A DNA stretch of 64,000 bases from a virus. Shown one piece after another: positions 1 through 64,000 of the stretch. Position 1 is the first letter of the stretch, and each line of letters opens with the position of its first letter. Where the stretch lies: positions 1 through 64,000 of the IMG/VR virus record IMGVR_UViG_3300030430_004105; one strand, given 5' to 3'. Position numbers and translations under genes: made by a program. The notes under the pieces were generated by a model. That model was not told the origin of the DNA. It ran no database searches and saw nothing but the letters and a program-made list of their open reading frames with translations.

Positions 1-1
1 C

Positions 2-1237
2 CTCTAATTTTGCAATAATTAATGGACGAGTTTTCATAGATGTTGTAAAGCCCGGTACAGCACTTGGGTTTCCTATTGCAGATACTTGTTCAATATATTC
101 ATTTGATCCTTTGAGGCTAAAATAAATGTTGGGATATTCTAGATCAATAAGTTTTTCTAAGACTGAATACCCAATGTTGTTGTTTTCAACTACTAGTAAG
201 CAGCCACCGTACTCTCTTCCTGCAGAATACAGCATGTTTGCGAAGTCATCGATGTTTGGCTTACCTTTGTATTCTGCTACAATCTCCATTGTATCAGTAT
301 TGACAACATGAAACACAGAGTAGTCAGCACCGTCACCTCTGGCAACGTCTGCAACTAGCACATACTTCTTTCCGTCTTGGCACTCTTCCCAGATCCAATA
401 GTTTCTGTCATACCCAACCTTGTGCTTTGGCTCACATATCATCTTTTCGATTCTATCTATATCGTCAGGAGCAATCACAGTTTCACCAGAAGCATTGAAA
501 TTACATTCATACTCTTGTGCAATCTGTCTCATGTTCATGTTCTTTGTTTCATCATCAAACCATTTAGCATCCCTATCTGGGTGTCTGCTCCAATGTAGCC
601 TTGTGGGCTTGAAATTGTTAACTCCTGACTCTGCATCAACGTAGGTAGTGTGAAACCAATTACCAACACCATTAGGTGTTGAGAGGGCAATACAGCGCCC
701 CCCTGTGGATATTGTAGGGTAGATACCTGTCCACAATTGCTCCATGTCTGGAATGAAAGCAGCCTCATCAAGCACTAGTAAGGATAATGCTTCCGAACGC
801 CCAGCATCACCTGCAGTAGATGAAGCCTTGATCCAAGATCCATTAGAGAGTTCAAATGAAGTTCTGTTGTCCACAGTAATCTTTGCAATCTGCATCCACT
901 CTGGTAAGGACTTAACCATCTCTTTTACTTTGATTACAACGTTCTTTGCTGTCTCTAGTTTGGTACAAAGAATCAAAACCTTCTTGTGTTTGTGGAACAT
1001 CATTAACCAAGCGACATGAGCAGCAACAATTGTCGAGATACCCATCTGTCTTGCCTTAAGAACTACATTAAAGCGATACTTCTCTAGATCAACTAGCAAC
1101 TCGTCTTGAAAATCGTATGTATCGAAACGTACCAAGCCGTGAACCGCATGTGGAATGCGGCAGAAGTTATTGACAAAGTATTCTTGAGACTTGCCACATT
1201 TTAATAACTCTTCTACGGCTTGTTGTTTCGATATCAT
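2..1237 (-). CDS. terL: Terminase large subunit (T4 gp17-like), 3' end runs off the window
   Basis: Absent from the ORF track; translated by hand from ATG at 1237 (SD AGGA): MISKQQAVEELLKC..., Walker A-like VLKARQMGIST, Walker B LLVLDEAAF, coupling motif LSTPNG, QEYEC, nuclease motif ADVARGDGADYS. Confidence 0.93.
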   Translation of the reverse strand, partial: MISKQQAVEELLKCGKSQEYFVNNFCRIPHAVHGLVRFDTYDFQDELLVDLEKYRFNVVLKARQMGISTIVAAHVAWLMMFHKHKKVLILCTKLETAKNVVIKVKEMVKSLPEWMQIAKITVDNRTSFELSNGSWIKASSTAGDAGRSEALSLLVLDEAAFIPDMEQLWTGIYPTISTGGRCIALSTPNGVGNWFHTTYVDAESGVNNFKPTRLHWSRHPDRDAKWFDDETKNMNMRQIAQEYECNFNASGETVIAPDDIDRIEKMICEPKHKVGYDRNYWIWEECQDGKKYVLVADVARGDGADYSVFHVVNTDTMEIVAEYKGKPNIDDFANMLYSAGREYGGCLLVVENNNIGYSVLEKLIDLEYPNIYFSLKGSNEYIEQVSAIGNPSAVPGFTTSMKTRPLIIAKLE

Positions 1238-1247
1238 AGTTTCCTAA

Positions 1248-1610
1248 TTATAATTTTGACTGTATCTCTCTTTTGTAAAAATTTAAAGAAGCCGTCATGT
1301 CTCTGCTTCTCTCAAATTGCATAGCATAATCTTCAACGGCTCTTCCGATTTCTTCTTTCGAAACGCCTTTGAATTCCATATAATCCCTAACAACTTCAAT
1401 AATTTGATCAATCGACTGAGTTGTTTGAAAGTTTTTACTTTTAGATTTTGCATAGCCAAAAAGTTTTTCGTCCAAGCCACCGTCTCCTGCATTTCTTGAT
1501 CTTAATCGTGGAACGGGATCAAGATTTATATAATTGCCGGTGTTTTCATTGAGGACTTTGCTTAACTCCTCTTTTATCAATTGTTTGATATAGTTTTTTG
1601 TTACTTTCAT
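1248..1610 (-). CDS. Hypothetical protein with MKVTKNYIKQLIKEEL leader (candidate internal head protein)
   Basis: 120-aa ORF with SD AGGAGG; N-terminus shared with 1685..2059, remainder unrelated. Confidence 0.7.
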   Translation of the reverse strand: MKVTKNYIKQLIKEELSKVLNENTGNYINLDPVPRLRSRNAGDGGLDEKLFGYAKSKSKNFQTTQSIDQIIEVVRDYMEFKGVSKEEIGRAVEDYAMQFERSRDMTASLNFYKREIQSKL

Positions 1611-1644
1611 AGCGACTTCCTCCTTTACTTTTTCGCTTTAAAAT
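1563..1644. repeat. ~82-bp direct repeat, copy A (stop + SD + first 16 codons of leader gene)
   Basis: Aligns without gaps to 2012..2093 with 9 mismatches by hand count. Confidence 0.9.
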
Positions 1645-1672
1645 CTTTTTCTTCTTGTTGTTTCAATATCAT
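1625..1672 (-). pseudogene. Relic of terL 5' end / mini-ORF MILKQQEEKDFKAKK
   Basis: AGGAAACTATGATATTGAAACAACAAG versus terL AGGAAACTATGATATCGAAACAACAAG (1 mismatch in 27 nt). Confidence 0.75.
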
Positions 1673-1684
1673 AGTTTCCTGATA

Positions 1685-2059
1685 TTATCTGCCACGAACA
1701 TATTCAAAGCCACCACTTTCGGCGCCATCACCGTACTCGATCTGGATTTGGATTTTGTCACTAAGCAATGCCGAAGCAATACTCTCAGCCGGCAGTCTCA
1801 ACATTTTACTCCAGACTTTACCTGCATTCATAGCAGCCTCTTTGGGATCCCTACCATATTCTCCTGCTTTAGCAAACCCCTCCATTGCGATTAATGGCGC
1901 TTGTCTTCCTCTGACGGATCCGAATTTGCCCATTATGTTATATTCTAATAAATCATCCGACAATATTCGAACAAAACCTCGGACATCACTTCCTTCTGCC
2001 AAAGTTTTTTCTAATTCTTCTTTTACCAATTGTTTGATATAATTTTTTGTAACTTTCAT
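1685..2059 (-). CDS. Hypothetical protein with MKVTKNYIKQLVKEEL leader (candidate internal head protein)
   Basis: Start moved from 2176 to the ATG at 2059, which has SD AGGAGG and matches the paralog start; 124 aa. Confidence 0.7.
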   Translation of the reverse strand: MKVTKNYIKQLVKEELEKTLAEGSDVRGFVRILSDDLLEYNIMGKFGSVRGRQAPLIAMEGFAKAGEYGRDPKEAAMNAGKVWSKMLRLPAESIASALLSDKIQIQIEYGDGAESGGFEYVRGR

Positions 2060-2093
2060 TGCGATTTCCTCCTTTAGTTTTTCGCTTTTAAAT
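2012..2093. repeat. ~82-bp direct repeat, copy B
   Basis: Matches 1563..1644. Confidence 0.9.
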
Positions 2094-2142
2094 TTTTTAA
2101 AAAATTTATTAAATTTTTTTCGGTGTGTTGTTTTGATATCAT
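2074..2142 (-). pseudogene. Second relic of terL 5' end / mini-ORF MISKQHTEKNLINFLKNLKAKN
   Basis: AGGATACCATGATATCAAAACAACA encodes MISKQ, identical to terL residues 1-5; its ATG overlaps the TGA of the upstream gene (ATGA). Confidence 0.7.
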
Positions 2143-2636
2143 GGTATCCTGCGGTATCCCGGACGAACGCCGTCACCTAGAGCATCATAAACAACACGCT
2201 CAAATATCTCACGAGCACCTTCTATGTCTTTTAATACTTTCTGTTCTCTTTTCGGATCGTAACGCCCATACTTCGATGTTGATTCTTCTGACACCGTGCT
2301 TCTCATGTACTCTTCCATCTTTTTATATTCAACTTCTAACTGTTGGGTAGTCATATTGTTTATTTTCAAAAAATCCATGACAGCAAAAAGAATTTCTTTT
2401 CCAGAATATTCTGGATTACCACCACGATCTTTATTACCTAACTCAGCACAAGCATTCCACAACTGGAGAGGAAAATTACTAGTACCATCATAAAGATCAT
2501 TTTCGTTAAAAGTCGGTTTTGCATTTGGATCTAATGGCTTAGATTTTTGCGGAGGAGTAGAGTATTTTCTAATATAGTTCTTAATATCTTCGTCCTCGTT
2601 AACAAATTTTCTAAAATTTTCAAATAACTTTTTCAT
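2139..2636 (-). CDS. Hypothetical protein with MKKLFENFRKFVNE leader
   Basis: 165-aa ORF coupled to neighbours; short amphipathic leader ending in VNE. Confidence 0.7.
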   Translation of the reverse strand: MKKLFENFRKFVNEDEDIKNYIRKYSTPPQKSKPLDPNAKPTFNENDLYDGTSNFPLQLWNACAELGNKDRGGNPEYSGKEILFAVMDFLKINNMTTQQLEVEYKKMEEYMRSTVSEESTSKYGRYDPKREQKVLKDIEGAREIFERVVYDALGDGVRPGYRRIP

Positions 2637-2639
2637 AAT

Positions 2640-3194
2640 TTAATCCTCGTTTTTTGCTGTATAATTTGAAGGCTTCTTAGCCTGTTCTGCGCCTTGCGAA
2701 AGGAAATCCTTGATCGCTTTATCAAGTCTATCTTCTTCGCTTGGTAACCCAACATGCTCAGCATCAACCCCACCTAACTCAAATTTTTGTTGAGCAATAA
2801 TTGACACCCTTTGTCTTGAGATATATTGCATGTTGATCTCGATTTCTGAAGGTTTGTTAAGGCTAAGAGATCCTTCACCTCCAACCTTTTTATATTCTTT
2901 CTTAAGAAACTTCACAATATCTGCAATGCATTGTTCAATATCAGAAGTCAACTGTGGCTTGTGTGAGTCTTTTGCTGTGCATTCTGTATGGTAAGATAAC
3001 ATGACAGTGTTGCCCATAACTCTGATATTGAAACCGTCGATTACACGGGAATCCTTAATAGAACACCCTTTTTCTCTTTTTAGTCCGATTTCTTTTGCAA
3101 GATCCTCGCCTGTAAATCTTTCATCATGTGCTCCATCATAAGCATTTGCTGCTGCTTGTTGTAGCGCTGTTACGATTTGTAATGTTGTAGCCAT
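2640..3194 (-). CDS. Hypothetical protein
   Basis: Likely start MATTLQ at 3194 (SD GAGG), directly after the stop of the upstream gene. Confidence 0.65.
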   Translation of the reverse strand: MATTLQIVTALQQAAANAYDGAHDERFTGEDLAKEIGLKREKGCSIKDSRVIDGFNIRVMGNTVMLSYHTECTAKDSHKPQLTSDIEQCIADIVKFLKKEYKKVGGEGSLSLNKPSEIEINMQYISRQRVSIIAQQKFELGGVDAEHVGLPSEEDRLDKAIKDFLSQGAEQAKKPSNYTAKNED

Positions 3195-3195
3195 T

Positions 3196-3585
3196 TTATT
3201 GTTCCTCTTGATTTGGGCGCCACCCTGTTTGCCACCTTTCTTCTCTTCCATCGACATATTGAATGAAGCAATTCTGACAGCATTCATATTTGTGCATATA
3301 GAAATCATCACCTTTGTCAAAAGAGTAAGTTGAACATACAGGGCAGGTTCTTTTACTATCAGTATTAAGTAGTCTTTTTGGCATTAAAAAACCATCTGTT
3401 TCTACTAAATCATTATCTTCATGATATTTAGAAACTTTTGATTCAAATTTTTTCGTTGTTTCTAGATATTCTTTTTCTTTATCGTCATCCCATCCAGCAT
3501 TAGGGTTTTGTACTGTTTCTTTGCCATACTTCTTCCCTATTGCCTTTTCAAATGCTGCTATCTTGTTAAGATCATTAATCTTCAC
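3196..3585 (-). CDS. Hypothetical zinc-finger protein
   Basis: CPVC...CCQNC; GTG start overlaps upstream stop. Confidence 0.65.
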   Translation of the reverse strand: MKINDLNKIAAFEKAIGKKYGKETVQNPNAGWDDDKEKEYLETTKKFESKVSKYHEDNDLVETDGFLMPKRLLNTDSKRTCPVCSTYSFDKGDDFYMHKYECCQNCFIQYVDGREERWQTGWRPNQEEQ

Positions 3586-4004
3586 TGTGCGCCTCCAAGT
3601 GCCTTTACCAATAGATATGTCAATGTAACGCCTACTGCCACACCTGCTGTGAATACAATCCGATTGTCATCCTTGCCAATTGTTTCTATCTCTTCTTCTA
3701 GTGTTTCAATGACGTCATTCTTTTCTTTTGTGATTCTATCAACTTCACCTTTGTGGAAGTCGATTTGAGACTGTAAGTCGTCTTGTATGAGATCACATTC
3801 TGTTTGTAATAAGTCTAACTCTTTTTGTTTCTGTATGTCACACTTCTCCTGTTCAAACTCAGGCAGAGTTAGTAAGTGCGACATCGCTTCATCATCCAAT
3901 AGCGTTCCCTTGAACGGACAAGGCTGCTCTAATTCTACATAAGTGAATTTACCATTGTCTGCTTGTGCTACTCCTATAAATAATACCAGTAAACTACTCA
4001 ACAT
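3582..4004 (-). CDS. Membrane/exported coiled-coil protein (spanin-like candidate)
   Basis: Signal-like N-terminus MLSSLLVLFIGVAQA, coiled coil, C-terminal TM IVFTAGVAVGVTLTYLLV. Confidence 0.45.
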   Translation of the reverse strand: MLSSLLVLFIGVAQADNGKFTYVELEQPCPFKGTLLDDEAMSHLLTLPEFEQEKCDIQKQKELDLLQTECDLIQDDLQSQIDFHKGEVDRITKEKNDVIETLEEEIETIGKDDNRIVFTAGVAVGVTLTYLLVKALGGAQ

Positions 4005-4368
4005 ACTTAAATCCAAATTTTTGTTCTATTTCTTTAATTAGTGTTTCCGGTTTTTCTTTGAGGATGTTTTGATATTCGTCTTTCCTTTCGGACGTTTTGA
4101 TTTCCAAGTCTGCAACCCTATCACCGTAGTGTTCCAAGATAATGTCAATTTCTTCTTTATATTTTTCATATGCTTCCTTTTGATCCTTAATTCTTATTTC
4201 ATAATTATTTTTTAATTCTTGCATCGATTCTTCATGAGCCTCGATTCTTTGCTGTTCGAGTTCTTTCAGTGACGCATAGTCAACTCTAGATTTAATCCAG
4301 AGAACGAGGAAAAGAGCCGCAATAAGCAACTCTTTCCAGTGTTTTAGCACGTATTTCCAAACCATCAT
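3994..4368 (-). CDS. N-anchored coiled-coil membrane protein (i-spanin-like candidate)
   Basis: TM ELLIAALFLVLWI followed by E/K-rich helix; follows the holin-like gene. Confidence 0.45.
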   Translation of the reverse strand: MMVWKYVLKHWKELLIAALFLVLWIKSRVDYASLKELEQQRIEAHEESMQELKNNYEIRIKDQKEAYEKYKEEIDIILEHYGDRVADLEIKTSERKDEYQNILKEKPETLIKEIEQKFGFKYVE

Positions 4369-4574
4369 ACTCCCTTCATTTTAGCAATAGCGTCGATGAC
4401 GGATTGTCCTCCGATATATAGCCCTGAGATCATAACCCAGTCTGCAGACTCAACCATGCCGAATCCCATGAGGGCTGTCGCTGCAACCCATACCATAAGT
4501 TTACGACTTGTAACTTTGCTGAGCCATGCGTCTACCATTGCTTCTTGCTTTTCTTTGATTTCTTCCATTGTCAT
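4365..4574 (-). CDS. Holin-like small membrane protein
   Basis: 69 aa, two hydrophobic segments after SRK; SD GGAGG. Confidence 0.5.
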   Translation of the reverse strand: MTMEEIKEKQEAMVDAWLSKVTSRKLMVWVAATALMGFGMVESADWVMISGLYIGGQSVIDAIAKMKGV

Positions 4575-4582
4575 GCTTCCTC

Positions 4583-7500
4583 CTATTGTTTAACATGAGC
4601 ATAGCCATCCTTTTTATCTATAACGATTTGCATGTCTACGCAATCCTTCAACGAATCTAGGTGACTAATTAGTAAAACTGTTTTAAAGTTTACCTTAATT
4701 AGTTCCAAAATACGAATAAAGCCCTCCATATTTTCTTCATCTAGTGCTGTTCCGGGTTCATCGAGAATAAAAATGTTTCCTTTTGGCATGGAAGATACTG
4801 TGAGCAAAGCCATACGGATAGCCATGGCAGCAATAGTCTTCTCTGCGCCTGAGCCCATCTCTAGAGGACGAGGATCATGCTTAGGGTGGTTGATGTAAAT
4901 CTCAAACTTACCACCGTCTACTTCGAAGAAAATATTAAAATCAACAATGTTTGCAATTGTTTTTGATATCTCCTCGTTGATTACTGGTAATTTTTTCTTG
5001 ATAACATCAAAAGCAATACCATTAGAGTGCATGCACTGCATATACAAGTCGTATGCCGAATACTGGGATCGGTACTCTTCAAGTTGTTTTGCCATGTCTT
5101 CAAGACTATTTATCTTCTCTTCGATGGAGCCTGTCTGCTTATAGAAGTCCAAACGATCTTTCTCGCACTTAGCAAGTGTTCTCTTGGTAGTCTTGATCTT
5201 AGACTTGAAAGAGTCTTTCTGCTTGAGCATAGTCTCTAGGTTTTCGATTGCTTCTTTGTTGTCTTCGTACTTCTGCTGCTCTGCTTCCAACTCCTCAATC
5301 TCTTTCGAAAGAAGTTTGATCGCTGTTTGATCTCGTTCGAGTTGAAGTCCAATCTCTGTTATCCTAGAGGATGTTTCGACTTTCTTGTCTAGCAACTTCT
5401 GAAACTTGTCTAAGTGTTCTGTTACTTTATCGGGATTTAAATCTTTGAGGCTTTGTTCAAAAGCCGCCATTTTATTATTAGCATCTTCTATCTCTAGTTT
5501 GATAGCAGGTAGTTGGGCGATGGCTATGTTGGCGTCTTTGACAAAAGGATTCTCACAACAGAACCTACAATCCGGATCATACTCATGCTCTTCTAATAAC
5601 TTACCTTTTGCTGCCTTCTGCTTGTATTCCCTTTCTTTGGCGTTCAACACCTTCTCTGCTTCTGTGATAGACTGGCTTAGATCTTCTATTTTGACTCGAC
5701 GAGAGTTAAGTCCATCTATATCAAATGTCTGTTCGAAATCGCACAATGCTTTATATCTTTCTTCTTTGCCCTTTCTTTCTTCGGTAAGTTCTTCTATATG
5801 GTTGTAAAGCCCTGATACTTGTGTCTTTTTCGAAACAATTTTGTTTCTAACTTTTGCTATATCAATTAACTCTGTCGGAACAGATGATATGCTTGATTCT
5901 AACAAGGCTAGTTCGCCATTCAATTCTTCAATTTGCTTTGATAACACTCTGCAATCTTCTTCATGTCCGTTTAAGCGCTTTGTAACTTTTGCTAATTCAA
6001 CTATCTGATCTTTCTTTTCTTGATGGAAATCTCTGCCATCTAGTCGCTTTAACATAGCACGAACCTCTGCTGAGTCTTCTTTTGCAAGACGATACTTCTG
6101 TTCGAACTGGTTTAGATCGAGAAATTTTGCGAAGATTTCTTTACGCTTTGATGCCCCTTCCGAAATGAAATTCAAAGCACCGTTTTGTGAACTCATAGAC
6201 GTCAATAGGAAGTCTTCTAGAGATCCAAAGTGGTTTCGTATAGCCTTGTCTGTTTCATTCCTTGTAGTGCCATTGAGGGGCGTTATATCGCCTGTTATTA
6301 ATGACTCTGAATAGAACGTAACACCTGTCTTTGCTTCAAGCGTTTCTACGCCTTTTAACTTCTTTGTGTACTTCTCTGCTTCTCTTTCAATGACAAACTT
6401 CTGTTCCCCAACGGTAACATCGAGTTTTGCTATTGCCTTATTCTTGTTTTGGTTGATGACGTTGAGGTTCTTCTTCTCGTTCTTTGATGTTGAGTTGAAC
6501 ATAGAGAACAAGATGGAGTCAATGATAGACGATTTACCAGAGAAATTTTTACCGAAGATACCTACAATACCGTTTAGGTTCTGGAAGTTTATCTCATTGC
6601 CCTTTCCGTAATTAAACAGATTGTCCCACCTGATACTGTCCAAATTCCAATTAACATTGCGAGAGATGTCATCTTCTCTAGCAACTGCATCATTGTACTT
6701 CTTGTTGAGTCGATATACATTCTCCAACTCATCCTGAGATAGGTTGAAAGGCTCTAGGTACTCTTCTATTAGATCTTCTTGCACTCTTATGTCTCTGAGA
6801 TCAAGAACTTCCGACTCTCCTTCTCCTAGTTCTACAGAGTTCCTACTTGTTGCCCTGTTAAGAAACGTTACGGATTCTGGGCTGAACTTGTGCTTGACAA
6901 CTTCTGTTGCCTTCTTGATTTGATCAATCGATAGAGAATTATCAGCGATAACACGTATTCTTGCTCCTTCTGGTGGGTTAAAATTTGAAATGTCTGGATT
7001 GCCATTAACATCCAACTCAATGTTCCATGATAAGAATGGACGTGGGTTGTTGAATACAATTGGCTTGATGGTGTGCTTTTTCTTGTTCTTGATGTTCCAT
7101 ATGAGAATACCTTTGTCATCTGTTTCTCCAAAGTTCTGCTGTACTGTGGAACCAGCATACCATATAGTACGCTTGTCGTCTAAATGCTGACGTTGGTGAA
7201 TGTCGCCTAGCATGGCGTAATCAAAATCATCAAAGATAGATATATCATGATCTCCATGAGTCATAGAAAAGCCTGTGTCTGTCTTGGAGTATTGCACTGC
7301 TCCGTGATACAAAGCGATGTTGATCTTACTGTCATCTGTTGGTTCTGTCCAATTGTCTTCATCAAACACAGATAAAACATTCAGCACAACATCGTTTCCG
7401 ATGTCTGTTTCTCCTGAGTTCTTCAGTAAGTGCAGGTTTTTGTGATCCAATGCATTGATGATCGGCGTAATTGCATCTTGGCGTGAACTGTTCTTAAGAT

Positions 7501-7750
7501 TACCATCATGGTTTCCTAGTATAATATATGTCGGTGCAATCTCCCCTAAGTTGTAAAAAAATTCAGAAGCCATCTCTACAAACTCTGGTGAAATCTGTGT
7601 TTTGGTGTGTGCTATATCTCCACAATGTACGATATAATCAACCTTTTCGTTTCGTAAGGTTTCGTAAATTTGCGAAAAGATAATCTTATACTCATAGTGG
7701 TACTTTAAGTTGCGAATATGGGTATCTGCAATGTGTGCTATTTTAATCAT
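4583..7750 (-). CDS. Fused SbcD/Mre11 nuclease - SbcC/Rad50 ATPase (T4 gp47+gp46-like)
   Basis: Phosphoesterase motifs ADTH, GDIAH, GNHD, LYHG, GDIH; Walker A GKNFSGKS; coiled coil with CRFC hook; signature SGAE; Walker B ILDEPGTALD; ISH. Confidence 0.92.
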   Translation of the reverse strand: MIKIAHIADTHIRNLKYHYEYKIIFSQIYETLRNEKVDYIVHCGDIAHTKTQISPEFVEMASEFFYNLGEIAPTYIILGNHDGNLKNSSRQDAITPIINALDHKNLHLLKNSGETDIGNDVVLNVLSVFDEDNWTEPTDDSKINIALYHGAVQYSKTDTGFSMTHGDHDISIFDDFDYAMLGDIHQRQHLDDKRTIWYAGSTVQQNFGETDDKGILIWNIKNKKKHTIKPIVFNNPRPFLSWNIELDVNGNPDISNFNPPEGARIRVIADNSLSIDQIKKATEVVKHKFSPESVTFLNRATSRNSVELGEGESEVLDLRDIRVQEDLIEEYLEPFNLSQDELENVYRLNKKYNDAVAREDDISRNVNWNLDSIRWDNLFNYGKGNEINFQNLNGIVGIFGKNFSGKSSIIDSILFSMFNSTSKNEKKNLNVINQNKNKAIAKLDVTVGEQKFVIEREAEKYTKKLKGVETLEAKTGVTFYSESLITGDITPLNGTTRNETDKAIRNHFGSLEDFLLTSMSSQNGALNFISEGASKRKEIFAKFLDLNQFEQKYRLAKEDSAEVRAMLKRLDGRDFHQEKKDQIVELAKVTKRLNGHEEDCRVLSKQIEELNGELALLESSISSVPTELIDIAKVRNKIVSKKTQVSGLYNHIEELTEERKGKEERYKALCDFEQTFDIDGLNSRRVKIEDLSQSITEAEKVLNAKEREYKQKAAKGKLLEEHEYDPDCRFCCENPFVKDANIAIAQLPAIKLEIEDANNKMAAFEQSLKDLNPDKVTEHLDKFQKLLDKKVETSSRITEIGLQLERDQTAIKLLSKEIEELEAEQQKYEDNKEAIENLETMLKQKDSFKSKIKTTKRTLAKCEKDRLDFYKQTGSIEEKINSLEDMAKQLEEYRSQYSAYDLYMQCMHSNGIAFDVIKKKLPVINEEISKTIANIVDFNIFFEVDGGKFEIYINHPKHDPRPLEMGSGAEKTIAAMAIRMALLTVSSMPKGNIFILDEPGTALDEENMEGFIRILELIKVNFKTVLLISHLDSLKDCVDMQIVIDKKDGYAHVKQ

Positions 7751-7781
7751 AAGTCCTCCTTTTTGTCTAGAATATTGATCA

Positions 7782-8717
7782 TTATAGAGACATTAGTTTT
7801 CTTTTGAGAATCCAGTCTTGATTGTCTCGCATCAAGACAGCACTCTTTTTAAGTTCTGCAAAGGCTTCCTTGCCAATCGATGATACATCTTCACCTTCTG
7901 GTATATCAACCTTCCAAACTTCGATATCATATTTTAAAAGAGTGTGAGCAATCTTCATAGCCTTCTTTTCCGCATCTGGATCTAGGGCTATGAAGACACT
8001 CGAATCATTTCTGATTATGTGTTGAAATAATCTAGATTCTTCTCGAAGAGTCGAACCCAGTAAAGCAACAGCGTTTCCTGCGAATATAGCATCAAATACT
8101 CCTTCTACTAATATAACATCTGAATCCCAATCAATGTTTAGTTCATTGAATATAATATCTCTAGATGCGTCGGGATTCTTGTAGCGCATCCAATGTCCAT
8201 CATAAGAACGAGCGATGAAGTAGTTCACATATCCATCAATATTGAATGATGGTATGATGATCCTGCCTTCAAAATCTCCTTCGCTACAATAGCCAATCTT
8301 GTATCTTAACAAATCACAAGGCTCAATACCTCTATTCTGTAGATATGACAAGGGTATGTTGTCAACCACAGATGTTTTGCCTGTGAGTGTTTTAAACTCT
8401 TTTGGTAAAGAGATGATCTGTTCTTGTTCTGTCACTTCTTCTGGGAACAAATCGAACTCTAATCTAGAGTGATCTACAATGCCAGATAGTTTGTCCCATT
8501 CTTTTAGTTGATTGAAAGAGCCAAAGCGACGAATAACACGTCTGATGTTTCTCCCTCTTGTGTCGCACACCCAGCACTTATAGACGTTTCTCTCAAAATT
8601 AACTGAGAACTTCTTCTTGTGATGGTTGCAATAAGGACAGGTGTATAGATGTTCTGAAGATTGTCTCTTTGGATACCCCAGTACATCATTTACTAACTTT
8701 ATCTTCTCCGATATCAT
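7782..8717 (-). CDS. DNA primase (Zn finger + TOPRIM)
   Basis: CPYC..H..CWVC, FEGRIIIP, YKNP, LVEGVFDA, LDPD. Confidence 0.88.
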   Translation of the reverse strand: MISEKIKLVNDVLGYPKRQSSEHLYTCPYCNHHKKKFSVNFERNVYKCWVCDTRGRNIRRVIRRFGSFNQLKEWDKLSGIVDHSRLEFDLFPEEVTEQEQIISLPKEFKTLTGKTSVVDNIPLSYLQNRGIEPCDLLRYKIGYCSEGDFEGRIIIPSFNIDGYVNYFIARSYDGHWMRYKNPDASRDIIFNELNIDWDSDVILVEGVFDAIFAGNAVALLGSTLREESRLFQHIIRNDSSVFIALDPDAEKKAMKIAHTLLKYDIEVWKVDIPEGEDVSSIGKEAFAELKKSAVLMRDNQDWILKRKLMSL

Positions 8718-9246
8718 TTAACCCCTCTTTAAAAACTGAAACTCCGTAGTGAGCAATTACGATAGCATCTGCTATATCATCAGTACCCGGCTTTGGATTG
8801 CCGTGCCTAGTGATGTCGTAAGTGAAACTAGGATACTTCTTTTGCACTTCATTAATAATGTGGTGCTTCTTATTCTTTACGTTTCGGGGGACAGAAATAT
8901 TCATTTTTTTTCTTGCTGAGTTTGCATGAACCAACTCAGGTACAATGAAAGTCTGCGTATATACGGCATAACAACACATCCCATTAAATCTCTGAAGTTT
9001 GGACATTGTTTGTGCCGTGGTTCTTCCACCACCAAACATCATAGCCGGCTGTTCTACATAAACTGCGTCGAAACTATAGTTTTCAAAAACCTCTAGCAAC
9101 TCCTGCTTAAACTGCCAACAGCGAATCTCTAGATCATCTTTTGAATTCATCTTGAGGTTTCTGTAGTGTGTCAAGTTTTTGTCTAGATCCATCACTGCCA
9201 TTCCTATGACAGAGGTACTGACGTCAAGCCCTAGTATGTAAGTCAT
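8686..9246 (-). CDS. RuvC-like Holliday junction resolvase
   Basis: ILGLDVSTSVIG, VYVEQP, DDIADAIVIA acidic catalytic pattern. Confidence 0.8.
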   Translation of the reverse strand: MTYILGLDVSTSVIGMAVMDLDKNLTHYRNLKMNSKDDLEIRCWQFKQELLEVFENYSFDAVYVEQPAMMFGGGRTTAQTMSKLQRFNGMCCYAVYTQTFIVPELVHANSARKKMNISVPRNVKNKKHHIINEVQKKYPSFTYDITRHGNPKPGTDDIADAIVIAHYGVSVFKEGLNDIGEDKVSK

Positions 9247-9253
9247 GTTTCTC

Positions 9254-10423
9254 CTATATGTCTAACTTTAATTTGAAACTAAATTCTCTATCTTCTGTCT
9301 TCTTTACAGGTTTTGCCACTTTAGCAACTCCTAGTATATTCATGTCTTCATCATATATTACAACTTTAGAAATATATGTGTGTTTTTCAAATGGCATTTC
9401 TGTATTATCGTATGGGCTGAATACTGTGTTCTTGATCGTCGCATTATAATTCTCTCGATATATAGAAGAGGTTGTCGAAGATCCAGTTGGATATATGTAT
9501 TGCCCACTATCCAAGAATGTTGGATTATTTGAGTGGTTTAGTTCTCCTTTAGGTGCATGCGCATACATTGTAATTGTTGGTACATGAGTTTCACCTTGGA
9601 ACTCAATCGAATTATATACATCCTCAAGTGCAACATTGTCGAACCCGTTGATTCCAGATCCCCAGTAAATCCACTTAGAGTTCTTTGTGAGAGAAGGATC
9701 GTTGATATAGTTTTTCTTCGTAGTATCTAGATTCCAACTTCCTGTCAACAAGAGAAACCCCTCATTATATAAAACAACACCTGCGACTGAACCTGAGTTA
9801 ACTCCTGCTGGTGCAGTCTGAATTAATTCTCCATTCTTTTTGACATCCTTGAGTTGCCCAATGAGAGTACCGGTGATATAAAATTTTAAATCAACTGTTC
9901 CTTTCTTTATCCTCGATCCATAAAATATTGATGGGACACTAATCAGATTCAACTCTTGGGTTGATTTGTCGCCAAACGAACTAGAATATTCATAATGTGG
10001 AGATAACTTTTTATAATGATTAAGAGTATTCTCCAGTGCTTTGATGTGGGGACGAGTAGCAGATGTTGAGTAGTATTTCCTGTGTAATGAAGAAGACATT
10101 GGGTAAGAGCCAGTAATCACATCACCATAGGCAAATGACTGCGCAAACTGAGTTGTACTAACTGTTGCAAACGATTGCAGTGAGCCGTCTTTAGTTATGA
10201 ACGGATAGATGAAGTTATTTGATCCTGATAATTTGTCAATGTTTATCTCGTGCAGTGAGATAAATCCCGATGGGACATTTAAACTTTGTCCGCTGAAAGA
10301 TCCAGAGTCAGCCTTCTCGTTGTTGATGAATACTGTTCCAGAGTGCATTGCAAATTCATATTTAGGATACAGCCGCAAACTGTTAACAAATATTTCTTTT
10401 TCGTCGAATTTATATATACTCAT
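9254..10423 (-). CDS. Virion structural protein (baseplate/tail), paralog of 11025..12143
   Basis: C-terminal ELNHSNNPTF...YISKVVIYDED.NILGVAKVAKPVKK...LKLDI shared with 11025..12143; SGS/TGS-rich. Confidence 0.6.
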   Translation of the reverse strand: MSIYKFDEKEIFVNSLRLYPKYEFAMHSGTVFINNEKADSGSFSGQSLNVPSGFISLHEINIDKLSGSNNFIYPFITKDGSLQSFATVSTTQFAQSFAYGDVITGSYPMSSSLHRKYYSTSATRPHIKALENTLNHYKKLSPHYEYSSSFGDKSTQELNLISVPSIFYGSRIKKGTVDLKFYITGTLIGQLKDVKKNGELIQTAPAGVNSGSVAGVVLYNEGFLLLTGSWNLDTTKKNYINDPSLTKNSKWIYWGSGINGFDNVALEDVYNSIEFQGETHVPTITMYAHAPKGELNHSNNPTFLDSGQYIYPTGSSTTSSIYRENYNATIKNTVFSPYDNTEMPFEKHTYISKVVIYDEDMNILGVAKVAKPVKKTEDREFSFKLKLDI

Positions 10424-10429
10424 AATCTT

Positions 10430-10458
10430 TTATACGTTTTTAGTGCAACAAATATTCA
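10430..10458 (-). promoter_or_regulatory. Putative promoter TGAATA-N16-CGTATAA
   Basis: TGAATA at 10458-10453 and CGTATAA at 10436-10430; one of five copies. Confidence 0.65.
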
Positions 10459-11025
10459 TTTTTTATTGCATGTTATTTTGCAGTAATTAGTTAGGACTAG
10501 TTGTTTATTTACGTTAGGTTCAGAATAAATCCACTCAAATGTTGTCGTTATACCTTTTATGATGGCTCTAGTCCTCTCTATTTCCATTGTAAGCCATTCT
10601 ATGTGCATCGGAGAGTGTTTACCCACATCAATGCCTAAAGCCACTGAGAGTTCATACAGGGTGTACCAATCGCCCTCTTCCATTGCCTTTGCTGCTTTTT
10701 TGAAGATAGCAGTTTTATCAGAATCTGAATGTAAGTCTGGATGTGTCTTCTTGGCAATTTTTCGATACATTTCTTTATTTTGCTTTGACATGTCAGTTTT
10801 TTTCTTAATTACCATTCTTTTCTGCTCTGGGTTAAAAACATCTGTCATCTGGCTGATAGTTTTTTCTTCAGAAAATTCATAATCAGATTCTTCTAAAAAC
10901 TTTTCGTAGTCTTTGTAGAACAGAATTTTTCTTTCTTCAAATTCGGCTGAATGGTATTCCATGTCAGATTTAAGAAAAGATAATTCTTTTACCAGCCTCT
11001 TAAACCGCAAGCCCTCGACGGACAT
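10456..11025 (-). CDS. J-domain (DnaJ-like) protein
   Basis: MYRKIAKKTHPDL...FKKAAKAM, with the HPD motif. Confidence 0.72.
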   Translation of the reverse strand: MSVEGLRFKRLVKELSFLKSDMEYHSAEFEERKILFYKDYEKFLEESDYEFSEEKTISQMTDVFNPEQKRMVIKKKTDMSKQNKEMYRKIAKKTHPDLHSDSDKTAIFKKAAKAMEEGDWYTLYELSVALGIDVGKHSPMHIEWLTMEIERTRAIIKGITTTFEWIYSEPNVNKQLVLTNYCKITCNKK

Positions 11026-12143
11026 TAGTAATCCAATCTAACTCGTAGTGTTAGTTCGTTTGAAGGATCTTTCTTCAAAGGCTCTGACAACTTAGCAGTT
11101 GCGAGAAGTTCATTATCGGAAGAGTAAAGTCCAACTGTCGTGATATAAGATACAGGAGAGTCAGAAGCATTGTTTTTGACTACAATTTGCGAACTTGAAA
11201 GATAAGTCGGATTGGTTGAATAGTTGAACTCGTTGTGGTGTGCTCGGCAGAAATAAACAGTAGAATTCAGTTCTGTTGTGTTGTTGAAAGATAAGTTGTA
11301 AACTCTATGTCGCAAAGCGTCACAAGATGCAGAAATTGCAGAACCAGACAATAACTTGCTAATTGTCTTGTTAGCAGAATCCATCTTGCTGTCTCCGCCA
11401 CCTGCATCGATTAACATACCATTTGAGCCGGATGATAAGAACACAGAAGCAGTTATGACAGCAATCCCAGCCTGATAATACAATAATCCAGCCTTTTGTG
11501 TACCATTGTCTTGAGTTAATCTATCATTGTTACTTGGGCCTTGAACAGTAGTATCGGCAAATAGCACAGCATATTCACCTGCTGGGGAGTTGACTCTAAA
11601 GTCATTTTGAGCATTTGTATCGGACAATTTAATTCTTTCAGAAAAAGGAGTTGCAAAAGCATCATTGACACCCAATTCAAGATTAAAAGATCCTTTCTTA
11701 ATTTCGTCCTTAGTCAGTAATCTTGCAAAGTTAATAAAGATAACTTCATCCATCTTATCTGTAGTGGTATCAGTCAAATTACCATCAGCATCAAATCTTC
11801 TGATATTTCCATTCTCGTCATATCCCATTAAGACTTGAGCCATTTGGTTATACATATTGATTTTCTTAGAAACCTGAACATGCCCGGCACTTGATCCACT
11901 AAGCGAAGAAGTGGCATGAAATCCAACAGAAATATCAAAAATGTGATTGGCAGAAGAGGAGAGATGTGGATAATCAAAGACTGATTGGAACATACCGTGA
12001 GTATAGTTCTTGATACTCAGTTCATTGTTTCCGCTCTTATAAGTGCCGCTCACAATTGTTCCAGTGATTGGAATCGCTTCGTGAAGTAGCGTCTTTGTAG
12101 TGACAATATCATTTGCCGAAAGTGTTTTATAAGTTGTAGCCAT
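11025..12143 (-). CDS. Virion structural protein (baseplate/tail)
   Basis: C-terminal EFNYSTNPTY...YITTVGLYSSDNELLATAKLSEPLKK...RVRLDY; structural context. Confidence 0.6.
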   Translation of the reverse strand: MATTYKTLSANDIVTTKTLLHEAIPITGTIVSGTYKSGNNELSIKNYTHGMFQSVFDYPHLSSSANHIFDISVGFHATSSLSGSSAGHVQVSKKINMYNQMAQVLMGYDENGNIRRFDADGNLTDTTTDKMDEVIFINFARLLTKDEIKKGSFNLELGVNDAFATPFSERIKLSDTNAQNDFRVNSPAGEYAVLFADTTVQGPSNNDRLTQDNGTQKAGLLYYQAGIAVITASVFLSSGSNGMLIDAGGGDSKMDSANKTISKLLSGSAISASCDALRHRVYNLSFNNTTELNSTVYFCRAHHNEFNYSTNPTYLSSSQIVVKNNASDSPVSYITTVGLYSSDNELLATAKLSEPLKKDPSNELTLRVRLDY

Positions 12144-12161
12144 AATTTATTTCCCTATTTC

Positions 12162-13073
12162 CTAAGTTGTTGCTCTAATAAATCTTACTGGTATATCGAG
12201 CGAATATCCAGTGGTTGCCCCAACAATTCGAATGTTACTGTCAATTGCCTTGTAATCATTTGAAACACCGCCGACTGTGATAGAAATATTGTTACTAAGT
12301 CCGATCTGTTCAAATAAAAAATCAGATGTATTGAGTTCTAGACTAGCCTTTATCCCAAACTTTAGTCTAGTTCCTCTAGGGCCTGCAATTGCACTAGTTG
12401 TATTGCTTTGATTACCAATCGACTCAATAAAGTCCGCATCAGTATCCGATGTTAAATAATAAGAGGAAATGTGATCATCGTCAGTAAAAGACGCTCTTTT
12501 GATTGTCCCATCATTAGAAGTTAACTCCCCCAATCTAGAATCCATTTCAATAATATATTGCGTCTCGAACAAATCTGCCTGCAGTGTTTGCTCAAAAGGT
12601 ATTCTATTGGTATCTAGCCCTTGATCTATCTTTATAAACGCATCTGTGCTTGGACTAATCCCATCGATCACTCCGAGAAAGCGAGTACTGCCAAGTAATA
12701 ATTGATTGACACTGGTTTGTTCACATGCCACTAAATGCATGCCGAGTGAAGAAGTAACAGCGCTCGAATCTGAAAAACGCTTTAGGACTGGTAAGTACAA
12801 AAGATTAGTATTTGAAACTGTGATAAGTTTGCTTTTTACAGAAGAAGCATTGTTGGTAAAAGCCTCTAAAACAGGAGTTTGTAAAATTTCTAAATCGTAA
12901 TACGCAGATCCGCTTGAATGGTTCTTATTGTATAAGCCATAATTGATCTCATCATCTGCTAGGGCGAATTTTGAAATTGTAAAACTTCCGTTACCTTGTG
13001 CTAGCCTTTTTCTTCCAGTGTCTGTTAAAACGGCATCCAAAATTATGTCGCCTGAGTTGTCTAAAAATCCCAT
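12162..13073 (-). CDS. Virion structural protein
   Basis: Likely start MGFLDNSG (SD GAGG); N-terminal DAVLTDTGRKRLA...KFALADDEINY shared with 17711..18706. Confidence 0.6.
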   Translation of the reverse strand: MGFLDNSGDIILDAVLTDTGRKRLAQGNGSFTISKFALADDEINYGLYNKNHSSGSAYYDLEILQTPVLEAFTNNASSVKSKLITVSNTNLLYLPVLKRFSDSSAVTSSLGMHLVACEQTSVNQLLLGSTRFLGVIDGISPSTDAFIKIDQGLDTNRIPFEQTLQADLFETQYIIEMDSRLGELTSNDGTIKRASFTDDDHISSYYLTSDTDADFIESIGNQSNTTSAIAGPRGTRLKFGIKASLELNTSDFLFEQIGLSNNISITVGGVSNDYKAIDSNIRIVGATTGYSLDIPVRFIRATT

Positions 13074-13091
13074 ATTTGTTTTCCTCATATA

Positions 13092-13116
13092 TAAGTAGTA
13101 TTTTATGATAAATAGT
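13092..13116 (-). promoter_or_regulatory. Tandem putative late-promoter motifs ACTATTTA / ACTACTTA
   Basis: Two copies in the short intergenic gap upstream of a structural gene; the same motif occurs at 37892. Confidence 0.45.
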
Positions 13117-13129
13117 ATTTTGTTGGTAT

Positions 13130-15049
13130 TTACTCTATAAATACACCATTCTTTTTAAAAGTGATATTTACATCAATTAATTTACCAGTGTTTTTGCTTC
13201 GAATCCTAAACTTGAATTTTCTGGGGTTCGTTGATGTAGTGTCCACCAAAAGATTATCATCTTCATTAGTTCCTATTTGAATCTTATCGTTTTGTGAAAT
13301 ATTTTGAATTTGAGAAGTTACACTCTCTGGCAACTGATAATGCGAAGGTGCCAATCCTATCTTAAGGTATTTCTTAAACGATATGTTTTTCTGAGTCGGA
13401 GGACTCTTTGGCTTGAAGTCTACAATTCGAAGAGTTGGGAATAGAGTTTCGCCTTCTTTGTTCAGTCGAAATTCATAGACTTCTGTAGGGTTAGACACAT
13501 GTTGATGGAAGTCTAACGATCTAAATGTGTAATAATAGGTTTTGTTAGGCTCTATCATGTCTTGATATCCAGCAGACGTTCTGTTCTCTTCGCCAACCAC
13601 TATGTACTTTCCATTGACAAAGTCTTGATATGAGTAAGGACGCTCTTCTAAACGAAACATTTCAAACATTGTTGGATCATCTGACTCAAACAGTATCGGA
13701 TTCTCTGGACTTATTTTCTGTGCCGTCCATTGCCCTTGAAATGCCGGACTGTCACTAGGATTGATCAGCACTGGCTTCTCTATTTTTTGATCAATCATCT
13801 GATTGAACATTATCAAGATTTTATCACTAACACCCCTGTACGTTACTATGTTAATATCTGGCTGTATTGGAGGGCTGTCTAAAACGGTAATATAATCATT
13901 ATAATAATTTGATTCAACAAAGTAAGCAACTTGATCTTTGAAAACCAAATTGATAGCCATAATTTGGTATCTGTAAAGTTTGCCATAAGACACTTGCGTA
14001 TCGTACATTTTAAAGTCTTCTAAGTCAGAGTGGTTCAAAAAGTATTTAACATTAATAATACTTCCGTCATCTCTACGCTTTTCCAACTTATAAGCAATTG
14101 TTTCTGTAGATTCAGAATCTTTTCTTTCTGAAATATAATCATCAATTCTTGCGATTCCTAATTGATTTCTAATTGCATTTTCTAATATTGAACAACTGTC
14201 AGTTGAAGCCTGCTCTCCTGCTTCATATGAATAACTCAACCCAGAGTGCTGCTGAATGTGGGTTTGAAAAATAGAATACGCATAAACACTTGCCTGAGAA
14301 ACTAGTGACATCGGAGTCATAGTTATACCTACTATCTCATCAGATAAGTTGTCTCTATGCATAATTAAAAAATCAACAAACATTTTTCCCAGTCCTGCTT
14401 CTTGAAGAATGCCAGCAAACTGAGACTTTGGCATGCCTGTCATGTGAATTTTAGCAAAATAAGGAAACATTTCTCTCTTGTTTTCAACATCTGCATATAC
14501 TCGTATTGCTCCCCTAGAGATGTATTCTATTTCTAGCCTGTTGTCATTGACATACTTTTGTAACTGCTCTTCTCCAGTTCTACCATTACTAGTGTCCGCA
14601 TTTATCAAAATGCTTGCATAATCTTCAAAGTATTGGCTCGAAAGAAAGTTTCTTTCGGAGTTGGGTGCGCTTGACAAACTATTTGATCCAAAGTAAAACA
14701 TATCTTTAAACAATTCTTCAGACATATAGCCCACTTGGTGTAGTAAGTAATAGTTAAGACTTGGAAGAGTGTTCTCGTCAATGTTCGCTGTTATGGATTC
14801 ATATTTGTTTAAAAAATAATTGTACTCATAGTTCACATCCGCATACAAAAGTTTAGGAACATTATATGCGTTAAGTTGTGGCTCGTGCACATAAGACGGT
14901 GAATACGGATCTCTTTCGGAATATCTCAATAAAAAATCGTCATCTCTTTCGTATGGAACGTCATACTCTAGAGTCAGTATCCCAGGGTTGAACCCTAATA
15001 CAGATTGAACTGTATCGGAAAATTCAATTTCAAGTTTTGCTTTGTTCAT
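13130..15049 (-). CDS. Probable structural protein with FN3-like beta domains
   Basis: YDTQVSYGKLYRYQIMAI and YQDMIEPNKTYYYTFRS resemble FN3 C-terminal strands. Confidence 0.5.
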   Translation of the reverse strand: MNKAKLEIEFSDTVQSVLGFNPGILTLEYDVPYERDDDFLLRYSERDPYSPSYVHEPQLNAYNVPKLLYADVNYEYNYFLNKYESITANIDENTLPSLNYYLLHQVGYMSEELFKDMFYFGSNSLSSAPNSERNFLSSQYFEDYASILINADTSNGRTGEEQLQKYVNDNRLEIEYISRGAIRVYADVENKREMFPYFAKIHMTGMPKSQFAGILQEAGLGKMFVDFLIMHRDNLSDEIVGITMTPMSLVSQASVYAYSIFQTHIQQHSGLSYSYEAGEQASTDSCSILENAIRNQLGIARIDDYISERKDSESTETIAYKLEKRRDDGSIINVKYFLNHSDLEDFKMYDTQVSYGKLYRYQIMAINLVFKDQVAYFVESNYYNDYITVLDSPPIQPDINIVTYRGVSDKILIMFNQMIDQKIEKPVLINPSDSPAFQGQWTAQKISPENPILFESDDPTMFEMFRLEERPYSYQDFVNGKYIVVGEENRTSAGYQDMIEPNKTYYYTFRSLDFHQHVSNPTEVYEFRLNKEGETLFPTLRIVDFKPKSPPTQKNISFKKYLKIGLAPSHYQLPESVTSQIQNISQNDKIQIGTNEDDNLLVDTTSTNPRKFKFRIRSKNTGKLIDVNITFKKNGVFIE

Positions 15050-15062
15050 TATTCATCTCGCC

Positions 15063-17711
15063 TTATTTAATTAAATAGAAATACTTAGACATTATTTCCC
15101 TGTCTACTAGATAACTATCAGTGACATATATTCTATCATTTCTGTATTTGTAGAGCCTACAAAGTACATTGTCAGGCACACTATCGTAGTCTGATATCGT
15201 CTGCCAATTTAACGATAGGTTTCCATTCTCATCTCTAATTGACTTTAAGTATTGCACAACATAGACATTATTTAAAAACACTTTTCTCTGTAAACTGCCA
15301 AATATTCCAAATGTGTCTGATAAGATAAGACTCTGTCCATTATCTTGCAAGAAAACAGGTAAATCTTCTTCAGTTCTTAGATTTTGAAAAACATTTGCCC
15401 TGTTGATCCTAGAGTCCAGAGCGTCGCCTTGCTTTATGCTCCTTCTTCTGGATATGTCATACCCTTCAGGTGAGTTCAAAAACCTACTTATCAACTCTTC
15501 CTCTTTAGATCTTCTTTCTAATATTGCAGATTTTCTGTCTGATCTGGATCGTGCATTTCTCCCACCTTTAACTCCAGTGTCCAGAAAATTCGAATTTTTA
15601 TCTGATTTTGAATTTCTTCCATAATCAACACCCAAGACTGACTTTTGATCACTAGACTTTTCTTTTTTTCGATTTCTCACAGTTTGGCTCTCTATTGAAA
15701 GTCCCAATGTAGCGGCGAAAGATTCAAATGTAGCATGTTCTTTTCTAAGCGTAGATCTGGATACATTGCTGTTTTCTGGATCTAGCAGAGCCTTGTCCAA
15801 TAGAATGTTTGGTTTTTCTGCTCCATCAACTGCAGTTGAGAAAAACGAAAAAAATGCATCTTTAATATTAGTCAAGTCTCTCAAGACAAGATTGTTAAAC
15901 CTATTTGGAGTTAGATATCCTAAATTTTGAAAGTCTTCATACCCGGTTGGATTAAATTTTGTCCCTTCGTTTTTCATTCTTTCTAAGAACTGAGAACCTA
16001 CGAAATCAATTCCACTTATTCTAGCCTCTACTATGTCGTAAAGCCCTCTAGACTTAACACCATAATCAACAGTCTCTTTGAAGGTGTGCTCAAACTCTAT
16101 CACAGAAGATGGAGATACTCTAGAATTGTTGCCATATACGGTATCAATCTCAAAATATTTTGATGTCTCAAATAAAATATCATTCGCTATCTTTATCAAA
16201 CTGATTACTTTTCTCCTAGGAGAATTGCTATTAAAGATACTGGAAAGTTTAGTCATCCCTCCGAATAGATCAGAAAATTCTATACCTGTTAGCATTCTAA
16301 ATAATTTTGCTAAAGATCTTTGAGAGTCTTTCTGTGCCGTGTTGTCCAAGATAGATTTCATTTTTAGTTTTCCAGTGTTCGAAATGAAATCTCTTGTGTG
16401 GTTGTATTCTCTAGTATTGTTAATATATTCTTTGGCTTCTTCCAGTTTTGGCAAAAGATTGTAACGAATATCATAGACATAGCCTTCAACTACACTTTGT
16501 AGAGGATCTACTATCGACATTTCTAAAGTATAAGAATACTCTCCAACATCTAACTCTTCTTGATCTTCAAAACAATAACTTAGTATTGATTCCCCTTCAA
16601 CTGGCTTTAATTGAAATTTATCAATAAAAACTGGATTTCTTTTATCATCGAGCCTATCTTTTCTGATTAACATATGGTTCACCAAGTTAGGACTTATGTC
16701 GATCAGATTATCTTCACCAAATTTTAGATGATTAGCGTACATGAATCTTCTGTTGGAGTTTCTGTAGAGTATTGTCTCAACATCAACCATAAAGAAATTT
16801 TTAGTTATGACTCTAGGATCTATCCTACCCTTTAGCCCAAAAGTTGACATCAAAGGAGTGATCGTATTGTTTGTGATATAAGGATTGGTAGATGAGTTTC
16901 CTATCCCTCCTAAAGCATTTGATATATCTTGTATTCGCTTTTCTCGAAATGACTCGTAGAATGGACTGTAAAATTCCAAAACTCTTTCGACTAATCGAAA
17001 GTCTTGCACCCTAGAGTCAACTATTCGTTCATTAACCAATATGTCAATAGAATATGTGTTTCCCCACGAAAACCTATCTAAGGTTTCTGAATAAGTCAAG
17101 CCTTCATCTTGCATTGCTGATTCGAAACTATAGTGAGGTATTAAAAATATTTTACAATCTAAAACGTCTGTGGAATTTGTGAATCTAGGCTGTTTATCAA
17201 AAGGAACGCTTAAATCATATACTATATTGCCTTGATCATCAAAGCCATTGATCCCAGTTTGCTCTCGTCCCGGAAGAGTGGAAAAATTGTGTAAGTGATA
17301 ATCAAATGACTCAAAGGATAAATCTGAGAACAACTGCAAAAGCCTGTCTATTGCTTGCTGAGAGGGGACATTGTCAATCGTTAAAAAATTTCTAGGATCC
17401 GCCCCTCCTAGGGGCAAAAACATCAAACGCATCAATTTAGAAGCCCTATATGGCTCTATCTCTAATCCCTGTATAATCTCAGCCATCTCTAGGGCGGTGG
17501 CGTCTCTGGCTATGATAGTGATTAATGTGAAGTACTTCCTAAAGTCTTCGCTAAAGAAGTGAGTTAATATATCTCCTTCTGTTCTAACTACATCAAATAT
17601 CGATACATCACATCTAAGTTTATAGTCATCTCCGGCAAAATTAATACTTTCCAAAGTTACTTTGTTGAATCTTGCCTGTGGAACAAGATCATCTAATAAA
17701 CATTCTGACAT
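15063..17711 (-). CDS. Hypothetical protein, probable structural
   Basis: 882-aa ORF coupled within the tail operon. Confidence 0.55.
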   Translation of the reverse strand: MSECLLDDLVPQARFNKVTLESINFAGDDYKLRCDVSIFDVVRTEGDILTHFFSEDFRKYFTLITIIARDATALEMAEIIQGLEIEPYRASKLMRLMFLPLGGADPRNFLTIDNVPSQQAIDRLLQLFSDLSFESFDYHLHNFSTLPGREQTGINGFDDQGNIVYDLSVPFDKQPRFTNSTDVLDCKIFLIPHYSFESAMQDEGLTYSETLDRFSWGNTYSIDILVNERIVDSRVQDFRLVERVLEFYSPFYESFREKRIQDISNALGGIGNSSTNPYITNNTITPLMSTFGLKGRIDPRVITKNFFMVDVETILYRNSNRRFMYANHLKFGEDNLIDISPNLVNHMLIRKDRLDDKRNPVFIDKFQLKPVEGESILSYCFEDQEELDVGEYSYTLEMSIVDPLQSVVEGYVYDIRYNLLPKLEEAKEYINNTREYNHTRDFISNTGKLKMKSILDNTAQKDSQRSLAKLFRMLTGIEFSDLFGGMTKLSSIFNSNSPRRKVISLIKIANDILFETSKYFEIDTVYGNNSRVSPSSVIEFEHTFKETVDYGVKSRGLYDIVEARISGIDFVGSQFLERMKNEGTKFNPTGYEDFQNLGYLTPNRFNNLVLRDLTNIKDAFFSFFSTAVDGAEKPNILLDKALLDPENSNVSRSTLRKEHATFESFAATLGLSIESQTVRNRKKEKSSDQKSVLGVDYGRNSKSDKNSNFLDTGVKGGRNARSRSDRKSAILERRSKEEELISRFLNSPEGYDISRRRSIKQGDALDSRINRANVFQNLRTEEDLPVFLQDNGQSLILSDTFGIFGSLQRKVFLNNVYVVQYLKSIRDENGNLSLNWQTISDYDSVPDNVLCRLYKYRNDRIYVTDSYLVDREIMSKYFYLIK

Positions 17712-18706
17712 TAGCAGTCCTCTCCTGTGTTGTCAGTAGTATATAGCCTACCACCCGGTATTTGAGCAGCGGTAGAAGGCTTAAATGCTTTATCAAATAT
17801 ACTCCCTTTCTTGTCTCTTTTTTCTATTATTTCCTTTTTTGTGGTATTGTCGATATCATTGTCTGTTGTTACATCAAAATAAAATTCTACAAAACGATCA
17901 TCCACCGGAGTCACATCAATTTGAGAATCAACTTCGGATTCGTCAAGCAAAATACCATCAACAATATTTTGAGTTCTTTTCTTAAACATTTTAGGGCGCA
18001 ATATCTCTTCAGAATCTTCTGTAATAACTTCATAAACTTCTATACTAAAGGCGTCGTTTAGCAAATCAACGTTGTTTTCAGAGAATTCAAACACAACCAT
18101 GTCACCTTCGATCCTTATATAGTGCCCATCTTGTTCTATTACAAACTTGTTAGTCTTAGGATCAATCACTCCAACAAAATCTTTTTCTGCTATAATTGGC
18201 TTAACTACCATATCCATGTCCAATTGAGGTATGTTTAAGATCGGTTTTTTATTGGGATCGTTTATAATCGGTTCAATTTTCTTGAACTCATAGTTTAGTG
18301 CTTCGACATGCCATGCTGCGACATGCTTGTTCCCCATCTGAGAATTTCCCAGAGGCAACACATTCCTAAGTCCATCCTCGTCTTGAAACACAGAAGGATC
18401 ACTTTTAAGATCTGTGGTGTTAGATTCTCGAAATACTCCATTTACTACTTCGTGAGTTTGTTTTTTGACTTTTTGTTCTAAGTCTGAAAAACTAGTTTGC
18501 ACTCTCATTGATGGTGTATTTTCTTGAATTCTAGGCTCGATATTGTTGTTGTCTTCATAGAATCCGGATCTAGCACCGTCATACAGGATATCGTCGTCAA
18601 AAAAGGCATAGTATGCCGGCTTGAACTTTCCTGCAGCCAACTTTTGTTTTCCGAATGATGTAAGTTTTATCTCAAGTACTTCCTCTTTTTTGTTAAAAAA
18701 TGTCAT
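17711..18706 (-). CDS. Virion structural protein, N-terminus paralogous to 12162..13073
   Basis: EIKLTSFGKQKLAAGKF...YYAFFDDDILY. Confidence 0.55.
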   Translation of the reverse strand: MTFFNKKEEVLEIKLTSFGKQKLAAGKFKPAYYAFFDDDILYDGARSGFYEDNNNIEPRIQENTPSMRVQTSFSDLEQKVKKQTHEVVNGVFRESNTTDLKSDPSVFQDEDGLRNVLPLGNSQMGNKHVAAWHVEALNYEFKKIEPIINDPNKKPILNIPQLDMDMVVKPIIAEKDFVGVIDPKTNKFVIEQDGHYIRIEGDMVVFEFSENNVDLLNDAFSIEVYEVITEDSEEILRPKMFKKRTQNIVDGILLDESEVDSQIDVTPVDDRFVEFYFDVTTDNDIDNTTKKEIIEKRDKKGSIFDKAFKPSTAAQIPGGRLYTTDNTGEDC

Positions 18707-18716
18707 AATTTATCTC

Positions 18717-21700
18717 CTAATATCTGCCATCGATGCCATCGCCTCTGTTGATTCCAGATCCACCAAGTGGATTTGATCCATCGCCTTCACGCTCTACTCT
18801 CCTTCTAGTAGTTTCAGACACTACTAAAGGTTTATTTTCGGCATCTCCACCTTTGGGCGTTCCTCCGCCCCCAGAATCAGTATCGTCAGATGGAAGATAT
18901 TCAAGTATTTTGTTATCAGCATCTATAACCACTTCTGCCTTGTATTCAGGTAAAGAAACAGATGTTGAATCTTCGGATCTTCCACCCACTACTGCTGTGT
19001 TGACACCTACTGTACCAATGTTTTCAGTTGTTATTATCCCTAAATCATAGCCGATAGAGTTGTCTGCATTAGAAGTATCTTTCTCTTCTGCTAGCATGGT
19101 GATATCAACAGAAACTTTGACGTTCTCAACCATAGAAAAGAAGTCATACGGCCAGTTGTATCCTAATTTCATGCTTGATGTTGTATCATCTGAGTTTTGT
19201 TGAGCAAAGCCAAATCTTCCATCTGCTAGATCAGATTCCATTTTCTCGTCATAATTTCTAGCGCCTTTCTGCTTGACTTTGAATATCATCCACTTGACGT
19301 CTTTAAGAGATTCAATTCCGTCTCCGTTTTCATCAAACAGCCCGCCAAGAAGTTCATCAACATTGACATCGTGAGAGATGGTTTCTTGTTTGAATTCAAC
19401 CTTCTTTAGGCTTTCCGTTCTTACGCCCTGCCAGATGCCGTTGAGATCTTCTCTATCTAGGCTCTTTTCAAATTCAAAGATATACATCGGCAAAGGTTCA
19501 ATGTCATTCTCAATGAAATCTAAGTGAGGAGGTAAGTTATATTTTTGCATTTTGTCAATTTGATCCTTGACAGATTGCCCAATTGAACTTTCGAATCCTG
19601 TGCGACTGGCTGGAGTTCTTGCAAGTCTATCTTTGGATACCAGATTATTCTGGAATAGATACTTATCTACTTCGAACTTATCTAGAGTCAAAAATTGTCT
19701 TTCGTTGTCTTCGATTGCAATGTAAGGAATTGCAATAACCGCTTCACGTATTATTTTAGTCTGAGCGGTGACACCCATTTTGACTTTCTCTTGACTAAAC
19801 CCTACCAAATCTGCTAAAGATTTAGTTGAGATTGTAGATCCTTCACTGTGCATAAATTTACCCCATCTAACAGTAGATGCGTTTCTAGCAAAGTTCTTGT
19901 CGTTTTGAGGAGCCATTTGAACTTTATTTTCAAAAGCCAAGCCTGTTCCGCCACCAGCGTTGTATCTTATGCTACCCCTGATAAATGTCGGCTCTGGATA
20001 ATCATACGATGAGGTGGTAGCAGCGGATGGACTTGAGGCAACTGCTGGATTATCTGGTATAAGTTTAAATCTCCTAGTGACTGATCTGCTTTTGAGTCCC
20101 TTAAATTTCTTATTATTTTTCTTCTTTTTTCCTTTTAAGCCAAAGAAATCTCTTCTTTCTTTATCGGACATATCAATTTTGGCAAAAGACTTGATACTTG
20201 GGTTCAGTTCTACCAATTTATCTTCTAACTCTACAGGTACAATCTGTTTTTTGCCGTCAACATCTACGCAAGATATATCTGCTCTATCTGACAAATCTGC
20301 AGACTGATCTGTGTACTTCACTCCAATTGAGAATTCTTTCAAGAAATCTTCGAATAATCCTCTGGAGAAACTACCATAATCAAAACTTAAACTAGCATAA
20401 TCTTTCGCTTCAATCAAAATAGGAGTATATGTGCCTGCCCTGTCATAATTGTAATATGCAGTTGCCCAGTTGCCTTGATAAGATCCACTTGATTTTTGAG
20501 GGTAGGATGCCGATGATGCTGTAGTGTTAATAAACACAGTGTACAAACCACCGGTGAAGGCAGAGTTAGTAGTCAACATGGTTTTATCAGAAGATTGAAT
20601 AATCGTAAACAGCCCACTTGAACTTTGTGCATTCTGGATTGATCCATATACTGCTGTCAATTCTGCAGAATTTAATTCAGCATCTATAATAATCCCATCA
20701 TCTTTGTTTATCAACTGTATAGAACTACCTAGAACAGACAGATCTTCTTTGCCAACCAACTTTCTTCTTATTTCTTGCTTCTTAAAATATGGAAGGATTG
20801 TCTTGCCCGGATTCTTGTTGTAACCCAAGTTAAGCCCTGCACCATCACAATCGTTGATATCTGGCTTGACTACAGTGTATTTTGGATTTGCAATTGTCAG
20901 TTCTGTTCCTAAAATAGTGTAGTCATCTGGAACATCCATCATTTGCATGAAAATACCTCTTTCGTCAGATTCAGGGAATTCACCATACTGGTGCCACATT
21001 CCGATAGGATTCAGGATACCGCTTAGTTCATGAACTGCAGACAAAGAAGAGTGTGCTGCACTCAAAACATCAGGCTCGCTTCTGGTGCCACTCAGGCTCA
21101 TGCTTGCTGTGTGGATGTCAGAAGTGGAAACTTCGCTTTCAAAAGCAGCGTTGTGTGGACGATTCAAGTATTTAGAGAAGTCAAGTATCGGAGTCTCAAA
21201 CTTGGATTCGATTACCCAAGCCTTTCCAGCGTTTTGCTGATTAGTGTCAATTTCAGATATAACTCCTTGACTGCTGTACTTAGCAGGATATACACTGACT
21301 TGCTTGAACAGGTTGAAAGAAGCGTCAATTTGCATTGCATTTTCATTGATGGCGAATCCTTGCGGCCCGAACGTCCCTCTGTCTCCATAAGATCCTGATT
21401 CATGGTTTAACTCATATCTCAAGAAATCCACAGTAGTTTTTTCAAGTATCTCAGAAAGCGTGTGCTTGCCTGCTCTTTCCGGCGTAAATGTGTAGATAGC
21501 CCAAGCCTCTCCATCATAGTACGGAGGCGTAAATGGAGCATTGTAGCCGTTTGTAGAGTCATACATCATATATGTTGTATTGTTATGCTTGCCAGTCAAA
21601 GGTGTGATGTCATCCGTGTCCAAACCTTTAAATTCAACAGCGACACCACCAGCACAAGGAGGGCCGAAAGCATTTGGCTGTGAGTACATTGTGATTGTCT

Positions 21701-24700
21701 CAACTTCTGCATAAGGATTCATTTGAGGACGTGGATAGCCAACTGATTCTAGATCGTACTCTAAGTCAGTGCCAGTCAAGTTCTCATATTCTCTCAAGAA
21801 ATAGTTTGTTCCACTCGGTGGGCGATAATAATATTTATCAACCTTGTTGCTGTCAATATACTTAGTACCCGGAACAGTACCGTCAGTCTTTACGACTTCA
21901 GTGACACCTTTGAACTCAACCCAAGGATGTTGCTTCTTGGACTTATATACTTTGAATATCGAACGATAAACTGGAAGTATTCCTGCATGATTGGCGATAA
22001 CAACACCAAAATCAGGATGATTGTCGGGCTTAGAAATGATTCTAGACGTCTTGCCATCTTCTAAGAAAAATCCAATTGCTTCTGCAAAGAAGTTATTAGA
22101 CATTAGTTTGTAATTTTTATCTCCAATACCATTCCACTCGGTTCTCAAGTTGACTGAGGAACTAATATGCGGATTAGCATCTACAATTCTCTTTGAAGCC
22201 AAGTATGCCTCTGGGTTGATAAGAGTTTCGAAAGGCAATCTGTCATCAAAGTATTCATTGTTGATCATATAGTTTTTACCACCATAGGGATCCGAGAGAG
22301 ACGCTGTGGCAAGTTTTGATGTGATGATAGGGTAATCTACTGCCATACCAGACTTAATGGTGTTATACAGCAATCCCGGCGACATAATGGCATCAAAAAT
22401 TGGACGTGACTGTGCAAATGTATTGTTGTCAGGAAATAGCAAATTGGTGTTGCTCTCGTCTGCTTCTTCAGCCAAGAAGTTTCTTCCATAAGAATCGGCG
22501 AACGCTTCACACATTTGAACAGTTCTAGACTGAGGATAGAATCCATCATAAGGTAAGAAACTCATAATCGCATCACATGTCAAAGTCAGTTTAGCGACAC
22601 TAGCATCTCCTCTGTTTTCTTCAATAAAGTTTTCCATATTTTTTATATCTGAAGATATGGAGTATTCTTTTAGAAATTCATTTCCAGATATGTTTATCGT
22701 ATTGCGATTAACTGTTACGCCGTTATCTGCACTGGTACCAGTTATCTCAAGCCAATAATTCTTCTTGAAATATTCAACCTCAGAAGACTCACCAGCGACT
22801 ATATCCTTTACGTGAGAACTAATTCTGAACTCAGGCACCAAAGAGAAGTGCTTATTGTGTCCTCTGATATTCTCGTACCAAGTATTATAATCATCATCCA
22901 TAGGAGTCAGCCCAGACAAGTCTGGAGTTGTCCATCTAGAAGTATTATCATATAGTCCATCTGTGGCATATCCCAAAGAACGTGTTAGGTTGAAATGGTT
23001 TGATCTTAACTTGTATTCTGCGCTAATTAGCCCAAGACTTGACTTGGCAGTCGGAGATCTCAAAGATCCCGGCGAGGTTAGTACGTGAGGATAGTTGTAC
23101 CTAGGTTGTGGTATTATTTCTCCAAACCTTAACAAAACTGGATCGTATCCTCCGCTCATGCCGGTGGCTGCAAAAGTATTTCCTGTTTCTGTTATTGGAA
23201 TATTTCCTGCAGTTCCCAGCAAAGATGAAGTCATATGTAATCTAGCAGCGTCGCCAACAGGTTCAATAGTCACTGAGGCGATAGAAGCAGACGCTTTGAT
23301 TGATGCTGAGAGATTGTTGAAATAATCGGCGTTCGATATGGTATTCAGATTGTTCACATTTGTTCCACAAAGAACCTGCCCTGCTCCTGCAGATGATCCA
23401 GTTACAAGAGTGAGAGTCACGCCATTAATCGTAATCGTGTCGCCTGCTTTTGCACCAGATTCATCTGATCCACCATCTGTGTTGGCAGCGATCGTGAACC
23501 CAACGCCGTCGGCGCCATTATATACAGATGTTATATCACTGTTAAACAATGCACCAGTTGCAGAAGATGTAATACTAAATGTTGCGATATTATTTGAAGG
23601 CGAAATTGATATTGTGTCAAATACGGTATTATCTTTGATCGACTGCGATAAGTCATTCCAAAACAAAGTGCTTTTTTCTTCGTCAGTTCCAGAGTAGCCA
23701 GAGGCATCAATGAATTTGTCCACTACGGTTGAGGACTCATCTCCATTCAGATCTACTTTAAAAATCAAATTTGTCTCAGTGCCGTCTCCATCTGTGTCAG
23801 TAAAAAATCTGATAAAATCCAAATCTCCAATACCAATTGGTGTAGTTCCGCCTGCAGCACCTTCCAAATTAAAGAAAGTTCTATTATTGGAGGATCTAAC
23901 AAATGCAACGTTTTGAGCGGTACCTGTCACAGATGAGGTTAATTTCATGAATCTTCTGCCAGTAGGCATACCAGAGGTAGAGGAACCGCCTGATCCAAAC
24001 GAAGATGAATTTAATATTTTAAAAGTTAATTCATTTGAAAATGCATTGGCTGATACTCCGGGACTGGCGTTGATCTCATGAACACCGGGTGAAGAATCGT
24101 GAACAATTGTGAAAGTTGTTCCACCAATCGTTATTGTGTCTCCTGCCTTGGCACCAGATTCGTCAGTTCCCCCAGATCCAGCGTCTATAATGTTGTATGA
24201 AAGCCCAGAATTTGCCCCATCTTCTGTAACGTTCGGATTGGAGTTAGTTGTACCAGTAACAGAACTTGTAATAGAAAACAACATCATTCCACCCACAACA
24301 GAACCGGTATTCGCTGTGTGTGTTGTATTACTATTTATTTTAGATCTTAAATTTTCCCAAACAGCAGAACTGGAGTTAACAGAAGAAGATAAAACGTTAA
24401 ATTTGACGCCCGAGTTGTCGCTTGTTGTTGGAGTGAAAGTTTTCGTACCGCCTGTTCCGGGATTAAATATAATAATATCATCACCCGGACGAATACCAGA
24501 TTCATCTGTTCCGTTTGAAAAGTTTGTTCCTGCTGTAAAAGTTGGAGACGAATAAGCAGCGCCGGTTCGATTACCAGTGGCACCAGATTCTGATGAGGTT
24601 ACTGTAAAGGTTGCAGTTCCGTTGAGATTATCAACATATGAGGCAGCGTAGTACCAAGGCGCACTTTCTAGTTGCGCTTTTAAAGCATTCCAAAAATTAG

Positions 24701-27700
24701 TATGAGTGGTGCCGTAAACAGTTGAGTCAAGATATTTACGAGTAGTAGTGTTCTCACTAGTTCGATCACTATAAGCAATGTATAAATATCGAAACTGGCT
24801 GCCAGCGATAGGGAATTTGATACGATCATTCTCTTGTGCACCAACATCATCTTGCCCATTTGAGCCAGAATTTGTCACATTAAATGAAGAGTGTGAAGAT
24901 GTCACCACACCATTGTCAGCCTCTCCTCTGTTCTTGGAAACAATATTGAATGTTGCCTTATTGCCCACAGAAGATCTATTTAAAACTTCCCATCCCGGAA
25001 CAAATCCAGAATTTATCACTGTTTCCATTCTGCTCCAAACATCACTATCAGCGACGCCTACGACATTTACACTAGTGTTTGCAGAGTTGTTGCTTGCCAA
25101 ATTGACAGTTGTTCCATCAATATCTATGGAGTGTCCGGTAGTAGAGCCAGATGGAGCACCTCCTCCAGTTGCTGTATTGATAGTAACTTGAGTTGAGGCT
25201 TCATACAAAAAGTATGCGTTGCCTCCACCAGCGTTGACGGAATCAACACGTATTTCATTTGTGTTTTGCAAAGTAGCAACAACATTGACAAGACTGGAAT
25301 TGTTGATTGCGGAAACTATTTTGTTGTACAGATTGGCTGTGTTTGTGTAGTCTGTTATTTCAATATTCACTGGGTTCAAGGTATGTCCTGCACCTGCAGT
25401 GTCCGTACCATTACCAAAATCATTAATATTAATATAAAGATAATTACCATCATTAATGACGGCTCCAGTTGTATAATCATTACCTTTTCTTATTTGTATA
25501 GATGCAGCATATGGAGCAACTCCAAGCCCAGAAGCCGCATTTCCACCAGTAAAGTTTGCACTAGTGCCAAAATCGTTAAATGTATTGGCAAACATCGATC
25601 CTGTATCAAGTGTTACAGCATCATTATCCGTCTCCTGAACGTTTCTTGTGACAACATAAGTCGCTTGATTACTAAGAGTGGTATAATTGGCGCTGGCAAT
25701 TTCTGAGTCTGATTCGAGAGAGTATTCAAGGTGATTGAAGTAATGTTCAGTGCTTGCAGTGTAGTGAACTAGCGAACTTAAACCAGTTGTATAAGGAACT
25801 GGCCTACCTTCGTGAACAACCCCAAATGTCAAGTTAACATTACTATTGTGACTAGGAGTAACAAAAGTCAAGTTTTCATCTTTTATAGTATATGCCTGTG
25901 AATCTACGCCAGTTACAGGCGTAGTAATACCTGATAAAGTTTTTTCTGCTCCAAGCACTGTTGAAGGTGTGGCATTAAAATTTGGCATGTCGCCAGTGGA
26001 TGGATTATCTTGTCCTCCAGAAAATACCCACCAAGACAAACAATTTGAAAAATATTTAGGATGTGTTTGGAGATTTCTTGCATAACCCTTATTGTATATT
26101 TCTTCGATGTCTGTAAAGCCCAAAAGTGTGTCCCAAATCGATAAATGCGCTAAGCAGCCTTGTAGTTCAAAATTTGAACTATTAACAAATGGACTATCAG
26201 CGACAAAAATAGAGTTCACCTCTCTCAAGGCTCCAGTATTAGATTTCGATGTAGTGTCGTAACTTTGAAGAGCACTGTTAATTCTCAATTCTGGATCATT
26301 TTGTATACTATCGACATCAAAAGTAATTGAAAAGAACTGAAATCTAGTTGTTTTCATTATACCTTCTTTCTTCCATTCATTATAGTAGCCACTAGAATTG
26401 TACATGCGAATGTACAAATCATCATATTGATAGTATACCACTATTGTTTGATCTGAAGGGGTAGTATCTTTGCTGTCCTCAGCAAAACTAAGAATATATT
26501 GATTTGTGCTACTAGCGATATTGTCAGACTTTAACCAAAAGCAAACTGTGAAATCTCCGGAGATAGTATATGAATCATTGTGGACATCCATTCTTTGAGC
26601 CAAACCGGTGGATGTCCATCGCCATGATCTAGATCTTTGCTGAGCAATCAAAAAATCTCGTGGCGTGTAAACGTTCGCAGTACCATCACCAGCGAAAGTA
26701 TATACATTACCTTCATCTAGAGGGCTTGAGTGCTTTATCTTGTGAGTTCCTCCTTTAATATTTACATTAGAGTTGGAAACGATTTCGCCGCTTATTGTGT
26801 TATGCTGAGCGCCGAAGTATGTGGTTGAACTAAATGGCTCATAAGTAGTTGTAGTTTCACCGACAGTTACGTCTTTAGTGATGTCATATGCTGTTGGCAA
26901 ATCATAGCCTACATCGTCTGCTAGAATCCTAACTGTACTGGAATTTCCGAAAACTTCTGCTGTATATGGCTGTGAATTTGCGGTAAAACTAGCGTTTAAT
27001 TTTTCTACCCATGCTAGCCCGAACTCTTGATCCGATTTTAAATTTTTGTTTGAGTATGACGCTTCAGATCTTAACAACTCTACGGCGGTGGCGGTGGACG
27101 GAGTAATTGACAAGTGATTTGTTCCGCCTCCGATATCTGTGATGTCTCCAGATGATATATCGTCAGAAACATAATTTCCCGGACTCCAATAAGTAACTAA
27201 GTTTGTACTAGGAGCCAAGTCATTTAAACTTGTCCATTCTCCACTATTATAATAGTCTGTTTCACTTGGGGCACTGGTGCTATCATATATGCCTATTTCT
27301 CCGATTGATAGATCAAAATTTGTGCTGTTGTCTCCGACGAAATAATTTCCAGCAGGAGCACTTGGCGCATACGTGTTGATAACAACGCCGTTATAGGTTG
27401 TTGTCTTGGTGGTGTATTCTGTGCCATCACTGTATGCACTCCATTCTTCAGTAGCAGGATTTGTATCAGAAATTGATAACTTAATGGCATGCCAAGCGTT
27501 GTTTCCGTTCGTACTGAATGCGAAAAAATTGGTAAACCGTGTCTCAATGTAATTACTATTAGAGTTTTGATAGTATCGTCTGCATATTAAGTGATTATTG
27601 GCGCCAGACTTTTGGTAAAGTATTTCAATCGCATGAGTACCTGAACCAGTGCGATAAATCTTTAAAATATTATATGTACCGTCAGCAGATGGGTTGATTC

Positions 27701-30700
27701 CAGTTTTATTCTTCATCGTAAACAAAATGGTAGTACCCTGATCGTTTGTGAATCCGCTAAAACCGCCTCCAGAAAGCATTGAGTTTGATGTAATCTTTAT
27801 AAAACTAACTGGATTATACACTGGGATATGAATATTACTAGCGTAGTTGTCTGTATGATCATTATTATCAGTTACAATGTGATATGTTTGTGTCTTGAAA
27901 GTTAATCCGGTTTCATGATAGTTAGAAGGAGTTGAAGTAATAGTTGAGATACTTTTCGGAGAAAATATGAATGCAAATCTATCTCCATATCTTGGTATAG
28001 CCAATACTTTTAAATTTGCAGTAGCGGCAGAACCTGCCGTGTATCCGCCACCAGAAAAAGTGAAAATTTGCTGTGTTGTAGAGCCAGCGAAACTTGCCCC
28101 ACTCATCTCAAAAGAAGCGGTAGAAAATTGTCCAACAGTTGTCGCTCCTGTGACATTAAATTGAAGGGACGCACTAGCAGCAGGGACATGCGCTCCAGAG
28201 ACATAGAATTTTGAAATATGACGTGTTCCCAGAACAGTTGCAGAAGAAGTGAACTCAAATGATCCAGTTGCTTTAACGCCCGTAGGAGTCATGCCGTGGA
28301 CTGTGAAAGAGCCAGAAGAATGCTTTCCAAAAACTGTTGCTTTTGTGGTTATAATAGATCCAGTTGCTGTAGATCCAGTAACTAATACTGTCTGTAATCC
28401 GTTATGAAAATGATGATCTTGATTCTGCAGAACACCGGGTGCTCCGGCAGAGTTTGATGCAGCCACTTTAGGACTAGAACTGGTAAAGTTAATTCTAGAA
28501 TCCATGTTCCATATTGACTGCGAAGGGATGATGTTTGTCAATTGCCCTGAATCAATGAAGGTTTTTGTTTGGCTGTTTATCGCTTCTTTTGAGAATAATG
28601 ATGCAGTAACGTTTTGTTGCCTTCTTCCTACTTCGTCCAGCCCTAGATAAGAGTTTTCTCCAGTGTCTGTGTTGTAAAGAACGTTCTCGCCATCTGTCCA
28701 AAACTTAGATACAAAGTAGTGTCTATGTCTTACATTATATTTTGTGTGCTTCAAGAAATCAGGGAATAGATTTTGTCTAACTCTAATTGCTTTCAGCGAG
28801 AATGCCTCATGATCTTCATTCTTGTAGTATCCCAGAACGTTATCATAGATCGTCTCATTGACACTTGGATTAACTCCTTCTTCGTCAAACTTGGTGTTAT
28901 CAAAATGATACTTCATGTTCACGTAAGGATGCACAAAGCGAAAGATCTCGTCTTTGAATTTCATAGTTGTGTATATGGGAATGTTTTCTGTGATTCTAGA
29001 TTCTTCAATTGTTTCCGCAGTACCGTCTGTCTCTAGGCTATATCCATAAGATTTTTTGTTGACTACGTTCTTGTTTGTGTCGTTGTTTCTGACTTGTTCC
29101 CAAGAAGGGTAGCCATATACAGTGGTACCTGTCATTCTTTGGTTAGTGACACTTTGGCTCACCACAGCATAGTTGATGTTTTCGTGTGGATATATAGAAG
29201 ATGTCCCACTTGGCTCTGAGAAATCTGATAAGATGTGCCCAGCAAGTGAAGATGTAGCCAATGAAGCAGTGTGTGATGCTTTAACCCACTTGTATTGGAA
29301 GTCAGACTGTGGAATCTGATGCTGTATCCAGTAGTTGTCAAAGTCTTTCTCGCCTTCTGAAGCGTCCCATTTTGGGTTTCTATTGACTTTATGATATGCA
29401 GGATTGGTACCGCCCAATACAGAATCAATTCCAAACTGTGCTGCATGACGTGTCAAGTGCACAACAAGTCCAAAGCGATTACCGTGAATATCTACGAGCC
29501 TAATCGTGCCAGATTCTCCAGAGCCTGAGCCTCTAACTTGCAAGTTCCGGAAAGGGAGAGAGTTGTATGCAGACTTTTCTTTGCCGAACATGTCTAAGAA
29601 TACTTCTGACATTGTTTCGAAACCTCCGGGAGCAGAGAAGCGATTTACTATAACAGATTTTCCTGTACCAGCAACTGAATTCTCTGTTGTAGTTTTGACA
29701 CCGCCCAGATACAAACTCGAAGTGTTGAAGTTAGATGCTAAATTACCGTTCCCACCTACACCCCTAGAGATCAAACTTGCTTCTAAGTTAGTCTCTGGTA
29801 AGGCTGAATTGATGGGATTGTGCAAATTACTGTCACCTATGTCTCTAAATCTTGTTTTGTTTACAGATCTCCCGAACGTATGAACAAACTGATATGTCTT
29901 CTGGTAGTTACCAACTGCTCTTTCAGATGTTTTGATGTTCTTGATATTAACAGGGCGTTTTGCTCTTTCGTCTCGATAGTATCTAGCCTTTGCTTGATTA
30001 ACATAAAAGTGAGGCGGTGTAGAGAAACTAGAATTAGGAACAGGATAATCTGCCCCAACAATACCAATAGAACCAGATTCGTTAAGGATATTGTTGATCA
30101 ATATTTTATAACCTTCGGCACGGTTTGTGGGCGAGTCAGATCCTCTGTTTATGTTACTGTGTCTAGATTGATGTCCTCCAACCCATCTCTCTGTAAATGG
30201 AGACTGCATTGGAATTTCGTTCGTGTTATCCGTTGTATCGGAATGAACATTAACAATGTCAATATTTTGATTACCTCCGGGGATTCCGTTAACTTCTGCT
30301 GAGTATCCAGTGGTGACAGACGAAGACATGATGTTGAATGGCATAACCATGCCACCCTTGAAAAGCCCGTCATGTCCACCAGACATGGCGTGATGAAACG
30401 CTGTGAAACCATCAATGGCACTGAATGCTCTCTTGATCTTCTCTGTTACTGGACGTTCATCTGTGCAATCTTTCAAAGACTGGAACATGTCGCTGTTCGC
30501 AACAACGTATCTCAAAGGGAAAGCACCAAATTGTCCATATAGTAGTGGATACTCAGCGGCTTCTTTTGTGGCACTCCAGATGTAATCTCTTTTCTTGTTA
30601 TCTTCGTAGTTAATTCCGCCATGTATGACTCTATCTCTTTTCACTGCAAAGTGTTGCGGTGTTGTAAAAGAACGATTCAAGACTGAATTTCTGGCTTGAA

Positions 30701-33700
30701 ATACTTTAACACGAGTATTGTTAGAGCCAGATGCCGATCCAGATAAAGGAGGACGATCTCTCTCTGCTCTCTCAAGCCACCAAAAACAGTTTTTGTTCTC
30801 AGGAGTTCCGCCAACTGGAGCATGTCCTTGCTTCCATGGATATAGGTGACGGTTAATCGTGTTCATGCCACCTTCTGGTGTTGGAGCCTTGAATTCAATC
30901 GTGGGGAACTTATTGGTGTATTTGTCTCTAGAGAAGACGTAGTTCTCGATAACATTATTAACACCATCAGAATGGGCTAAGGATGCAGGTACAAGCGCTA
31001 CTAGCATCTCGCCTAGTGCATCATCCAACCATTTGTAGTAATCGATGTATTTGTCCAAATCGGGCTCGTTAGACACCCTTTCGAAGAAGAGTTGACGCAA
31101 CTTGGACAGAGCCTTATACTCCATTCTGTATTTGTCAACAGGGCGTCCAATAAGATTATTGAAGTCTGTCACTGATGACATAAAGTTTATCATCTCTTGT
31201 GACACTGTTTGCGCCATGGACTTCTCAAAAGCGATGTAATATTCTTGTGGAAGTGTCTCTTTTGTGAAGACGATATCATCTTGAGTTCTGATCTCGATCA
31301 TGTCATCGCCTTGGAGGATCTCAGGATAAGTTGATCTTGCCGCTGTGATGTAATCTACATCTATAGCCTTCTCGTCACTGACAGGCATGAAATCTAACTT
31401 ACCAAAATAAAATTTGTTCTTTACTGCTTCAAAGTTGGCGTTGTATTTGACTGGTGCCGAGCCACTTGAAGCGTCTAGCACTATCGCCTGTCCGCTTGAA
31501 TCTGTCTTCGAGAGAGTTGAAAAATTCCAGTTAAGCACCAAAGTATCGATTTCTGGTACTTTTGGAGAGTTTGCATCAGTCTGTGCCAGATATGCTGATC
31601 TAAATGGAGAGTTGGCGCCATAATTTCTGCTATCGGAACTGTGTCTTTTGAGAGTTTCGTTCGATAACTCACTGTACCATAACCTAGTGAAACCTAATTT
31701 GATATCACTTCTGTCTACCAGAGATCCAGTGAAGTTTGTTCTTTTCGCTCCAGCGTAGATTCTTTTTGAATTTACTAGGAATGAGTGAGCACTGGCAGAT
31801 GCCACAGAAGAAGTAAGCACAAACGAGTTCAACTCAGAACTATCAACTGTGTTATATCCTATGAAGTGCAATTTATAATTACCATCATCTGAGGACGATA
31901 CTAAATTTGCAGTAGGGTGTTTGTCGTTTACTATCTTGAAAGCGAGAAGCCATTCGTTATTGTCATACATCCCATCATATAGAGAAGAAGAAAGGTGAAC
32001 ACCCAGTGCAGATGAACTCAAGTGAAATTTAACTCTTTTTGATTCAGTCTCATCTCTCTCCACGTACATTTGCATGTCGCACTTATCAGGATTTGCTATG
32101 GCATAATTTGTATTTGATGTAGCCTGATGCATACCAGCAATCACAGACTTTGTAAAAGGGGTGGCGAATCCAAACGGTTCATCAAAAGGCAACTTATTAG
32201 GCAATATTATCTGTGTTTCGAAAGTCAAAGGTATGAACTTTTCAAAATTAGACGTAGAGCCGGTTATGAAACTAATGTTAGATCCAGAAGGTATCTGGTA
32301 TATAGAGGCATTAAATCGATCTGGGTTGTTGAAATCAATAAACTTCTCTTTAACAGATCTAATAGAGTACCTGTCTTTTAATTCAAATTCTACATTGTTG
32401 CCGTAAAAATTAATCTTAACAACTTCTTCGTCAATACCAAATGCATGCAGTATGTTACGGAAACCTTTGTTAGTTCCCTTTTCTTTATATGTGTTTATTA
32501 GTCCAGAATACACATTTTGGTAAATCTGGTTCTTCACGTCGTGAAGTTTCATCTCGTAATTTTCATCTTCGCTTCTTTTGGCAAGTTTTTCTAGCACGGT
32601 AGCATCAGAAAACAATTCAGGGGCAACAAAACTAGCATTTGTTAAAAGCCTGTCAGCGAATGGAAGAGGCTTGACTGATCCAGAAGTGCTAGTATTTCCA
32701 TACTCATCGCCTGTTTTTGTTTGAAAATGTGCGTATATATCTTTCAGGCGATTAACTTCTCTTATATGCAGGTGCATATTGTCAAAATAAGATGCAATAA
32801 TTTGCGTTAGGTTCCTAAGATTTCCTTCTTTGACATCATCGTCTTCTAGAATCCATTGTGGCATTGTGTGAAAAATCGATGAGTTGTTGTACATATCGTA
32901 GTGTGATCCAGACGCCTCTAGTTCGGATAGAGTAGAAATGTAATCTGGATGGTTAGAACGGATGGTTGGATCTTTAAATTCTTTATCTATGACTTTTGCC
33001 AATACCATGGCAGAATCAGTGCTTCTCGCACCAGACACATAACCCGTCCAAGCGCCATTTGAAACTCTACCAGAATAGTCTAGAACATTTGAGTCGAAAC
33101 TAGCAGTCTGAGTGATTCCTTCATTGAATTTGTAATATACGCCAAGTTTAGTATTAGCCTCATCAGTGTTTGTTCCACCACCGATTGTATTCCAATAATA
33201 TCTACCAATTTGTTTTGCAGTTCTCTCGGTTTTCCAATATCTGAACTCGTCTAGCGAGCCTGAGAACTTACCTGCACCTGTCTGAATGGTAGGAGATCCA
33301 GAAGGAGCGGTTTGTAGCGCCCCAATAAATGAAATTATCGATCCTGTTATATTATTAAGAGCGGCAGATGAAATTGTCTGTTGATGGTTTAGTGCTCCGT
33401 TAATATACAGATTGGTTGACAGGTTAGAGCCTGTATTCTTCAAAGACAAGGCAATGTGAGTCCAATCTGTAATTGATGATGTTGTAACATTTTGCCCACA
33501 AGACTGATTCTGTATGCCGTTTGTTCCGCTCAAAGCAGTAAATAAGAACGGAGAACCGGCAGCAGCACCAGTAAGTTCTAATCGAAACCTACCATACTGT
33601 GCTGAACTGGACGGCTGTCCGTTCCACAAGTCAAATAAAACCTCTTTTTCTGTTTTTGATGTGTCAAAAGCAGGCTTTTTTACCCACATTTCAACCGTAA

Positions 33701-34232
33701 CACCCTCGTTTAAATTAAATTTGAGGTTTGATTCTCTTGATTTTACTGTGTCAAGTTTGTTGGCGTCACCAAATTGATTCTCAAGCCCTGATAAATCAGA
33801 TTTGTTAGGGCCGCCAAATGTCTTAATAAAAGTATTTGTTGTTGATTTCCCATATCCATCGATTATTCCACCACTAAGAGAACCCCATGTAGGATACCCT
33901 AAGTTGATGTGTCCGTTAAATCTAGGATATTTGTGATCGAATATGTATTTGTCAATGAATGTAGATTCATTTAGCCACTGTGCTTTTTCTGCCTCTGAGC
34001 CGTCATACGGGTACAGAGTCCTAATTCTGGCAAAAGCATCAGTATAGTATTTTTCTGCCGAGCCGTATATCGCAAACTGGCTTGGATCGCTAAAATCTAC
34101 GTTTGGATAAAACCTTTCTTCATCTATACTAGTTTGTTCGATAAAACTTTCAGACTCAACGTCTGCTGCCATATCTTCTAGACTTGATGATTTTATCACT
34201 TTTGTTGAATTATATAAATCTTTTAATTTCAT
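18717..34232 (-). CDS. Giant (5171 aa) baseplate/tail-fibre protein with LamG/ConA-like domains and internal repeats
   Basis: LamG motifs TVEMWVK..WTHIA..LYING..GSLDEFRYW and FTVCFWLK..GCLAHLSIWD; YKEKGT tail-associated motif; GTDESGAKAGDTITI repeats; downstream of gp6. Confidence 0.78.
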   Translation of the reverse strand: MKLKDLYNSTKVIKSSSLEDMAADVESESFIEQTSIDEERFYPNVDFSDPSQFAIYGSAEKYYTDAFARIRTLYPYDGSEAEKAQWLNESTFIDKYIFDHKYPRFNGHINLGYPTWGSLSGGIIDGYGKSTTNTFIKTFGGPNKSDLSGLENQFGDANKLDTVKSRESNLKFNLNEGVTVEMWVKKPAFDTSKTEKEVLFDLWNGQPSSSAQYGRFRLELTGAAAGSPFLFTALSGTNGIQNQSCGQNVTTSSITDWTHIALSLKNTGSNLSTNLYINGALNHQQTISSAALNNITGSIISFIGALQTAPSGSPTIQTGAGKFSGSLDEFRYWKTERTAKQIGRYYWNTIGGGTNTDEANTKLGVYYKFNEGITQTASFDSNVLDYSGRVSNGAWTGYVSGARSTDSAMVLAKVIDKEFKDPTIRSNHPDYISTLSELEASGSHYDMYNNSSIFHTMPQWILEDDDVKEGNLRNLTQIIASYFDNMHLHIREVNRLKDIYAHFQTKTGDEYGNTSTSGSVKPLPFADRLLTNASFVAPELFSDATVLEKLAKRSEDENYEMKLHDVKNQIYQNVYSGLINTYKEKGTNKGFRNILHAFGIDEEVVKINFYGNNVEFELKDRYSIRSVKEKFIDFNNPDRFNASIYQIPSGSNISFITGSTSNFEKFIPLTFETQIILPNKLPFDEPFGFATPFTKSVIAGMHQATSNTNYAIANPDKCDMQMYVERDETESKRVKFHLSSSALGVHLSSSLYDGMYDNNEWLLAFKIVNDKHPTANLVSSSDDGNYKLHFIGYNTVDSSELNSFVLTSSVASASAHSFLVNSKRIYAGAKRTNFTGSLVDRSDIKLGFTRLWYSELSNETLKRHSSDSRNYGANSPFRSAYLAQTDANSPKVPEIDTLVLNWNFSTLSKTDSSGQAIVLDASSGSAPVKYNANFEAVKNKFYFGKLDFMPVSDEKAIDVDYITAARSTYPEILQGDDMIEIRTQDDIVFTKETLPQEYYIAFEKSMAQTVSQEMINFMSSVTDFNNLIGRPVDKYRMEYKALSKLRQLFFERVSNEPDLDKYIDYYKWLDDALGEMLVALVPASLAHSDGVNNVIENYVFSRDKYTNKFPTIEFKAPTPEGGMNTINRHLYPWKQGHAPVGGTPENKNCFWWLERAERDRPPLSGSASGSNNTRVKVFQARNSVLNRSFTTPQHFAVKRDRVIHGGINYEDNKKRDYIWSATKEAAEYPLLYGQFGAFPLRYVVANSDMFQSLKDCTDERPVTEKIKRAFSAIDGFTAFHHAMSGGHDGLFKGGMVMPFNIMSSSVTTGYSAEVNGIPGGNQNIDIVNVHSDTTDNTNEIPMQSPFTERWVGGHQSRHSNINRGSDSPTNRAEGYKILINNILNESGSIGIVGADYPVPNSSFSTPPHFYVNQAKARYYRDERAKRPVNIKNIKTSERAVGNYQKTYQFVHTFGRSVNKTRFRDIGDSNLHNPINSALPETNLEASLISRGVGGNGNLASNFNTSSLYLGGVKTTTENSVAGTGKSVIVNRFSAPGGFETMSEVFLDMFGKEKSAYNSLPFRNLQVRGSGSGESGTIRLVDIHGNRFGLVVHLTRHAAQFGIDSVLGGTNPAYHKVNRNPKWDASEGEKDFDNYWIQHQIPQSDFQYKWVKASHTASLATSSLAGHILSDFSEPSGTSSIYPHENINYAVVSQSVTNQRMTGTTVYGYPSWEQVRNNDTNKNVVNKKSYGYSLETDGTAETIEESRITENIPIYTTMKFKDEIFRFVHPYVNMKYHFDNTKFDEEGVNPSVNETIYDNVLGYYKNEDHEAFSLKAIRVRQNLFPDFLKHTKYNVRHRHYFVSKFWTDGENVLYNTDTGENSYLGLDEVGRRQQNVTASLFSKEAINSQTKTFIDSGQLTNIIPSQSIWNMDSRINFTSSSPKVAASNSAGAPGVLQNQDHHFHNGLQTVLVTGSTATGSIITTKATVFGKHSSGSFTVHGMTPTGVKATGSFEFTSSATVLGTRHISKFYVSGAHVPAASASLQFNVTGATTVGQFSTASFEMSGASFAGSTTQQIFTFSGGGYTAGSAATANLKVLAIPRYGDRFAFIFSPKSISTITSTPSNYHETGLTFKTQTYHIVTDNNDHTDNYASNIHIPVYNPVSFIKITSNSMLSGGGFSGFTNDQGTTILFTMKNKTGINPSADGTYNILKIYRTGSGTHAIEILYQKSGANNHLICRRYYQNSNSNYIETRFTNFFAFSTNGNNAWHAIKLSISDTNPATEEWSAYSDGTEYTTKTTTYNGVVINTYAPSAPAGNYFVGDNSTNFDLSIGEIGIYDSTSAPSETDYYNSGEWTSLNDLAPSTNLVTYWSPGNYVSDDISSGDITDIGGGTNHLSITPSTATAVELLRSEASYSNKNLKSDQEFGLAWVEKLNASFTANSQPYTAEVFGNSSTVRILADDVGYDLPTAYDITKDVTVGETTTTYEPFSSTTYFGAQHNTISGEIVSNSNVNIKGGTHKIKHSSPLDEGNVYTFAGDGTANVYTPRDFLIAQQRSRSWRWTSTGLAQRMDVHNDSYTISGDFTVCFWLKSDNIASSTNQYILSFAEDSKDTTPSDQTIVVYYQYDDLYIRMYNSSGYYNEWKKEGIMKTTRFQFFSITFDVDSIQNDPELRINSALQSYDTTSKSNTGALREVNSIFVADSPFVNSSNFELQGCLAHLSIWDTLLGFTDIEEIYNKGYARNLQTHPKYFSNCLSWWVFSGGQDNPSTGDMPNFNATPSTVLGAEKTLSGITTPVTGVDSQAYTIKDENLTFVTPSHNSNVNLTFGVVHEGRPVPYTTGLSSLVHYTASTEHYFNHLEYSLESDSEIASANYTTLSNQATYVVTRNVQETDNDAVTLDTGSMFANTFNDFGTSANFTGGNAASGLGVAPYAASIQIRKGNDYTTGAVINDGNYLYININDFGNGTDTAGAGHTLNPVNIEITDYTNTANLYNKIVSAINNSSLVNVVATLQNTNEIRVDSVNAGGGNAYFLYEASTQVTINTATGGGAPSGSTTGHSIDIDGTTVNLASNNSANTSVNVVGVADSDVWSRMETVINSGFVPGWEVLNRSSVGNKATFNIVSKNRGEADNGVVTSSHSSFNVTNSGSNGQDDVGAQENDRIKFPIAGSQFRYLYIAYSDRTSENTTTRKYLDSTVYGTTHTNFWNALKAQLESAPWYYAASYVDNLNGTATFTVTSSESGATGNRTGAAYSSPTFTAGTNFSNGTDESGIRPGDDIIIFNPGTGGTKTFTPTTSDNSGVKFNVLSSSVNSSSAVWENLRSKINSNTTHTANTGSVVGGMMLFSITSSVTGTTNSNPNVTEDGANSGLSYNIIDAGSGGTDESGAKAGDTITIGGTTFTIVHDSSPGVHEINASPGVSANAFSNELTFKILNSSSFGSGGSSTSGMPTGRRFMKLTSSVTGTAQNVAFVRSSNNRTFFNLEGAAGGTTPIGIGDLDFIRFFTDTDGDGTETNLIFKVDLNGDESSTVVDKFIDASGYSGTDEEKSTLFWNDLSQSIKDNTVFDTISISPSNNIATFSITSSATGALFNSDITSVYNGADGVGFTIAANTDGGSDESGAKAGDTITINGVTLTLVTGSSAGAGQVLCGTNVNNLNTISNADYFNNLSASIKASASIASVTIEPVGDAARLHMTSSLLGTAGNIPITETGNTFAATGMSGGYDPVLLRFGEIIPQPRYNYPHVLTSPGSLRSPTAKSSLGLISAEYKLRSNHFNLTRSLGYATDGLYDNTSRWTTPDLSGLTPMDDDYNTWYENIRGHNKHFSLVPEFRISSHVKDIVAGESSEVEYFKKNYWLEITGTSADNGVTVNRNTINISGNEFLKEYSISSDIKNMENFIEENRGDASVAKLTLTCDAIMSFLPYDGFYPQSRTVQMCEAFADSYGRNFLAEEADESNTNLLFPDNNTFAQSRPIFDAIMSPGLLYNTIKSGMAVDYPIITSKLATASLSDPYGGKNYMINNEYFDDRLPFETLINPEAYLASKRIVDANPHISSSVNLRTEWNGIGDKNYKLMSNNFFAEAIGFFLEDGKTSRIISKPDNHPDFGVVIANHAGILPVYRSIFKVYKSKKQHPWVEFKGVTEVVKTDGTVPGTKYIDSNKVDKYYYRPPSGTNYFLREYENLTGTDLEYDLESVGYPRPQMNPYAEVETITMYSQPNAFGPPCAGGVAVEFKGLDTDDITPLTGKHNNTTYMMYDSTNGYNAPFTPPYYDGEAWAIYTFTPERAGKHTLSEILEKTTVDFLRYELNHESGSYGDRGTFGPQGFAINENAMQIDASFNLFKQVSVYPAKYSSQGVISEIDTNQQNAGKAWVIESKFETPILDFSKYLNRPHNAAFESEVSTSDIHTASMSLSGTRSEPDVLSAAHSSLSAVHELSGILNPIGMWHQYGEFPESDERGIFMQMMDVPDDYTILGTELTIANPKYTVVKPDINDCDGAGLNLGYNKNPGKTILPYFKKQEIRRKLVGKEDLSVLGSSIQLINKDDGIIIDAELNSAELTAVYGSIQNAQSSSGLFTIIQSSDKTMLTTNSAFTGGLYTVFINTTASSASYPQKSSGSYQGNWATAYYNYDRAGTYTPILIEAKDYASLSFDYGSFSRGLFEDFLKEFSIGVKYTDQSADLSDRADISCVDVDGKKQIVPVELEDKLVELNPSIKSFAKIDMSDKERRDFFGLKGKKKKNNKKFKGLKSRSVTRRFKLIPDNPAVASSPSAATTSSYDYPEPTFIRGSIRYNAGGGTGLAFENKVQMAPQNDKNFARNASTVRWGKFMHSEGSTISTKSLADLVGFSQEKVKMGVTAQTKIIREAVIAIPYIAIEDNERQFLTLDKFEVDKYLFQNNLVSKDRLARTPASRTGFESSIGQSVKDQIDKMQKYNLPPHLDFIENDIEPLPMYIFEFEKSLDREDLNGIWQGVRTESLKKVEFKQETISHDVNVDELLGGLFDENGDGIESLKDVKWMIFKVKQKGARNYDEKMESDLADGRFGFAQQNSDDTTSSMKLGYNWPYDFFSMVENVKVSVDITMLAEEKDTSNADNSIGYDLGIITTENIGTVGVNTAVVGGRSEDSTSVSLPEYKAEVVIDADNKILEYLPSDDTDSGGGGTPKGGDAENKPLVVSETTRRRVEREGDGSNPLGGSGINRGDGIDGRY

Positions 34233-35668
34233 TTTCCTACTCTAAATTTAAATACTTTGTCGATTGGTTTATACTCTTGTAAAAAATCGTCATAAAATGC
34301 CAACTTTATCCCATATGAATATCCGGGCTCAAGTATAGACATATCAAAATCGAAATAACTTCCTGAACCGTCGAAAGACAATTCGGTGTACTTAGTACTG
34401 CCAGTTGCGTGTTCAATAACTTTGAAATTGTCAATGATTCTAAATATCTCATAAGATCCTGATGTTGGAATGTACAGTTGCGGTTCAGAAACTGCTCTTG
34501 TATAAATAGTTGGGCTCCAACCTTTTAATCTTGTGTAGATTCTAAATCTTGCATTTTCATCATTATCATATTTAGCCTTTAAATTTGTGATAGAAACGAA
34601 ATAATCGTTTGTTTTAGTTGTAGTTCCAGTGTATCTAATTTCTGGATAGATTGTTCCGGTGTGGAACTGTGTTGATCCCGTGAACCATACGTCGTGTAAT
34701 GTTTCAGATGTTCCGGTGATAGCGACAGAAGCGCTATATATGCCGGTAGATATATGTGATCCTGTTACAGTTACAAGTGCCGATCCACTTGGTGCGGAAG
34801 CCGATGACTCATATATTGCCACCTTTAACTTGCCAGTCCCAACAGAAGGAATGTTTTTGAGTCTTCCGCCAATATTGTTGTAGATGTATAGATCATTTAG
34901 ATTATCTACAGCAGGTGCCAAAGACGAACTGTAGTAAAAGTTTGATCGATCATCTTTAATTGATGAATTCCATTGTGCCTCAATCACAGGGCGCTTCATA
35001 TAGAATTCTGATTCTCTTGCCGAAAACTTTTTTGTGTAATATGAATTCGTGTCAGATAACAAACTAGAAGTCAACATCAATACGAAGCCATAATTATTTC
35101 CTGAATTAAGGGTATTGCTCAATACGTCTTCTACATATCTTGTTACATCGATATCTAAATCTTCTGTGCCTTTGACGAACTCTTGCTCAAAAAGATAAGT
35201 ATTATCAAAGTCACCTCCAGCAGAACCCCAACCAACACCGCTTGATGCAGATAGCCAATTAGACTGATCTCTGTCCGAAAATTCATCTAGATCAACTCCA
35301 TACCCTTCATTCCAGTTCTTGGTGAGAGGATGAGCAACAATTTTGTAGTCCCTAGGGACAGTCGATGCATGAACAACGTTAAACATTTTTAATTTAAATT
35401 TTACCGATCCAGATCCGGGAAGAATGTTCGCTTCTCTGTCTTGCTTGATAGTTCTAATAGAAGATTCTAGATCAGTCTCGTTAACTGGGAACTTTATTAA
35501 CACTCTTGCCTGCTCCACAGAAGCAGTGTTAGCCTGTCCATACATTTTAAATATTTCCAATGAATCTGCTTTACCAGCATTGCCTGATGTGGTTCTAGTT
35601 GTCAGCGCTTGATTGAACTGATTAGATATCGTATTATCTGCAATTGCAGTGTATCTTTTGATAGCCAT
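34229..35668 (-). CDS. Baseplate-associated structural protein (DNRLRE-like beta domain)
   Basis: RVLIKF...HPLTKNWNEG...IDVTRYV...NYGFVL...FSARE...RPVIEAQW pattern. Confidence 0.55.
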   Translation of the reverse strand: MAIKRYTAIADNTISNQFNQALTTRTTSGNAGKADSLEIFKMYGQANTASVEQARVLIKFPVNETDLESSIRTIKQDREANILPGSGSVKFKLKMFNVVHASTVPRDYKIVAHPLTKNWNEGYGVDLDEFSDRDQSNWLSASSGVGWGSAGGDFDNTYLFEQEFVKGTEDLDIDVTRYVEDVLSNTLNSGNNYGFVLMLTSSLLSDTNSYYTKKFSARESEFYMKRPVIEAQWNSSIKDDRSNFYYSSSLAPAVDNLNDLYIYNNIGGRLKNIPSVGTGKLKVAIYESSASAPSGSALVTVTGSHISTGIYSASVAITGTSETLHDVWFTGSTQFHTGTIYPEIRYTGTTTKTNDYFVSITNLKAKYDNDENARFRIYTRLKGWSPTIYTRAVSEPQLYIPTSGSYEIFRIIDNFKVIEHATGSTKYTELSFDGSGSYFDFDMSILEPGYSYGIKLAFYDDFLQEYKPIDKVFKFRVGK

Positions 35669-37479
35669 TACTTAACCCCTCCTTTGATATCAATTGTTGG
35701 GAACTTAAATTCAAAAATACAGTTTAGTGGACAAGCAACAAATCTTCCATCAGGAGTTGTTGACTTGTCAATGTCAAATGAAGTTGTAGAATATGCACCT
35801 CCAACCACTGTTGTCAAGTTTACATCTGTGGTGTCAGATACACCTTCAACCCTGTTCAAGGTTGAATATATTTCTGTATAACTAAATGGCTCAGAAATGT
35901 CATAGTGTCTAGAGAGCCTGTCTTGCAGCGTCAACAAGCACTTGTTAAGCACTTTAAATTTATCGAAGCCACCTTTAGTCACAATCGTAAAAGAAAGCGC
36001 TAGATTGATCACCTTGGCGTCCATAATGTCCAATGTATCATTAACCATACGATACTGATTTAGCCAAGTCTTCAAGTTCTCTTTTAATACAACATTCGAA
36101 GGTGTCAACAAGCCATTGGCATCTTCTGAAATGATATACATGTTTAAGTTTCTTTTAAAAGAATCTCTATCTTGCATGATAGCACATCTCTTGACAGAGC
36201 CAAACTTAGGAGGCATAGAGTAAACTAGTGCTTTATAATCCTCTCTGGTTACTGCCCTGTTTTGAGTTGCAAAGAATGCTTTTGTTCTAATTTTCAATTC
36301 TTCAGTGGATGGTAGGCTAACATTCCCTATGATAGGATCATCGTTAGAACATTCTAGCGAAGATCTTACCTGATTTATTGTCGCTTGGTTCAAGATAGTT
36401 GGGTTCTCAAAACTAAAATTAGCCGCTCCTACTGTGTTGACTTTGCCAGTTCCTGCATTAGGGTTGTCGCTTACATTCTTTCTGTAGATCACTCTTAGAG
36501 TCGTATTGACAGGCGCAACGCCAAACTTGTCCGTTCCTAATAGATTTGAAGGATCGAAATCAGTATTTGTAACATAATCTTTGGCATACTGCTCCAAAAC
36601 AACATTTGACGGATCAACGACTTTATCAATTTTCACCTCTTCTTCAGAGCCATAGCCAAACTGCATGAAAGTGTCTTGCCCATCTCTTTCTACTACAAAT
36701 CTCCTAGGAGCAGAAATAGGCTTCAGAATACTTGGTACAGTGTCTGATGTGGCTGAATCTGAATTATCAATTGATCTATAAATAACATCTTGCCCCAGAT
36801 GCTCAACTTCAAAAAAGTCATGTCCTTCTGTGTCAGTACATTCCAGCACTTCTGCAACATTTGATGCATCTAGTTTAATTCTATTGAACCTTTTGAACGC
36901 TCCAACCGTAATCTTTTCTTGAGCCAATTGCCCGGAAACTACTCTAGCAATTGCCTTGATGATATAGTGGGTTGGCAATCCAGTCGTGGCATCGACTCTA
37001 CCTACAACAATTTCGTTTGCACTGTTTCTGAAATCTACATCTTGAGTAGTCAAATACGATTCACCACTGTCTGATATTACTTGCGATCCACGCTTCAATA
37101 TTGGCACATAAGAAGAGTCAACTGCTAATCCAGTAGCATTGGAAGGTACTAAAACATAAAAACTGACAAACCCGTGTGCCGCTGGGCGTCCACGATATTT
37201 ATATCCCATTTGACGTGTCAACTTCACGACGTTTTCATATTCGTTTGCTGTGTCTAAAAACGATTCGTTAACTTGATAGTCTAAGTAAAAAGACATTACG
37301 TCTCCCACGTAAGACACAGTATCAAGCATAAGCGATCCAAAAGAAGCCTCGTTAAAGTCTTTAAAAGTATTAGGATAATACCTTTTTGCATAGTTAACCA
37401 AGTCAGTCTTTATAGAATTGAAATCTCGACTGGAGTATCTGATTGGTATCTTTTTGTTTTTATCATCGTATTTAGCCAT
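35668..37479 (-). CDS. Baseplate wedge subunit (T4 gp6 / baseplate J-like)
   Basis: YSSRDFNSIKTDL, DFNEASFG, SYVGDVMSFYLD, ESFLDTA, QNRAVTREDY. Confidence 0.88.
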   Translation of the reverse strand: MAKYDDKNKKIPIRYSSRDFNSIKTDLVNYAKRYYPNTFKDFNEASFGSLMLDTVSYVGDVMSFYLDYQVNESFLDTANEYENVVKLTRQMGYKYRGRPAAHGFVSFYVLVPSNATGLAVDSSYVPILKRGSQVISDSGESYLTTQDVDFRNSANEIVVGRVDATTGLPTHYIIKAIARVVSGQLAQEKITVGAFKRFNRIKLDASNVAEVLECTDTEGHDFFEVEHLGQDVIYRSIDNSDSATSDTVPSILKPISAPRRFVVERDGQDTFMQFGYGSEEEVKIDKVVDPSNVVLEQYAKDYVTNTDFDPSNLLGTDKFGVAPVNTTLRVIYRKNVSDNPNAGTGKVNTVGAANFSFENPTILNQATINQVRSSLECSNDDPIIGNVSLPSTEELKIRTKAFFATQNRAVTREDYKALVYSMPPKFGSVKRCAIMQDRDSFKRNLNMYIISEDANGLLTPSNVVLKENLKTWLNQYRMVNDTLDIMDAKVINLALSFTIVTKGGFDKFKVLNKCLLTLQDRLSRHYDISEPFSYTEIYSTLNRVEGVSDTTDVNLTTVVGGAYSTTSFDIDKSTTPDGRFVACPLNCIFEFKFPTIDIKGGVK

Positions 37480-37490
37480 TTATAGTCCTC

Positions 37491-37874
37491 TTATAAGTTT
37501 AAATTCAGTTCTTCACTAGCGTTAAGTGGGCGAATATAAAATCTGATTGTGACATTCACCCTGTTTGATTGAATACTCAAGTCAGTATCTTGAGATTCAA
37601 AATTTACTTCCTCAATATCAACAAAGGGTAAGTACTTTTTAACTTGCCTATTGATTTTTGATTTGATTTTTGTATAAGTTGAAATATCATTTTGTTCAAA
37701 CAAAAAATTTCTCATTCCAACTCCAAATTCCGGATCCATTATTCTTTCCCCGGGAGCCGTGAGTAGTATCATTTTTAAATTTTGTGTAGTAACCGATATC
37801 AAATCCTGTAAGTTCTCAAAGGCTCCATCTCTTGGGCTCAGAGTTAGCGGTAGCGCTGGTGAATAATTTGGCAT
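37491..37874 (-). CDS. Baseplate wedge subunit gp25-like (sheath initiator)
   Basis: NLKMILLTAPGERIMDPEFGVGMRNFLFE. Confidence 0.9.
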   Translation of the reverse strand: MPNYSPALPLTLSPRDGAFENLQDLISVTTQNLKMILLTAPGERIMDPEFGVGMRNFLFEQNDISTYTKIKSKINRQVKKYLPFVDIEEVNFESQDTDLSIQSNRVNVTIRFYIRPLNASEELNLNL

Positions 37875-37891
37875 GTTATAATCCTCTCACT

Positions 37892-37899
37892 TAAATAGT
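37892..37899 (-). promoter_or_regulatory. Putative late-promoter motif ACTATTTA
   Basis: Intergenic, 17 nt upstream of the gp25 ATG. Confidence 0.45.
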
Positions 37900-37921
37900 T
37901 TGAGAGACATATTTTTGTTTC

Positions 37922-40900
37922 TTAATAGCCATTGTCTTTTAAGTAAGGAATTACTTTATCTGAAACATAGGTTATCAATTGTGTCCAAATGTCATAAGTA
38001 TACGTCTCTGTTTGATCAAAGATTTCATGACTACTGTATTTCCATTTAGCCAGTTTGTGTCTAGTTTTGGTGGCTGTTTTATCTACAACTTCTAGATAAT
38101 TCCTCTTTTCGCTATCACGCTTGCTTTCATAATTTGAATATATGTCTGTGGCGCTTTTGCCCCCTGATCTTGGGTTGTAAGTGACATCAATGTCTACAGG
38201 CTTTTCTTGTGGAGGTGGATACACGTCTTCGACGGCTGGGTTGGTATTGTAGTATATAAGTGCAATCATATTCAGCCCTTCGCATATCCAAAAATTTGCT
38301 TTTAGAGAGTTCTGTAAAAAAAGTTTAAACTTTGTAAAGTCTTCTTGCACAAATAATTCCTTTTCAATGGCATCGTCTGAAAATTCTTCGTTATCAAGAA
38401 GATTGAACCCGATGAGTAATGCGTATTGTAACAGCAAATCACTGGCACGAGTTATTAATTGCTCCAATCTTTCACTGAGAGATCCAGAAGGGCTGAAAGC
38501 GCTTTCCGTTATTGAGGTTAAGTCACGAGTGGGAAAAACATCATCTCTATTTCTCCCATCTTTGGGCTGGGGATATCCATCTGTATCTTCGGGATACCCT
38601 CCTTCAAAGTAAAGATCTTCTATCGCTTTGTATTCATTTATAAACGTCTCTATTACACTAGTGTAAATATCTAACTCCTCTTGTCTCATTTGTTCCTCAA
38701 CTATTCGATTTACGTTTTCCAACTGTTCTAAAATACTATCAGTATCGCCTGTGGCAACATCTTGTTTGGTATTTCTATTGTTAACCATTTCTTTGATTCT
38801 TTTTCTTTCTTTAGGTTCCAAATATCCAGTAGCCAAATACATTAACCCAATTGGATTGGGTGGTATAGTAAAGTTAGAAATTCCAAACGCAATCAATGAC
38901 GCAATCTGTGGAGGTATATAAATCCCAGCCAAGTCGGCTCCCGTTCTTATTGTAGATCCAATTTGAGTATTTGTGTCAAATTTCTCTGCTATCCCTTTCA
39001 ATATCAGAGGAACAGTTTGTAAAGCCATTTTTCTTGCAATATTTGAAAAATCCGGATTTGTTGCTGATTCTTCTGGATAGTTTGAAATTGACAACTCTAG
39101 TGCTTTGTCGTCATTGTCAAAAGTTTTCTCTGAGTTTTTCAAACTCTGGAATGTCATTCTTATAGCATCCTTTGTCGAGGCAAAAGCAGTTAAAATTTGC
39201 GGTGCTTGCTTAGCAACCTCATTAGAGATTGTTGCTATTATTATATCATTTAGATCAGAGAACATGGTATATTTTGAAATAAATTCGTCCACTATCGTAT
39301 CTTCTGAGTCTGAATCAAATATAGGGATTACGCTTAATGTTTGAGATCTTTTGATTTCGCTCACATTAAAACCTTCGTTCCGATTGAATTCTCCGTATAT
39401 TGGGAAAAGTAATGTTTGTGAAACAGAGCCAGAGGTTTTCGCAACCAGTGGCAGACTGTCGCTGTTTTCGTAATAATTGGGGCTCCCATCTTCCTCTATT
39501 CTTCCATAATAATTTAAGATTTGACGAGATGCGTTTACTTCTGTAATGTCTAATTCGGCAAATTCAAACCTATCGTCTATTTCGACATCGTCAAGCCTAG
39601 TAAGATGAGATAGTCTAAATCTTTGAGGCTGATACTCTAACTCATCTGGGAGGGCAGATAAGTTTGTTCTTCTGGGTAGTTCTTCTCCAGTCTCTTGGTT
39701 CAAAAAGTAAGTGTTGACAACATACTTTTTCCCTTTTAAATACCTGTTCAGTAATTGGGTTGTCAAATCTTCATCTGGGCTAATAAAGTAAACAAAATCA
39801 TTGCCCTCTAGAGCAAATAGGCTAAAAGCAGTCCGCTTGGCATCTTCGAATATTAGCCCCATTTCGCTTACTACCTCAGTATATATTTTTTCCATCATTG
39901 AGGTGTATTGTAAAGGGATCGAATCATATTTGATGATGTCATTTATCTTTGAGATATAATCCGGATAATCTTCGAAGTCGTTTTCGAAAGCGGATTTTAC
40001 TCTCTGAGGAAATTGATTGGGCATATCATCGGGATTATAAAATAAATCAAGAGCAAAGTAGCCTCTCAGCAACAACTCTATAGTATAAATTTTAAAATTG
40101 GCATACACTAAACCTTGTAATATGCTTTTTGTCATTTGGTTTTCTTCACCCTCTTTGAATGTAAAATTACTATTATAGTCTTCTTTGGCAACATTTTTTA
40201 TAGATTCAATATCCAGTAAGTCAACCCTTTCTGAATCAATAACCATGGTATATAATCGCTGTACACTGTTTAGTGTAGAATAATCTCTATAAAGACTGCG
40301 TAGTGTTTTTACAACATGCTCATTGATATTTTTGAAAATTAGTTCTAAATCGTTCCGAATCTCGTATTTGTATGTTTGCCCTCTATACATATCATTTAAA
40401 TTTGATCTTATATTGTCTTTAAAAAGTGTATATGGGTTTTGAGTATTTTTTATTTCCGATACTGAATCTTCTAGACATTCATCTTCAGATATTGTCAATA
40501 CCCTAGACGAACCTGTATACTCCAACTCGACGTCTCCATTATTGCCACGCTTATTGTTTAGATATAAGTAATCACCTGTGTCGGTTGTAATGTTTATTTC
40601 GAATGTTCTTAAAAAGCCTTTTAGATCTGGAGGTTGTAGTTCTATTGTATCTTTCTTTACGTATATATTACCTTTTTCTGCATCATCAGACTTAATATAC
40701 TTATTTTCGCCATAATTGGCAGCACTTACATTTTCGACAACTTCAATGCCACCTTCATATTCTATAAATTCATTTCCCGATTTTTTATATAACTTTGTTT
40801 CTAAGTTTTTGTAATAAGTTTCAAATTCTAGATTATACTTGAAACTTTCACGAACTGGTTCAACCTGAAGTCCATCTTCGGTGCTGAATCCAGTCACAAT

Positions 40901-43900
40901 CCCATCACCATATTCGAAATACATTTTTACATACTCTTCAGGTTCTGATGGTATTACAAGATTGTCAGCATATGTGGCTGCCTCTCGCTTATATTCTTTC
41001 TTGATCGGATCAAATATGGCATCGATCACCACGTCGTTTGCAAAATCCATTGCTGGAATATCACTAGGCGATGGCATAAAAGAATCTGGATCACTGTTAA
41101 ATGGCAAGTCAATATTGCCAGTTTTACCTATCGCATCAGACACATTATCTTTAATTTTATCTAATAAGTCTTGCATAATTTGTGCTATATCGTCTTCGCT
41201 GATTCCTTCATAATTTTCAGCCAATTCTTCACCCAGTGTCTTGACATCAGGATATGGAGATAGTCCATAATTCAATCCTAGGTTTTCACAAAGTTCTCCA
41301 ATTGGAGCCCTACTGTCGTATATTGACTCTATCTCATCGATCAAATCTAGATCAACTAGTTCTGAGCATGTCTCCGAAACAGATTTTACTAATTCTTTGT
41401 CTAATATCAACTTCATTTTTGGATCTTGAACTAAAGCAAATATTTTTGAATACTCTCTGTCATCCGTATTACCTCTCATAAATTCAAAAACTTCTTTGGG
41501 CTTAAGTCCATCTGATATTTGCTGCAACATATCTGCTATGTCTTGCTTAGAAATCGACAAGTCTCCCAATGAAGGCAAATCAATAGGATCCAAAACCCCT
41601 ATTTTAATTCCAAGTTCTTCTATATCGCTACCTGTTCCGGTAATGTCTTCGAGTCTTCTCCTAGGAAGGAACTCAAAGTCTTTAAAATCAGGTAAAGTAA
41701 ATGATGAGTTGCTTCTAGTTTCGCCTCTTCTCTTTAGTTCAGACAGTAAAGAATTTAGTTTGCCTTCAAATTTAGGCAACAAGCCTTCCAAGGCAAGATC
41801 AAATCCTGTTCCATTGCTAGCATCGAACAGTTCGCTTATACTTTCTCCACCAAAATCCGGAACGGACAAATCGAGCCCTCCTCTAAGAGATTCTAAGAGA
41901 TTGTTCAATAAAATCTTAAAAGATGATACAAGGCTAGCCTCAATACCACTTTTTATATTGCTCTCGATTTGTTCCATGACACTTCCAAAAATGTCATCAA
42001 TTCCACCAATTTCAAAACTTGAGAAGTCAAAGTTTGGATTAACTGATTTTAAAGATTGCAGAGAAAAGCCTTTGTCAGATCTATTCAATTCTATGTCAAT
42101 CCCTACTCCTGAATTTCTTTTAAACAACTTATTTCTAGTTTTTGACTCTTTATCAAACTCTAATCTGAATTTTGGTATTGATATTAGCGCTTGAAAAAAG
42201 TCAGTGCTTCCGTTTTCTTTGTCTCTTTTGAAGAGCCTTTTTATGCCCAAGTCAATAGGAGTTCTGAGTGAAGAAGATCCCAGTTTTTTTAAAGAAGCCT
42301 TAATGTCTAACTTCATTGATTGAAAGTCTGGGGGATTCCTCAAAAGTTGCCCAATCTCTGGAAATTGTAAGTCTATTTCAGGGCATGGGTTGGTGAAGGT
42401 AGGTATTTCACCCTGTAGTATTTTACATATTATCTCTCTGGCAGATTCTTTCTCGAATACATCTCTGTACTTAAGATTCAAAAGCAAGGATATACAGTCT
42501 GTATAGCCAAGTTCATTAATTTTATCTAAAACAAAGTCTGCAGCCTGTGTGGGGAGATTGTCCGTTAACATTCCTTGCAGATTTCCTTGATCATCGTAAT
42601 GTAATATAAGACTAAGCAAATTCGTTTCAAATGTTTCTAGAATGGTTTCTATCTCTTCGAATCCAAAATCATAGTTAAGGCATATGTCTTCTAAAATAAT
42701 CTTAAGATTTTCTTCGGTAAGGCTCTCAAAAATCATGTCAATCAATCTTTCATATTCCATTTTTTTCATAACTGCCCTAGCAATAATCTCATTGATATCT
42801 TGTACTCCCAATTCTTCTGATGCTTTTTCCAGAAGCAAAGAGGCTAAATCATCGACTGATATCTTGTCAAACACTAATTGATATAACGATTCTAGATCAT
42901 CTATGTTTGCTATAATCTCAGGCAAGTTAAGCAAAAAGTTGTCTCCAATTTGATTTCTTGCTTTGCTAAGTATTTGAGACGTAACGTCTTTAAACTGTTC
43001 AGATTCTACTAAATTTGACAAGTCAAGAGCATCTTTAGCGTCTTTAAAAGGATCTGTATATTGATCTTTAAATTGATTAAATGTATCTTCTAAGTCTGAT
43101 ATTGGAATATTGAGTCCTAAATTTTCTTTTAACTTGTTGAACAAGATTAAATAATCACCACCAAAGTACGTGGATAGAAATTGTTGCCATGGCATTCCTG
43201 ATTCTTGAGAGTTCAGAATATTTTTTGCATTTAACATCAACTTAGATATTTTTGTGTCAGTCACGAGAGATAGTTTGTTTATACCAATGTTCAAAAACTT
43301 GCCGGGATTCTCTCCGTCAAACATCGTTATATAAGCCAACTCTAAAGTCGTCGGATCAAACCCAAATTCCATTTTTGAGTCTGTGTTCAGATTCTCTAAA
43401 ACATATCCATTCTCTTTTAATAAATTTTTAACTCCATTGAAAAACTCAAAGTTTTTGTCAGATAGTTTTTTCAGATCAATACCTTCAACAACCCCACTAA
43501 ATTTGGAAATACTATTGTGATTTTTCTTGAGAACCTTACTTAAGTTTGAAATTATATTTGAAAAATCTCTAGATTTAAAATTCACAGACAATACATTTTC
43601 ATAAAAATTTTGAAAATATGCAATATTTCTGTCTGGTAGAGCGTCTAGATACTTTGATTTGATGGACAACACTAATTCATGTGAGGCACCTTTTCTTGTT
43701 GGAGTCAATATCTCTTCGAAGTTTATAAACCCAAATGCATCTCTGAGTTTTCCAATATCCGCATCAGCAACATCTTTGCCATAATAGTCTAGTATCTCTT
43801 TTACACCTAGTAGTTTGAAATCTTCTATTCTGTTCATGACTTCTTCTTTGTTTTTCATTCCGGTATCAAACTTTACCAAATAAGAATCATCTTTAAAAAA

Positions 43901-44371
43901 AGGAATATTAAATCCTGCAGACTTAAAATCCGAAAATCGATCAAAGACTACTCTTTTTAATTTCTTGAACGGCTTAATTCTAGACATTGGATAATCTGGA
44001 TTATTTAAAAACTGAACATCACTCTCTTTCAAAAAGTATCTTTCTTGATTACTATCTTCAAACAGCCCAAACTCAAAATTTTCACCAAGATCTAGTTCTA
44101 TTGCTTTTAGTTGAATTCCGTCTGTTAATTGCCCAACAGGCAATGCCCCAGCGTCGAAAGAAGAAAAGATCTTTGTAATTGATTGACAAAAGTGTGTCGC
44201 TCCTTCAAAATTAGGTGTAGGTAATTCAATCTTGCCATCTAGTGGAGGGCTTATAAAGTTCAAATCAGACTCTTCCGAGGTTGATCGAAGTCTTTCCATG
44301 TATTCCTCTTTTGCATTATCAAGACGCTGTTGGACTGATAATTCTTCTCTTGTCCCTTCTACTCCTGCCAT
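37922..44371 (-). CDS. Large acidic hypothetical protein (2149 aa), probable baseplate/tail component
   Basis: Long open frame between spike and gp25 genes; no motif recognised. Confidence 0.55.
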   Translation of the reverse strand: MAGVEGTREELSVQQRLDNAKEEYMERLRSTSEESDLNFISPPLDGKIELPTPNFEGATHFCQSITKIFSSFDAGALPVGQLTDGIQLKAIELDLGENFEFGLFEDSNQERYFLKESDVQFLNNPDYPMSRIKPFKKLKRVVFDRFSDFKSAGFNIPFFKDDSYLVKFDTGMKNKEEVMNRIEDFKLLGVKEILDYYGKDVADADIGKLRDAFGFINFEEILTPTRKGASHELVLSIKSKYLDALPDRNIAYFQNFYENVLSVNFKSRDFSNIISNLSKVLKKNHNSISKFSGVVEGIDLKKLSDKNFEFFNGVKNLLKENGYVLENLNTDSKMEFGFDPTTLELAYITMFDGENPGKFLNIGINKLSLVTDTKISKLMLNAKNILNSQESGMPWQQFLSTYFGGDYLILFNKLKENLGLNIPISDLEDTFNQFKDQYTDPFKDAKDALDLSNLVESEQFKDVTSQILSKARNQIGDNFLLNLPEIIANIDDLESLYQLVFDKISVDDLASLLLEKASEELGVQDINEIIARAVMKKMEYERLIDMIFESLTEENLKIILEDICLNYDFGFEEIETILETFETNLLSLILHYDDQGNLQGMLTDNLPTQAADFVLDKINELGYTDCISLLLNLKYRDVFEKESAREIICKILQGEIPTFTNPCPEIDLQFPEIGQLLRNPPDFQSMKLDIKASLKKLGSSSLRTPIDLGIKRLFKRDKENGSTDFFQALISIPKFRLEFDKESKTRNKLFKRNSGVGIDIELNRSDKGFSLQSLKSVNPNFDFSSFEIGGIDDIFGSVMEQIESNIKSGIEASLVSSFKILLNNLLESLRGGLDLSVPDFGGESISELFDASNGTGFDLALEGLLPKFEGKLNSLLSELKRRGETRSNSSFTLPDFKDFEFLPRRRLEDITGTGSDIEELGIKIGVLDPIDLPSLGDLSISKQDIADMLQQISDGLKPKEVFEFMRGNTDDREYSKIFALVQDPKMKLILDKELVKSVSETCSELVDLDLIDEIESIYDSRAPIGELCENLGLNYGLSPYPDVKTLGEELAENYEGISEDDIAQIMQDLLDKIKDNVSDAIGKTGNIDLPFNSDPDSFMPSPSDIPAMDFANDVVIDAIFDPIKKEYKREAATYADNLVIPSEPEEYVKMYFEYGDGIVTGFSTEDGLQVEPVRESFKYNLEFETYYKNLETKLYKKSGNEFIEYEGGIEVVENVSAANYGENKYIKSDDAEKGNIYVKKDTIELQPPDLKGFLRTFEINITTDTGDYLYLNNKRGNNGDVELEYTGSSRVLTISEDECLEDSVSEIKNTQNPYTLFKDNIRSNLNDMYRGQTYKYEIRNDLELIFKNINEHVVKTLRSLYRDYSTLNSVQRLYTMVIDSERVDLLDIESIKNVAKEDYNSNFTFKEGEENQMTKSILQGLVYANFKIYTIELLLRGYFALDLFYNPDDMPNQFPQRVKSAFENDFEDYPDYISKINDIIKYDSIPLQYTSMMEKIYTEVVSEMGLIFEDAKRTAFSLFALEGNDFVYFISPDEDLTTQLLNRYLKGKKYVVNTYFLNQETGEELPRRTNLSALPDELEYQPQRFRLSHLTRLDDVEIDDRFEFAELDITEVNASRQILNYYGRIEEDGSPNYYENSDSLPLVAKTSGSVSQTLLFPIYGEFNRNEGFNVSEIKRSQTLSVIPIFDSDSEDTIVDEFISKYTMFSDLNDIIIATISNEVAKQAPQILTAFASTKDAIRMTFQSLKNSEKTFDNDDKALELSISNYPEESATNPDFSNIARKMALQTVPLILKGIAEKFDTNTQIGSTIRTGADLAGIYIPPQIASLIAFGISNFTIPPNPIGLMYLATGYLEPKERKRIKEMVNNRNTKQDVATGDTDSILEQLENVNRIVEEQMRQEELDIYTSVIETFINEYKAIEDLYFEGGYPEDTDGYPQPKDGRNRDDVFPTRDLTSITESAFSPSGSLSERLEQLITRASDLLLQYALLIGFNLLDNEEFSDDAIEKELFVQEDFTKFKLFLQNSLKANFWICEGLNMIALIYYNTNPAVEDVYPPPQEKPVDIDVTYNPRSGGKSATDIYSNYESKRDSEKRNYLEVVDKTATKTRHKLAKWKYSSHEIFDQTETYTYDIWTQLITYVSDKVIPYLKDNGY

Positions 44372-44383
44372 TTTATTCTCCTT

Positions 44384-45319
44384 TTAGTTTGTAGTGTTAA
44401 AACTGCTGTTGATATACTTAGCACCTGATACAGCGTAGTATGTTTGCTTATGAAATTTAAGATTTGTTCTAAATTTAACCAAACTAGGTATTGTCTTGGT
44501 ACCTAAGTTTGCCGCAACTTCTGCACCAGCCGGGATTAATATTTCAGATGGTGCCGTTGGTACTCCATAAAAAGGAGATATGTGAGTATGTCCTGATACT
44601 TTTGCATTAAACTTCATTTGATATGTTATCGCTGATGATAAGATTCCTGATAGTTTATCTACTTGATCGCAAAGTTTGTTCAATGACTCGTTCACATTGT
44701 CTCCCAAAACAAGCGGTTGGAGGCTCTCACCGTCGTTTCCTGCTATCAAATCAATCCCAGAGACAGAATATATATCCTCTCCATTAGAATCCTTTAAATC
44801 AGTACCTGTGACGATCTTAACACCATCTCTGGAGATGATCCTTACTGCGTCTGATTTGATTGCTAATCCTGCTTTGGCAATTGAATTACCAACCTTGCCT
44901 TCTGATAGATCAAAATTGTCATCAATATCTGTCTTTTGGCTGACATATATACGGCTTGCATCCAGTTTAAAACTAGGATCTACAATTATTTTATTGCCAT
45001 AATCGTCTTTGTACCTAGGCTTGTGGGACATTCTGCCAACAACTACATCAATTGTGCCAGCACCAGAGTCCCCTCTGCCGCCATACCCAGACAATATAGA
45101 TCCGGGACGATCTTTGCCTATCACCATATAAGCATTTGTTCCGTTTTCTAATACTCTCTCGGCTGCTGCTTGATAGAAATCTGGAAATGCTTCTGTTACT
45201 TTTTTCCCGGCAGATCCTTTACCTATCGCTTGATTTATGTAGGATGGAGAACTGTCAAGTTTTTTTCTAAGTTTGTCGTCAATATTGTTTAATTCTAGTG
45301 CTTTTTTGAATCTAGGCAT
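44384..45319 (-). CDS. Baseplate central spike-like protein
   Basis: Beta-repeat stretches, QPLVLGD, and apex HxH motif (GHTHISP) typical of gpV/gp138-type spikes. Confidence 0.6.
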   Translation of the reverse strand: MPRFKKALELNNIDDKLRKKLDSSPSYINQAIGKGSAGKKVTEAFPDFYQAAAERVLENGTNAYMVIGKDRPGSILSGYGGRGDSGAGTIDVVVGRMSHKPRYKDDYGNKIIVDPSFKLDASRIYVSQKTDIDDNFDLSEGKVGNSIAKAGLAIKSDAVRIISRDGVKIVTGTDLKDSNGEDIYSVSGIDLIAGNDGESLQPLVLGDNVNESLNKLCDQVDKLSGILSSAITYQMKFNAKVSGHTHISPFYGVPTAPSEILIPAGAEVAANLGTKTIPSLVKFRTNLKFHKQTYYAVSGAKYINSSFNTTN

Positions 45320-45346
45320 CGTTTTTCCTCATATATCTAATTATCT

Positions 45347-47656
45347 CTACCTTGGAAAAGTGATGTGAATATGTTCTTGATAATCTTCTACCTTAAAGCC
45401 TGCTCCAAGTTCTCTACATGCCTGAATTACCACTTTAACAAATCTAGATTTCGCCATCGTTTCCTCGTCTAGTCTCTGTCCATCATACTGCTTTATACCT
45501 TCTGCAAGCAAATGAGTATTTGTTCTAAAATCAATCCCATTGCCATAAAGGTGTCCACTTCCTCCCTTTGCTACTCTTTGTTTAACACGAGCAACTGCAG
45601 TTGCGTAGTTAGGATGAGTTAAAGAAGATTTAAATTGACTCTCCGCTTGTTCTTCGGTTAATCCACTCCCGATAATCTCAACTCCGGTACCATAAGGGTA
45701 GAGATCGACAACCGCATTTGCCCATGCCGTACTTGGGGGATCCTTACTGCTGTATAAATCTTTTATCTGATATGCTGTTTTGTTTTTTCTTTTATCCCAC
45801 ATCAAATACACCTGCTGTTCAGGAGTTCTAGTGGTTGATGTGACATATAATTTTTTATGAGTTGTGGAAGAAAATATAGGATCTGTTAGGGGAATCTTTT
45901 GGTATACTTTTTGTGCCAGTTTGTTCGCAAAATCGACATGAAGTTGCGTGAAGATCCTATCCGGAGCAGCAGTCCAAAGAAGATTTTCTCTGCCTACTAT
46001 ACTATCAAACCTAAACGATGGCTGGGGTGGATCTCCTGTGGCTGTAGCGTAACTTACGGCTCCTGCTGCAGAGGGAGAACATTGAAGTCCGGGAGTAAAC
46101 CCGTTTGTTGGAGGGCTTACAGCCTTAATGTCTTGTGAGCCTTGGGCTTCAGAATTGAAAGTTGGGGGCTCTTTTTCGTCTTGAGTAACTGATCTAGAAT
46201 CAAGATTTGCTTTTGGTATCTGTATGGTTTCTTCTGTAGTACTTAGTAAGTTTTGTAAATCACCAACCTTTTCATCTATGACTTTTACAAAGTCTTGGCT
46301 CAGCATACCATAATCTAAAAATCCGTACTTCTCCATCGATAGTGATGTATTCATTTCGCTTCTTAGTCTTTCCGGGCTTCTTGTTCCATCATCGCATCGC
46401 TCTCCAGTCACAGATGGTAAAAAATTATATCCATTCAAATGATACAATCCATACCCAAATGGTGCTTGGCTTTCTTCTATAGGCGCCTCAAAACGATTTA
46501 TTTCATAATTATCGACATGATTTCTGAGGACATACGCTATGTCTAAATCTTCTGTAAACGAGAAAGTTGACATTGGATCAGTCATTAACGCTCCAAAACT
46601 TAATCCCAATTCCTTCACAAAACTAGACAGCCTGATGCTGAATTGGTATGATTGATCTTCGTTCCAATCACCGGTGGCTTCAAAGAAAACTCCTCTTGTA
46701 TTTATTTTTTTAACTATATCTAGCATATGCCCAACAGCAGCACTAGAGTTTTCATAATTCGTAGATATCCAAATATAAACTCCGACATTGTTCTCAGATA
46801 GTATTTCAGCAACCTGCTTCAATCTTTGGAAATCTATCAATAGTTCAGCCTGATTTGCGACTTGAATTGATACATTGAAGACTTTCTTCTCCTTGATAAT
46901 ATTGTAGGTTTGAGAGTAGTTACGAAACTCAGTCATGGTGTTAAAATCTGAAATAGAAACAAAATAATTTGAAACTAGTTGATTATCGTCAACATCTTTC
47001 TTGAAGTCTACACCCGTAGAAGTAGATTCTATCGCAGGATCTCCAGTTATTTGAGTTGAGTAAGAAGTTTGTGTGTCTCCTGAAGCCTGAGCGCTGTTTA
47101 AAGACGGAACTGCAGAGTTGAAAGTGTCGGACGTGCTACAATCAACCTCAGTCGCTGGTGTTGAATTTTGAGATCCCTTTGTGACAACTGAGGTTATGAA
47201 GCCATCTCTGAAGTTGTTTTTATCAGCAAAGTCAACGTCCACAATATCTCCCACTTCTGGAATGGATCCATCAGTAGACTGGAACAAAAGAGCAATTGGA
47301 TGCTTATTGATAGCCGCTTGATCGCTTGGATCTGCTGGCTCTGGAAGGTGAGCATGTAGTTCAGGAACTCTAATTCTTATTTCTGCGAATGGTACAGCCT
47401 TGTCGTCAACTGCCATAGCAATTGTTTTAGAATACTTCCAACTAGTGTTAGGGGTGTTTTCAAATTTTGAAACAACCTCTAGTACAACTGCCTTCATAGT
47501 GCCAATCTGCTCAAAGGCATCTGGACTATATGAGTCTCTAATTAATCTCTTAGATTGCCTTAATACAGACTGATTTTGTCTGTCACTAAATGCAGCCCTA
47601 GATCTTCTAGGTGTTATACTGTTGAGTTGATTTACCGGTGGTATGAACTTTCCCAT
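45347..47656 (-). CDS. gp5-like baseplate hub protein with C-terminal M15-family Zn peptidase (tail lysin)
   Basis: OB-fold-like EIRIRVPELH...IPEVGDIVDVDF; C-terminal VTSTTRTPEQQ...SGHLYGNGIDF...EHIHI. Confidence 0.68.
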   Translation of the reverse strand: MGKFIPPVNQLNSITPRRSRAAFSDRQNQSVLRQSKRLIRDSYSPDAFEQIGTMKAVVLEVVSKFENTPNTSWKYSKTIAMAVDDKAVPFAEIRIRVPELHAHLPEPADPSDQAAINKHPIALLFQSTDGSIPEVGDIVDVDFADKNNFRDGFITSVVTKGSQNSTPATEVDCSTSDTFNSAVPSLNSAQASGDTQTSYSTQITGDPAIESTSTGVDFKKDVDDNQLVSNYFVSISDFNTMTEFRNYSQTYNIIKEKKVFNVSIQVANQAELLIDFQRLKQVAEILSENNVGVYIWISTNYENSSAAVGHMLDIVKKINTRGVFFEATGDWNEDQSYQFSIRLSSFVKELGLSFGALMTDPMSTFSFTEDLDIAYVLRNHVDNYEINRFEAPIEESQAPFGYGLYHLNGYNFLPSVTGERCDDGTRSPERLRSEMNTSLSMEKYGFLDYGMLSQDFVKVIDEKVGDLQNLLSTTEETIQIPKANLDSRSVTQDEKEPPTFNSEAQGSQDIKAVSPPTNGFTPGLQCSPSAAGAVSYATATGDPPQPSFRFDSIVGRENLLWTAAPDRIFTQLHVDFANKLAQKVYQKIPLTDPIFSSTTHKKLYVTSTTRTPEQQVYLMWDKRKNKTAYQIKDLYSSKDPPSTAWANAVVDLYPYGTGVEIIGSGLTEEQAESQFKSSLTHPNYATAVARVKQRVAKGGSGHLYGNGIDFRTNTHLLAEGIKQYDGQRLDEETMAKSRFVKVVIQACRELGAGFKVEDYQEHIHITFPR

Positions 47657-47659
47657 TCA

Positions 47660-47962
47660 TTATTTCTCCTTATCATCTTTTTGAATCATATCATAGATAT
47701 CATCCTTGTCTTCTCCGGAGAAACTGAACACAGAATCTTTCTTCTCATCTTTTTGGATCAATCCAGCAAGTTTGACTAACTGTTCATTTGATCTTTGAAG
47801 TGTCTCTACGTATTTTGCTGCAGCCAATGACACTTCTTTATGATTGTGTTCGCTTTGCCCTGCAATTACAATAAGATCGCTCAACAACTCTTGGGTTATC
47901 TCACGATCTTTTCTTATGTTTTCAACTGCTTCTTCTATAAATTTATTAAGCCTCTTAGACAT
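47660..47962 (-). CDS. Hypothetical protein
   Basis: 100-aa helical ORF coupled to the sigma gene. Confidence 0.6.
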   Translation of the reverse strand: MSKRLNKFIEEAVENIRKDREITQELLSDLIVIAGQSEHNHKEVSLAAAKYVETLQRSNEQLVKLAGLIQKDEKKDSVFSFSGEDKDDIYDMIQKDDKEK

Positions 47963-48651
47963 TATTCCTCACCATTCTCATACCTAGTTTTAAAATCAGA
48001 GTATTTCTCTCTCATCTTAGACAACTGAGAAACAATTTGCTTGGTGTTTAGTCCAGTTATCTCTCTCAGGTACAAGTAAATAGCCTTTTTGTTAAATATT
48101 TCAATCTTATCAGCATTATCAATAAGGGTATTGATAGCATCATATACTTTTCTTTCATTCGGGCGCATCGTGACAGATTCCCAAGACGCTATTTCTTCTT
48201 TCAAAAGCCTCATGAACTCCTGCCTCTCTCTGTTTTCGTGATAAACATCTTCTATGCCGGGCTCAAATCCATTTGCGACTTGCCCTTCTAGTGATGTCTC
48301 TCTTTGATTTTTCTTTTTATTCTTTTTTACTTGAGCGATAAACCAGTTTTTGGTAATCACTGAGAAATAAGAGAATGCTTTATGTCCTTTTTCGGGCTTG
48401 AATTTGTGCAAAATAGTTACCAACATAACCTTGCAGTCTTGTTGCAATTCGGAAATGTTTGGCAACGATGTAAATTTATATGTGTATACAATTTTGTCAA
48501 CCATCTCATCCAGTGCTGGATGTATTAGGGTTTCGTAAAGTTCAGATTTCCTCTTCAAATCTGTTTCTGGATTATTAAATTCAATAATCGCATCTTCATG
48601 CACTTTTGTGAAGTACATTCTTTTGGTTCTAGGCTTTCTCGTCTTCGCCAT
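47962..48651 (-). CDS. Phage RNA polymerase sigma factor-like protein
   Basis: Region-2-like ELQQDC...LHKFKPEKGHKAFSYFSVITKNWF (resembles T4 gp55); C-terminal HTH YLYLREITGLNTKQI; start MAKTRK with SD AGGAGG. Confidence 0.7.
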   Translation of the reverse strand: MAKTRKPRTKRMYFTKVHEDAIIEFNNPETDLKRKSELYETLIHPALDEMVDKIVYTYKFTSLPNISELQQDCKVMLVTILHKFKPEKGHKAFSYFSVITKNWFIAQVKKNKKKNQRETSLEGQVANGFEPGIEDVYHENRERQEFMRLLKEEIASWESVTMRPNERKVYDAINTLIDNADKIEIFNKKAIYLYLREITGLNTKQIVSQLSKMREKYSDFKTRYENGEE

Positions 48652-48940
48652 CGTTATCCTCCTGTAGATCATCTTCGAACACAACCATAACTTGAGAATA
48701 GTTTTCTATATCTCCTGCAAGCCTTTTCATATGCTCAACTAAGGATGAAATGGTTGGATCTCCATAAAAGGATTCGACTTTGTTAATAGCCCTTAGATGA
48801 GTGGCAAACTCAAGTAACTTTGATTTCAGTTCTAAAAACTGATCTTCAATGGAAATTAAGTTTCTTAAAAGTTTGTAAATATACCACCCCAAAAGAGCAT
48901 TGATAAGGATTGAAAGTCCTAAGATAATGTATAAAATCAT
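48629..48940 (-). CDS. Membrane-anchored hypothetical protein
   Basis: N-terminal TM MILYIILGLSILINALLGWYI. Confidence 0.6.
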   Translation of the reverse strand: MILYIILGLSILINALLGWYIYKLLRNLISIEDQFLELKSKLLEFATHLRAINKVESFYGDPTISSLVEHMKRLAGDIENYSQVMVVFEDDLQEDNDGEDEKA

Positions 48941-49188
48941 AATTTAAAATTCCTGTCAATATTCTTTTTGTACTCCTTTACTTCTTTTTTAGTCTCTTCG
49001 ATTGTACGATTTACAACATCGCCAACTTTTTGCTTAGGAGTATTGATTGTAACTTCCCCTAACAACGCAGGAATACGAACAGCCGAAGGAGCATCACAAA
49101 CATTACAATTCGTGTGCTCCTCAGTCATTCCATGCCAGACTTCATATTCGCTTTCACAAGCGTCACAGCGGTATGAATACTTAGGCAT
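48937..49188 (-). CDS. FmdB-family zinc-ribbon protein
   Basis: MPKYSYRCDAC...CNVC. Confidence 0.75.
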   Translation of the reverse strand: MPKYSYRCDACESEYEVWHGMTEEHTNCNVCDAPSAVRIPALLGEVTINTPKQKVGDVVNRTIEETKKEVKEYKKNIDRNFKL

Positions 49189-49415
49189 TATTGTACACTC
49201 GTCTCGATTGTCTCACCTTTTGAAAGACTATCAGAATTAGTCCTTAAGATGGGTGGATTAATCACAACAATGCCCTCAGTTGGGTGTACAGTCAACTTCA
49301 AGCCTTTAAGCACAGGCACGATATCAGTTTGATTTAGAAGACTATTTTGCAAAGCCATCATAATCGCTCCTAATGCTTGATCAGATAAATGTGTAGTTTG
49401 AACTTCAGTGCTCAT
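49188..49415 (-). CDS. Hypothetical protein
   Basis: 75 aa, SD AGGAG, directly after a promoter motif. Confidence 0.6.
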   Translation of the reverse strand: MSTEVQTTHLSDQALGAIMMALQNSLLNQTDIVPVLKGLKLTVHPTEGIVVINPPILRTNSDSLSKGETIETSVQ

Positions 49416-49434
49416 GTTTTTCTCCTTTTACTTA

Positions 49435-49463
49435 TTATACGATTCAGATATCGATTTTATTCA
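49435..49463 (-). promoter_or_regulatory. Putative promoter TGAATA-N16-CGTATAA
   Basis: TGAATA at 49463-49458 and CGTATAA at 49441-49435. Confidence 0.7.
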
Positions 49464-49890
49464 AATATTTTGTTACATAATCCGTACAAATGTAATCGTA
49501 CTTCTGTTCGTCAATATCCGGATATCTTTCTGGGAATAGAAACACAGTGTTTTTGCCACTAGTCTCTTTATTAGGGTATGCCCAGATATGCCCTTTAGAT
49601 GTTATTGTATAATCATCTTCTTGGTGCCAAAAACAATGTATTTCAGAAGCCAACATTCGCTCTAGAGCATCTTTGTTTTTAGCATGGCACCAAAGCCCTT
49701 CTTGCTTAAGGAAAGTCTCTTGGATTTGATATTTGGGACTGTCATGTCCTAACAAATATTTTTCATCGATATACCAAACATCTATTTCAACATGAAAACC
49801 AGAATCCAGCAATGCTTGGATCGCTGCTGGGTGGTTTTCTACGGTTGTATCTTCTCCTTCGGTATATGCTCTGTGAGAAATAATTATCAC
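49444..49890 (-). CDS. GDPD/PLC-like phosphodiesterase-fold protein
   Basis: IISHRA...ENHP...VEIDVW...LGHD...WCHAKN; GTG start overlaps the RLP stop. Confidence 0.65.
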   Translation of the reverse strand: MIIISHRAYTEGEDTTVENHPAAIQALLDSGFHVEIDVWYIDEKYLLGHDSPKYQIQETFLKQEGLWCHAKNKDALERMLASEIHCFWHQEDDYTITSKGHIWAYPNKETSGKNTVFLFPERYPDIDEQKYDYICTDYVTKYLNKIDI

Positions 49891-51077
49891 TCTGTTAATC
49901 CCCATTTTTCAATTGCGATGTGATATTCTTCGCCATATTCCTTGTCAATTGATTGCCTCATAGCCATCGCTCCGCTCTTGGATCCATTAGGGTGTCCGTG
50001 AATCGCTCCTCCGACATTAGCCATATAGTCCAATCCAAAACGCTTGTTGATGGCTTTTACAAGCCCAGCATGCATACCACAACTGAGGGCTGGCATTACA
50101 TTTCTATTATGAAGAACGTCCAAAGTATTCTTAAGTTCGTCTTCGTTGTCAGACATATACCCTCCCCACATTCCAGCGTGAATAAAATCAACTCCCATCA
50201 AGCCAGCAAGATCACAAATAACATCCCAAGAGATGTGATAGTCATGAGATTTATTAGTCAAAACTTTGTCTCCGCTTTTCTGAAAGTGTATGAACATAGG
50301 AAGATCCAACTCTCTGATCGATTTGTAAACTCCCAGTCCACTCCAAAAATTAATGTGTACTGCGTTTGCTCCAAGTTCATATACCCTCTTTACTCTATCG
50401 ATAACATGATGAGGATCACAATTTATACAAACTGCATAGACAACATTCTTATCCTTCAAATATTCCATAATCTTTGGAACCCTTTCTTCGATTGGGCAGC
50501 ATGCAGGATTAGACATGATCTCATCTTCTTTGATGAAATTGATTCCACCTTCTACCATTTCTTTAACCATCTCTAGCAAGACATCACTGTTGACACCAAT
50601 CTTAGGCTTCACGATCCCTCCAAATAGTGGTTTATCGTGAGCACCAGTAAAGTCTCTAATACCATCAATTCCATATTTCGGCTTCATGAAATAATTATCT
50701 TCTATATGCTGTGGAAAGTCCACTTCCAAAAGATGACATTTGGTAACAATATCGATATCCATTTGTCCTCCCATAAACTGGCACAGCAAATGTGAAACGC
50801 CATCAGACTCAAAGTCAGTGTTGGCAATAGGAAAGGCAATTGTTACCTCTCCCTCTTGTTTTGTTTTAAGTACTTCTTCGTTACCAATCACAAAACAAGA
50901 GTGATTTTCAAACAACTCATCTGTTTCCCAATGGTTTCGGACATTAGGGTTTCCAACACTCTGTCCTATGCTCAAACCCCATGCAGCATCTCTTAAAGTT
51001 TCATTAGAAGATAAAAAATATCTACATAAAATGTATTTCTCTCTATCTATCTCGTCTATTGTTCTAAAAATTTTCAT
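49887..51077 (-). CDS. RuBisCO-like protein (form IV, RLP)
   Basis: PKYGIDGIR, GGIVKPKIG, GGINFIKEDE, GVDFIHAG, PALSCG, NVGGAIHGHP; lacks several carboxylase residues. Confidence 0.88.
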   Translation of the reverse strand: MKIFRTIDEIDREKYILCRYFLSSNETLRDAAWGLSIGQSVGNPNVRNHWETDELFENHSCFVIGNEEVLKTKQEGEVTIAFPIANTDFESDGVSHLLCQFMGGQMDIDIVTKCHLLEVDFPQHIEDNYFMKPKYGIDGIRDFTGAHDKPLFGGIVKPKIGVNSDVLLEMVKEMVEGGINFIKEDEIMSNPACCPIEERVPKIMEYLKDKNVVYAVCINCDPHHVIDRVKRVYELGANAVHINFWSGLGVYKSIRELDLPMFIHFQKSGDKVLTNKSHDYHISWDVICDLAGLMGVDFIHAGMWGGYMSDNEDELKNTLDVLHNRNVMPALSCGMHAGLVKAINKRFGLDYMANVGGAIHGHPNGSKSGAMAMRQSIDKEYGEEYHIAIEKWGLTE

Positions 51078-51796
51078 AATTCCTCCAATTTTGTTAAAAA
51101 ATTATTTAGTTCTTCAGGAGTTCCCATTCCCCTCATTTCATACACTGGATAAGGTTTAACAACCCCTCCTCTTGAGTTTATTAATATATTATACACTGGG
51201 CATATATAAAACTCATTGTTAAATCTAACGTTTCTAGATATCATCTCTTCGGCACAAGAAACATACTCTGATCCTTTAGCCCAATAATACATTCCAACTG
51301 TTGCAAAGTTACTTATCACTTGCTTTTCGGCAACTTGTGTAATGTTTCCTGTATTATAGTCTACTCTTGAATACGAGTGCTTTGGGCTATCAGATAAGAA
51401 AAACGGTATGCAACCATCCAAACCTTTACAATAGTTCTGGAAGTGTTTAGGATCCCAATCAACCCATTGATCCGCATTTGCAATAAATAATGGCTCGTCA
51501 TTATCAATATACTCTTTGGCTAGCAATGTTGTACATGCAGCACCCTCAGTTAAGCCATCTATCTCAACTAAAACAGAATTTTTTACACAATTTCGCAAAT
51601 ACTCTTTCATCTTTGGGTATTTTTCCATGTGTTGTTTTTGGACTATGAAAATGTGTTCATTTTCAGGTAATCCAATATTTTCAATGACTCTTTGAATCAT
51701 TGGTTTTCCGGCTACATCTATTAAAGGTTTAGGATCTGAGTAACCTGCTTTAAAAAATCTAGATCCTGCTCCTGCTAATGGTATTAATACTTTCAT
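51074..51796 (-). CDS. Sugar-phosphate nucleotidyltransferase (GT-A fold)
   Basis: IPLAGAGSRF...PKPLI, TEGAACT, IANADQ, EFYICPVYN, MGTPEEL. Confidence 0.85.
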   Translation of the reverse strand: MKVLIPLAGAGSRFFKAGYSDPKPLIDVAGKPMIQRVIENIGLPENEHIFIVQKQHMEKYPKMKEYLRNCVKNSVLVEIDGLTEGAACTTLLAKEYIDNDEPLFIANADQWVDWDPKHFQNYCKGLDGCIPFFLSDSPKHSYSRVDYNTGNITQVAEKQVISNFATVGMYYWAKGSEYVSCAEEMISRNVRFNNEFYICPVYNILINSRGGVVKPYPVYEMRGMGTPEELNNFLTKLEEL

Positions 51797-51805
51797 TTTT
51801 TCTCC

Positions 51806-52549
51806 TTAAAGTTTGTATGCCCATCTTACCAATGGCACCATTCCATCTTCTTTATTTTTGTAATAATTGTCATATTTTTTTTGTATCATAAAGTTACCCA
51901 TGTCTTCGAATAACCCCAGTTCTCTTAAATGCCTAGCGGCAATCATATGGTTAGAATCTAGTCCGTATGTTTCTAAAATATCATAAATTCTAGTAAAATT
52001 ATACATATTATCGGAATTTGCAACAAACAATAGATCCCCAACTTCATAGTAATGAGACTCTCTATCGCAGCAAGAACCACGACATATTTCTGGATTGTAC
52101 ATATGTATTGGATCTGAGCCATTGTGATAAAATCTTTTCATGTCTAATCTGGAATCTTCAAAGTCAATCTTTTCTTGCAATGCTAAATCAAATCTAGATA
52201 ATAATACGATATCGTACTTTATATTATGTTTTTGTTCATACTTTCTCATAACATCTAAAGATCGTTTGATAGAATACCAATTGCTTTTTATGGCAAATTG
52301 TCTAGTACTAAGATTAGAGCCAAAATCAATTTGATCTTGAAAAATACATCCTTTTGGATTATACATAGAAACCAACTCATCTTTAAATTGTCTATCCCAG
52401 CAATGAAAAAACACATCAACATCATTATGATCTAACAAGTTCTCTTTCCAATGTTTAAACCCAATCTTTGCCGCATTCATATTCTGCCGTCCTAAAACAT
52501 ACTTTTTATTATTTCCTACTTTTCCTCTCATACATAATGCTATTTTCAT
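51806..52549 (-). CDS. Putative glycosyltransferase-like protein
   Basis: MKIALCMRG...DVDVFFHCWD...YDIVLLSRFDL...GDLLF pattern seen in polysaccharide loci. Confidence 0.5.
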   Translation of the reverse strand: MKIALCMRGKVGNNKKYVLGRQNMNAAKIGFKHWKENLLDHNDVDVFFHCWDRQFKDELVSMYNPKGCIFQDQIDFGSNLSTRQFAIKSNWYSIKRSLDVMRKYEQKHNIKYDIVLLSRFDLALQEKIDFEDSRLDMKRFYHNGSDPIHMYNPEICRGSCCDRESHYYEVGDLLFVANSDNMYNFTRIYDILETYGLDSNHMIAARHLRELGLFEDMGNFMIQKKYDNYYKNKEDGMVPLVRWAYKL

Positions 52550-52552
52550 CTC

Positions 52553-53437
52553 TTACTCCCTTATATATAACCTAGATGCATACTTCACTAATTCACTTAA
52601 TTCATTCCATTTAGAATATCGATACGATTTATAATTGAATATCGGAACTGGGTTGTAACTATATTGCAACTGCAGAATCAGTCTTGGTTTAGTCTTAGGC
52701 ACAGTGCCTCTATGAATTCCATATGTGTCAGCAAACCAACTAGTTCCCGATTCTCCTGAAATAGTCTTTGCCAGATCACGACTGAAGTATTTGAAAACTT
52801 GCTCGTCTGAATATCTCACAATCTCAAACATGTCTTTTGGGAGATCGTCTTCTGTATGGCTCCTCTTTACATACACCTGCTCTCCTTCGCCCAGTTCCAC
52901 ATCACTAAGTAACACAAAAAATTTCACAAACTTATAATCGTCAGCATCTCTATGGAACAACTGCATGTTAATTGGCTCGCTCACATCTTGAGGAAAACTC
53001 CACATTGGAAGAACCAATGAAAGAGTTGCAGGGCATCCCAAATAACTAGATGCCATTTTTGTCAACCTTTCGTTAGTAATTAATTCGATCATATTAGGGC
53101 ATAATAGATTATCTTTTATCGTGTGTCTCCCAAGTTTAATGTTCTTAGGTATATTTGCCAAATCAAATTTTTGATGGCTACCATAGAAATCATAACAAGG
53201 TTTTGTTAAAAAATATTTGTACATATCCTGTGATTGATCTTGATCAAGAACGTTATCGATTATCATGACACCGTTTTTTCTCAACTCTTCACAGTCCATG
53301 TTAAAATCAAATTTGTACTCAGTCACAAGTCTGTTACAAGTTTCCATAGATCTGGAATGTCTTGTTGCAAGATCCAGAGTTGCTCTCTGTTCTTCCCACT
53401 CAGGAGTAGGAAACTTGAGTATCCAATTTTCAAACAT
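52553..53437 (-). CDS. PhyH-like Fe(II)/2-oxoglutarate dioxygenase
   Basis: FHRD...VKFFVLLSDV...YVKRSH...DTYGIHRG...RLILQ (HxD...H...R). Confidence 0.8.
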   Translation of the reverse strand: MFENWILKFPTPEWEEQRATLDLATRHSRSMETCNRLVTEYKFDFNMDCEELRKNGVMIIDNVLDQDQSQDMYKYFLTKPCYDFYGSHQKFDLANIPKNIKLGRHTIKDNLLCPNMIELITNERLTKMASSYLGCPATLSLVLPMWSFPQDVSEPINMQLFHRDADDYKFVKFFVLLSDVELGEGEQVYVKRSHTEDDLPKDMFEIVRYSDEQVFKYFSRDLAKTISGESGTSWFADTYGIHRGTVPKTKPRLILQLQYSYNPVPIFNYKSYRYSKWNELSELVKYASRLYIRE

Positions 53438-54026
53438 GTTTTATTTCCTTTAAGCAATTTTCGTGAAAGAAGTACACAGTGTCTTGTTTGTGCTTCAAAG
53501 GTAGTGTTTCTTCTGGGTGTAAGTTCATGAGTTTACCTCTCATTACTTTTGAAACCATCTCATGACATATAAAAATAATTTTTTGTCCCTCATATTTATC
53601 TAAAACAGATGATATTCTCTCACTTAATAATTCGTAACTCTCTCCCATCGGCACAATGTAGTGCCAATAATTACCTTTTTTGTACCTTCTGTCCAAAAAC
53701 CCCGGAAAGTCTCTTTCTATCTCTTCTTCTGTCTTTCCTTCCCAAAGCCCAAAGCAGTGTTCCTTTAAGTTTTCTTCTGTTATACACTGCATAAAATCAA
53801 CACCTAGAGATTCACATATTATGCTAGCATATTGCTGACATCTCCATTGAGGTGATGTAATAAATTTATATTCTCCTATATCTTTTCCTTCAAACTCCCT
53901 TTTGATCAAATCTGCTGTTCTTTTTGCTTGATCAATTCCTTTAATAGTCAGAGGAGAGTCTTTTTGTCCCTGCTTTCTTTTAGCCAAATTCCACACAGTC
54001 TGTCCATGTCTAATAATATAAATCAT
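53430..54026 (-). CDS. Histidine phosphatase (phosphoglycerate mutase family)
   Basis: IRHGQTVWN, SPQWRCQQ, LKEHCFGLWEG, GES, ICHE. Confidence 0.88.
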   Translation of the reverse strand: MIYIIRHGQTVWNLAKRKQGQKDSPLTIKGIDQAKRTADLIKREFEGKDIGEYKFITSPQWRCQQYASIICESLGVDFMQCITEENLKEHCFGLWEGKTEEEIERDFPGFLDRRYKKGNYWHYIVPMGESYELLSERISSVLDKYEGQKIIFICHEMVSKVMRGKLMNLHPEETLPLKHKQDTVYFFHENCLKEIKHV

Positions 54027-54865
54027 ACGTACTTCATATCCTTGAGAAAATCCAATTCCTCTTTATGAAACTCAGTCAGTCCAGCATTATTCTCTAGAAT
54101 CAATTTATCTATCGTTTCATTCATTTCTCTGTACTTTTCTGGTGTCAGAGCGCAACCTAAATGGTGGATACCCCAATCTAAAGAGAGAGAAAAGTGTCTT
54201 TCAATCATTCTGGCGCCTTGGAGAGTTGCTAAAATAGATGGTGCATATCCAATTTCATGCCCAGAATACCCTATCTTTATATTATCACTTTCAAATTTGT
54301 TCCGAAGGTGTGTTATATAAGTGATATTTGACTTGCCATCTGGTGTTGGGTAAATCGAAACTGTATGAAGCAAGAATGCTTTAAGTTTAAATCTATTAAT
54401 TTTATTAACTAACTTTGAAACAAACTCATCAGACTTTCCACCCAAACTTATTATTAGTGGCTTATCCTCCTTAGCGCACAAAGTCATAACCTTATCAACT
54501 AATTCTGTTTTACCAGCATCCATACTAGCAACTTTGTAGAAAGGAGGATCAAAAGTTTTAATGAATTCAAGCCCCTCTTCGTCATGTACAGTGCAGAACC
54601 ATCTTATTCCTTTTGAATTGCAGTAATTTGCTAAATATTCAAAATCTTCTTTACTTAACTCCAAAGATCCTCGATATGTCTTAAAATCAAAATTTCTCCA
54701 TTTTTTACCATCGTCTTTGTAATATTTTTTAACATTCTTGAATTTAAGTTTAATTAGATTTGCCCCACCGGATACGGCTTCGTCAATCATTTTTTGAGCA
54801 ATTTTAACCATACCTAGGTGGTTAATACTCAACTCTGCCACCATAATAGGTTTTTCAATTACCAT
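54023..54865 (-). CDS. NeuB-family PEP-dependent ulosonic acid synthase, no SAF domain
   Basis: VAELSINHLG, KVASMD, HTVSIYPT, GYSGHE, IERHFSL. Confidence 0.85.
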   Translation of the reverse strand: MVIEKPIMVAELSINHLGMVKIAQKMIDEAVSGGANLIKLKFKNVKKYYKDDGKKWRNFDFKTYRGSLELSKEDFEYLANYCNSKGIRWFCTVHDEEGLEFIKTFDPPFYKVASMDAGKTELVDKVMTLCAKEDKPLIISLGGKSDEFVSKLVNKINRFKLKAFLLHTVSIYPTPDGKSNITYITHLRNKFESDNIKIGYSGHEIGYAPSILATLQGARMIERHFSLSLDWGIHHLGCALTPEKYREMNETIDKLILENNAGLTEFHKEELDFLKDMKYV

Positions 54866-55509
54866 CTTCCCATTTCCTCCACTATTTGTTCAAATGTTTT
54901 TTCCGTTTCATTAATCAAGAAACGAACTCTTTTTTCTCTTTCTAATTGTTCCAGTGCAATCGATTTAAATCTATCTTTAAGATCAGATCTTACAATTATA
55001 ACACCATCTCTACTAGCAAACGAGTAATCATTTGGGGTTATCTTCACCCCCTCTATTTCAATATCAATCTGATATCTCGTCAAAGCCCAATAGTCTAAAG
55101 CATCAATTGGATTTTCGTCTTTACAAAACACAGGAAAATCTAGTTGATCAATAATATCGATATCTCTAACTACTCCATCTGTCACAAAACCTTTTGCTCC
55201 GAGTTTCTTATATATTAAAGAAGTTATATCACCACTATGTGCTACTTTGTCGTCATTCGCTTGTAAATAGACAATTGGATTATTCGCAAACATACTTGGC
55301 TTATACATATCAAGCCTTATATTGTCTAGTTTTGAATAATCTACTTTCCAATCTCGTACCACTTCTCCATAAGTAGTGAAACAATCTCCCTGAATAATCG
55401 AGGTATAGCCACACTTGGGCTTTATATTAATATAAAAATCTTTATATTGTTCACCCATCAGCCTTAACGAATCATATACTATACCCATATAAATATCATT
55501 TGGTAACAT
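54859..55509 (-). CDS. RraA/HMG-aldolase family protein
   Basis: AHSGDITS...GAKGFVTDGVVRDI...FPVF...IEGVKITPND...DGVIIV. Confidence 0.8.
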   Translation of the reverse strand: MLPNDIYMGIVYDSLRLMGEQYKDFYINIKPKCGYTSIIQGDCFTTYGEVVRDWKVDYSKLDNIRLDMYKPSMFANNPIVYLQANDDKVAHSGDITSLIYKKLGAKGFVTDGVVRDIDIIDQLDFPVFCKDENPIDALDYWALTRYQIDIEIEGVKITPNDYSFASRDGVIIVRSDLKDRFKSIALEQLEREKRVRFLINETEKTFEQIVEEMGRW

Positions 55510-56164
55510 TCATCAACCTCTCAATTAATTCTAGATCTTCATTGACATTTATATCTAAAGATTCAATTTTTGAAACCCCTATCATCATTGGGCTCTCTCC
55601 AACTCTTGTCTTGTTTTTAAGTAGAGAATCTACAGTTATGCCGTAAAGTCCGTGTGTCTCCATTTTCAAGATATCTAATTCAAAACTGTTAGGCAGTTCT
55701 TTGGTTGAAAAATTATAAGATTTCCCATCTTTCCAGAAATACTCTTGAACATCTACAGTCGTGAAAAAAGAATCGTGATGAGGAAGTCCGTGGTTAACAA
55801 ATCTTTCAATGCAAAAATCTATAGTTTCAGATCTTAACAATGGTGAAGTGCAAAATGTCTGCAATAGTATGTCACATTCGTCAACGCTGTGAAGTCCGTA
55901 TATCATCATTTCATTGGCACCTATGTCATTTGTTGCGAGACTAGGGTGTCTTTTGATTAATTTCAATCCTCTAGAAAAAAGCGACTTTACACTAGCAATG
56001 ATATCGTCACTTTCAGTATCTAGATAAACGTTGTCTATGTTTTCACATTTGAGTGCTTTTTCACATGCAAGAAAAACCAATGTCTTTCCATTGATTTCGT
56101 ACAAATTTTTATTTTTTATCCTTTTGCTAGTTCCTTTAGCAGGGATAATTAAATTGATTTTCAT
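55496..56164 (-). CDS. NeuA-family acylneuraminate cytidylyltransferase
   Basis: IIPAKGTSKRIKNKN, FCTSPLL, ETHGLY, SLDINVNEDL. Confidence 0.85.
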   Translation of the reverse strand: MKINLIIPAKGTSKRIKNKNLYEINGKTLVFLACEKALKCENIDNVYLDTESDDIIASVKSLFSRGLKLIKRHPSLATNDIGANEMMIYGLHSVDECDILLQTFCTSPLLRSETIDFCIERFVNHGLPHHDSFFTTVDVQEYFWKDGKSYNFSTKELPNSFELDILKMETHGLYGITVDSLLKNKTRVGESPMMIGVSKIESLDINVNEDLELIERLMNVTK

Positions 56165-56976
56165 ATTTTAAATCTCCGTATTTTTTTAGATAAAAAGCAT
56201 TTGTCTGATTCATATGCTTCTATTGAGTTTCCTAGTTTTTCAAAATACTCTGCAAACACTCTAGACAGATTAATCGAATCTAGCATTTCAGAGTTGTATG
56301 GCTTTCCACAAGGATTTATAGTTTTATTTCTAGATTCTTCATGATAAAAATGCTCAACAAAGCCTTCAATGCTGGGATCTGCATAATCCCACCCTACTGT
56401 TTTTACCTTATCAAACCCTAAATGCAAAGCAAAAAATAACACATTTTCATACATTATACCTGCTCCCCACTCTCTCATTAGTCCTGTTTTTTCAAAAGTA
56501 TAATTCTCTAAACCATCAAAATCTTCAAAATATTGTTTTCTAGATAAAGGCATTCTAGTAGGTGTGCCATTACCAGTTGTGTCTCTGTTTATTATTTGTC
56601 CAGTAACTCTAGAACAAATATCAACTTGTTGATTTTTCCAATACGCTGCTCTAGCAATAACCTCACTATTCCAATCAGATGATCCAATATAAAAACTTTC
56701 TTCTTTGTCGGGATAGTAGACATAGTTATTTGTATTAAAAAAATGAAAATCAATATAGTCTTTAAAAGGAAAATAACTTTGCTTGATAGTCATCAAACAA
56801 TTGTTTTTCAGTTCTAGTTTTAACTTTTCTTTATCAATGTCTTTTAGAGATGGGCCGCATCCTAAAATATAACACGTTTGTCCCTTGAATTTGTCTTTAA
56901 AGAAAGACAGCCTCTCTTCATAAGAAGAAAGACTTTTTGCTTCAGCGATTATACTTTTTATATCTTTTTTGTTCAC
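56161..56976 (-). CDS. Maf/DUF115-like (sialyltransferase-type) transferase
   Basis: FKDKFKGQTCYILGCGPSL...ALHLGFDKVKTVGWDY...HFY. Confidence 0.7.
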   Translation of the reverse strand: MNKKDIKSIIAEAKSLSSYEERLSFFKDKFKGQTCYILGCGPSLKDIDKEKLKLELKNNCLMTIKQSYFPFKDYIDFHFFNTNNYVYYPDKEESFYIGSSDWNSEVIARAAYWKNQQVDICSRVTGQIINRDTTGNGTPTRMPLSRKQYFEDFDGLENYTFEKTGLMREWGAGIMYENVLFFALHLGFDKVKTVGWDYADPSIEGFVEHFYHEESRNKTINPCGKPYNSEMLDSINLSRVFAEYFEKLGNSIEAYESDKCFLSKKIRRFKI

Positions 56977-56993
56977 ATAAACCTCTTTATATA

Positions 56994-57022
56994 TTATACG
57001 TTTAAGTTTGTCATTTTATTCA
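56994..57022 (-). promoter_or_regulatory. Putative promoter TGAATA-N16-CGTATAA
   Basis: TGAATA at 57022-57017 and CGTATAA at 57000-56994, overlapping the gmd 3' end. Confidence 0.7.
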
Positions 57023-57998
57023 AATTAATTTGCTCTCTTCTTAGATCTTTCTCGTACATCTCCATTGCAAGTTCTTCAAAATCATATTCAGGCACCCAGC
57101 CCAATGTCTTCATCATCTTGGATGGATCTCCCCATAACTTTGGCACTTCGCAAGGACGATAAAACTTAGGATCAATGACTACGTGATCTTTGATGTCCAG
57201 CCCAGCATAGTCAAAAACATACTCTAAAAATTCTTGAACTGAGTTAGTTTTACCAGTTGCTAGCACATAATCATCTGCTACATCGTGCTGAAGCATCATC
57301 CACATTCCTTTAACATAATCAGCAGCATGTCCCCAGTCTCTTTGGGCAGACAAGTTTCCAAGCCTTAGTTCATCTTGTAAGCCCAACTTGATTCTTGCAG
57401 CGGCTTTGGTAATCTTTCTGGTTACAAAGTTTTCTCCTCGTCTTGGAGATTCATGATTGAAAAGAATACCAGAGCATGCGTAAATCCCATAAGACTTTCT
57501 ATAAGTGCTTACCATATGGTGTGCTGCTAATTTAGCACATGCATAAGGCGAGACAGGAGAAAAGTGGGTATCAAGTCCTTGCGGACACTGAGTATTATCA
57601 CCAAACATCTCGCTCGTAGATGCCTGATAGAACTTGCAGGATGGCTTCTGGAGCCTTATTGCCTCTAGGGCATACAAACACCCCATCATATTGATCTCAG
57701 TCGTACTAACAGGCGTTTTAAAGGACGTACCGACATGTGATTGAGCAGCCAAATTATAGTATTCATCTGGTTGGTATTCAGATATCAAGCGATAAAGTGA
57801 AGAAGAATCTGTTACATCTGCCTCTTCTAAGATAAAATTACCGTCATCAAGTAAATGAGTTATGTTCTGGCATTTGTTTTCAAAGTCTGAAACTGTTCTT
57901 CGATATGTGCCTATAACCTTGTAGCCCTTATCAATCAGAAGATCTGAAAGATAAGAGCCGTCTTGTCCAGTTACTCCAGTAATTATTGCAGTTTTCAT
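56994..57998 (-). CDS. gmd: GDP-mannose 4,6-dehydratase
   Basis: ITGVTGQDGSYL, YNLAAQSHV, FYQASTSEMFG, SPYACAK, LFNHESPRRGENFVTRKI, RDWGHA. Confidence 0.95.
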   Translation of the reverse strand: MKTAIITGVTGQDGSYLSDLLIDKGYKVIGTYRRTVSDFENKCQNITHLLDDGNFILEEADVTDSSSLYRLISEYQPDEYYNLAAQSHVGTSFKTPVSTTEINMMGCLYALEAIRLQKPSCKFYQASTSEMFGDNTQCPQGLDTHFSPVSPYACAKLAAHHMVSTYRKSYGIYACSGILFNHESPRRGENFVTRKITKAAARIKLGLQDELRLGNLSAQRDWGHAADYVKGMWMMLQHDVADDYVLATGKTNSVQEFLEYVFDYAGLDIKDHVVIDPKFYRPCEVPKLWGDPSKMMKTLGWVPEYDFEELAMEMYEKDLRREQINLNKMTNLNV

Positions 57999-59263
57999 AA
58001 TAAAAACTCCTCTTCATCTGGGCTGTCAAATTGTATTCCTAGTTCTTCGTTAAAACGATTAAACCAATACTGCTCACCTTCATAAGAATCTCGAAGTTGC
58101 TCAGCCATTTCTGTCCATTTGTCAATATTTTCATAAACATCTCTCATTTTACTTTTAGCATCAGCATCATCAATATAAGCCCAACTAGATTCAGCATGAA
58201 GAACTCCATCCCAAACTGCATTTTGAGGAACCTGTCTCAGTTCACACTTAACAGCAGCAAACTTTTTCTTGTATGTTGTGATTTTGCCCCTAGTTTTTCC
58301 ACCTTTGAGTTTTCCGGGAGGGTTAATGTCCTCTTTGATGGCTAAAAAGTCTAAGTGTCCACTCCAATCTGTTGCTATAACAGGAAGCCCATTACAAGAA
58401 GCCTCATATAAAGGAAGTCCAAAACCTTCACCATGCGTAAAAGACACAACAGCCTTTACTTTAGGATGATTATATAAACCTTGCATTTGTTCGTCAGATA
58501 AATTTCCATGAAGTAGATTTATAGAACATTTCCACCCTCCTTCTTTTGCTGTTTTCGAAACTTGCTCAAATTGTTTTTTAATGTTATGGTAGTCCATAAC
58601 AGAATCGTTTGCCTGATGAACTTTGAAAAGCAAGCCAACTTCTTCATTCTTGAACTCTTCAAGAAAATTATGTAAAACAGCATCTACATTTTTTCGTGGG
58701 CCTAACTGAGCAACACATAGAAAGTTGAAATCATGTCTAAGGTTTAGATCCAGTTCTTCTACTTCGATATCTCTCTTAGGAAAACCAACGAACGACATAG
58801 GTGTATCGCATTTGTATTCAGGTATCTTTTGTCCAGTCTTGGTATCAGTTGCTTCATAAGAAGTGTCTCTATAAACTTCCATGCTGTGTTTAGAAATTGT
58901 GATAATTTTATCAACCTCATTTCCCTTTACCAACCATTCACCAGCAACTCTGTTAGTTTCAATACCTGCTGTATATCCAATATCATGAGGAGATAAACGC
59001 TTCCATTCGTTAGGTATTGTACACTGCACGGTTGCATCATATTGCCCATTGTTCTGCATATACAAAACTGTTTTTTGAAGCAACGCATCAATCAGTTTTC
59101 TTTCCTGATCGTCTCTCCAAATCCATCCTGATCTTCCCCAACTAATATTGTGTACATATAAATCAACTGCGGGGTTTGACATCAATGCCCTAAGAGCAAA
59201 TCTGCCCATTTCACCATATCCGGAACGTGAAAGTACCGGTGCCACTAATAATATTTTTTTCAT
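57995..59263 (-). CDS. Glycosyltransferase, GT-B (GT4-like)
   Basis: SRSGYG, RKNV, HGEGFGLPLYEA...PVIATDWSGHLDF. Confidence 0.85.
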   Translation of the reverse strand: MKKILLVAPVLSRSGYGEMGRFALRALMSNPAVDLYVHNISWGRSGWIWRDDQERKLIDALLQKTVLYMQNNGQYDATVQCTIPNEWKRLSPHDIGYTAGIETNRVAGEWLVKGNEVDKIITISKHSMEVYRDTSYEATDTKTGQKIPEYKCDTPMSFVGFPKRDIEVEELDLNLRHDFNFLCVAQLGPRKNVDAVLHNFLEEFKNEEVGLLFKVHQANDSVMDYHNIKKQFEQVSKTAKEGGWKCSINLLHGNLSDEQMQGLYNHPKVKAVVSFTHGEGFGLPLYEASCNGLPVIATDWSGHLDFLAIKEDINPPGKLKGGKTRGKITTYKKKFAAVKCELRQVPQNAVWDGVLHAESSWAYIDDADAKSKMRDVYENIDKWTEMAEQLRDSYEGEQYWFNRFNEELGIQFDSPDEEEFLL

Positions 59264-60525
59264 GCTACCTCCAATAGTCTATAGTTCAAATGCTTTCTGG
59301 TTTCCCAAGAACCTTCTTCTTCATATATTCGCTGCATCAAATCAACCCAAGTTTTTTCGAAAACTTCAAAACTGTAATTTTTTATCACATGTTCTCTACC
59401 TGCTCTTCCTAGGGCATCTCGATACTCTTGATCAGCCATGTACATATCTCTTAGGGCGGACGAAACCTTCTTACCATTTAGTCGATCTTCGTATATGTAA
59501 GGCACTTCTTGAGATCCAATAATCGCCTTAGAATCAGGCTCCAGTCCAATCCCGAACCAAGTCTCTCCGTCTGTAACCTGTTCTTGTAGTCCGCCTGTCA
59601 TATTCACAATTATTGGTGTCCCACAAGAAAGAGATTCAAGCGTTGCCAGTCCAAATCCTTCAGCATCTGATATGTTGATCGTACAGTCTGCTAGATTATA
59701 AAACATTGCTAGATTTTCCATTTGAACTTTGTTAGTAGAAAACAAAATCTGTCCATCAATTAATCCTAAGTTTTGAACAATAGCATTGAGATCTTGCCCA
59801 TATCCATCTTTGGGATCTGTGTGCATGATTAATGATGCTTTATCATGTCCAACTTGATCTAGAAAGTCTTTAAACCAATAAATCAAAGAACCGCTCTGTT
59901 TTCTTCTAGCATTTCGATTGTTCCAAAAAAACAAAAACTTTCCTTTTGAATCGTACTGTTCATCAAACTGTGCTCTAAACTCTTCTATCTGTTCTTTTGG
60001 CAAAGGCTTAAAAAAGTTAGAATCAACAGCATGCGGCACATACTGCTCTTTCACATCAGGTGCAACATTTTGCACAATATCACTTGTAACTTTTGATATA
60101 GTTGCAATAAAATCGTTAGATTCGTAAAACCTCTGGTTATATTTTGGTAGTGGGTAGTTGTCCCACACATGATAATATACCATGGGGATTAAAGAACGAA
60201 TCTCTGCCTCTATTTCCCAAAGCCAGCCATAAAAACGAGGATCAGTCATAAAATACAAAATATCAGGACGTTCATTTCTGATAATAGATCTTACGATATC
60301 CTGTGTGCCATAGCCATCGACAGGGAAGATTTTCCATCTTTCACCCCATTGTTCCGTGATCTGTGGCTTATGATCCGGATGCTTGATTGCCCCACCAAGA
60401 CTGACTACATCAAATTTATCAGACTTAAGCAGGGCTTCTATAATATATTTAGTTTGAGTTCCGACACCCGATGGCGATAGTGGGTGATCAGATATAGTCA
60501 AAACTTTAATTCTTTTTTCCGACAT
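59260..60525 (-). CDS. Glycosyltransferase, GT-B (GT4-like)
   Basis: Start MSEKRIK (SD AGGAG); SGVGTQ, NRNARRKQ, AEGFGLATLES...TPIIVNMTGGLQEQ. Confidence 0.85.
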   Translation of the reverse strand: MSEKRIKVLTISDHPLSPSGVGTQTKYIIEALLKSDKFDVVSLGGAIKHPDHKPQITEQWGERWKIFPVDGYGTQDIVRSIIRNERPDILYFMTDPRFYGWLWEIEAEIRSLIPMVYYHVWDNYPLPKYNQRFYESNDFIATISKVTSDIVQNVAPDVKEQYVPHAVDSNFFKPLPKEQIEEFRAQFDEQYDSKGKFLFFWNNRNARRKQSGSLIYWFKDFLDQVGHDKASLIMHTDPKDGYGQDLNAIVQNLGLIDGQILFSTNKVQMENLAMFYNLADCTINISDAEGFGLATLESLSCGTPIIVNMTGGLQEQVTDGETWFGIGLEPDSKAIIGSQEVPYIYEDRLNGKKVSSALRDMYMADQEYRDALGRAGREHVIKNYSFEVFEKTWVDLMQRIYEEEGSWETRKHLNYRLLEVA

Positions 60526-60539
60526 TTCTTCTCCTTTTG

Positions 60540-61319
60540 TTACGGACAATGTTTGGTTCCCTTGAACTCACAATTAGCACAAGAAAGCCTATTCTTAATA
60601 TAAACACCATTATCAATATTGTAAAGCGCTCTTGACAATAATTGCATAGCATTTTCTGTTCTTCTCTTTCCAGAAGTTACTTTAAATAATTCTACTTCGT
60701 TAGTCTTGGCGGTTCGCTTTAGAAGCCCAAAGTGACATTCAATGTTTTTTGGATCAATGCCATGCTTCATTGCATAGTAATGCTTATAAAAAATTAATTG
60801 ATAGACAACCATTTTGTCTGATCTTCTTTTAGCATCCCATCCCCATGAACAAGACTTCCAATCCAGAATATGATAAGTCTCGCCTTTTTTGACAACCAAG
60901 TCGATATATCCTTTAAATTTGAAAGGATTCCCATCATAGTGGGAAATATCCTCAAAAATCTCTTCTTCGCACTTAATAATCTCATAATTCTCACCAAAGT
61001 AAGAATCTAACTTTACTTTATACTTGTCTACCAAGTTTTCTCCTTGAGATCTGAACTGATCAAAATGATTGTCTTTGATTTCTTCAATCAACAAGCCTCT
61101 TTCTTTTCCAAATGCTCTACCGAAATAGTCTTTTAATTCTGTCTCATCGATCTCATTTTCTAAATGTTTCTCAATTGTCTCATGCAAAGCAGAGCCAAAA
61201 GCAGTGTAAATGTTTCCAGAAAATGATCCCTCAACCTTATCGATTGAAGCCAGTTTGTGATAGAATGGGCATTTAACCCAGTTTTTAAGTTGTGAAAAAG
61301 AAATATATTTGTTAGTCAT
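60540..61319 (-). CDS. Cas4/RecB-like PD-(D/E)XK exonuclease
   Basis: SFSQL..CP, FGSALHE, GYIDLV, ILDWKS, QLIFY, CANC...CP (four-Cys Fe-S pattern). Confidence 0.85.
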   Translation of the reverse strand: MTNKYISFSQLKNWVKCPFYHKLASIDKVEGSFSGNIYTAFGSALHETIEKHLENEIDETELKDYFGRAFGKERGLLIEEIKDNHFDQFRSQGENLVDKYKVKLDSYFGENYEIIKCEEEIFEDISHYDGNPFKFKGYIDLVVKKGETYHILDWKSCSWGWDAKRRSDKMVVYQLIFYKHYYAMKHGIDPKNIECHFGLLKRTAKTNEVELFKVTSGKRRTENAMQLLSRALYNIDNGVYIKNRLSCANCEFKGTKHCP

Positions 61320-61648
61320 TAGTCCCCCGATTTTTTTGTTCTTTTCTTTTTATACGTTTGAGGCTTTTGTTTATTCAATTTTTCTTCTTCTTTGGCAATT
61401 TTGTTAAAAATCCAAGTTCCCTCTAGGTTTGGGCTTAGTCCTTTAGTGTTGTAAGACGTAAGCACATTAGAAGATTGTGACTCTAATTCATAATCTGTCA
61501 ATATTACTCCTTGTTTTGTAAGGTATTCCACTAATTCCGAATTAGAAAATTCAATGACAGGATCTCTAGCATATGCTCTTGCTGGTAGTTTAACATCAAC
61601 GATTAGTTTGTTGTCTTCCTCTGTCTTGTTAATAATAATTTGTTTCAT
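61319..61648 (-). CDS. Hypothetical protein
   Basis: 109 aa, SD AGGAG, basic tail. Confidence 0.6.
   Translation of the reverse strand: MKQIIINKTEEDNKLIVDVKLPARAYARDPVIEFSNSELVEYLTKQGVILTDYELESQSSNVLTSYNTKGLSPNLEGTWIFNKIAKEEEKLNKQKPQTYKKKRTKKSGD
61350..61377 (-). promoter_or_regulatory. Putative promoter TGAATA-N15-CGTATAA
   Basis: TGAATA at 61377-61372 and CGTATAA at 61356-61350; 30 nt upstream of the nuclease ATG. Confidence 0.65.
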
Positions 61649-61657
61649 ATTTTCTCC

Positions 61658-62383
61658 TTAAGTAATTTTGAAATCTGTATTCTTTTCTAGAAGTTCTATC
61701 CTAGAGTGCAATATTGGTGATATATTCTTAAGTTGCATGCCACCCTCTAAATAATAGTCTTCAAACCCAGTAGCGAAATATTCACGCACTGACGTGGCTG
61801 CATATGGGCGTATGAAGAGTGTCGGCGCCAAGTTTTTAATCTTTTCATACCCAACAACTTTATACAAAAACTTATCAAACTCTGGATCAAACTCGGTGTT
61901 TATAAAATCAAAATACGACAAATCATATTCTTCTAAATTATATTCTTGAGTTACTAGATCGTGTAACCTATTCATCTTCCCAAGATATTCATTTATTATC
62001 TTACCGTCTTCATAGATTTTTTCTGAATTGTTCTCCTCAAACCTGTGAGCAAACTCATGCACTAAATCATCTAGTATTTCTTTTTCGCTTACCAATTCAT
62101 CAGAAGATACGTATATGTTATCTTTATGATGTAGGGCAGTCAGTGATCTTTTCTTGAGGATATCAAAATCTCCAAAATAGACATTTTTAATCCCAGCATA
62201 CGACGAAATGGGCAAGTTAGATCGTAACAAGCCCATAATCTTTTCAATGTCAATGTCATTCTTAAGAGGTTTGTCGAGAACAAACTCGATACCTCTGTTA
62301 AAATAGAATCTTTTCTTTTCCGAAAGTATTTTAGTCTGCGATTGTTGCAGTAACTTCGTTAAGTTGTTTCTGTTCTTTGACAA
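61658..62383 (-). CDS. Zincin-like metallopeptidase
   Basis: LVHEFAH plus downstream YAATSVREYFA supplying a Glu ligand. Confidence 0.65.
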   Translation of the reverse strand: MSKNRNNLTKLLQQSQTKILSEKKRFYFNRGIEFVLDKPLKNDIDIEKIMGLLRSNLPISSYAGIKNVYFGDFDILKKRSLTALHHKDNIYVSSDELVSEKEILDDLVHEFAHRFEENNSEKIYEDGKIINEYLGKMNRLHDLVTQEYNLEEYDLSYFDFINTEFDPEFDKFLYKVVGYEKIKNLAPTLFIRPYAATSVREYFATGFEDYYLEGGMQLKNISPILHSRIELLEKNTDFKIT

Positions 62384-62579
62384 GCCTCTCTCCTTCCTCT
62401 ACATCGTTTAATGCCTGTTCATATCCACGAATCCAATTCTCTTCTGCTATAATCATAAGAAAATCTGGGAATTCTTCAGCCATAACTTCTATAATATGTT
62501 CTACAGTAACATCACCATTCTCAGGATTCAATTTCTCTCCAACATATGTTACAAGTATTTCTTTAATAGTTTTTTTCAT
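62331..62579 (-). CDS. Hypothetical protein
   Basis: Likely start MKKTIK (SD GGAG); EENWIRGYEQALND. Confidence 0.6.
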   Translation of the reverse strand: MKKTIKEILVTYVGEKLNPENGDVTVEHIIEVMAEEFPDFLMIIAEENWIRGYEQALNDVEEGERLVKEQKQLNEVTATIAD

Positions 62580-62601
62580 GAACATCTCCATTGTATAGTA
62601 T

Positions 62602-62630
62602 TTATACGTTTGAGTATAAAGATTTATTCA
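62602..62630 (-). promoter_or_regulatory. Putative promoter TGAATA-N16-CGTATAA
   Basis: Intergenic; TGAATA at 62630-62625 and CGTATAA at 62608-62602. Confidence 0.7.
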
Positions 62631-62677
62631 AAATTTTTACATAAAAGTTTTATTATGTAAGAGAAATTTGATTTTCT

Positions 62678-64000
62678 TTACAAACGCTTGGCTGCTTCTG
62701 TTGCAAGTCTTGATCTTTCACCCTTCTTGAATGATACATGTCCAGCAATGACTGAGTCTTTAAACTTCTCAATAGCGTATGTGAGTCCGTTAGAAGTCTC
62801 ATTGGTATATACGTTATCGATCTGCTCAATATCTCCAGTGAGAACTACCTTGGTGCCTTCACCGGCTCTTGTGATGATTGTCTTGACTTCGTGTGCTGTG
62901 AGGTTTTGTGCCTCGTCCACAATGATAAACGAATTGGATATCGATCTACCCCTGATGTATGTCAGCGCTTCTAATTCAATTGCGCCGGACTCCATAAGTT
63001 GTTCCATGATAATCTTGTCGTTCCCTACGATAAATTGAATATTATCTTGAATTGGCTTTAGCCAAGGCATCATTTTTTCTTCCATGGTACCGGGTAAGAA
63101 TCCAATATCTTTGCCCATTGGCTGTACTGGACGAGATACTACCATCTTATTGAATGCGATCCCCTCTTCTTCATCCTCTATTGTGTTATATCTTTTTGAT
63201 ACTTCTAATTTATGCTTTGTGTCCAGTTTGTTGTTAAACATTTTACCAAACGTCACTGACTGTTCCATACCTGCGGCAATAGCACATAGTGTCTTTCCAG
63301 ATCCTGCTTGCCCTGTAAGTGTGACAAGGTGAATATCTGGATCCATAAGCAAGTCAAATGCAAATGTCTGCTCTTTGTTTCTAGGCTGCACACCCCAGTT
63401 AAGATTGTTCTTGCAGTCTAGCAGTCTATCAACTGGCTCATTGCAGTTGTAGTAGCGACACAGTGCTGTCTTCTTCTCATTATACGAAGAAACAAGCATC
63501 AAGAATATGTTTGGGTATAGTGCAACTTTCTGTTCATCGGCAAATTCTTTTGTAATAAATATATCCTCACCAGAGTAAAACTGATCCACCAACTCATCAT
63601 CAACCAAGACAGTAGCCATACCTGAATACAGTTTGTCCGTGTCTTCAACTACTTGAGAAACAAGGTAGTCTTGAGACAGCATACCAACAGCATCGGCGAT
63701 AACTCTCAAGTTTATATCTCTAGATACTAGGATCACCTTTCTAGATTTAGGGCTGTTTGCTTTTACTGTCATTGCTGTTTCTAAAATCATGTGATCTGCA
63801 ACACCAGAGGTTAAGTCTTTTGGGAGTTTCTCAGAGACACTGTCGTAAGTTACAACAGATACAATTCCTTTCCCTTTGTCAATCCTTACGCCTTTTTGTA
63901 AAGATCCTTTTTCTCGTAAACTATCCAAGATTCTGATGAAAGAACGAGCATTGGAACCTACAGAATCTTGCCTCTTTTTGTGTTTGTCAACTTCTTCCAA
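62678..64000 (-). CDS. phoH: PIN-domain PhoH-family ATPase, 5' end outside the window
   Basis: PIN remnants EEVD..K, ADHMIL, LVSRDINLR; GQAGSGKT, SRP..GFLPG, RGRS, DEAQN, TGDIEQID. Confidence 0.9.
   Translation of the reverse strand: MEEVDKHKKRQDSVGSNARSFIRILDSLREKGSLQKGVRIDKGKGIVSVVTYDSVSEKLPKDLTSGVADHMILETAMTVKANSPKSRKVILVSRDINLRVIADAVGMLSQDYLVSQVVEDTDKLYSGMATVLVDDELVDQFYSGEDIFITKEFADEQKVALYPNIFLMLVSSYNEKKTALCRYYNCNEPVDRLLDCKNNLNWGVQPRNKEQTFAFDLLMDPDIHLVTLTGQAGSGKTLCAIAAGMEQSVTFGKMFNNKLDTKHKLEVSKRYNTIEDEEEGIAFNKMVVSRPVQPMGKDIGFLPGTMEEKMMPWLKPIQDNIQFIVGNDKIIMEQLMESGAIELEALTYIRGRSISNSFIIVDEAQNLTAHEVKTIITRAGEGTKVVLTGDIEQIDNVYTNETSNGLTYAIEKFKDSVIAGHVSFKKGERSRLATEAAKRL

What the first reader, a model, noticed from the sequence alone, without database searches (positions are those of the whole stretch)
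23139..28385. Nested (Russian-doll) split-domain stalk in the 5171-aa fibre
Seen: eight tandem ~16-aa strand-like units (TATGSII, HSSGSFTV, KATGSFEF, RHISKFYV, SASLQFNV, FSTASFEM, TTQQIFTF, AATANLKV; ~28385-28000) are followed by eight longer units of pattern GD.I.I...(F/W)N.L...I...F.ITSS..G..N...GG that lack such a first strand. Two of these carry an inserted LamG-like domain (~27800-27150 and ~26580-26020); six are plain (starting SGSTTG, VGAQEN, SGIRPG, SGAKAG, IGIGDL, SGAKAG). One extra self-contained copy (YAASIQI...DGNYLYI) shows the intact unit. Inference: order A1..A8 then B8..B1 means each domain is inserted in a loop of the previous one, forming an out-and-back monomeric rod that presents lectin domains at its tip. 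Length would be tuned by paired gain or loss at two distant sites.
Basis: partly seen in the sequence, partly recalled or inferred. Interest (0 to 1): 0.8.

Follow-up and report, generated by a model that had tools for sequence, protein, structure and literature searches.

The report
Nested-domain hairpin stalk in phage protein
A giant tail-associated protein of an uncultured marine phage seems to build a rod from nine copies of one small domain, each inserted inside the previous one like Russian dolls, which would be deeper nesting than any I found described and an unusual way to make a virus fibre.

Summary
ORF 18717-34232(-) encodes 5171 aa. Residues 1951-2080 are eight ~16-aa strand units (A). 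Residues 2081-3698 hold nine, not eight, helix-containing units (B), two with LamG-type inserts.

The nested reading is supported by four lines of evidence:
- ESMFold2 docks the A run onto the last seven B units in reverse order. ipSAE is 0.68 and the best of 3 controls 0.00. That mark was reached by 58 of 80 solved and 2 of 110 mismatched pairs (rough, own alignment). Runs agree in >=94% of contacts and partner pLDDT is >=79.
- In 21 of 21 relatives counted, A strands track B units across depths 1, 2, 3, 6, 8, 9 and 12. Depth-1 relatives show the unsplit domain.
- Relatives lacking the 'self-contained' unit lack exactly the penultimate A.
- The module sits at three different sites of the host protein.

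Two corrections. The 'self-contained' copy takes A7, and the LamG1 unit is the contiguous tip.

Weak points: AlphaFold2 failed on the tip, and all evidence is computational. The fold has no significant PDB match and only a weak FliD/flagellin likeness.

Known kin in principle are flagellin/FliD and cyanobacterial RNA polymerase Si3 (six levels). This scan noted the same stretch before on this genome only.

The parts
18717..34232 (-). Host gene: 5171-aa structural protein that carries the stalk as an internal insertion
   Evidence: Single ORF. It lies two genes downstream (one gene between) of a baseplate wedge (T4 gp6-like) gene at 35668-37479 (phrog_219, E 2.2e-24). Pfam Laminin_G_3 at aa 170-342. 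No PHROG hit.
27993..28382 (-). Ascending limb: eight ~16-aa strand units A1-A8 (aa 1951-2080), one strand per level
   Evidence: aa 1950-2060 (A1-A7) are in the modelled interface with the B units. The limb scores pLDDT 26 when the B chain is replaced.
26790..27992 (-). Level 9, innermost (tip) unit, contiguous (aa 2081-2481), with the LamG1 insert
   Evidence: Position follows from the non-crossing rule plus B = A+1 in all 11 of 11 two-LamG relatives. Not modelled: AlphaFold2 failed.
27174..27749 (-). LamG1 insert core (aa ~2162-2353)
   Evidence: hhalign to the LamG2 profile: 97.5%, E 5.7e-12. No Pfam hit alone. Moderately confident beta-sandwich strands in the otherwise failed model.
25512..26789 (-). 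Level 8 return part (aa 2482-2907) with the LamG2 insert; inferred partner of A8
   Evidence: C-half HMM hit at aa 2829-2900. The pairing with A8 is inferred, not modelled.
26115..26594 (-). LamG2 insert core (aa 2547-2706)
   Evidence: Pfam Laminin_G_3, E 6.2e-7, 30.1 bits, above the 27.6 cut-off.
25152..25511 (-).
   Evidence: Residues 2989-3027 lie in the interface with chain 1, whose interface runs to aa 2060. The unit is absent, together with the penultimate A, in depth-8 relatives.
24846..25151 (-). Level 6 return part (aa 3028-3129); partner of A6
   Evidence: Contact 3095-2041, expected error 0.9 A.
24501..24845 (-). Level 5 return part (aa 3130-3244); partner of A5
   Evidence: Contacts 3207-3211 with 2023-2027, errors 0.6-0.9 A.
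24159..24500 (-). Level 4 return part (aa 3245-3358); partner of A4
   Evidence: Contacts 3317-3319 with 2008-2011, errors 0.7-0.8 A.
23838..24158 (-). Level 3 return part (aa 3359-3465); partner of A3 by continuity
   Evidence: In the interface list. The specific pairing is inferred from the order of A4-A6.
23460..23837 (-). Level 2 return part (aa 3466-3591); partner of A2 by continuity
   Evidence: In the interface list. Best conserved B unit.
23139..23459 (-). Level 1 (base) return part (aa 3592-3698); partner of A1 by continuity
   Evidence: In the interface list. AlphaFold2 model of this unit alone with 59 paralogues: pLDDT 88.7, pTM 0.79.

Best explanation
Residues 1951-3698 of the 5171-aa protein form one insertion module, a single-chain hairpin rod made of nine homologous alpha/beta domains nested inside one another.

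Each domain consists of one N-terminal strand (A) plus a ~105-125-aa remainder (B): three strands, a helix and three or four more strands. The next domain is inserted right after the A strand. The chain therefore climbs the rod with one strand per level (A1 to A8), folds the innermost domain contiguously at the far end, and comes back down completing levels 8 to 1.

The two innermost levels each carry a LamG-type (concanavalin-A-like) domain as a further insertion. These two domains sit at the distal end.

The ends of the module lie side by side at the base, so it can be plugged into a surface loop of the host protein. The host protein is encoded in the baseplate gene block.

Shown by model and comparison: the reverse-order A-B pairing, the matching counts, and the portability of the module. 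Inferred: that the rod projects from the baseplate or tail and that the LamG pair is the host-recognition part, at roughly 60% given the topology. The length, on the order of 30 nm if each level adds about 3-3.5 nm, is also inferred. In DNA the distal end is the middle of the module, flanked by the best conserved units.
For: 1. Model. ESMFold2 was given aa 1950-2080 against aa 2908-3698. ipSAE was 0.68 (runs 0.68, 0.70, 0.67) and the best of 3 controls 0.00. The mark was reached by 58 of 80 solved complexes and 2 of 110 mismatched pairs; these counts hold only roughly because my own alignment was used. Runs agree in at least 94% of contacts and partner pLDDT is at least 79. The lowest-error contacts pair A6, A5 and A4 with the units at aa 3028, 3130 and 3245. 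The A strand lies against the 'ATFxxTSS' strand. Without the B chain the A run scores pLDDT 26. Without the A run the B chain drops from 83-86 to 64-67.

2. Counts. I counted by eye on printed sequences. In 21 of 21 relatives the A strands equal the B units: 10 of 21 exactly, with the last A contiguous with the tip unit, and 11 of 21 as B = A+1, all with two-LamG tips. Depths are 1 (2 proteins), 2 (2), 3 (2), 6 (2), 8 (8), 9 (4) and 12 (1). Automated HMM counts reproduce 18 of 21 A counts. Spearman A against B is 0.91 to 0.96 by variant, n = 21, not independent.

3. Unsplit unit. P0041 and P0057 have one A strand directly followed by one B unit.

4. Mirror indel. The 4 of 4 depth-8 window-clade relatives aligned (P0008, P0010, P0014, L004) have their A-run gap at A7 of P0006/P0009. 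They also lack the unit at aa 2908-3027. Their stalks are otherwise collinear with P0009, with the LamG tips between the two gaps.

5. Three insertion sites relative to conserved host landmarks.

6. Conservation falls from base to tip on both limbs. Spearman for reverse-order pairs is 0.90; for same-order pairs it is -0.52; n = 8.
Against: No experiment exists; everything rests on models and comparison.

- AlphaFold2 on aa 2032-3129 (A6-A8, both LamG units and two B units; 5-row alignment) failed, with mean pLDDT 39.7 and pTM 0.30. The cis turn at the tip and the partner of A8 are therefore not modelled.
- The docking was done in trans. It cannot tell a cis hairpin from strand exchange between chains.
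- A B unit alone, with 59 paralogues as alignment, is modelled confidently (pLDDT 88.7).
- Counts were made by eye. The HMM missed some diverged strands: 3 of 21 A counts differ, and the two-LamG tip unit went undetected in 10 of 11 such relatives (a partial hit in P0011).
- In the window's clade the tip's own first strand does not look like an A unit, so B = A+1 needs an assumption.
- MAFFT also put a gap at A7 in P0007, which has eight A units.
- The 21 proteins are related, so the correlation p-values are not meaningful.
- The role in the virion rests on gene neighbourhood alone.
Confidence: 0.8

Rival explanations
1. Beads on a string. The B units are ordinary tandem domains that fold alone. 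The A run is a separate element, such as a small beta-solenoid, a linker or an assembly motif, and the equal counts are a by-product of shared ancestry.
For: A single B unit is modelled with high confidence without any A strand (pLDDT 88.7). The tip could not be modelled.
Against: Counts match over seven different depths from 1 to 12. The indel is mirrored. The A run scores pLDDT 26 on its own. The B chain gains about 19 pLDDT points with it. ipSAE is 0.68 against 0.00 in the best of 3 controls; 58 of 80 solved and 2 of 110 mismatched pairs reached the mark (rough, own alignment); runs agree in >=94% of contacts; partner pLDDT >=79.
Confidence: 0.06
2. Strand exchange between chains. The same A-B complementation happens, but between two or more copies of the protein (a domain-swapped bundle), not within one chain.
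For: The only successful model was made with two separate chains. Many phage fibres are oligomers (general knowledge).
Against: In depth-1 relatives, and in the tip unit of 10 of 21 relatives, the strand is contiguous with its domain. The reverse order is what a cis hairpin requires. The module sits in three different loops of the host protein, which fits adjacent ends in one chain.
Confidence: 0.08
3. The topology is right, but the module is not a host-recognition fibre. It could be a strut, spacer or decoration of the baseplate or tail, with LamG domains binding other virion parts or serving as general adhesion modules.
For: No receptor-binding family was detected. The host protein matches no PHROG. 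A third LamG domain sits at the N-terminus, away from the stalk. The weak fold matches are to decoration-like insertion domains of sheath and nozzle proteins.
Against: The tip is the most variable part (identity 0.19, against 0.44-0.56 for the three basal B units). Tip types differ between relatives. This is the usual signature of host-range determinants (general knowledge). Depth varies from 1 to 12 among relatives.
Confidence: 0.25

Closest known systems
Flagellin (FliC) and the filament cap FliD: hairpin chains with nested domains D0-D3
   Same: The chain goes out and back. The outer domains have N- and C-terminal parts and only the innermost is continuous (review PMC8306008, passages read). 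The B-unit model gives its most recurrent, though weak, matches to FliD D2-D3 and flagellin outer domains: VIA-align Z 5.7 (5fhy_B, 85 residues, 2.9 A), 5.6 (5h5w_B) and 4.8 (FliC 4nx9_A).
   Different: Flagellin has four levels of unlike domains, against nine to twelve levels of one repeated domain here. It has a helical D0/D1 base and polymerises into filaments. Foldseek found nothing significant (best E 0.87), and no flagellar Pfam family matched. Z values of 5-6 are within the range the tool calls common.
Si3 insertion of cyanobacterial RNA polymerase beta' (recursive hybrid-motif domains)
   Same: Small domains of one kind are inserted recursively into one another. A survey of 2.7 million classified domains names it as its example of complex nesting: eight domains in a six-level recursive architecture (PMC13114784, abstract and passages).
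   Different: It has another fold, another function (transcription) and six levels rather than nine here and twelve in a relative. It has no regular one-strand ascending limb. I read nothing about variation in depth from 1 to 12 among close relatives there.
Conventional phage tail fibres and receptor-binding proteins
   Same: Likely job: hold a binding domain away from the baseplate. Gene position is in the baseplate block. The distal part is variable.
   Different: As far as I recall, those are intertwined trimers whose distal tip is the C-terminus. Here one chain would make the rod, and the distal tip is the middle of the module. No PHROG tail-fibre family matched.
Insertion domains of phage sheath and T7-type nozzle proteins, and uncharacterised phage proteins in BFVD
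   Same: Best structural matches of the B unit: cyanophage P-SCSP1u tail protein 8i4m_A (Z 6.1, 80 residues, 2.8 A), A-1(L) sheath 8kee_A (Z 6.0) and T7 tail 6r21_a (Z 5.4). BFVD gave 4 hits at E <= 0.001, among them Rhodobacter phage RcTitan proteins (TM 0.55-0.65).
   Different: In those proteins the domains occur as single insertions; I did not examine whether any are nested. The Z values are middling.

Membership tests
Recursive (nested) domain-insertion architecture | Number of N-terminal pieces equals number of C-terminal pieces across relatives | tested here: met
   Met in 21 of 21 relatives, at depths 1-12. Counts were made by eye and broadly reproduced by HMM counts.
Recursive (nested) domain-insertion architecture | Pieces pair in reverse order (first with last) | tested here: met
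   ESMFold2 contacts pair A6, A5 and A4 with the units at aa 3028, 3130 and 3245. ipSAE 0.68; best of 3 controls 0.00; 58 of 80 solved and 2 of 110 mismatched pairs reached the mark (rough, own alignment); >=94% contact agreement; partner pLDDT >=79. This is a model only. The mirror indel agrees.
Recursive (nested) domain-insertion architecture | Innermost domain is contiguous | tested here: inconclusive
   Clear by sequence in 10 of 21 relatives. In the window the tip could not be modelled, and its first strand is unlike the A units.
Recursive (nested) domain-insertion architecture | An unsplit version of the domain exists | tested here: met
   P0041 and P0057 each have one A strand directly followed by one B unit.
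Laminin_G_3 / concanavalin-A-like lectin-glucanase superfamily (the two inserts) | Match to the family profile above its curated cut-off | tested here: met
   Insert 2: E 6.2e-7, 30.1 bits against a cut-off of 27.6. Insert 1: no Pfam hit, but hhalign to insert 2 gives 97.5%, E 5.7e-12.
Laminin_G_3 / concanavalin-A-like lectin-glucanase superfamily (the two inserts) | Carbohydrate or other ligand binding | not testable with these tools
   Needs binding assays.
Flagellin / FliD | Sequence match to flagellin or FliD families | tested here: not met
   No such Pfam family at E <= 0.1 on the region or at E <= 10 on single units. The PDB sequence profile search found only chance-level hits (E >= 1.2).
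Flagellin / FliD | Same fold as the D2/D3 outer domains | tested here: inconclusive
   VIA-align Z 4.6-5.7 to seven FliD entries and 4.8 to FliC. Foldseek best E 0.87.
T4-type baseplate or tail-fibre proteins | Profile match to a named structural family | tested here: not met
   No PHROG hit at E <= 0.01 for the three thirds of the protein, nor at E <= 0.1 for three shorter relatives apart from one chance-level hit (E 0.025, unknown function). Only the gene at 35668-37479 matches a baseplate wedge family.

The most novel reading that the evidence does not exclude
This is a new class of phage host-recognition fibre: a single-chain rod assembled by recursive self-insertion of one small domain. 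Its length is set by nesting depth (1 to 12 among relatives), deeper than the six-level case singled out by a recent survey of domain insertions. Its receptor-binding end is encoded in the middle of the module, so conserved basal units on both sides can serve as recombination arms for swapping tips and changing length.
Probability: 0.5. Interest if true: 0.85.

Novelty: new variant of a known kind. Interest (0 to 1): 0.8.

Why it matters
If the topology is right, it shows that recursive domain insertion can be used as a building principle for a long rod. Until now it has been known as an occasional curiosity of three to six levels.

- It offers a natural series of depths 1, 2, 3, 6, 8, 9 and 12 on which folding of deeply discontinuous domains can be studied.
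- It would add a fibre type to phage biology that does not depend on trimerisation.
- It would explain how a 15-kb gene in an uncultured group of large marine phages varies its reach and its tip.
- The module's portability (three insertion sites) and its simple rule (one strand up, the rest down) also make it a candidate scaffold for displaying binding domains at a set distance.
- For annotation, the B unit defines a rare family absent from Pfam and PHROGs: 50 hits in 1.84 billion representative proteins.

Tried and rejected
Searches and models that gave nothing:
- AlphaFold2 on aa 2032-3129 with a 5-row alignment gave no usable model (mean pLDDT 39.7). It says nothing for or against the tip.
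- Pfam and PHROGs on the region and on the host protein found nothing beyond LamG.
- A profile of the B units against PDB sequences gave only chance-level hits.
- Foldseek against PDB gave nothing at E <= 0.001.
- The protein atlas returned only unnamed viral clusters at score 0.90, a lead only.
- megablast of the region and tblastn of two conserved parts of the host protein against 50,697 phage records found no match. No cultured relative could be named.
- Direct DNA repeats in the region are short and at most 75-81% alike. There is no sign of recent duplication.

Ideas considered and dropped:
- The aa 2908-3027 copy is self-contained. Rejected.
- The A run is a solenoid of its own. It scored pLDDT 26 alone.

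Counting. The first A-unit HMM, built from the window alone, was too weak for counting. An iterated one still missed diverged strands, so I report by-eye counts beside it.

Rows left out of the count:
- Near-duplicates: P0002, P0003, P0005, L001, L002, L005, L006, L008, L009, L013, L014, L016, L017.
- Fragments without a complete stalk: L007, L010, L011, L012, L018, P0015, P0030.
- P0017 and P0058, whose architecture is unclear.
- P0049, an unrelated tandem repeat.
- Of the 50 proteins I saw 17. The other 33, all 606 aa or shorter, were not fetched.

Literature. Searches found no description of such a stalk. That covers only the held library, and supplements were not consulted. Papers read: PMC13114784 (abstract and passages) and PMC8306008 (passages). 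All others were seen as search listings only.

Full report
THE REGION. The window is part of an 83,218-base virus record estimated at 45% complete. All large ORFs lie on the minus strand. ORF 18717..34232 encodes 5171 aa. Two genes upstream (one gene between) is a baseplate wedge gene of the T4 gp6 type (35668-37479; phrog_219, E 2.2e-24). The giant protein itself matches no PHROG. In Pfam it matches only Laminin_G_3, at aa 170-342. No cultured phage in a 50,697-record collection resembles the region or two conserved parts of the protein. The finding covers aa 1950-3698.

THE OBSERVATION. The eight short units are at aa 1955, 1971, 1987, 2004, 2020, 2036, 2052 and 2069, spaced 16-17 aa apart. 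After them come nine longer units, starting at aa 2081, 2482, 2908, 3028, 3130, 3245, 3359, 3466 and 3592. Their shared pattern is a GD-x-I-x-I hairpin, an F/W-N-x-L helix, an 'F-x-L-T-S-S-x-T-G' strand and a 'G-G-T-D-E' end.

I tested for chance with HMMs trained only on a distant clade and run over the whole protein. The A model gave 3 hits, all in aa 1951-1997. The B C-half model gave 7 hits, all in aa 2832-3697. In 100 shuffles the means were 0.07 and 0.06 hits, maximum 1. In the whole record the B profile matches only inside this ORF (8 of 8 matches).

The second insert is a Laminin_G_3 domain by Pfam's own cut-off when scanned alone. The first has no Pfam hit but is homologous to the second (hhalign 97.5%, E 5.7e-12).

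DOCKING TEST. I gave ESMFold2 the A run (aa 1950-2080) and the last seven B units (aa 2908-3698) as two chains, each with an alignment of seven or eight full-length relatives. The verdict was that the model supports binding but does not show it.
- Score 0.68; best of 3 controls 0.00.
- The mark was reached by 58 of 80 solved complexes and 2 of 110 mismatched pairs. These counts hold only roughly because my own alignment was used.
- The runs agree in at least 94% of contacts, and the partner's pLDDT is at least 79.
- No like complex is solved: Foldseek found nothing at E <= 0.001. The pass is therefore unlikely to come from memory.

The lowest-error contacts are 3207-3211 with 2023-2027, 3317-3319 with 2008-2011, and 3095 with 2041. 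That places A5 on the unit at aa 3130, A4 on the unit at 3245 and A6 on the unit at 3028, which is reverse order. The interface covers aa 1950-2060 (A1-A7) and all seven B units, including aa 2989-3027 of the supposed self-contained copy. A8, whose expected partner was not in the job, is outside it. The pairings of A1-A3 and A7 follow by continuity and are not listed explicitly.

With an unrelated partner chain, the A run falls to pLDDT 26. With an unrelated short chain instead of the A run, the B chain scores 64-67 instead of 83-86.

RELATIVES. A search of 5.8 billion proteins gave nine relatives of about 3300-5600 aa. Scans of viral and metagenome contigs gave 18 loci. A B-unit profile against 1.84 billion representatives gave only 50 proteins at E <= 0.001, so the family is rare.

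On 21 non-redundant proteins with a complete stalk I counted A strands and B units by eye on the printed sequences.
- Depth 1: P0041, P0057. One strand is followed directly by one B unit. This is the intact domain.
- Depth 2: P0050, P0059.
- Depth 3: P0047, P0052.
- Depth 6: P0012, P0013.
- Depth 8: P0008, P0010, L004, P0014, P0019, P0011, L003, L015.
- Depth 9: the window, P0007, P0006, P0009.
- Depth 12: P0004.

In 10 of 21 the numbers are equal, and the last A-like strand touches the tip unit. In the other 11, all with a two-LamG tip, B = A+1. The tip unit then begins with a strand that does not look like the A units. Iterated HMMs reproduce 18 of 21 A counts. The HMM A and B counts have Spearman 0.91 to 0.96 by variant, but the 21 proteins are related, so this is descriptive only.

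MIRRORED CHANGES. In an L-INS-i alignment of A runs, the 4 depth-8 relatives of the window's clade that were aligned (P0008, P0010, P0014, L004) have their gap at A7 of the depth-9 proteins P0006 and P0009. The same four lack the unit corresponding to aa 2908-3027. That is the unit the model pairs with A7. P0009 is collinear with P0008, P0010 and P0014 over the whole stalk at 29-30% identity. The two changes therefore flank a homologous tip about 850 aa long.

One caveat: MAFFT also gapped P0007 at A7 although it has eight A units.

The depth-12 protein has three extra B units between the 2908-type unit and the 3028-type unit, and three extra A units distal to A6. The A-run alignment cannot fix their exact place.

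Conservation falls from base to tip on both limbs. Identity is 0.55-0.66 for A1-A3 and 0.44-0.56 for the last three B units, against 0.19-0.23 for A8, both LamG units and the 2908 unit. Spearman is 0.90 for reverse-order pairs and -0.52 for same-order pairs, n = 8.

PORTABILITY. I located the module relative to three conserved host landmarks: the MQ-G/S-PFT, F-S-A-P-G-G and P-R/Q-S-D/E-F-Q-Y motifs.
- In the window's clade the module lies about 300 aa after the third landmark.
- In P0019 it lies between the second and third.
- In ten other relatives it lies between the first and second.

A module that can occupy three loops of one framework should have its two ends close together, as a hairpin has.

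THE DOMAIN. AlphaFold2 on the basal B unit (aa 3592-3698) with 59 paralogous units from the window and loci gave pLDDT 88.7 and pTM 0.79. The elements are three strands, a helix, two long strands, a short helix and a strand. The last 15 residues are unstructured. In the docked model that tail and the fifth strand contact the A strand.

Fold searches:
- PDB by Foldseek: nothing significant; the best hit is FliD at E 0.87.
- VIA-align against 48,161 chains: best Z 6.1 (cyanophage P-SCSP1u tail protein), 6.0 (A-1(L) sheath), 5.7 and 5.6 (FliD D2-D3), 5.4 (T7 tail) and 4.8 (flagellin). The tool itself calls such values common.
- BFVD: four hits at E <= 0.001, all uncharacterised phage proteins, two of them from Rhodobacter phage RcTitan.

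The fold is thus best described as a phage/flagellar-type insertion domain without a confident family.

WHAT FAILED. AlphaFold2 on aa 2032-3129 with five rows gave pLDDT 39.7.

HOW IT MOST LIKELY WORKS. The chain climbs with one strand per level, folds the tip unit, and returns completing each level. The two LamG domains, themselves inserted into levels 8 and 9, end up distal.

Given the baseplate neighbourhood, the variable tip and the variable depth, the most likely role is a host-recognition fibre. I put this at about 0.6 given the topology. Because the distal end is the middle of the DNA module and the basal units on both sides are the most conserved, tips and depth could be exchanged by recombination within the basal units. 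That is inference only.

COMPARISON WITH WHAT IS KNOWN. Flagellin and FliD are hairpins in which D0-D2 have N- and C-terminal parts and D3 is continuous (PMC8306008, passages). A 2026 survey of domain insertions in 2.7 million classified domains singles out a six-level recursive architecture in cyanobacterial RNA polymerase Si3 as its complex case (PMC13114784, abstract and passages).

Three things set this stalk apart: nine levels here and twelve in a relative, all of one repeated domain; a regular 16-aa ascending limb; and a graded series of depths. Five literature searches found no description of such a stalk. I therefore class it as a new variant of a known kind. No look-alike on other DNA was on record.

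Noticed in passing
P0009 (homologue, C-terminal ~150 aa): This 5562-aa relative carries precomputed Pfam PF07591 and PF14890 hits, which I recall as Hint/intein-type. A Cys...His-Asn-like segment sits near its C-terminus. This suggests an intein or Hint module in the giant structural gene.
   Followed up: no
L003 aa ~1096-1500 versus window aa 2081-2907: The LamG insertion point differs between clades. In the window type it follows the third strand, before the helix. In the L003/L015/P0012 type it follows the strand after the helix. This points to independent acquisitions or a shifted junction.
   Followed up: partly
L003 aa ~2420-2570; also P0059, P0047, P0012, P0052: Solitary, contiguous B-like domains (own first strand, hairpin, 'A-I-N-N'-type helix) occur elsewhere in the host protein of several relatives, outside the stalk. 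The HMM hits are weak (E about 0.005).
   Followed up: partly
P0017 (1296-aa fragment): A B unit appears to be interrupted after its first hairpin by two A-like strands, a LamG-bearing tip unit and a B unit. That would be a second small hairpin inserted into a return unit, i.e. possible branching.
   Followed up: no
window 33207-33725 (aa 170-342 of the giant protein): A third LamG-type domain (Pfam Laminin_G_3, E 1.8e-12) lies at the N-terminus, far from the stalk. It is conserved in the relatives P0041 and P0052.
   Followed up: partly
window 37922-44371 (-): A second very large ORF (2149 aa) lies upstream of the baseplate wedge gene. It has no Pfam or PHROG match, and the B-unit profile does not match it.
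   Followed up: partly
window 29820-30302 (+) and 41496-42194 (+): ORFs of 160 and 232 aa lie antisense inside the two giant genes. They are most likely chance open frames.
   Followed up: no
P0049: This hit of the B profile (E 5.7e-6) is a 2229-aa chain of near-identical ~52-aa tandem repeats unrelated to the stalk. It is a false positive of the profile search.
   Followed up: no

What the first reader, a model, noticed from the sequence alone, without database searches (positions are those of the whole stretch)
49444..52549. Phage RuBisCO-like protein coupled to nucleotide activation: an unassigned biosynthetic module
Seen: NTP-transferase, RLP and GDPD-like genes overlap stop-to-start, preceded by a transferase-like gene. 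By manual alignment to form I numbering, the RLP keeps K175/K177 (KPK), the carbamate/Mg motif K201-x-D203-E204 (KEDE), H327, S379 and G403/G404, but E60, N123 (GGQMD), H294/R295 (HFQK) and loop-6 K334 (GGY) are replaced. Established: RLPs do enolate chemistry on sugar phosphates (methionine-salvage enolase/isomerase, oxo-isoapionate decarboxylase), mostly in salvage or catabolism. Inference: here it acts anabolically, making an unusual (isomerised, branched or shortened) sugar/polyol phosphate that is NDP-activated and transferred to virion protein, DNA or host surface. It is not CO2 fixation.
Basis: partly seen in the sequence, partly recalled or inferred. Interest (0 to 1): 0.86.

Follow-up and report, generated by a model that had tools for sequence, protein, structure and literature searches.

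The report
Phage RuBisCO-like enzyme in sugar-activation cassette
A large marine tailed phage carries an intact RuBisCO relative that cannot fix CO2 and that travels with, and in relatives is fused to, a nucleotide-attaching enzyme in surface-sugar gene clusters, so it probably prepares an unusual activated building block, a job never tested for this enzyme family.

Summary
Four minus-strand genes lie at the stated coordinates: a GT-A-like transferase, an NTP-transferase, a RuBisCO-like protein (RLP) and a 153-aa miniature GDPD-like phosphodiesterase.

- **Not a carboxylase or MtnW.** The RLP keeps the KPK and K-E-D-E carbamate/Mg motifs, H327, S379 and G403/G404. It lacks E60, N123, the H294/R295 dyad and K334. 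It scores below every NCBIfam cut-off. It falls in a clade split from MtnW and true RuBisCOs with SH-aLRT 100.
- **Linkage is conserved.** An NTP-transferase homologue lies beside the RLP in 45 of 45 viral loci and 45 of 49 cellular loci. The cellular loci include SAR11, Legionella, Nonomuraea, Azospirillum and DPANN.
- **Fusions.** These exist as NTPt-RLP, RLP-NTPt and GDPD-RLP.
- **Swappable slot.** In cyanophages without an RLP, the same NTP-transferase is fused to DHBP synthase or a HAD enzyme. In Legionella a LicD phosphotransferase is adjacent.

Best reading: the RLP enolises a ketose phosphate into an unusual unit that is nucleotide-activated for a glycan. The chemistry is untested.

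Phage RLPs were published by Jaffe et al. with function unclear. This scan has already reported the same cassette many times on other DNA (114 notes, at least 75 genomes).

The parts
51806..52549 (-). 247-aa GT-A-like transferase (g247), directly upstream of the NTP-transferase.
   Evidence: ORF. No Pfam hit. The AF2 model has pLDDT 75.5. Foldseek PDB top hits are GT6/GT-A glycosyltransferases, E 7e-6, prob 1.0, TMq 0.41-0.47. R119 and D121 are invariant in alignment A4. Relatives are found by BLASTP in 9 of 45 viral loci, or 12 of 45 once the DUF7796-like cluster f5 is added. A 25%-identical relative sits directly upstream of the NTPt-DHBP synthase gene of phage S-SKS1.
51074..51796 (-). NTP-transferase (NTPt), 240 aa; its stop overlaps the RLP start by 4 nt.
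   Evidence: PF00483 at 42 bits against a cut-off of 21.2. phrog_3980 at 2.6e-61, matching positions 3-244 of a 495-position profile. Best PDB hit is 4evw, 'NDP-sugar pyrophosphorylase', 8.7e-18 over the full length. A homologue is present in 45 of 45 viral and 45 of 49 cellular RLP loci. It is fused to the RLP in 8 of the 120 listed clusters, and in the reverse order in P0122.
49887..51077 (-). RuBisCO-like protein (RLP), 396 aa, non-carboxylating.
   Evidence: PF00016 at 1.7e-33. It scores below all NCBIfam cut-offs; the best is MtnW NF007095 at 167.6 against 409. Best PDB hit is 2oej at 1.1e-36. Motif table. Clade separation with SH-aLRT 100.
49444..49905 (-). 153-aa miniature GDPD-like phosphodiesterase (g153); overlaps the RLP stop by 19 nt.
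   Evidence: phrog_34507 at 9e-22. Alignment A2 has invariant H11, R12, E23, N24, E40, D42, G53, H54 and others. The profile hits GDPD 7e0v at E 0.0012. AF2 pLDDT is 92.7. The best Foldseek hits are GDPDs (7e0v, 2o55, 4oec, 3no3), though none reaches E 0.001. Present in 39 of 45 viral and 22 of 49 cellular loci. Fused in front of an RLP in P0154. Also present in the RLP-less cyanophage S-8S56.
52553..60549 (-). Context, variable between relatives: the rest of the glycan island.
   Evidence: Gene content, from Pfam and NCBIfam and ORFs: a 294-aa unknown, His-phosphatase, NeuB, RraA-like aldolase, CMP-type cytidylyltransferase, MptE/Maf-like protein, an SDR/GMD-like protein and two 420-430-aa proteins that read as glycosyltransferases. 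The last three (GMD-like, GT422, GT429) are named from their sequence and from BLAST relatives only and were not scanned here. Few of these genes recur in the 45 viral loci.

Best explanation
The four genes form a precursor-activation cassette inside a phage glycan island.

**Proposed steps.**
1. Inferred: the RLP uses its retained carbamylated-lysine/Mg2+ centre and Lys pair to enolise a ketose phosphate. A pentulose phosphate is the likeliest type. It has lost the residues needed for carboxylation, hydration and C-C cleavage. It therefore releases an isomerised, epimerised or otherwise rearranged ketose or keto-polyol phosphate.
2. Supported by fusions but not assayed: the NTP-transferase takes the neighbouring step and joins an NMP to that phosphate to give an NDP-linked unit.
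3. Inferred: a transferase places the unit on a glycan. Here that would be the GT-A-like g247. In Legionella it would be a LicD-type phosphotransferase.
4. Inferred: the miniature GDPD-like enzyme makes, trims or cyclises a phosphodiester belonging to the same unit.

**Origin and target.** The cassette is of cellular origin and is found in the surface-glycan loci of SAR11, Legionellales and others. Phages probably carry it to alter the infected cell's surface or their own virion glycans. The acceptor is unknown.
For: **Linkage.**
- An NTPt homologue lies within the locus in 45 of 45 viral loci and 45 of 49 cellular loci. Three of the four cellular misses are short contigs or contig ends. Gene order and strand vary between loci.

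**Fusions.**
- NTPt-RLP in 8 of the 120 listed clusters, collinear with the window's two genes.
- RLP-NTPt in P0122.
- g153-RLP in P0154.

**Swappable slot.**
- GenBank phages have no RLP match. In 22 records they do carry the same NTPt family.
- In S-SKS1 it is fused to DHBP synthase, PF00926 at 5.4e-65, with a g247-like gene directly upstream.
- In S-8S56 it is fused to a HAD_2 domain and followed by a g153 homologue, HMM E 2e-57.
- From general knowledge (recalled, not from a call), DHBP synthase works on ribulose 5-phosphate by Mg-enediol chemistry and yields a primary-alcohol phosphate.

**Context.**
- Neighbours are SDR epimerases, TylF/FkbM methyltransferases, a DegT aminotransferase and glycosyltransferases.
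- A SAR11 locus flanked by pheT and lepA carries GT17, GT61, RmlD-like and DUF4422 genes.
- LicD (4.7e-44) is divergently adjacent in 4 Legionellales loci.

**Active site.**
- The enolisation set is kept and the carboxylation set is lost.
- Clade-invariant residues include Q39, Q266 and Y307.

**Precedent.**
- CTP plus fructose-6-phosphate gives CDP-6-fructose, which is reduced to CDP-6-glucitol for a capsule containing glucitol-6-phosphate (PMC10918830, abstract read).
Against: - No enzyme assay or glycan structure exists for any member of this clade.
- All characterised RLPs are salvage or catabolic enzymes.
- The NTPt's structurally solved relatives are mostly glycosyl-1-phosphate enzymes such as GMPP, RmlA and GalU. 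The HAD_2 fusion could be a beta-phosphoglucomutase-type mutase. Both points fit a classical NDP-aldose better than an NDP-polyol.
- The order of the RLP and NTPt steps is not determined by fusions.
- The role of g153 is unexplained, and it is missing from 27 of 49 cellular loci.
- A small cupin is present, separate or fused, in 42 of 45 viral loci but absent from this window. The window's cassette may therefore be a reduced version.
- One cellular locus, L048, has the RLP with no NTPt within 8 kb.
- LicD is confined to Legionellales.
Confidence: 0.55

Rival explanations
1. Same cassette, reversed order. The NTP-transferase first nucleotidylates a common ketose phosphate, as in CDP-6-fructose or CDP-xylulose. 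The RLP then isomerises or epimerises the NDP-linked open-chain ketose, with the diphosphate sitting in the retained glycine-amide phosphate site.
For: - Fusions occur in both orders, so neither reaction order is excluded.
- CDP-6-fructose is further processed while nucleotide-linked (PMC10918830 abstract).
- The second phosphate site is remodelled, with D at the H298 position and K/R at 295 by MAFFT. This could accommodate a nucleotide.
Against: - In RLP-less phages the slot is filled by DHBP synthase or HAD enzymes. Both act on free sugar phosphates, which suggests the slot feeds the NTPt.
- No RLP is known to act on a nucleotide-linked substrate (recalled).
Confidence: 0.2
2. The trio processes a nucleotide-derived small molecule, such as an ADP-ribose-like or cyclic-phosphate signal or another nucleotide product, for counter-defence or nucleotide salvage rather than for a glycan.
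For: - The setting is a phage.
- g153 has a phosphodiesterase fold.
- A TIR-RLP fusion (P0198) exists in another RLP clade.
Against: - The cassette sits in chromosomal glycan loci of SAR11 next to glycosyltransferases.
- It sits next to LicD in Legionella.
- Neighbours in 45 viral loci are sugar-modifying enzymes.
- No defence genes were seen nearby. This was not tested against PADLOC.
Confidence: 0.06
3. It is a methionine-salvage or 5-deoxy-sugar-salvage RLP, an MtnW-type enolase or a Rhodospirillum-type isomerase, carried as an auxiliary metabolic gene.
For: The best single NCBIfam and PDB hits are MtnW: NF007095 at 3.1e-49 and 2oej at 1.1e-36.
Against: - The scores are far below the cut-offs, 167.6 against 409 and 137.1 against 513.6.
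- A true MtnW, P0188, scores 652 and lies in the other half of the tree, split at SH-aLRT 100.
- The MtnW base Lys at the N123 position is absent.
- No other salvage genes are linked.
Confidence: 0.03
4. It is a working CO2-fixing RuBisCO, or alternatively a decayed non-catalytic remnant.
For: RuBisCO fold, with the KPK and K-E-D-E motifs kept.
Against: - E60, N123, the H294/R295 dyad and K334 are not conserved, and the form I-III model cut-offs are not met. This argues against a carboxylase.
- 27 invariant columns across 26 sequences, down to 28% identity, including the metal and carbamate residues, argue against decay.
Confidence: 0.02

Closest known systems
'Form IV-like' RuBisCO-related proteins of phages and Beckwithbacteria (Jaffe, Castelle, Dupont, Banfield; Mol Biol Evol 36:435; PMC6389311; passages read)
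   Same: This is the same kind of sequence. The paper describes about 80 non-redundant divergent RLPs on IMG/VR phage contigs, some from Myoviridae, grouping with Beckwithbacteria and lacking key residues. Here a Beckwithbacteria MAG contig (L055, 56% identity) falls inside the same clade.
   Different: - The paper leaves the function 'unclear' and frames the genes as possible carbon-metabolism or gene-transfer agents.
- The passages I read do not mention the linkage to the nucleotidyltransferase, cupin and GDPD-like genes, the fusions, or the SAR11/Legionella/actinomycete carriers.
- Its supplementary figure S1 could not be opened and may show neighbouring genes.
MtnW/YkrW, 2,3-diketo-5-methylthiopentyl-1-phosphate enolase (PDB 2oej, 2zvi)
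   Same: Same fold. It is the best pairwise hit. It shares the K175 and K201/D203/E204 equivalents and uses enolisation without carboxylation.
   Different: - The Lys at the N123 position is absent here.
- K177 is kept here but not in MtnW (alignment).
- The window's RLP scores below the model cut-offs.
- It sits in a separate clade.
- Its context is glycan biosynthesis, not salvage.
LicC/LicD, TarI/TarJ and CDP-6-fructose/CDP-6-glucitol type pathways (PMC10918830 abstract; Lic and Tar recalled)
   Same: The working logic is the same: a phosphate ester of an open-chain unit is joined to CMP by a small NTP-transferase-fold enzyme and then transferred as a phospho-unit. LicD is adjacent in Legionella.
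   Different: - The upstream enzyme there is a kinase or reductase; here it is an RLP.
- The nucleotide and the unit are unknown here.
- The window itself has no LicD.
NTP-transferase fused to DHBP synthase (Synechococcus phage S-SKS1) or to a HAD_2 domain (S-8S56, S-CAM9 and others)
   Same: The same NTPt family, 30-51% identical to the window's, sits in glycan islands of marine myophages with g247-like or g153-like neighbours.
   Different: A different enzyme occupies the RLP's slot. None of these has been characterised, as far as the annotations show.
Bifunctional type II phosphomannose isomerase/GDP-mannose pyrophosphorylase (NTP-transferase plus cupin; recalled)
   Same: In 42 of 45 viral relatives the NTPt is followed by, or fused to, a roughly 106-aa cupin. 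The cupin's best PDB hit is a 113-aa 'mannose-6-phosphate isomerase', E 0.0038.
   Different: The cupin match is weak. The window lacks the cupin altogether.

Membership tests
RuBisCO large-chain superfamily (PF00016) | A match to the catalytic-domain model above the gathering score. | tested here: met
   116.6 bits against a cut-off of 30.1, over residues 137-378.
Bona fide RuBisCO (forms I-III) | The full set of catalytic and substrate residues, including E60, N123, H294, R295 and K334 (numbering recalled), and curated model cut-offs. | tested here: not met
   - E60 position is G38.
- N123 position is G104 or Q105.
- K334 is Y307.
- The H294/R295 dyad is not conserved.
- TIGR03326 scores 165.6 against 497, and NF003252 scores 155.4 against 438.
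MtnW/YkrW enolase | The equivalog model cut-off; a Lys base at the N123 position; placement in the MtnW clade. | tested here: not met
   - 167.6 against 409 and 137.1 against 513.6.
- No Lys at that position.
- The control P0188 passes at 652 bits and lies across an SH-aLRT 100 branch.
OiaX 3-oxo-isoapionate-4-phosphate decarboxylase | The equivalog model cut-off. | tested here: not met
   123.3 against 700.
Jaffe et al. 'Form IV-like' phage/Beckwithbacteria clade | Groups with phage and Beckwithbacteria sequences, apart from the other RLPs. | tested here: met
   A clade of 26 representatives is split from 78 others. The Beckwithbacteria MAG L055 lies within the clade. Identity with the paper's own sequences could not be checked because its supplements are closed.
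NTP_transferase (PF00483) | The Pfam gathering score. | tested here: met
   42 bits against 21.2. No NCBIfam equivalog cut-off is met, so the substrate is not assigned.
Glycerophosphodiester phosphodiesterase (GDPD, PF03009) | A Pfam match; the HR, EN, ExD and HD catalytic/metal motifs; a full TIM barrel of about 230-250 aa. | tested here: inconclusive
   - No Pfam hit at E 0.01.
- The motifs are invariant in 33 sequences.
- The profile hits GDPD 7e0v at E 0.0012, over the first 52 positions only.
- The best fold hits are GDPDs, at E 1.6e-3 and TMq 0.58, with none reaching E 0.001.
- The protein is only 153 aa.
GT-A fold glycosyltransferases (for g247) | A Rossmann-like GT-A fold with a DxD-type motif. 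| tested here: inconclusive
   - Foldseek top hits are GT6 enzymes at E 7e-6, with TMq only 0.41-0.47, on a model of pLDDT 75.5.
- R119 and D121 are invariant.
- No Pfam hit.

The most novel reading that the evidence does not exclude
This RLP clade does carbon-skeleton or redox-neutral rearrangement chemistry on a pentulose phosphate, comparable in outcome to DHBP synthase. It would produce a previously unknown keto-polyol phosphate. That unit is nucleotide-activated and displayed as a phosphodiester-linked, teichoic-acid-like decoration on the surface glycans of SAR11, Legionellales and DPANN cells, and on cells or virions remodelled by large phages. That would make it the first biosynthetic, anabolic role for the RuBisCO fold outside CO2 fixation, operating in the ocean's most abundant bacteria and their viruses.
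Probability: 0.2. Interest if true: 0.85.

Novelty: new variant of a known kind. Interest (0 to 1): 0.64.

Why it matters
Every characterised RuBisCO-like protein works in salvage or catabolism. An RLP clade that is repeatedly fused to a nucleotidyltransferase and embedded in surface-glycan loci would extend the fold to anabolic glycan-precursor synthesis.

It could also point to an unknown surface decoration in SAR11, Legionellales, DPANN/CPR organisms and many large aquatic phages. Such decorations bear on phage receptor masking and host range in the ocean.

The question can be tested directly. Natural fusion proteins exist for expression, and cultured carriers exist for genetics: Azospirillum oleiclasticum, Nonomuraea rosea, three Legionella species and a Pelagibacter isolate.

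Tried and rejected
**CO2 fixation.** Rejected on residues and model scores.

**Methionine salvage.** Rejected on scores, the tree and context.

**A phage-only invention.** Rejected. 49 loci in species-representative genomes carry it. With 5 outgroup rows the basal branches are cellular. This rests on SH-aLRT only, with long outgroup branches, so the root is tentative.

**Searches that found nothing.**
- GenBank phages have no RLP match and no DNA match to 44000-60000. The window's own record may be hidden from those searches.
- The cupin is not in the window (tblastn, best E 0.044).
- LicD is not in any of the 45 viral loci. The query was a single Legionella LicD, which is a weak test.
- Longer proteins containing g153 numbered only 3. 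One carries a methyltransferase domain and two have unknown partners that are not NTPt.
- Pfam at E 1 gave nothing for g247 or the 294-aa protein.

**Literature.** Seven searches found only Jaffe et al. for phage RLPs, and nothing linking an RLP to a nucleotidyltransferase or to glycan synthesis. The held library lacks most subscription journals.

**Not run.**
- No complex prediction, because I do not claim binding.
- No read mapping.
- No PADLOC scan.

**Correction.** Recounting the table gives 22 of 49.


Full report
**What is there.**
- The window belongs to an IMG/VR virus record of 83,218 bases that CheckV rates 45% complete.
- It carries a T4-type baseplate wedge protein, SbcCD-like nucleases and a late sigma factor.
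- Its wedge protein is at most 34% identical to that of any GenBank phage. The closest are Microcystis phage Mel-JY01 and the Flavobacterium 'immuto' phages.
- On the minus strand lie g247 (51806-52549), the NTP-transferase (51074-51796), the RLP (49887-51077) and g153 (49444-49905).
- NTPt and RLP overlap by 4 nt, and RLP and g153 by 19 nt. g247 ends 9 nt before NTPt.
- Upstream is a variable glycan island. Pfam and NCBIfam identify the His-phosphatase, NeuB, RraA-like aldolase, CMP-type cytidylyltransferase and Maf-like genes. The 294-aa protein has no hit. The GMD-like SDR and the two transferase-like proteins were read from sequence only.

**The RLP.**
- Pfam places it in the RuBisCO large-chain family at 1.7e-33.
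- It scores far below every NCBIfam equivalog: MtnW 167.6 against 409, form III 165.6 against 497, OiaX 123.3 against 700.
- Its best solved relative is the Geobacillus MtnW 2oej, at 1.1e-36.
- I made a MAFFT table of 106 superfamily members. The rows were those of the 150 best representatives from the exhaustive search that are 330-500 aa long, plus five close homologues and the window.
- In that table the window and its clade keep VKPK, IKEDE, H300, LSCG and GGxIHGHP. By recalled spinach numbering these are the K175/K177, K201/D203/E204, H327, S379 and G403/G404 positions.
- The E60 position is G38, followed by an invariant Q39. T65/W66 are N43/P44. K334 is the invariant Y307.
- Two positions depend on the alignment. 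N123 is G104 by MAFFT but Q105 by the HMMER alignment to MtnW.
- The H294/R295 dyad is the invariant Q266 plus K/R267 by MAFFT. The pairwise HMMER alignment instead puts H264 at the His.
- H264 is not conserved in the clade. The basal member P0138 reads PIHVQRGG where form III proteins read PxHxHRAM, which favours the MAFFT reading.
- Either way the carboxylation, hydration and cleavage residues are gone, while the enolisation core is kept.
- Across 26 clade members, down to 28% identity, 27 columns are invariant. The gene is therefore under selection as an enzyme.

**Phylogeny.**
- An IQ-TREE quick tree (LG+G4, 104 rows after dropping two partial ones) puts the 26 clade members on one side of a branch with SH-aLRT 100.
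- MtnW-type rows sit deep in the other half.
- The labels were checked. P0188 passes the MtnW cut-off at 652 bits, and P0159 passes the RuBisCO subfamily cut-off at 449.5 against 438.

**Linkage.**
- The RLP has more than 2600 homologues at E 1e-5. The best 120 listed are all 65-96% identical and mostly from marine metagenomes, on contigs of up to 193 kb.
- Eight of those 120 are 634-651-aa proteins carrying PF00483 plus PF00016. They align collinearly with the window's NTPt and RLP.
- P0122 has the reverse order, RLP then NTPt.
- P0154 has a g153-like domain, 45% identical, in front of an RLP.
- In 45 IMG/VR loci a BLASTP survey of six-frame ORFs found an NTPt homologue in 45 of 45 and g153 in 39 of 45.
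- Of the six g153 misses, three loci end at the RLP. Two end before the distance at which the sister locus L033 carries g153. Only L035 has room and lacks it.
- Order and strand vary between loci.
- Other neighbours change from locus to locus but are all sugar-modifying: SDR epimerase/dehydratase in 16 loci, TylF and FkbM methyltransferases, a DegT aminotransferase, and a DUF7796-like family related to g247.
- A roughly 106-aa ORF sits between NTPt and RLP in 26 of the 45 loci. A long NTPt that may include it occurs in 16 more. Only L001-L003, the window's nearest relatives, lack it, and the window lacks it too.
- That ORF has an HYH...E cupin signature and weakly matches small cupins, including a 113-aa 'mannose-6-phosphate isomerase' at E 0.0038.

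**Not phage-only.**
- A scan of one genome per prokaryote species returned 49 loci.
- They include a complete Pelagibacter chromosome at 61% identity, many SAR11 single-cell genomes, a Verrucomicrobiae chromosome, Legionella maceachernii, L. nautarum and L. drozanskii, Nonomuraea rosea, Azospirillum oleiclasticum, Turneriella, Woesearchaeota/Nanoarchaeia and a Beckwithbacteria MAG.
- NTPt is adjacent in 45 of 49, g153 in 22 of 49 and the cupin in 15 of 49.
- No homologue of the window's three tested non-glycan phage genes (late sigma factor g240sig, g769, g311) was found in any of these loci.
- The SAR11 locus L067 begins right after pheT and lepA. It then runs GT17, g153, NTPt-like, RLP, NTPt, DUF7796-like, GT61, RmlD-like and DUF4422.
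- In Legionella a LicD-family phosphotransferase (4.7e-44) is divergently adjacent to RLP-NTPt. LicD is present in 4 of 49 cellular loci and 0 of 45 viral loci.
- In a tree of 85 rows rooted on five outgroup sequences, the basal branches are cellular and all 36 viral rows fall in one crown clade, SH-aLRT 99, together with 17 cellular contigs.
- The outgroup branches are long, so this rooting is tentative.

**The slot is swappable.**
- A lead from earlier notes of this scan prompted a search of GenBank phages with the NTPt. 22 records matched, 19 of them Synechococcus myophages.
- None of those records has an RLP match.
- In S-SKS1 the NTPt, 29.7% identical, is the N-terminal half of a 475-aa protein whose C-terminal half is DHBP synthase, PF00926 at 5.4e-65. 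A g247-like gene lies directly upstream, and a transaldolase-family gene and a C-methyltransferase lie nearby.
- In S-8S56 the NTPt, 51% identical, is fused behind a HAD_2 domain. It is followed by a 242-aa unknown, a second HAD_2 protein and a clear g153 homologue, HMM E 2e-57.
- The frame of g247-like, NTPt and g153-like genes therefore persists while the sugar-phosphate enzyme changes between RLP, DHBP synthase and HAD.

**The other two genes.**
- g153 has invariant HR, EN, ExD and GHD motifs. Its profile hits a GDPD at E 0.0012.
- It has a confident model whose best fold hits are GDPDs, although none reaches E 0.001.
- At 153 aa it is a miniature of that barrel. The Atlas clusters nearest to it are 85-100% viral.
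- g247 folds as a GT-A-like transferase with moderate confidence.

**Reading.**
- Shown: an intact, selected, non-carboxylating RLP; near-universal linkage and repeated fusion with one nucleotidyltransferase family; glycan-locus context in cells and phages; replacement of the RLP by sugar-phosphate enzymes in sister cassettes.
- Inferred: the RLP enolises a ketose phosphate and hands a rearranged unit to the NTPt, or takes it from the NTPt.
- Inferred: the unit may be an open-chain phosphate ester that is transferred as a phospho-unit. The hints are the DHBP synthase product, LicD, the GDPD fold and the CDP-6-fructose precedent (PMC10918830, abstract).
- Against that specific version: the NTPt's solved relatives are mostly glycosyl-1-phosphate enzymes, and a HAD_2 partner could be a mutase.
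- The acceptor (host surface, virion or other) is unknown.

**Novelty.**
- Jaffe et al. (PMC6389311, passages read) reported about 80 phage RLPs grouping with Beckwithbacteria and left the function open.
- Seven full-text searches found nothing on the linkage or on a glycan role.
- Within this scan the same cassette has been noted many times on other DNA, in 114 notes from at least 75 genomes, with the same conclusions.
- This window adds a reduced, cupin-less version beside a sialic-acid-like gene set.

Noticed in passing
window 18717-34232 (-) and 37922-44371 (-): Two giant ORFs of 5171 aa and 2149 aa lie in the structural region near the baseplate genes. Neither was characterised here.
   Followed up: no
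window 53430-56976 (-): A sialic-acid-like gene set: a 280-aa NeuB-family synthase, an RraA-like aldolase, a CMP-type cytidylyltransferase, a His-phosphatase and an MptE/Maf-like protein. It rarely recurs in the 45 viral RLP loci.
   Followed up: partly
P0198, P0160, P0212 (metagenome proteins, not in the window): Other RuBisCO-superfamily fusions turned up. P0198 is a TIR domain fused to an RLP. P0160 and P0212 are IF-2B-family (ribose-1,5-bisphosphate isomerase-like) domains fused to a RuBisCO with its N domain.
   Followed up: no
L098 (Synechococcus phage S-8S56, OQ504984.1) 7043-7498: The g153-like ORF (HMM E 2e-57) appears under-called in the record. The annotated CDS there is only 7187-7501, labelled 'hypothetical protein'.
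   Followed up: partly
L097 (Synechococcus phage S-SKS1, HQ633071.1) 5001-6428: The gene annotated only as DHBP synthase is in fact an NTP-transferase fused to DHBP synthase. A transaldolase-family gene lies at 7730-8539.
   Followed up: partly
L048 (uncultured bacterium MAG, CAZXLK010000001.1): This is the only long cellular locus with the RLP (65% identical) but no NTPt, g153 or cupin within 8 kb.
   Followed up: no
L063-L070 (SAR11 single-cell genomes): These loci carry two NTPt-like genes flanking a 419-aa RLP, plus g153 and a DUF7796-like gene. They form a second SAR11 RLP type, distinct from the L050-L054 type.
   Followed up: partly
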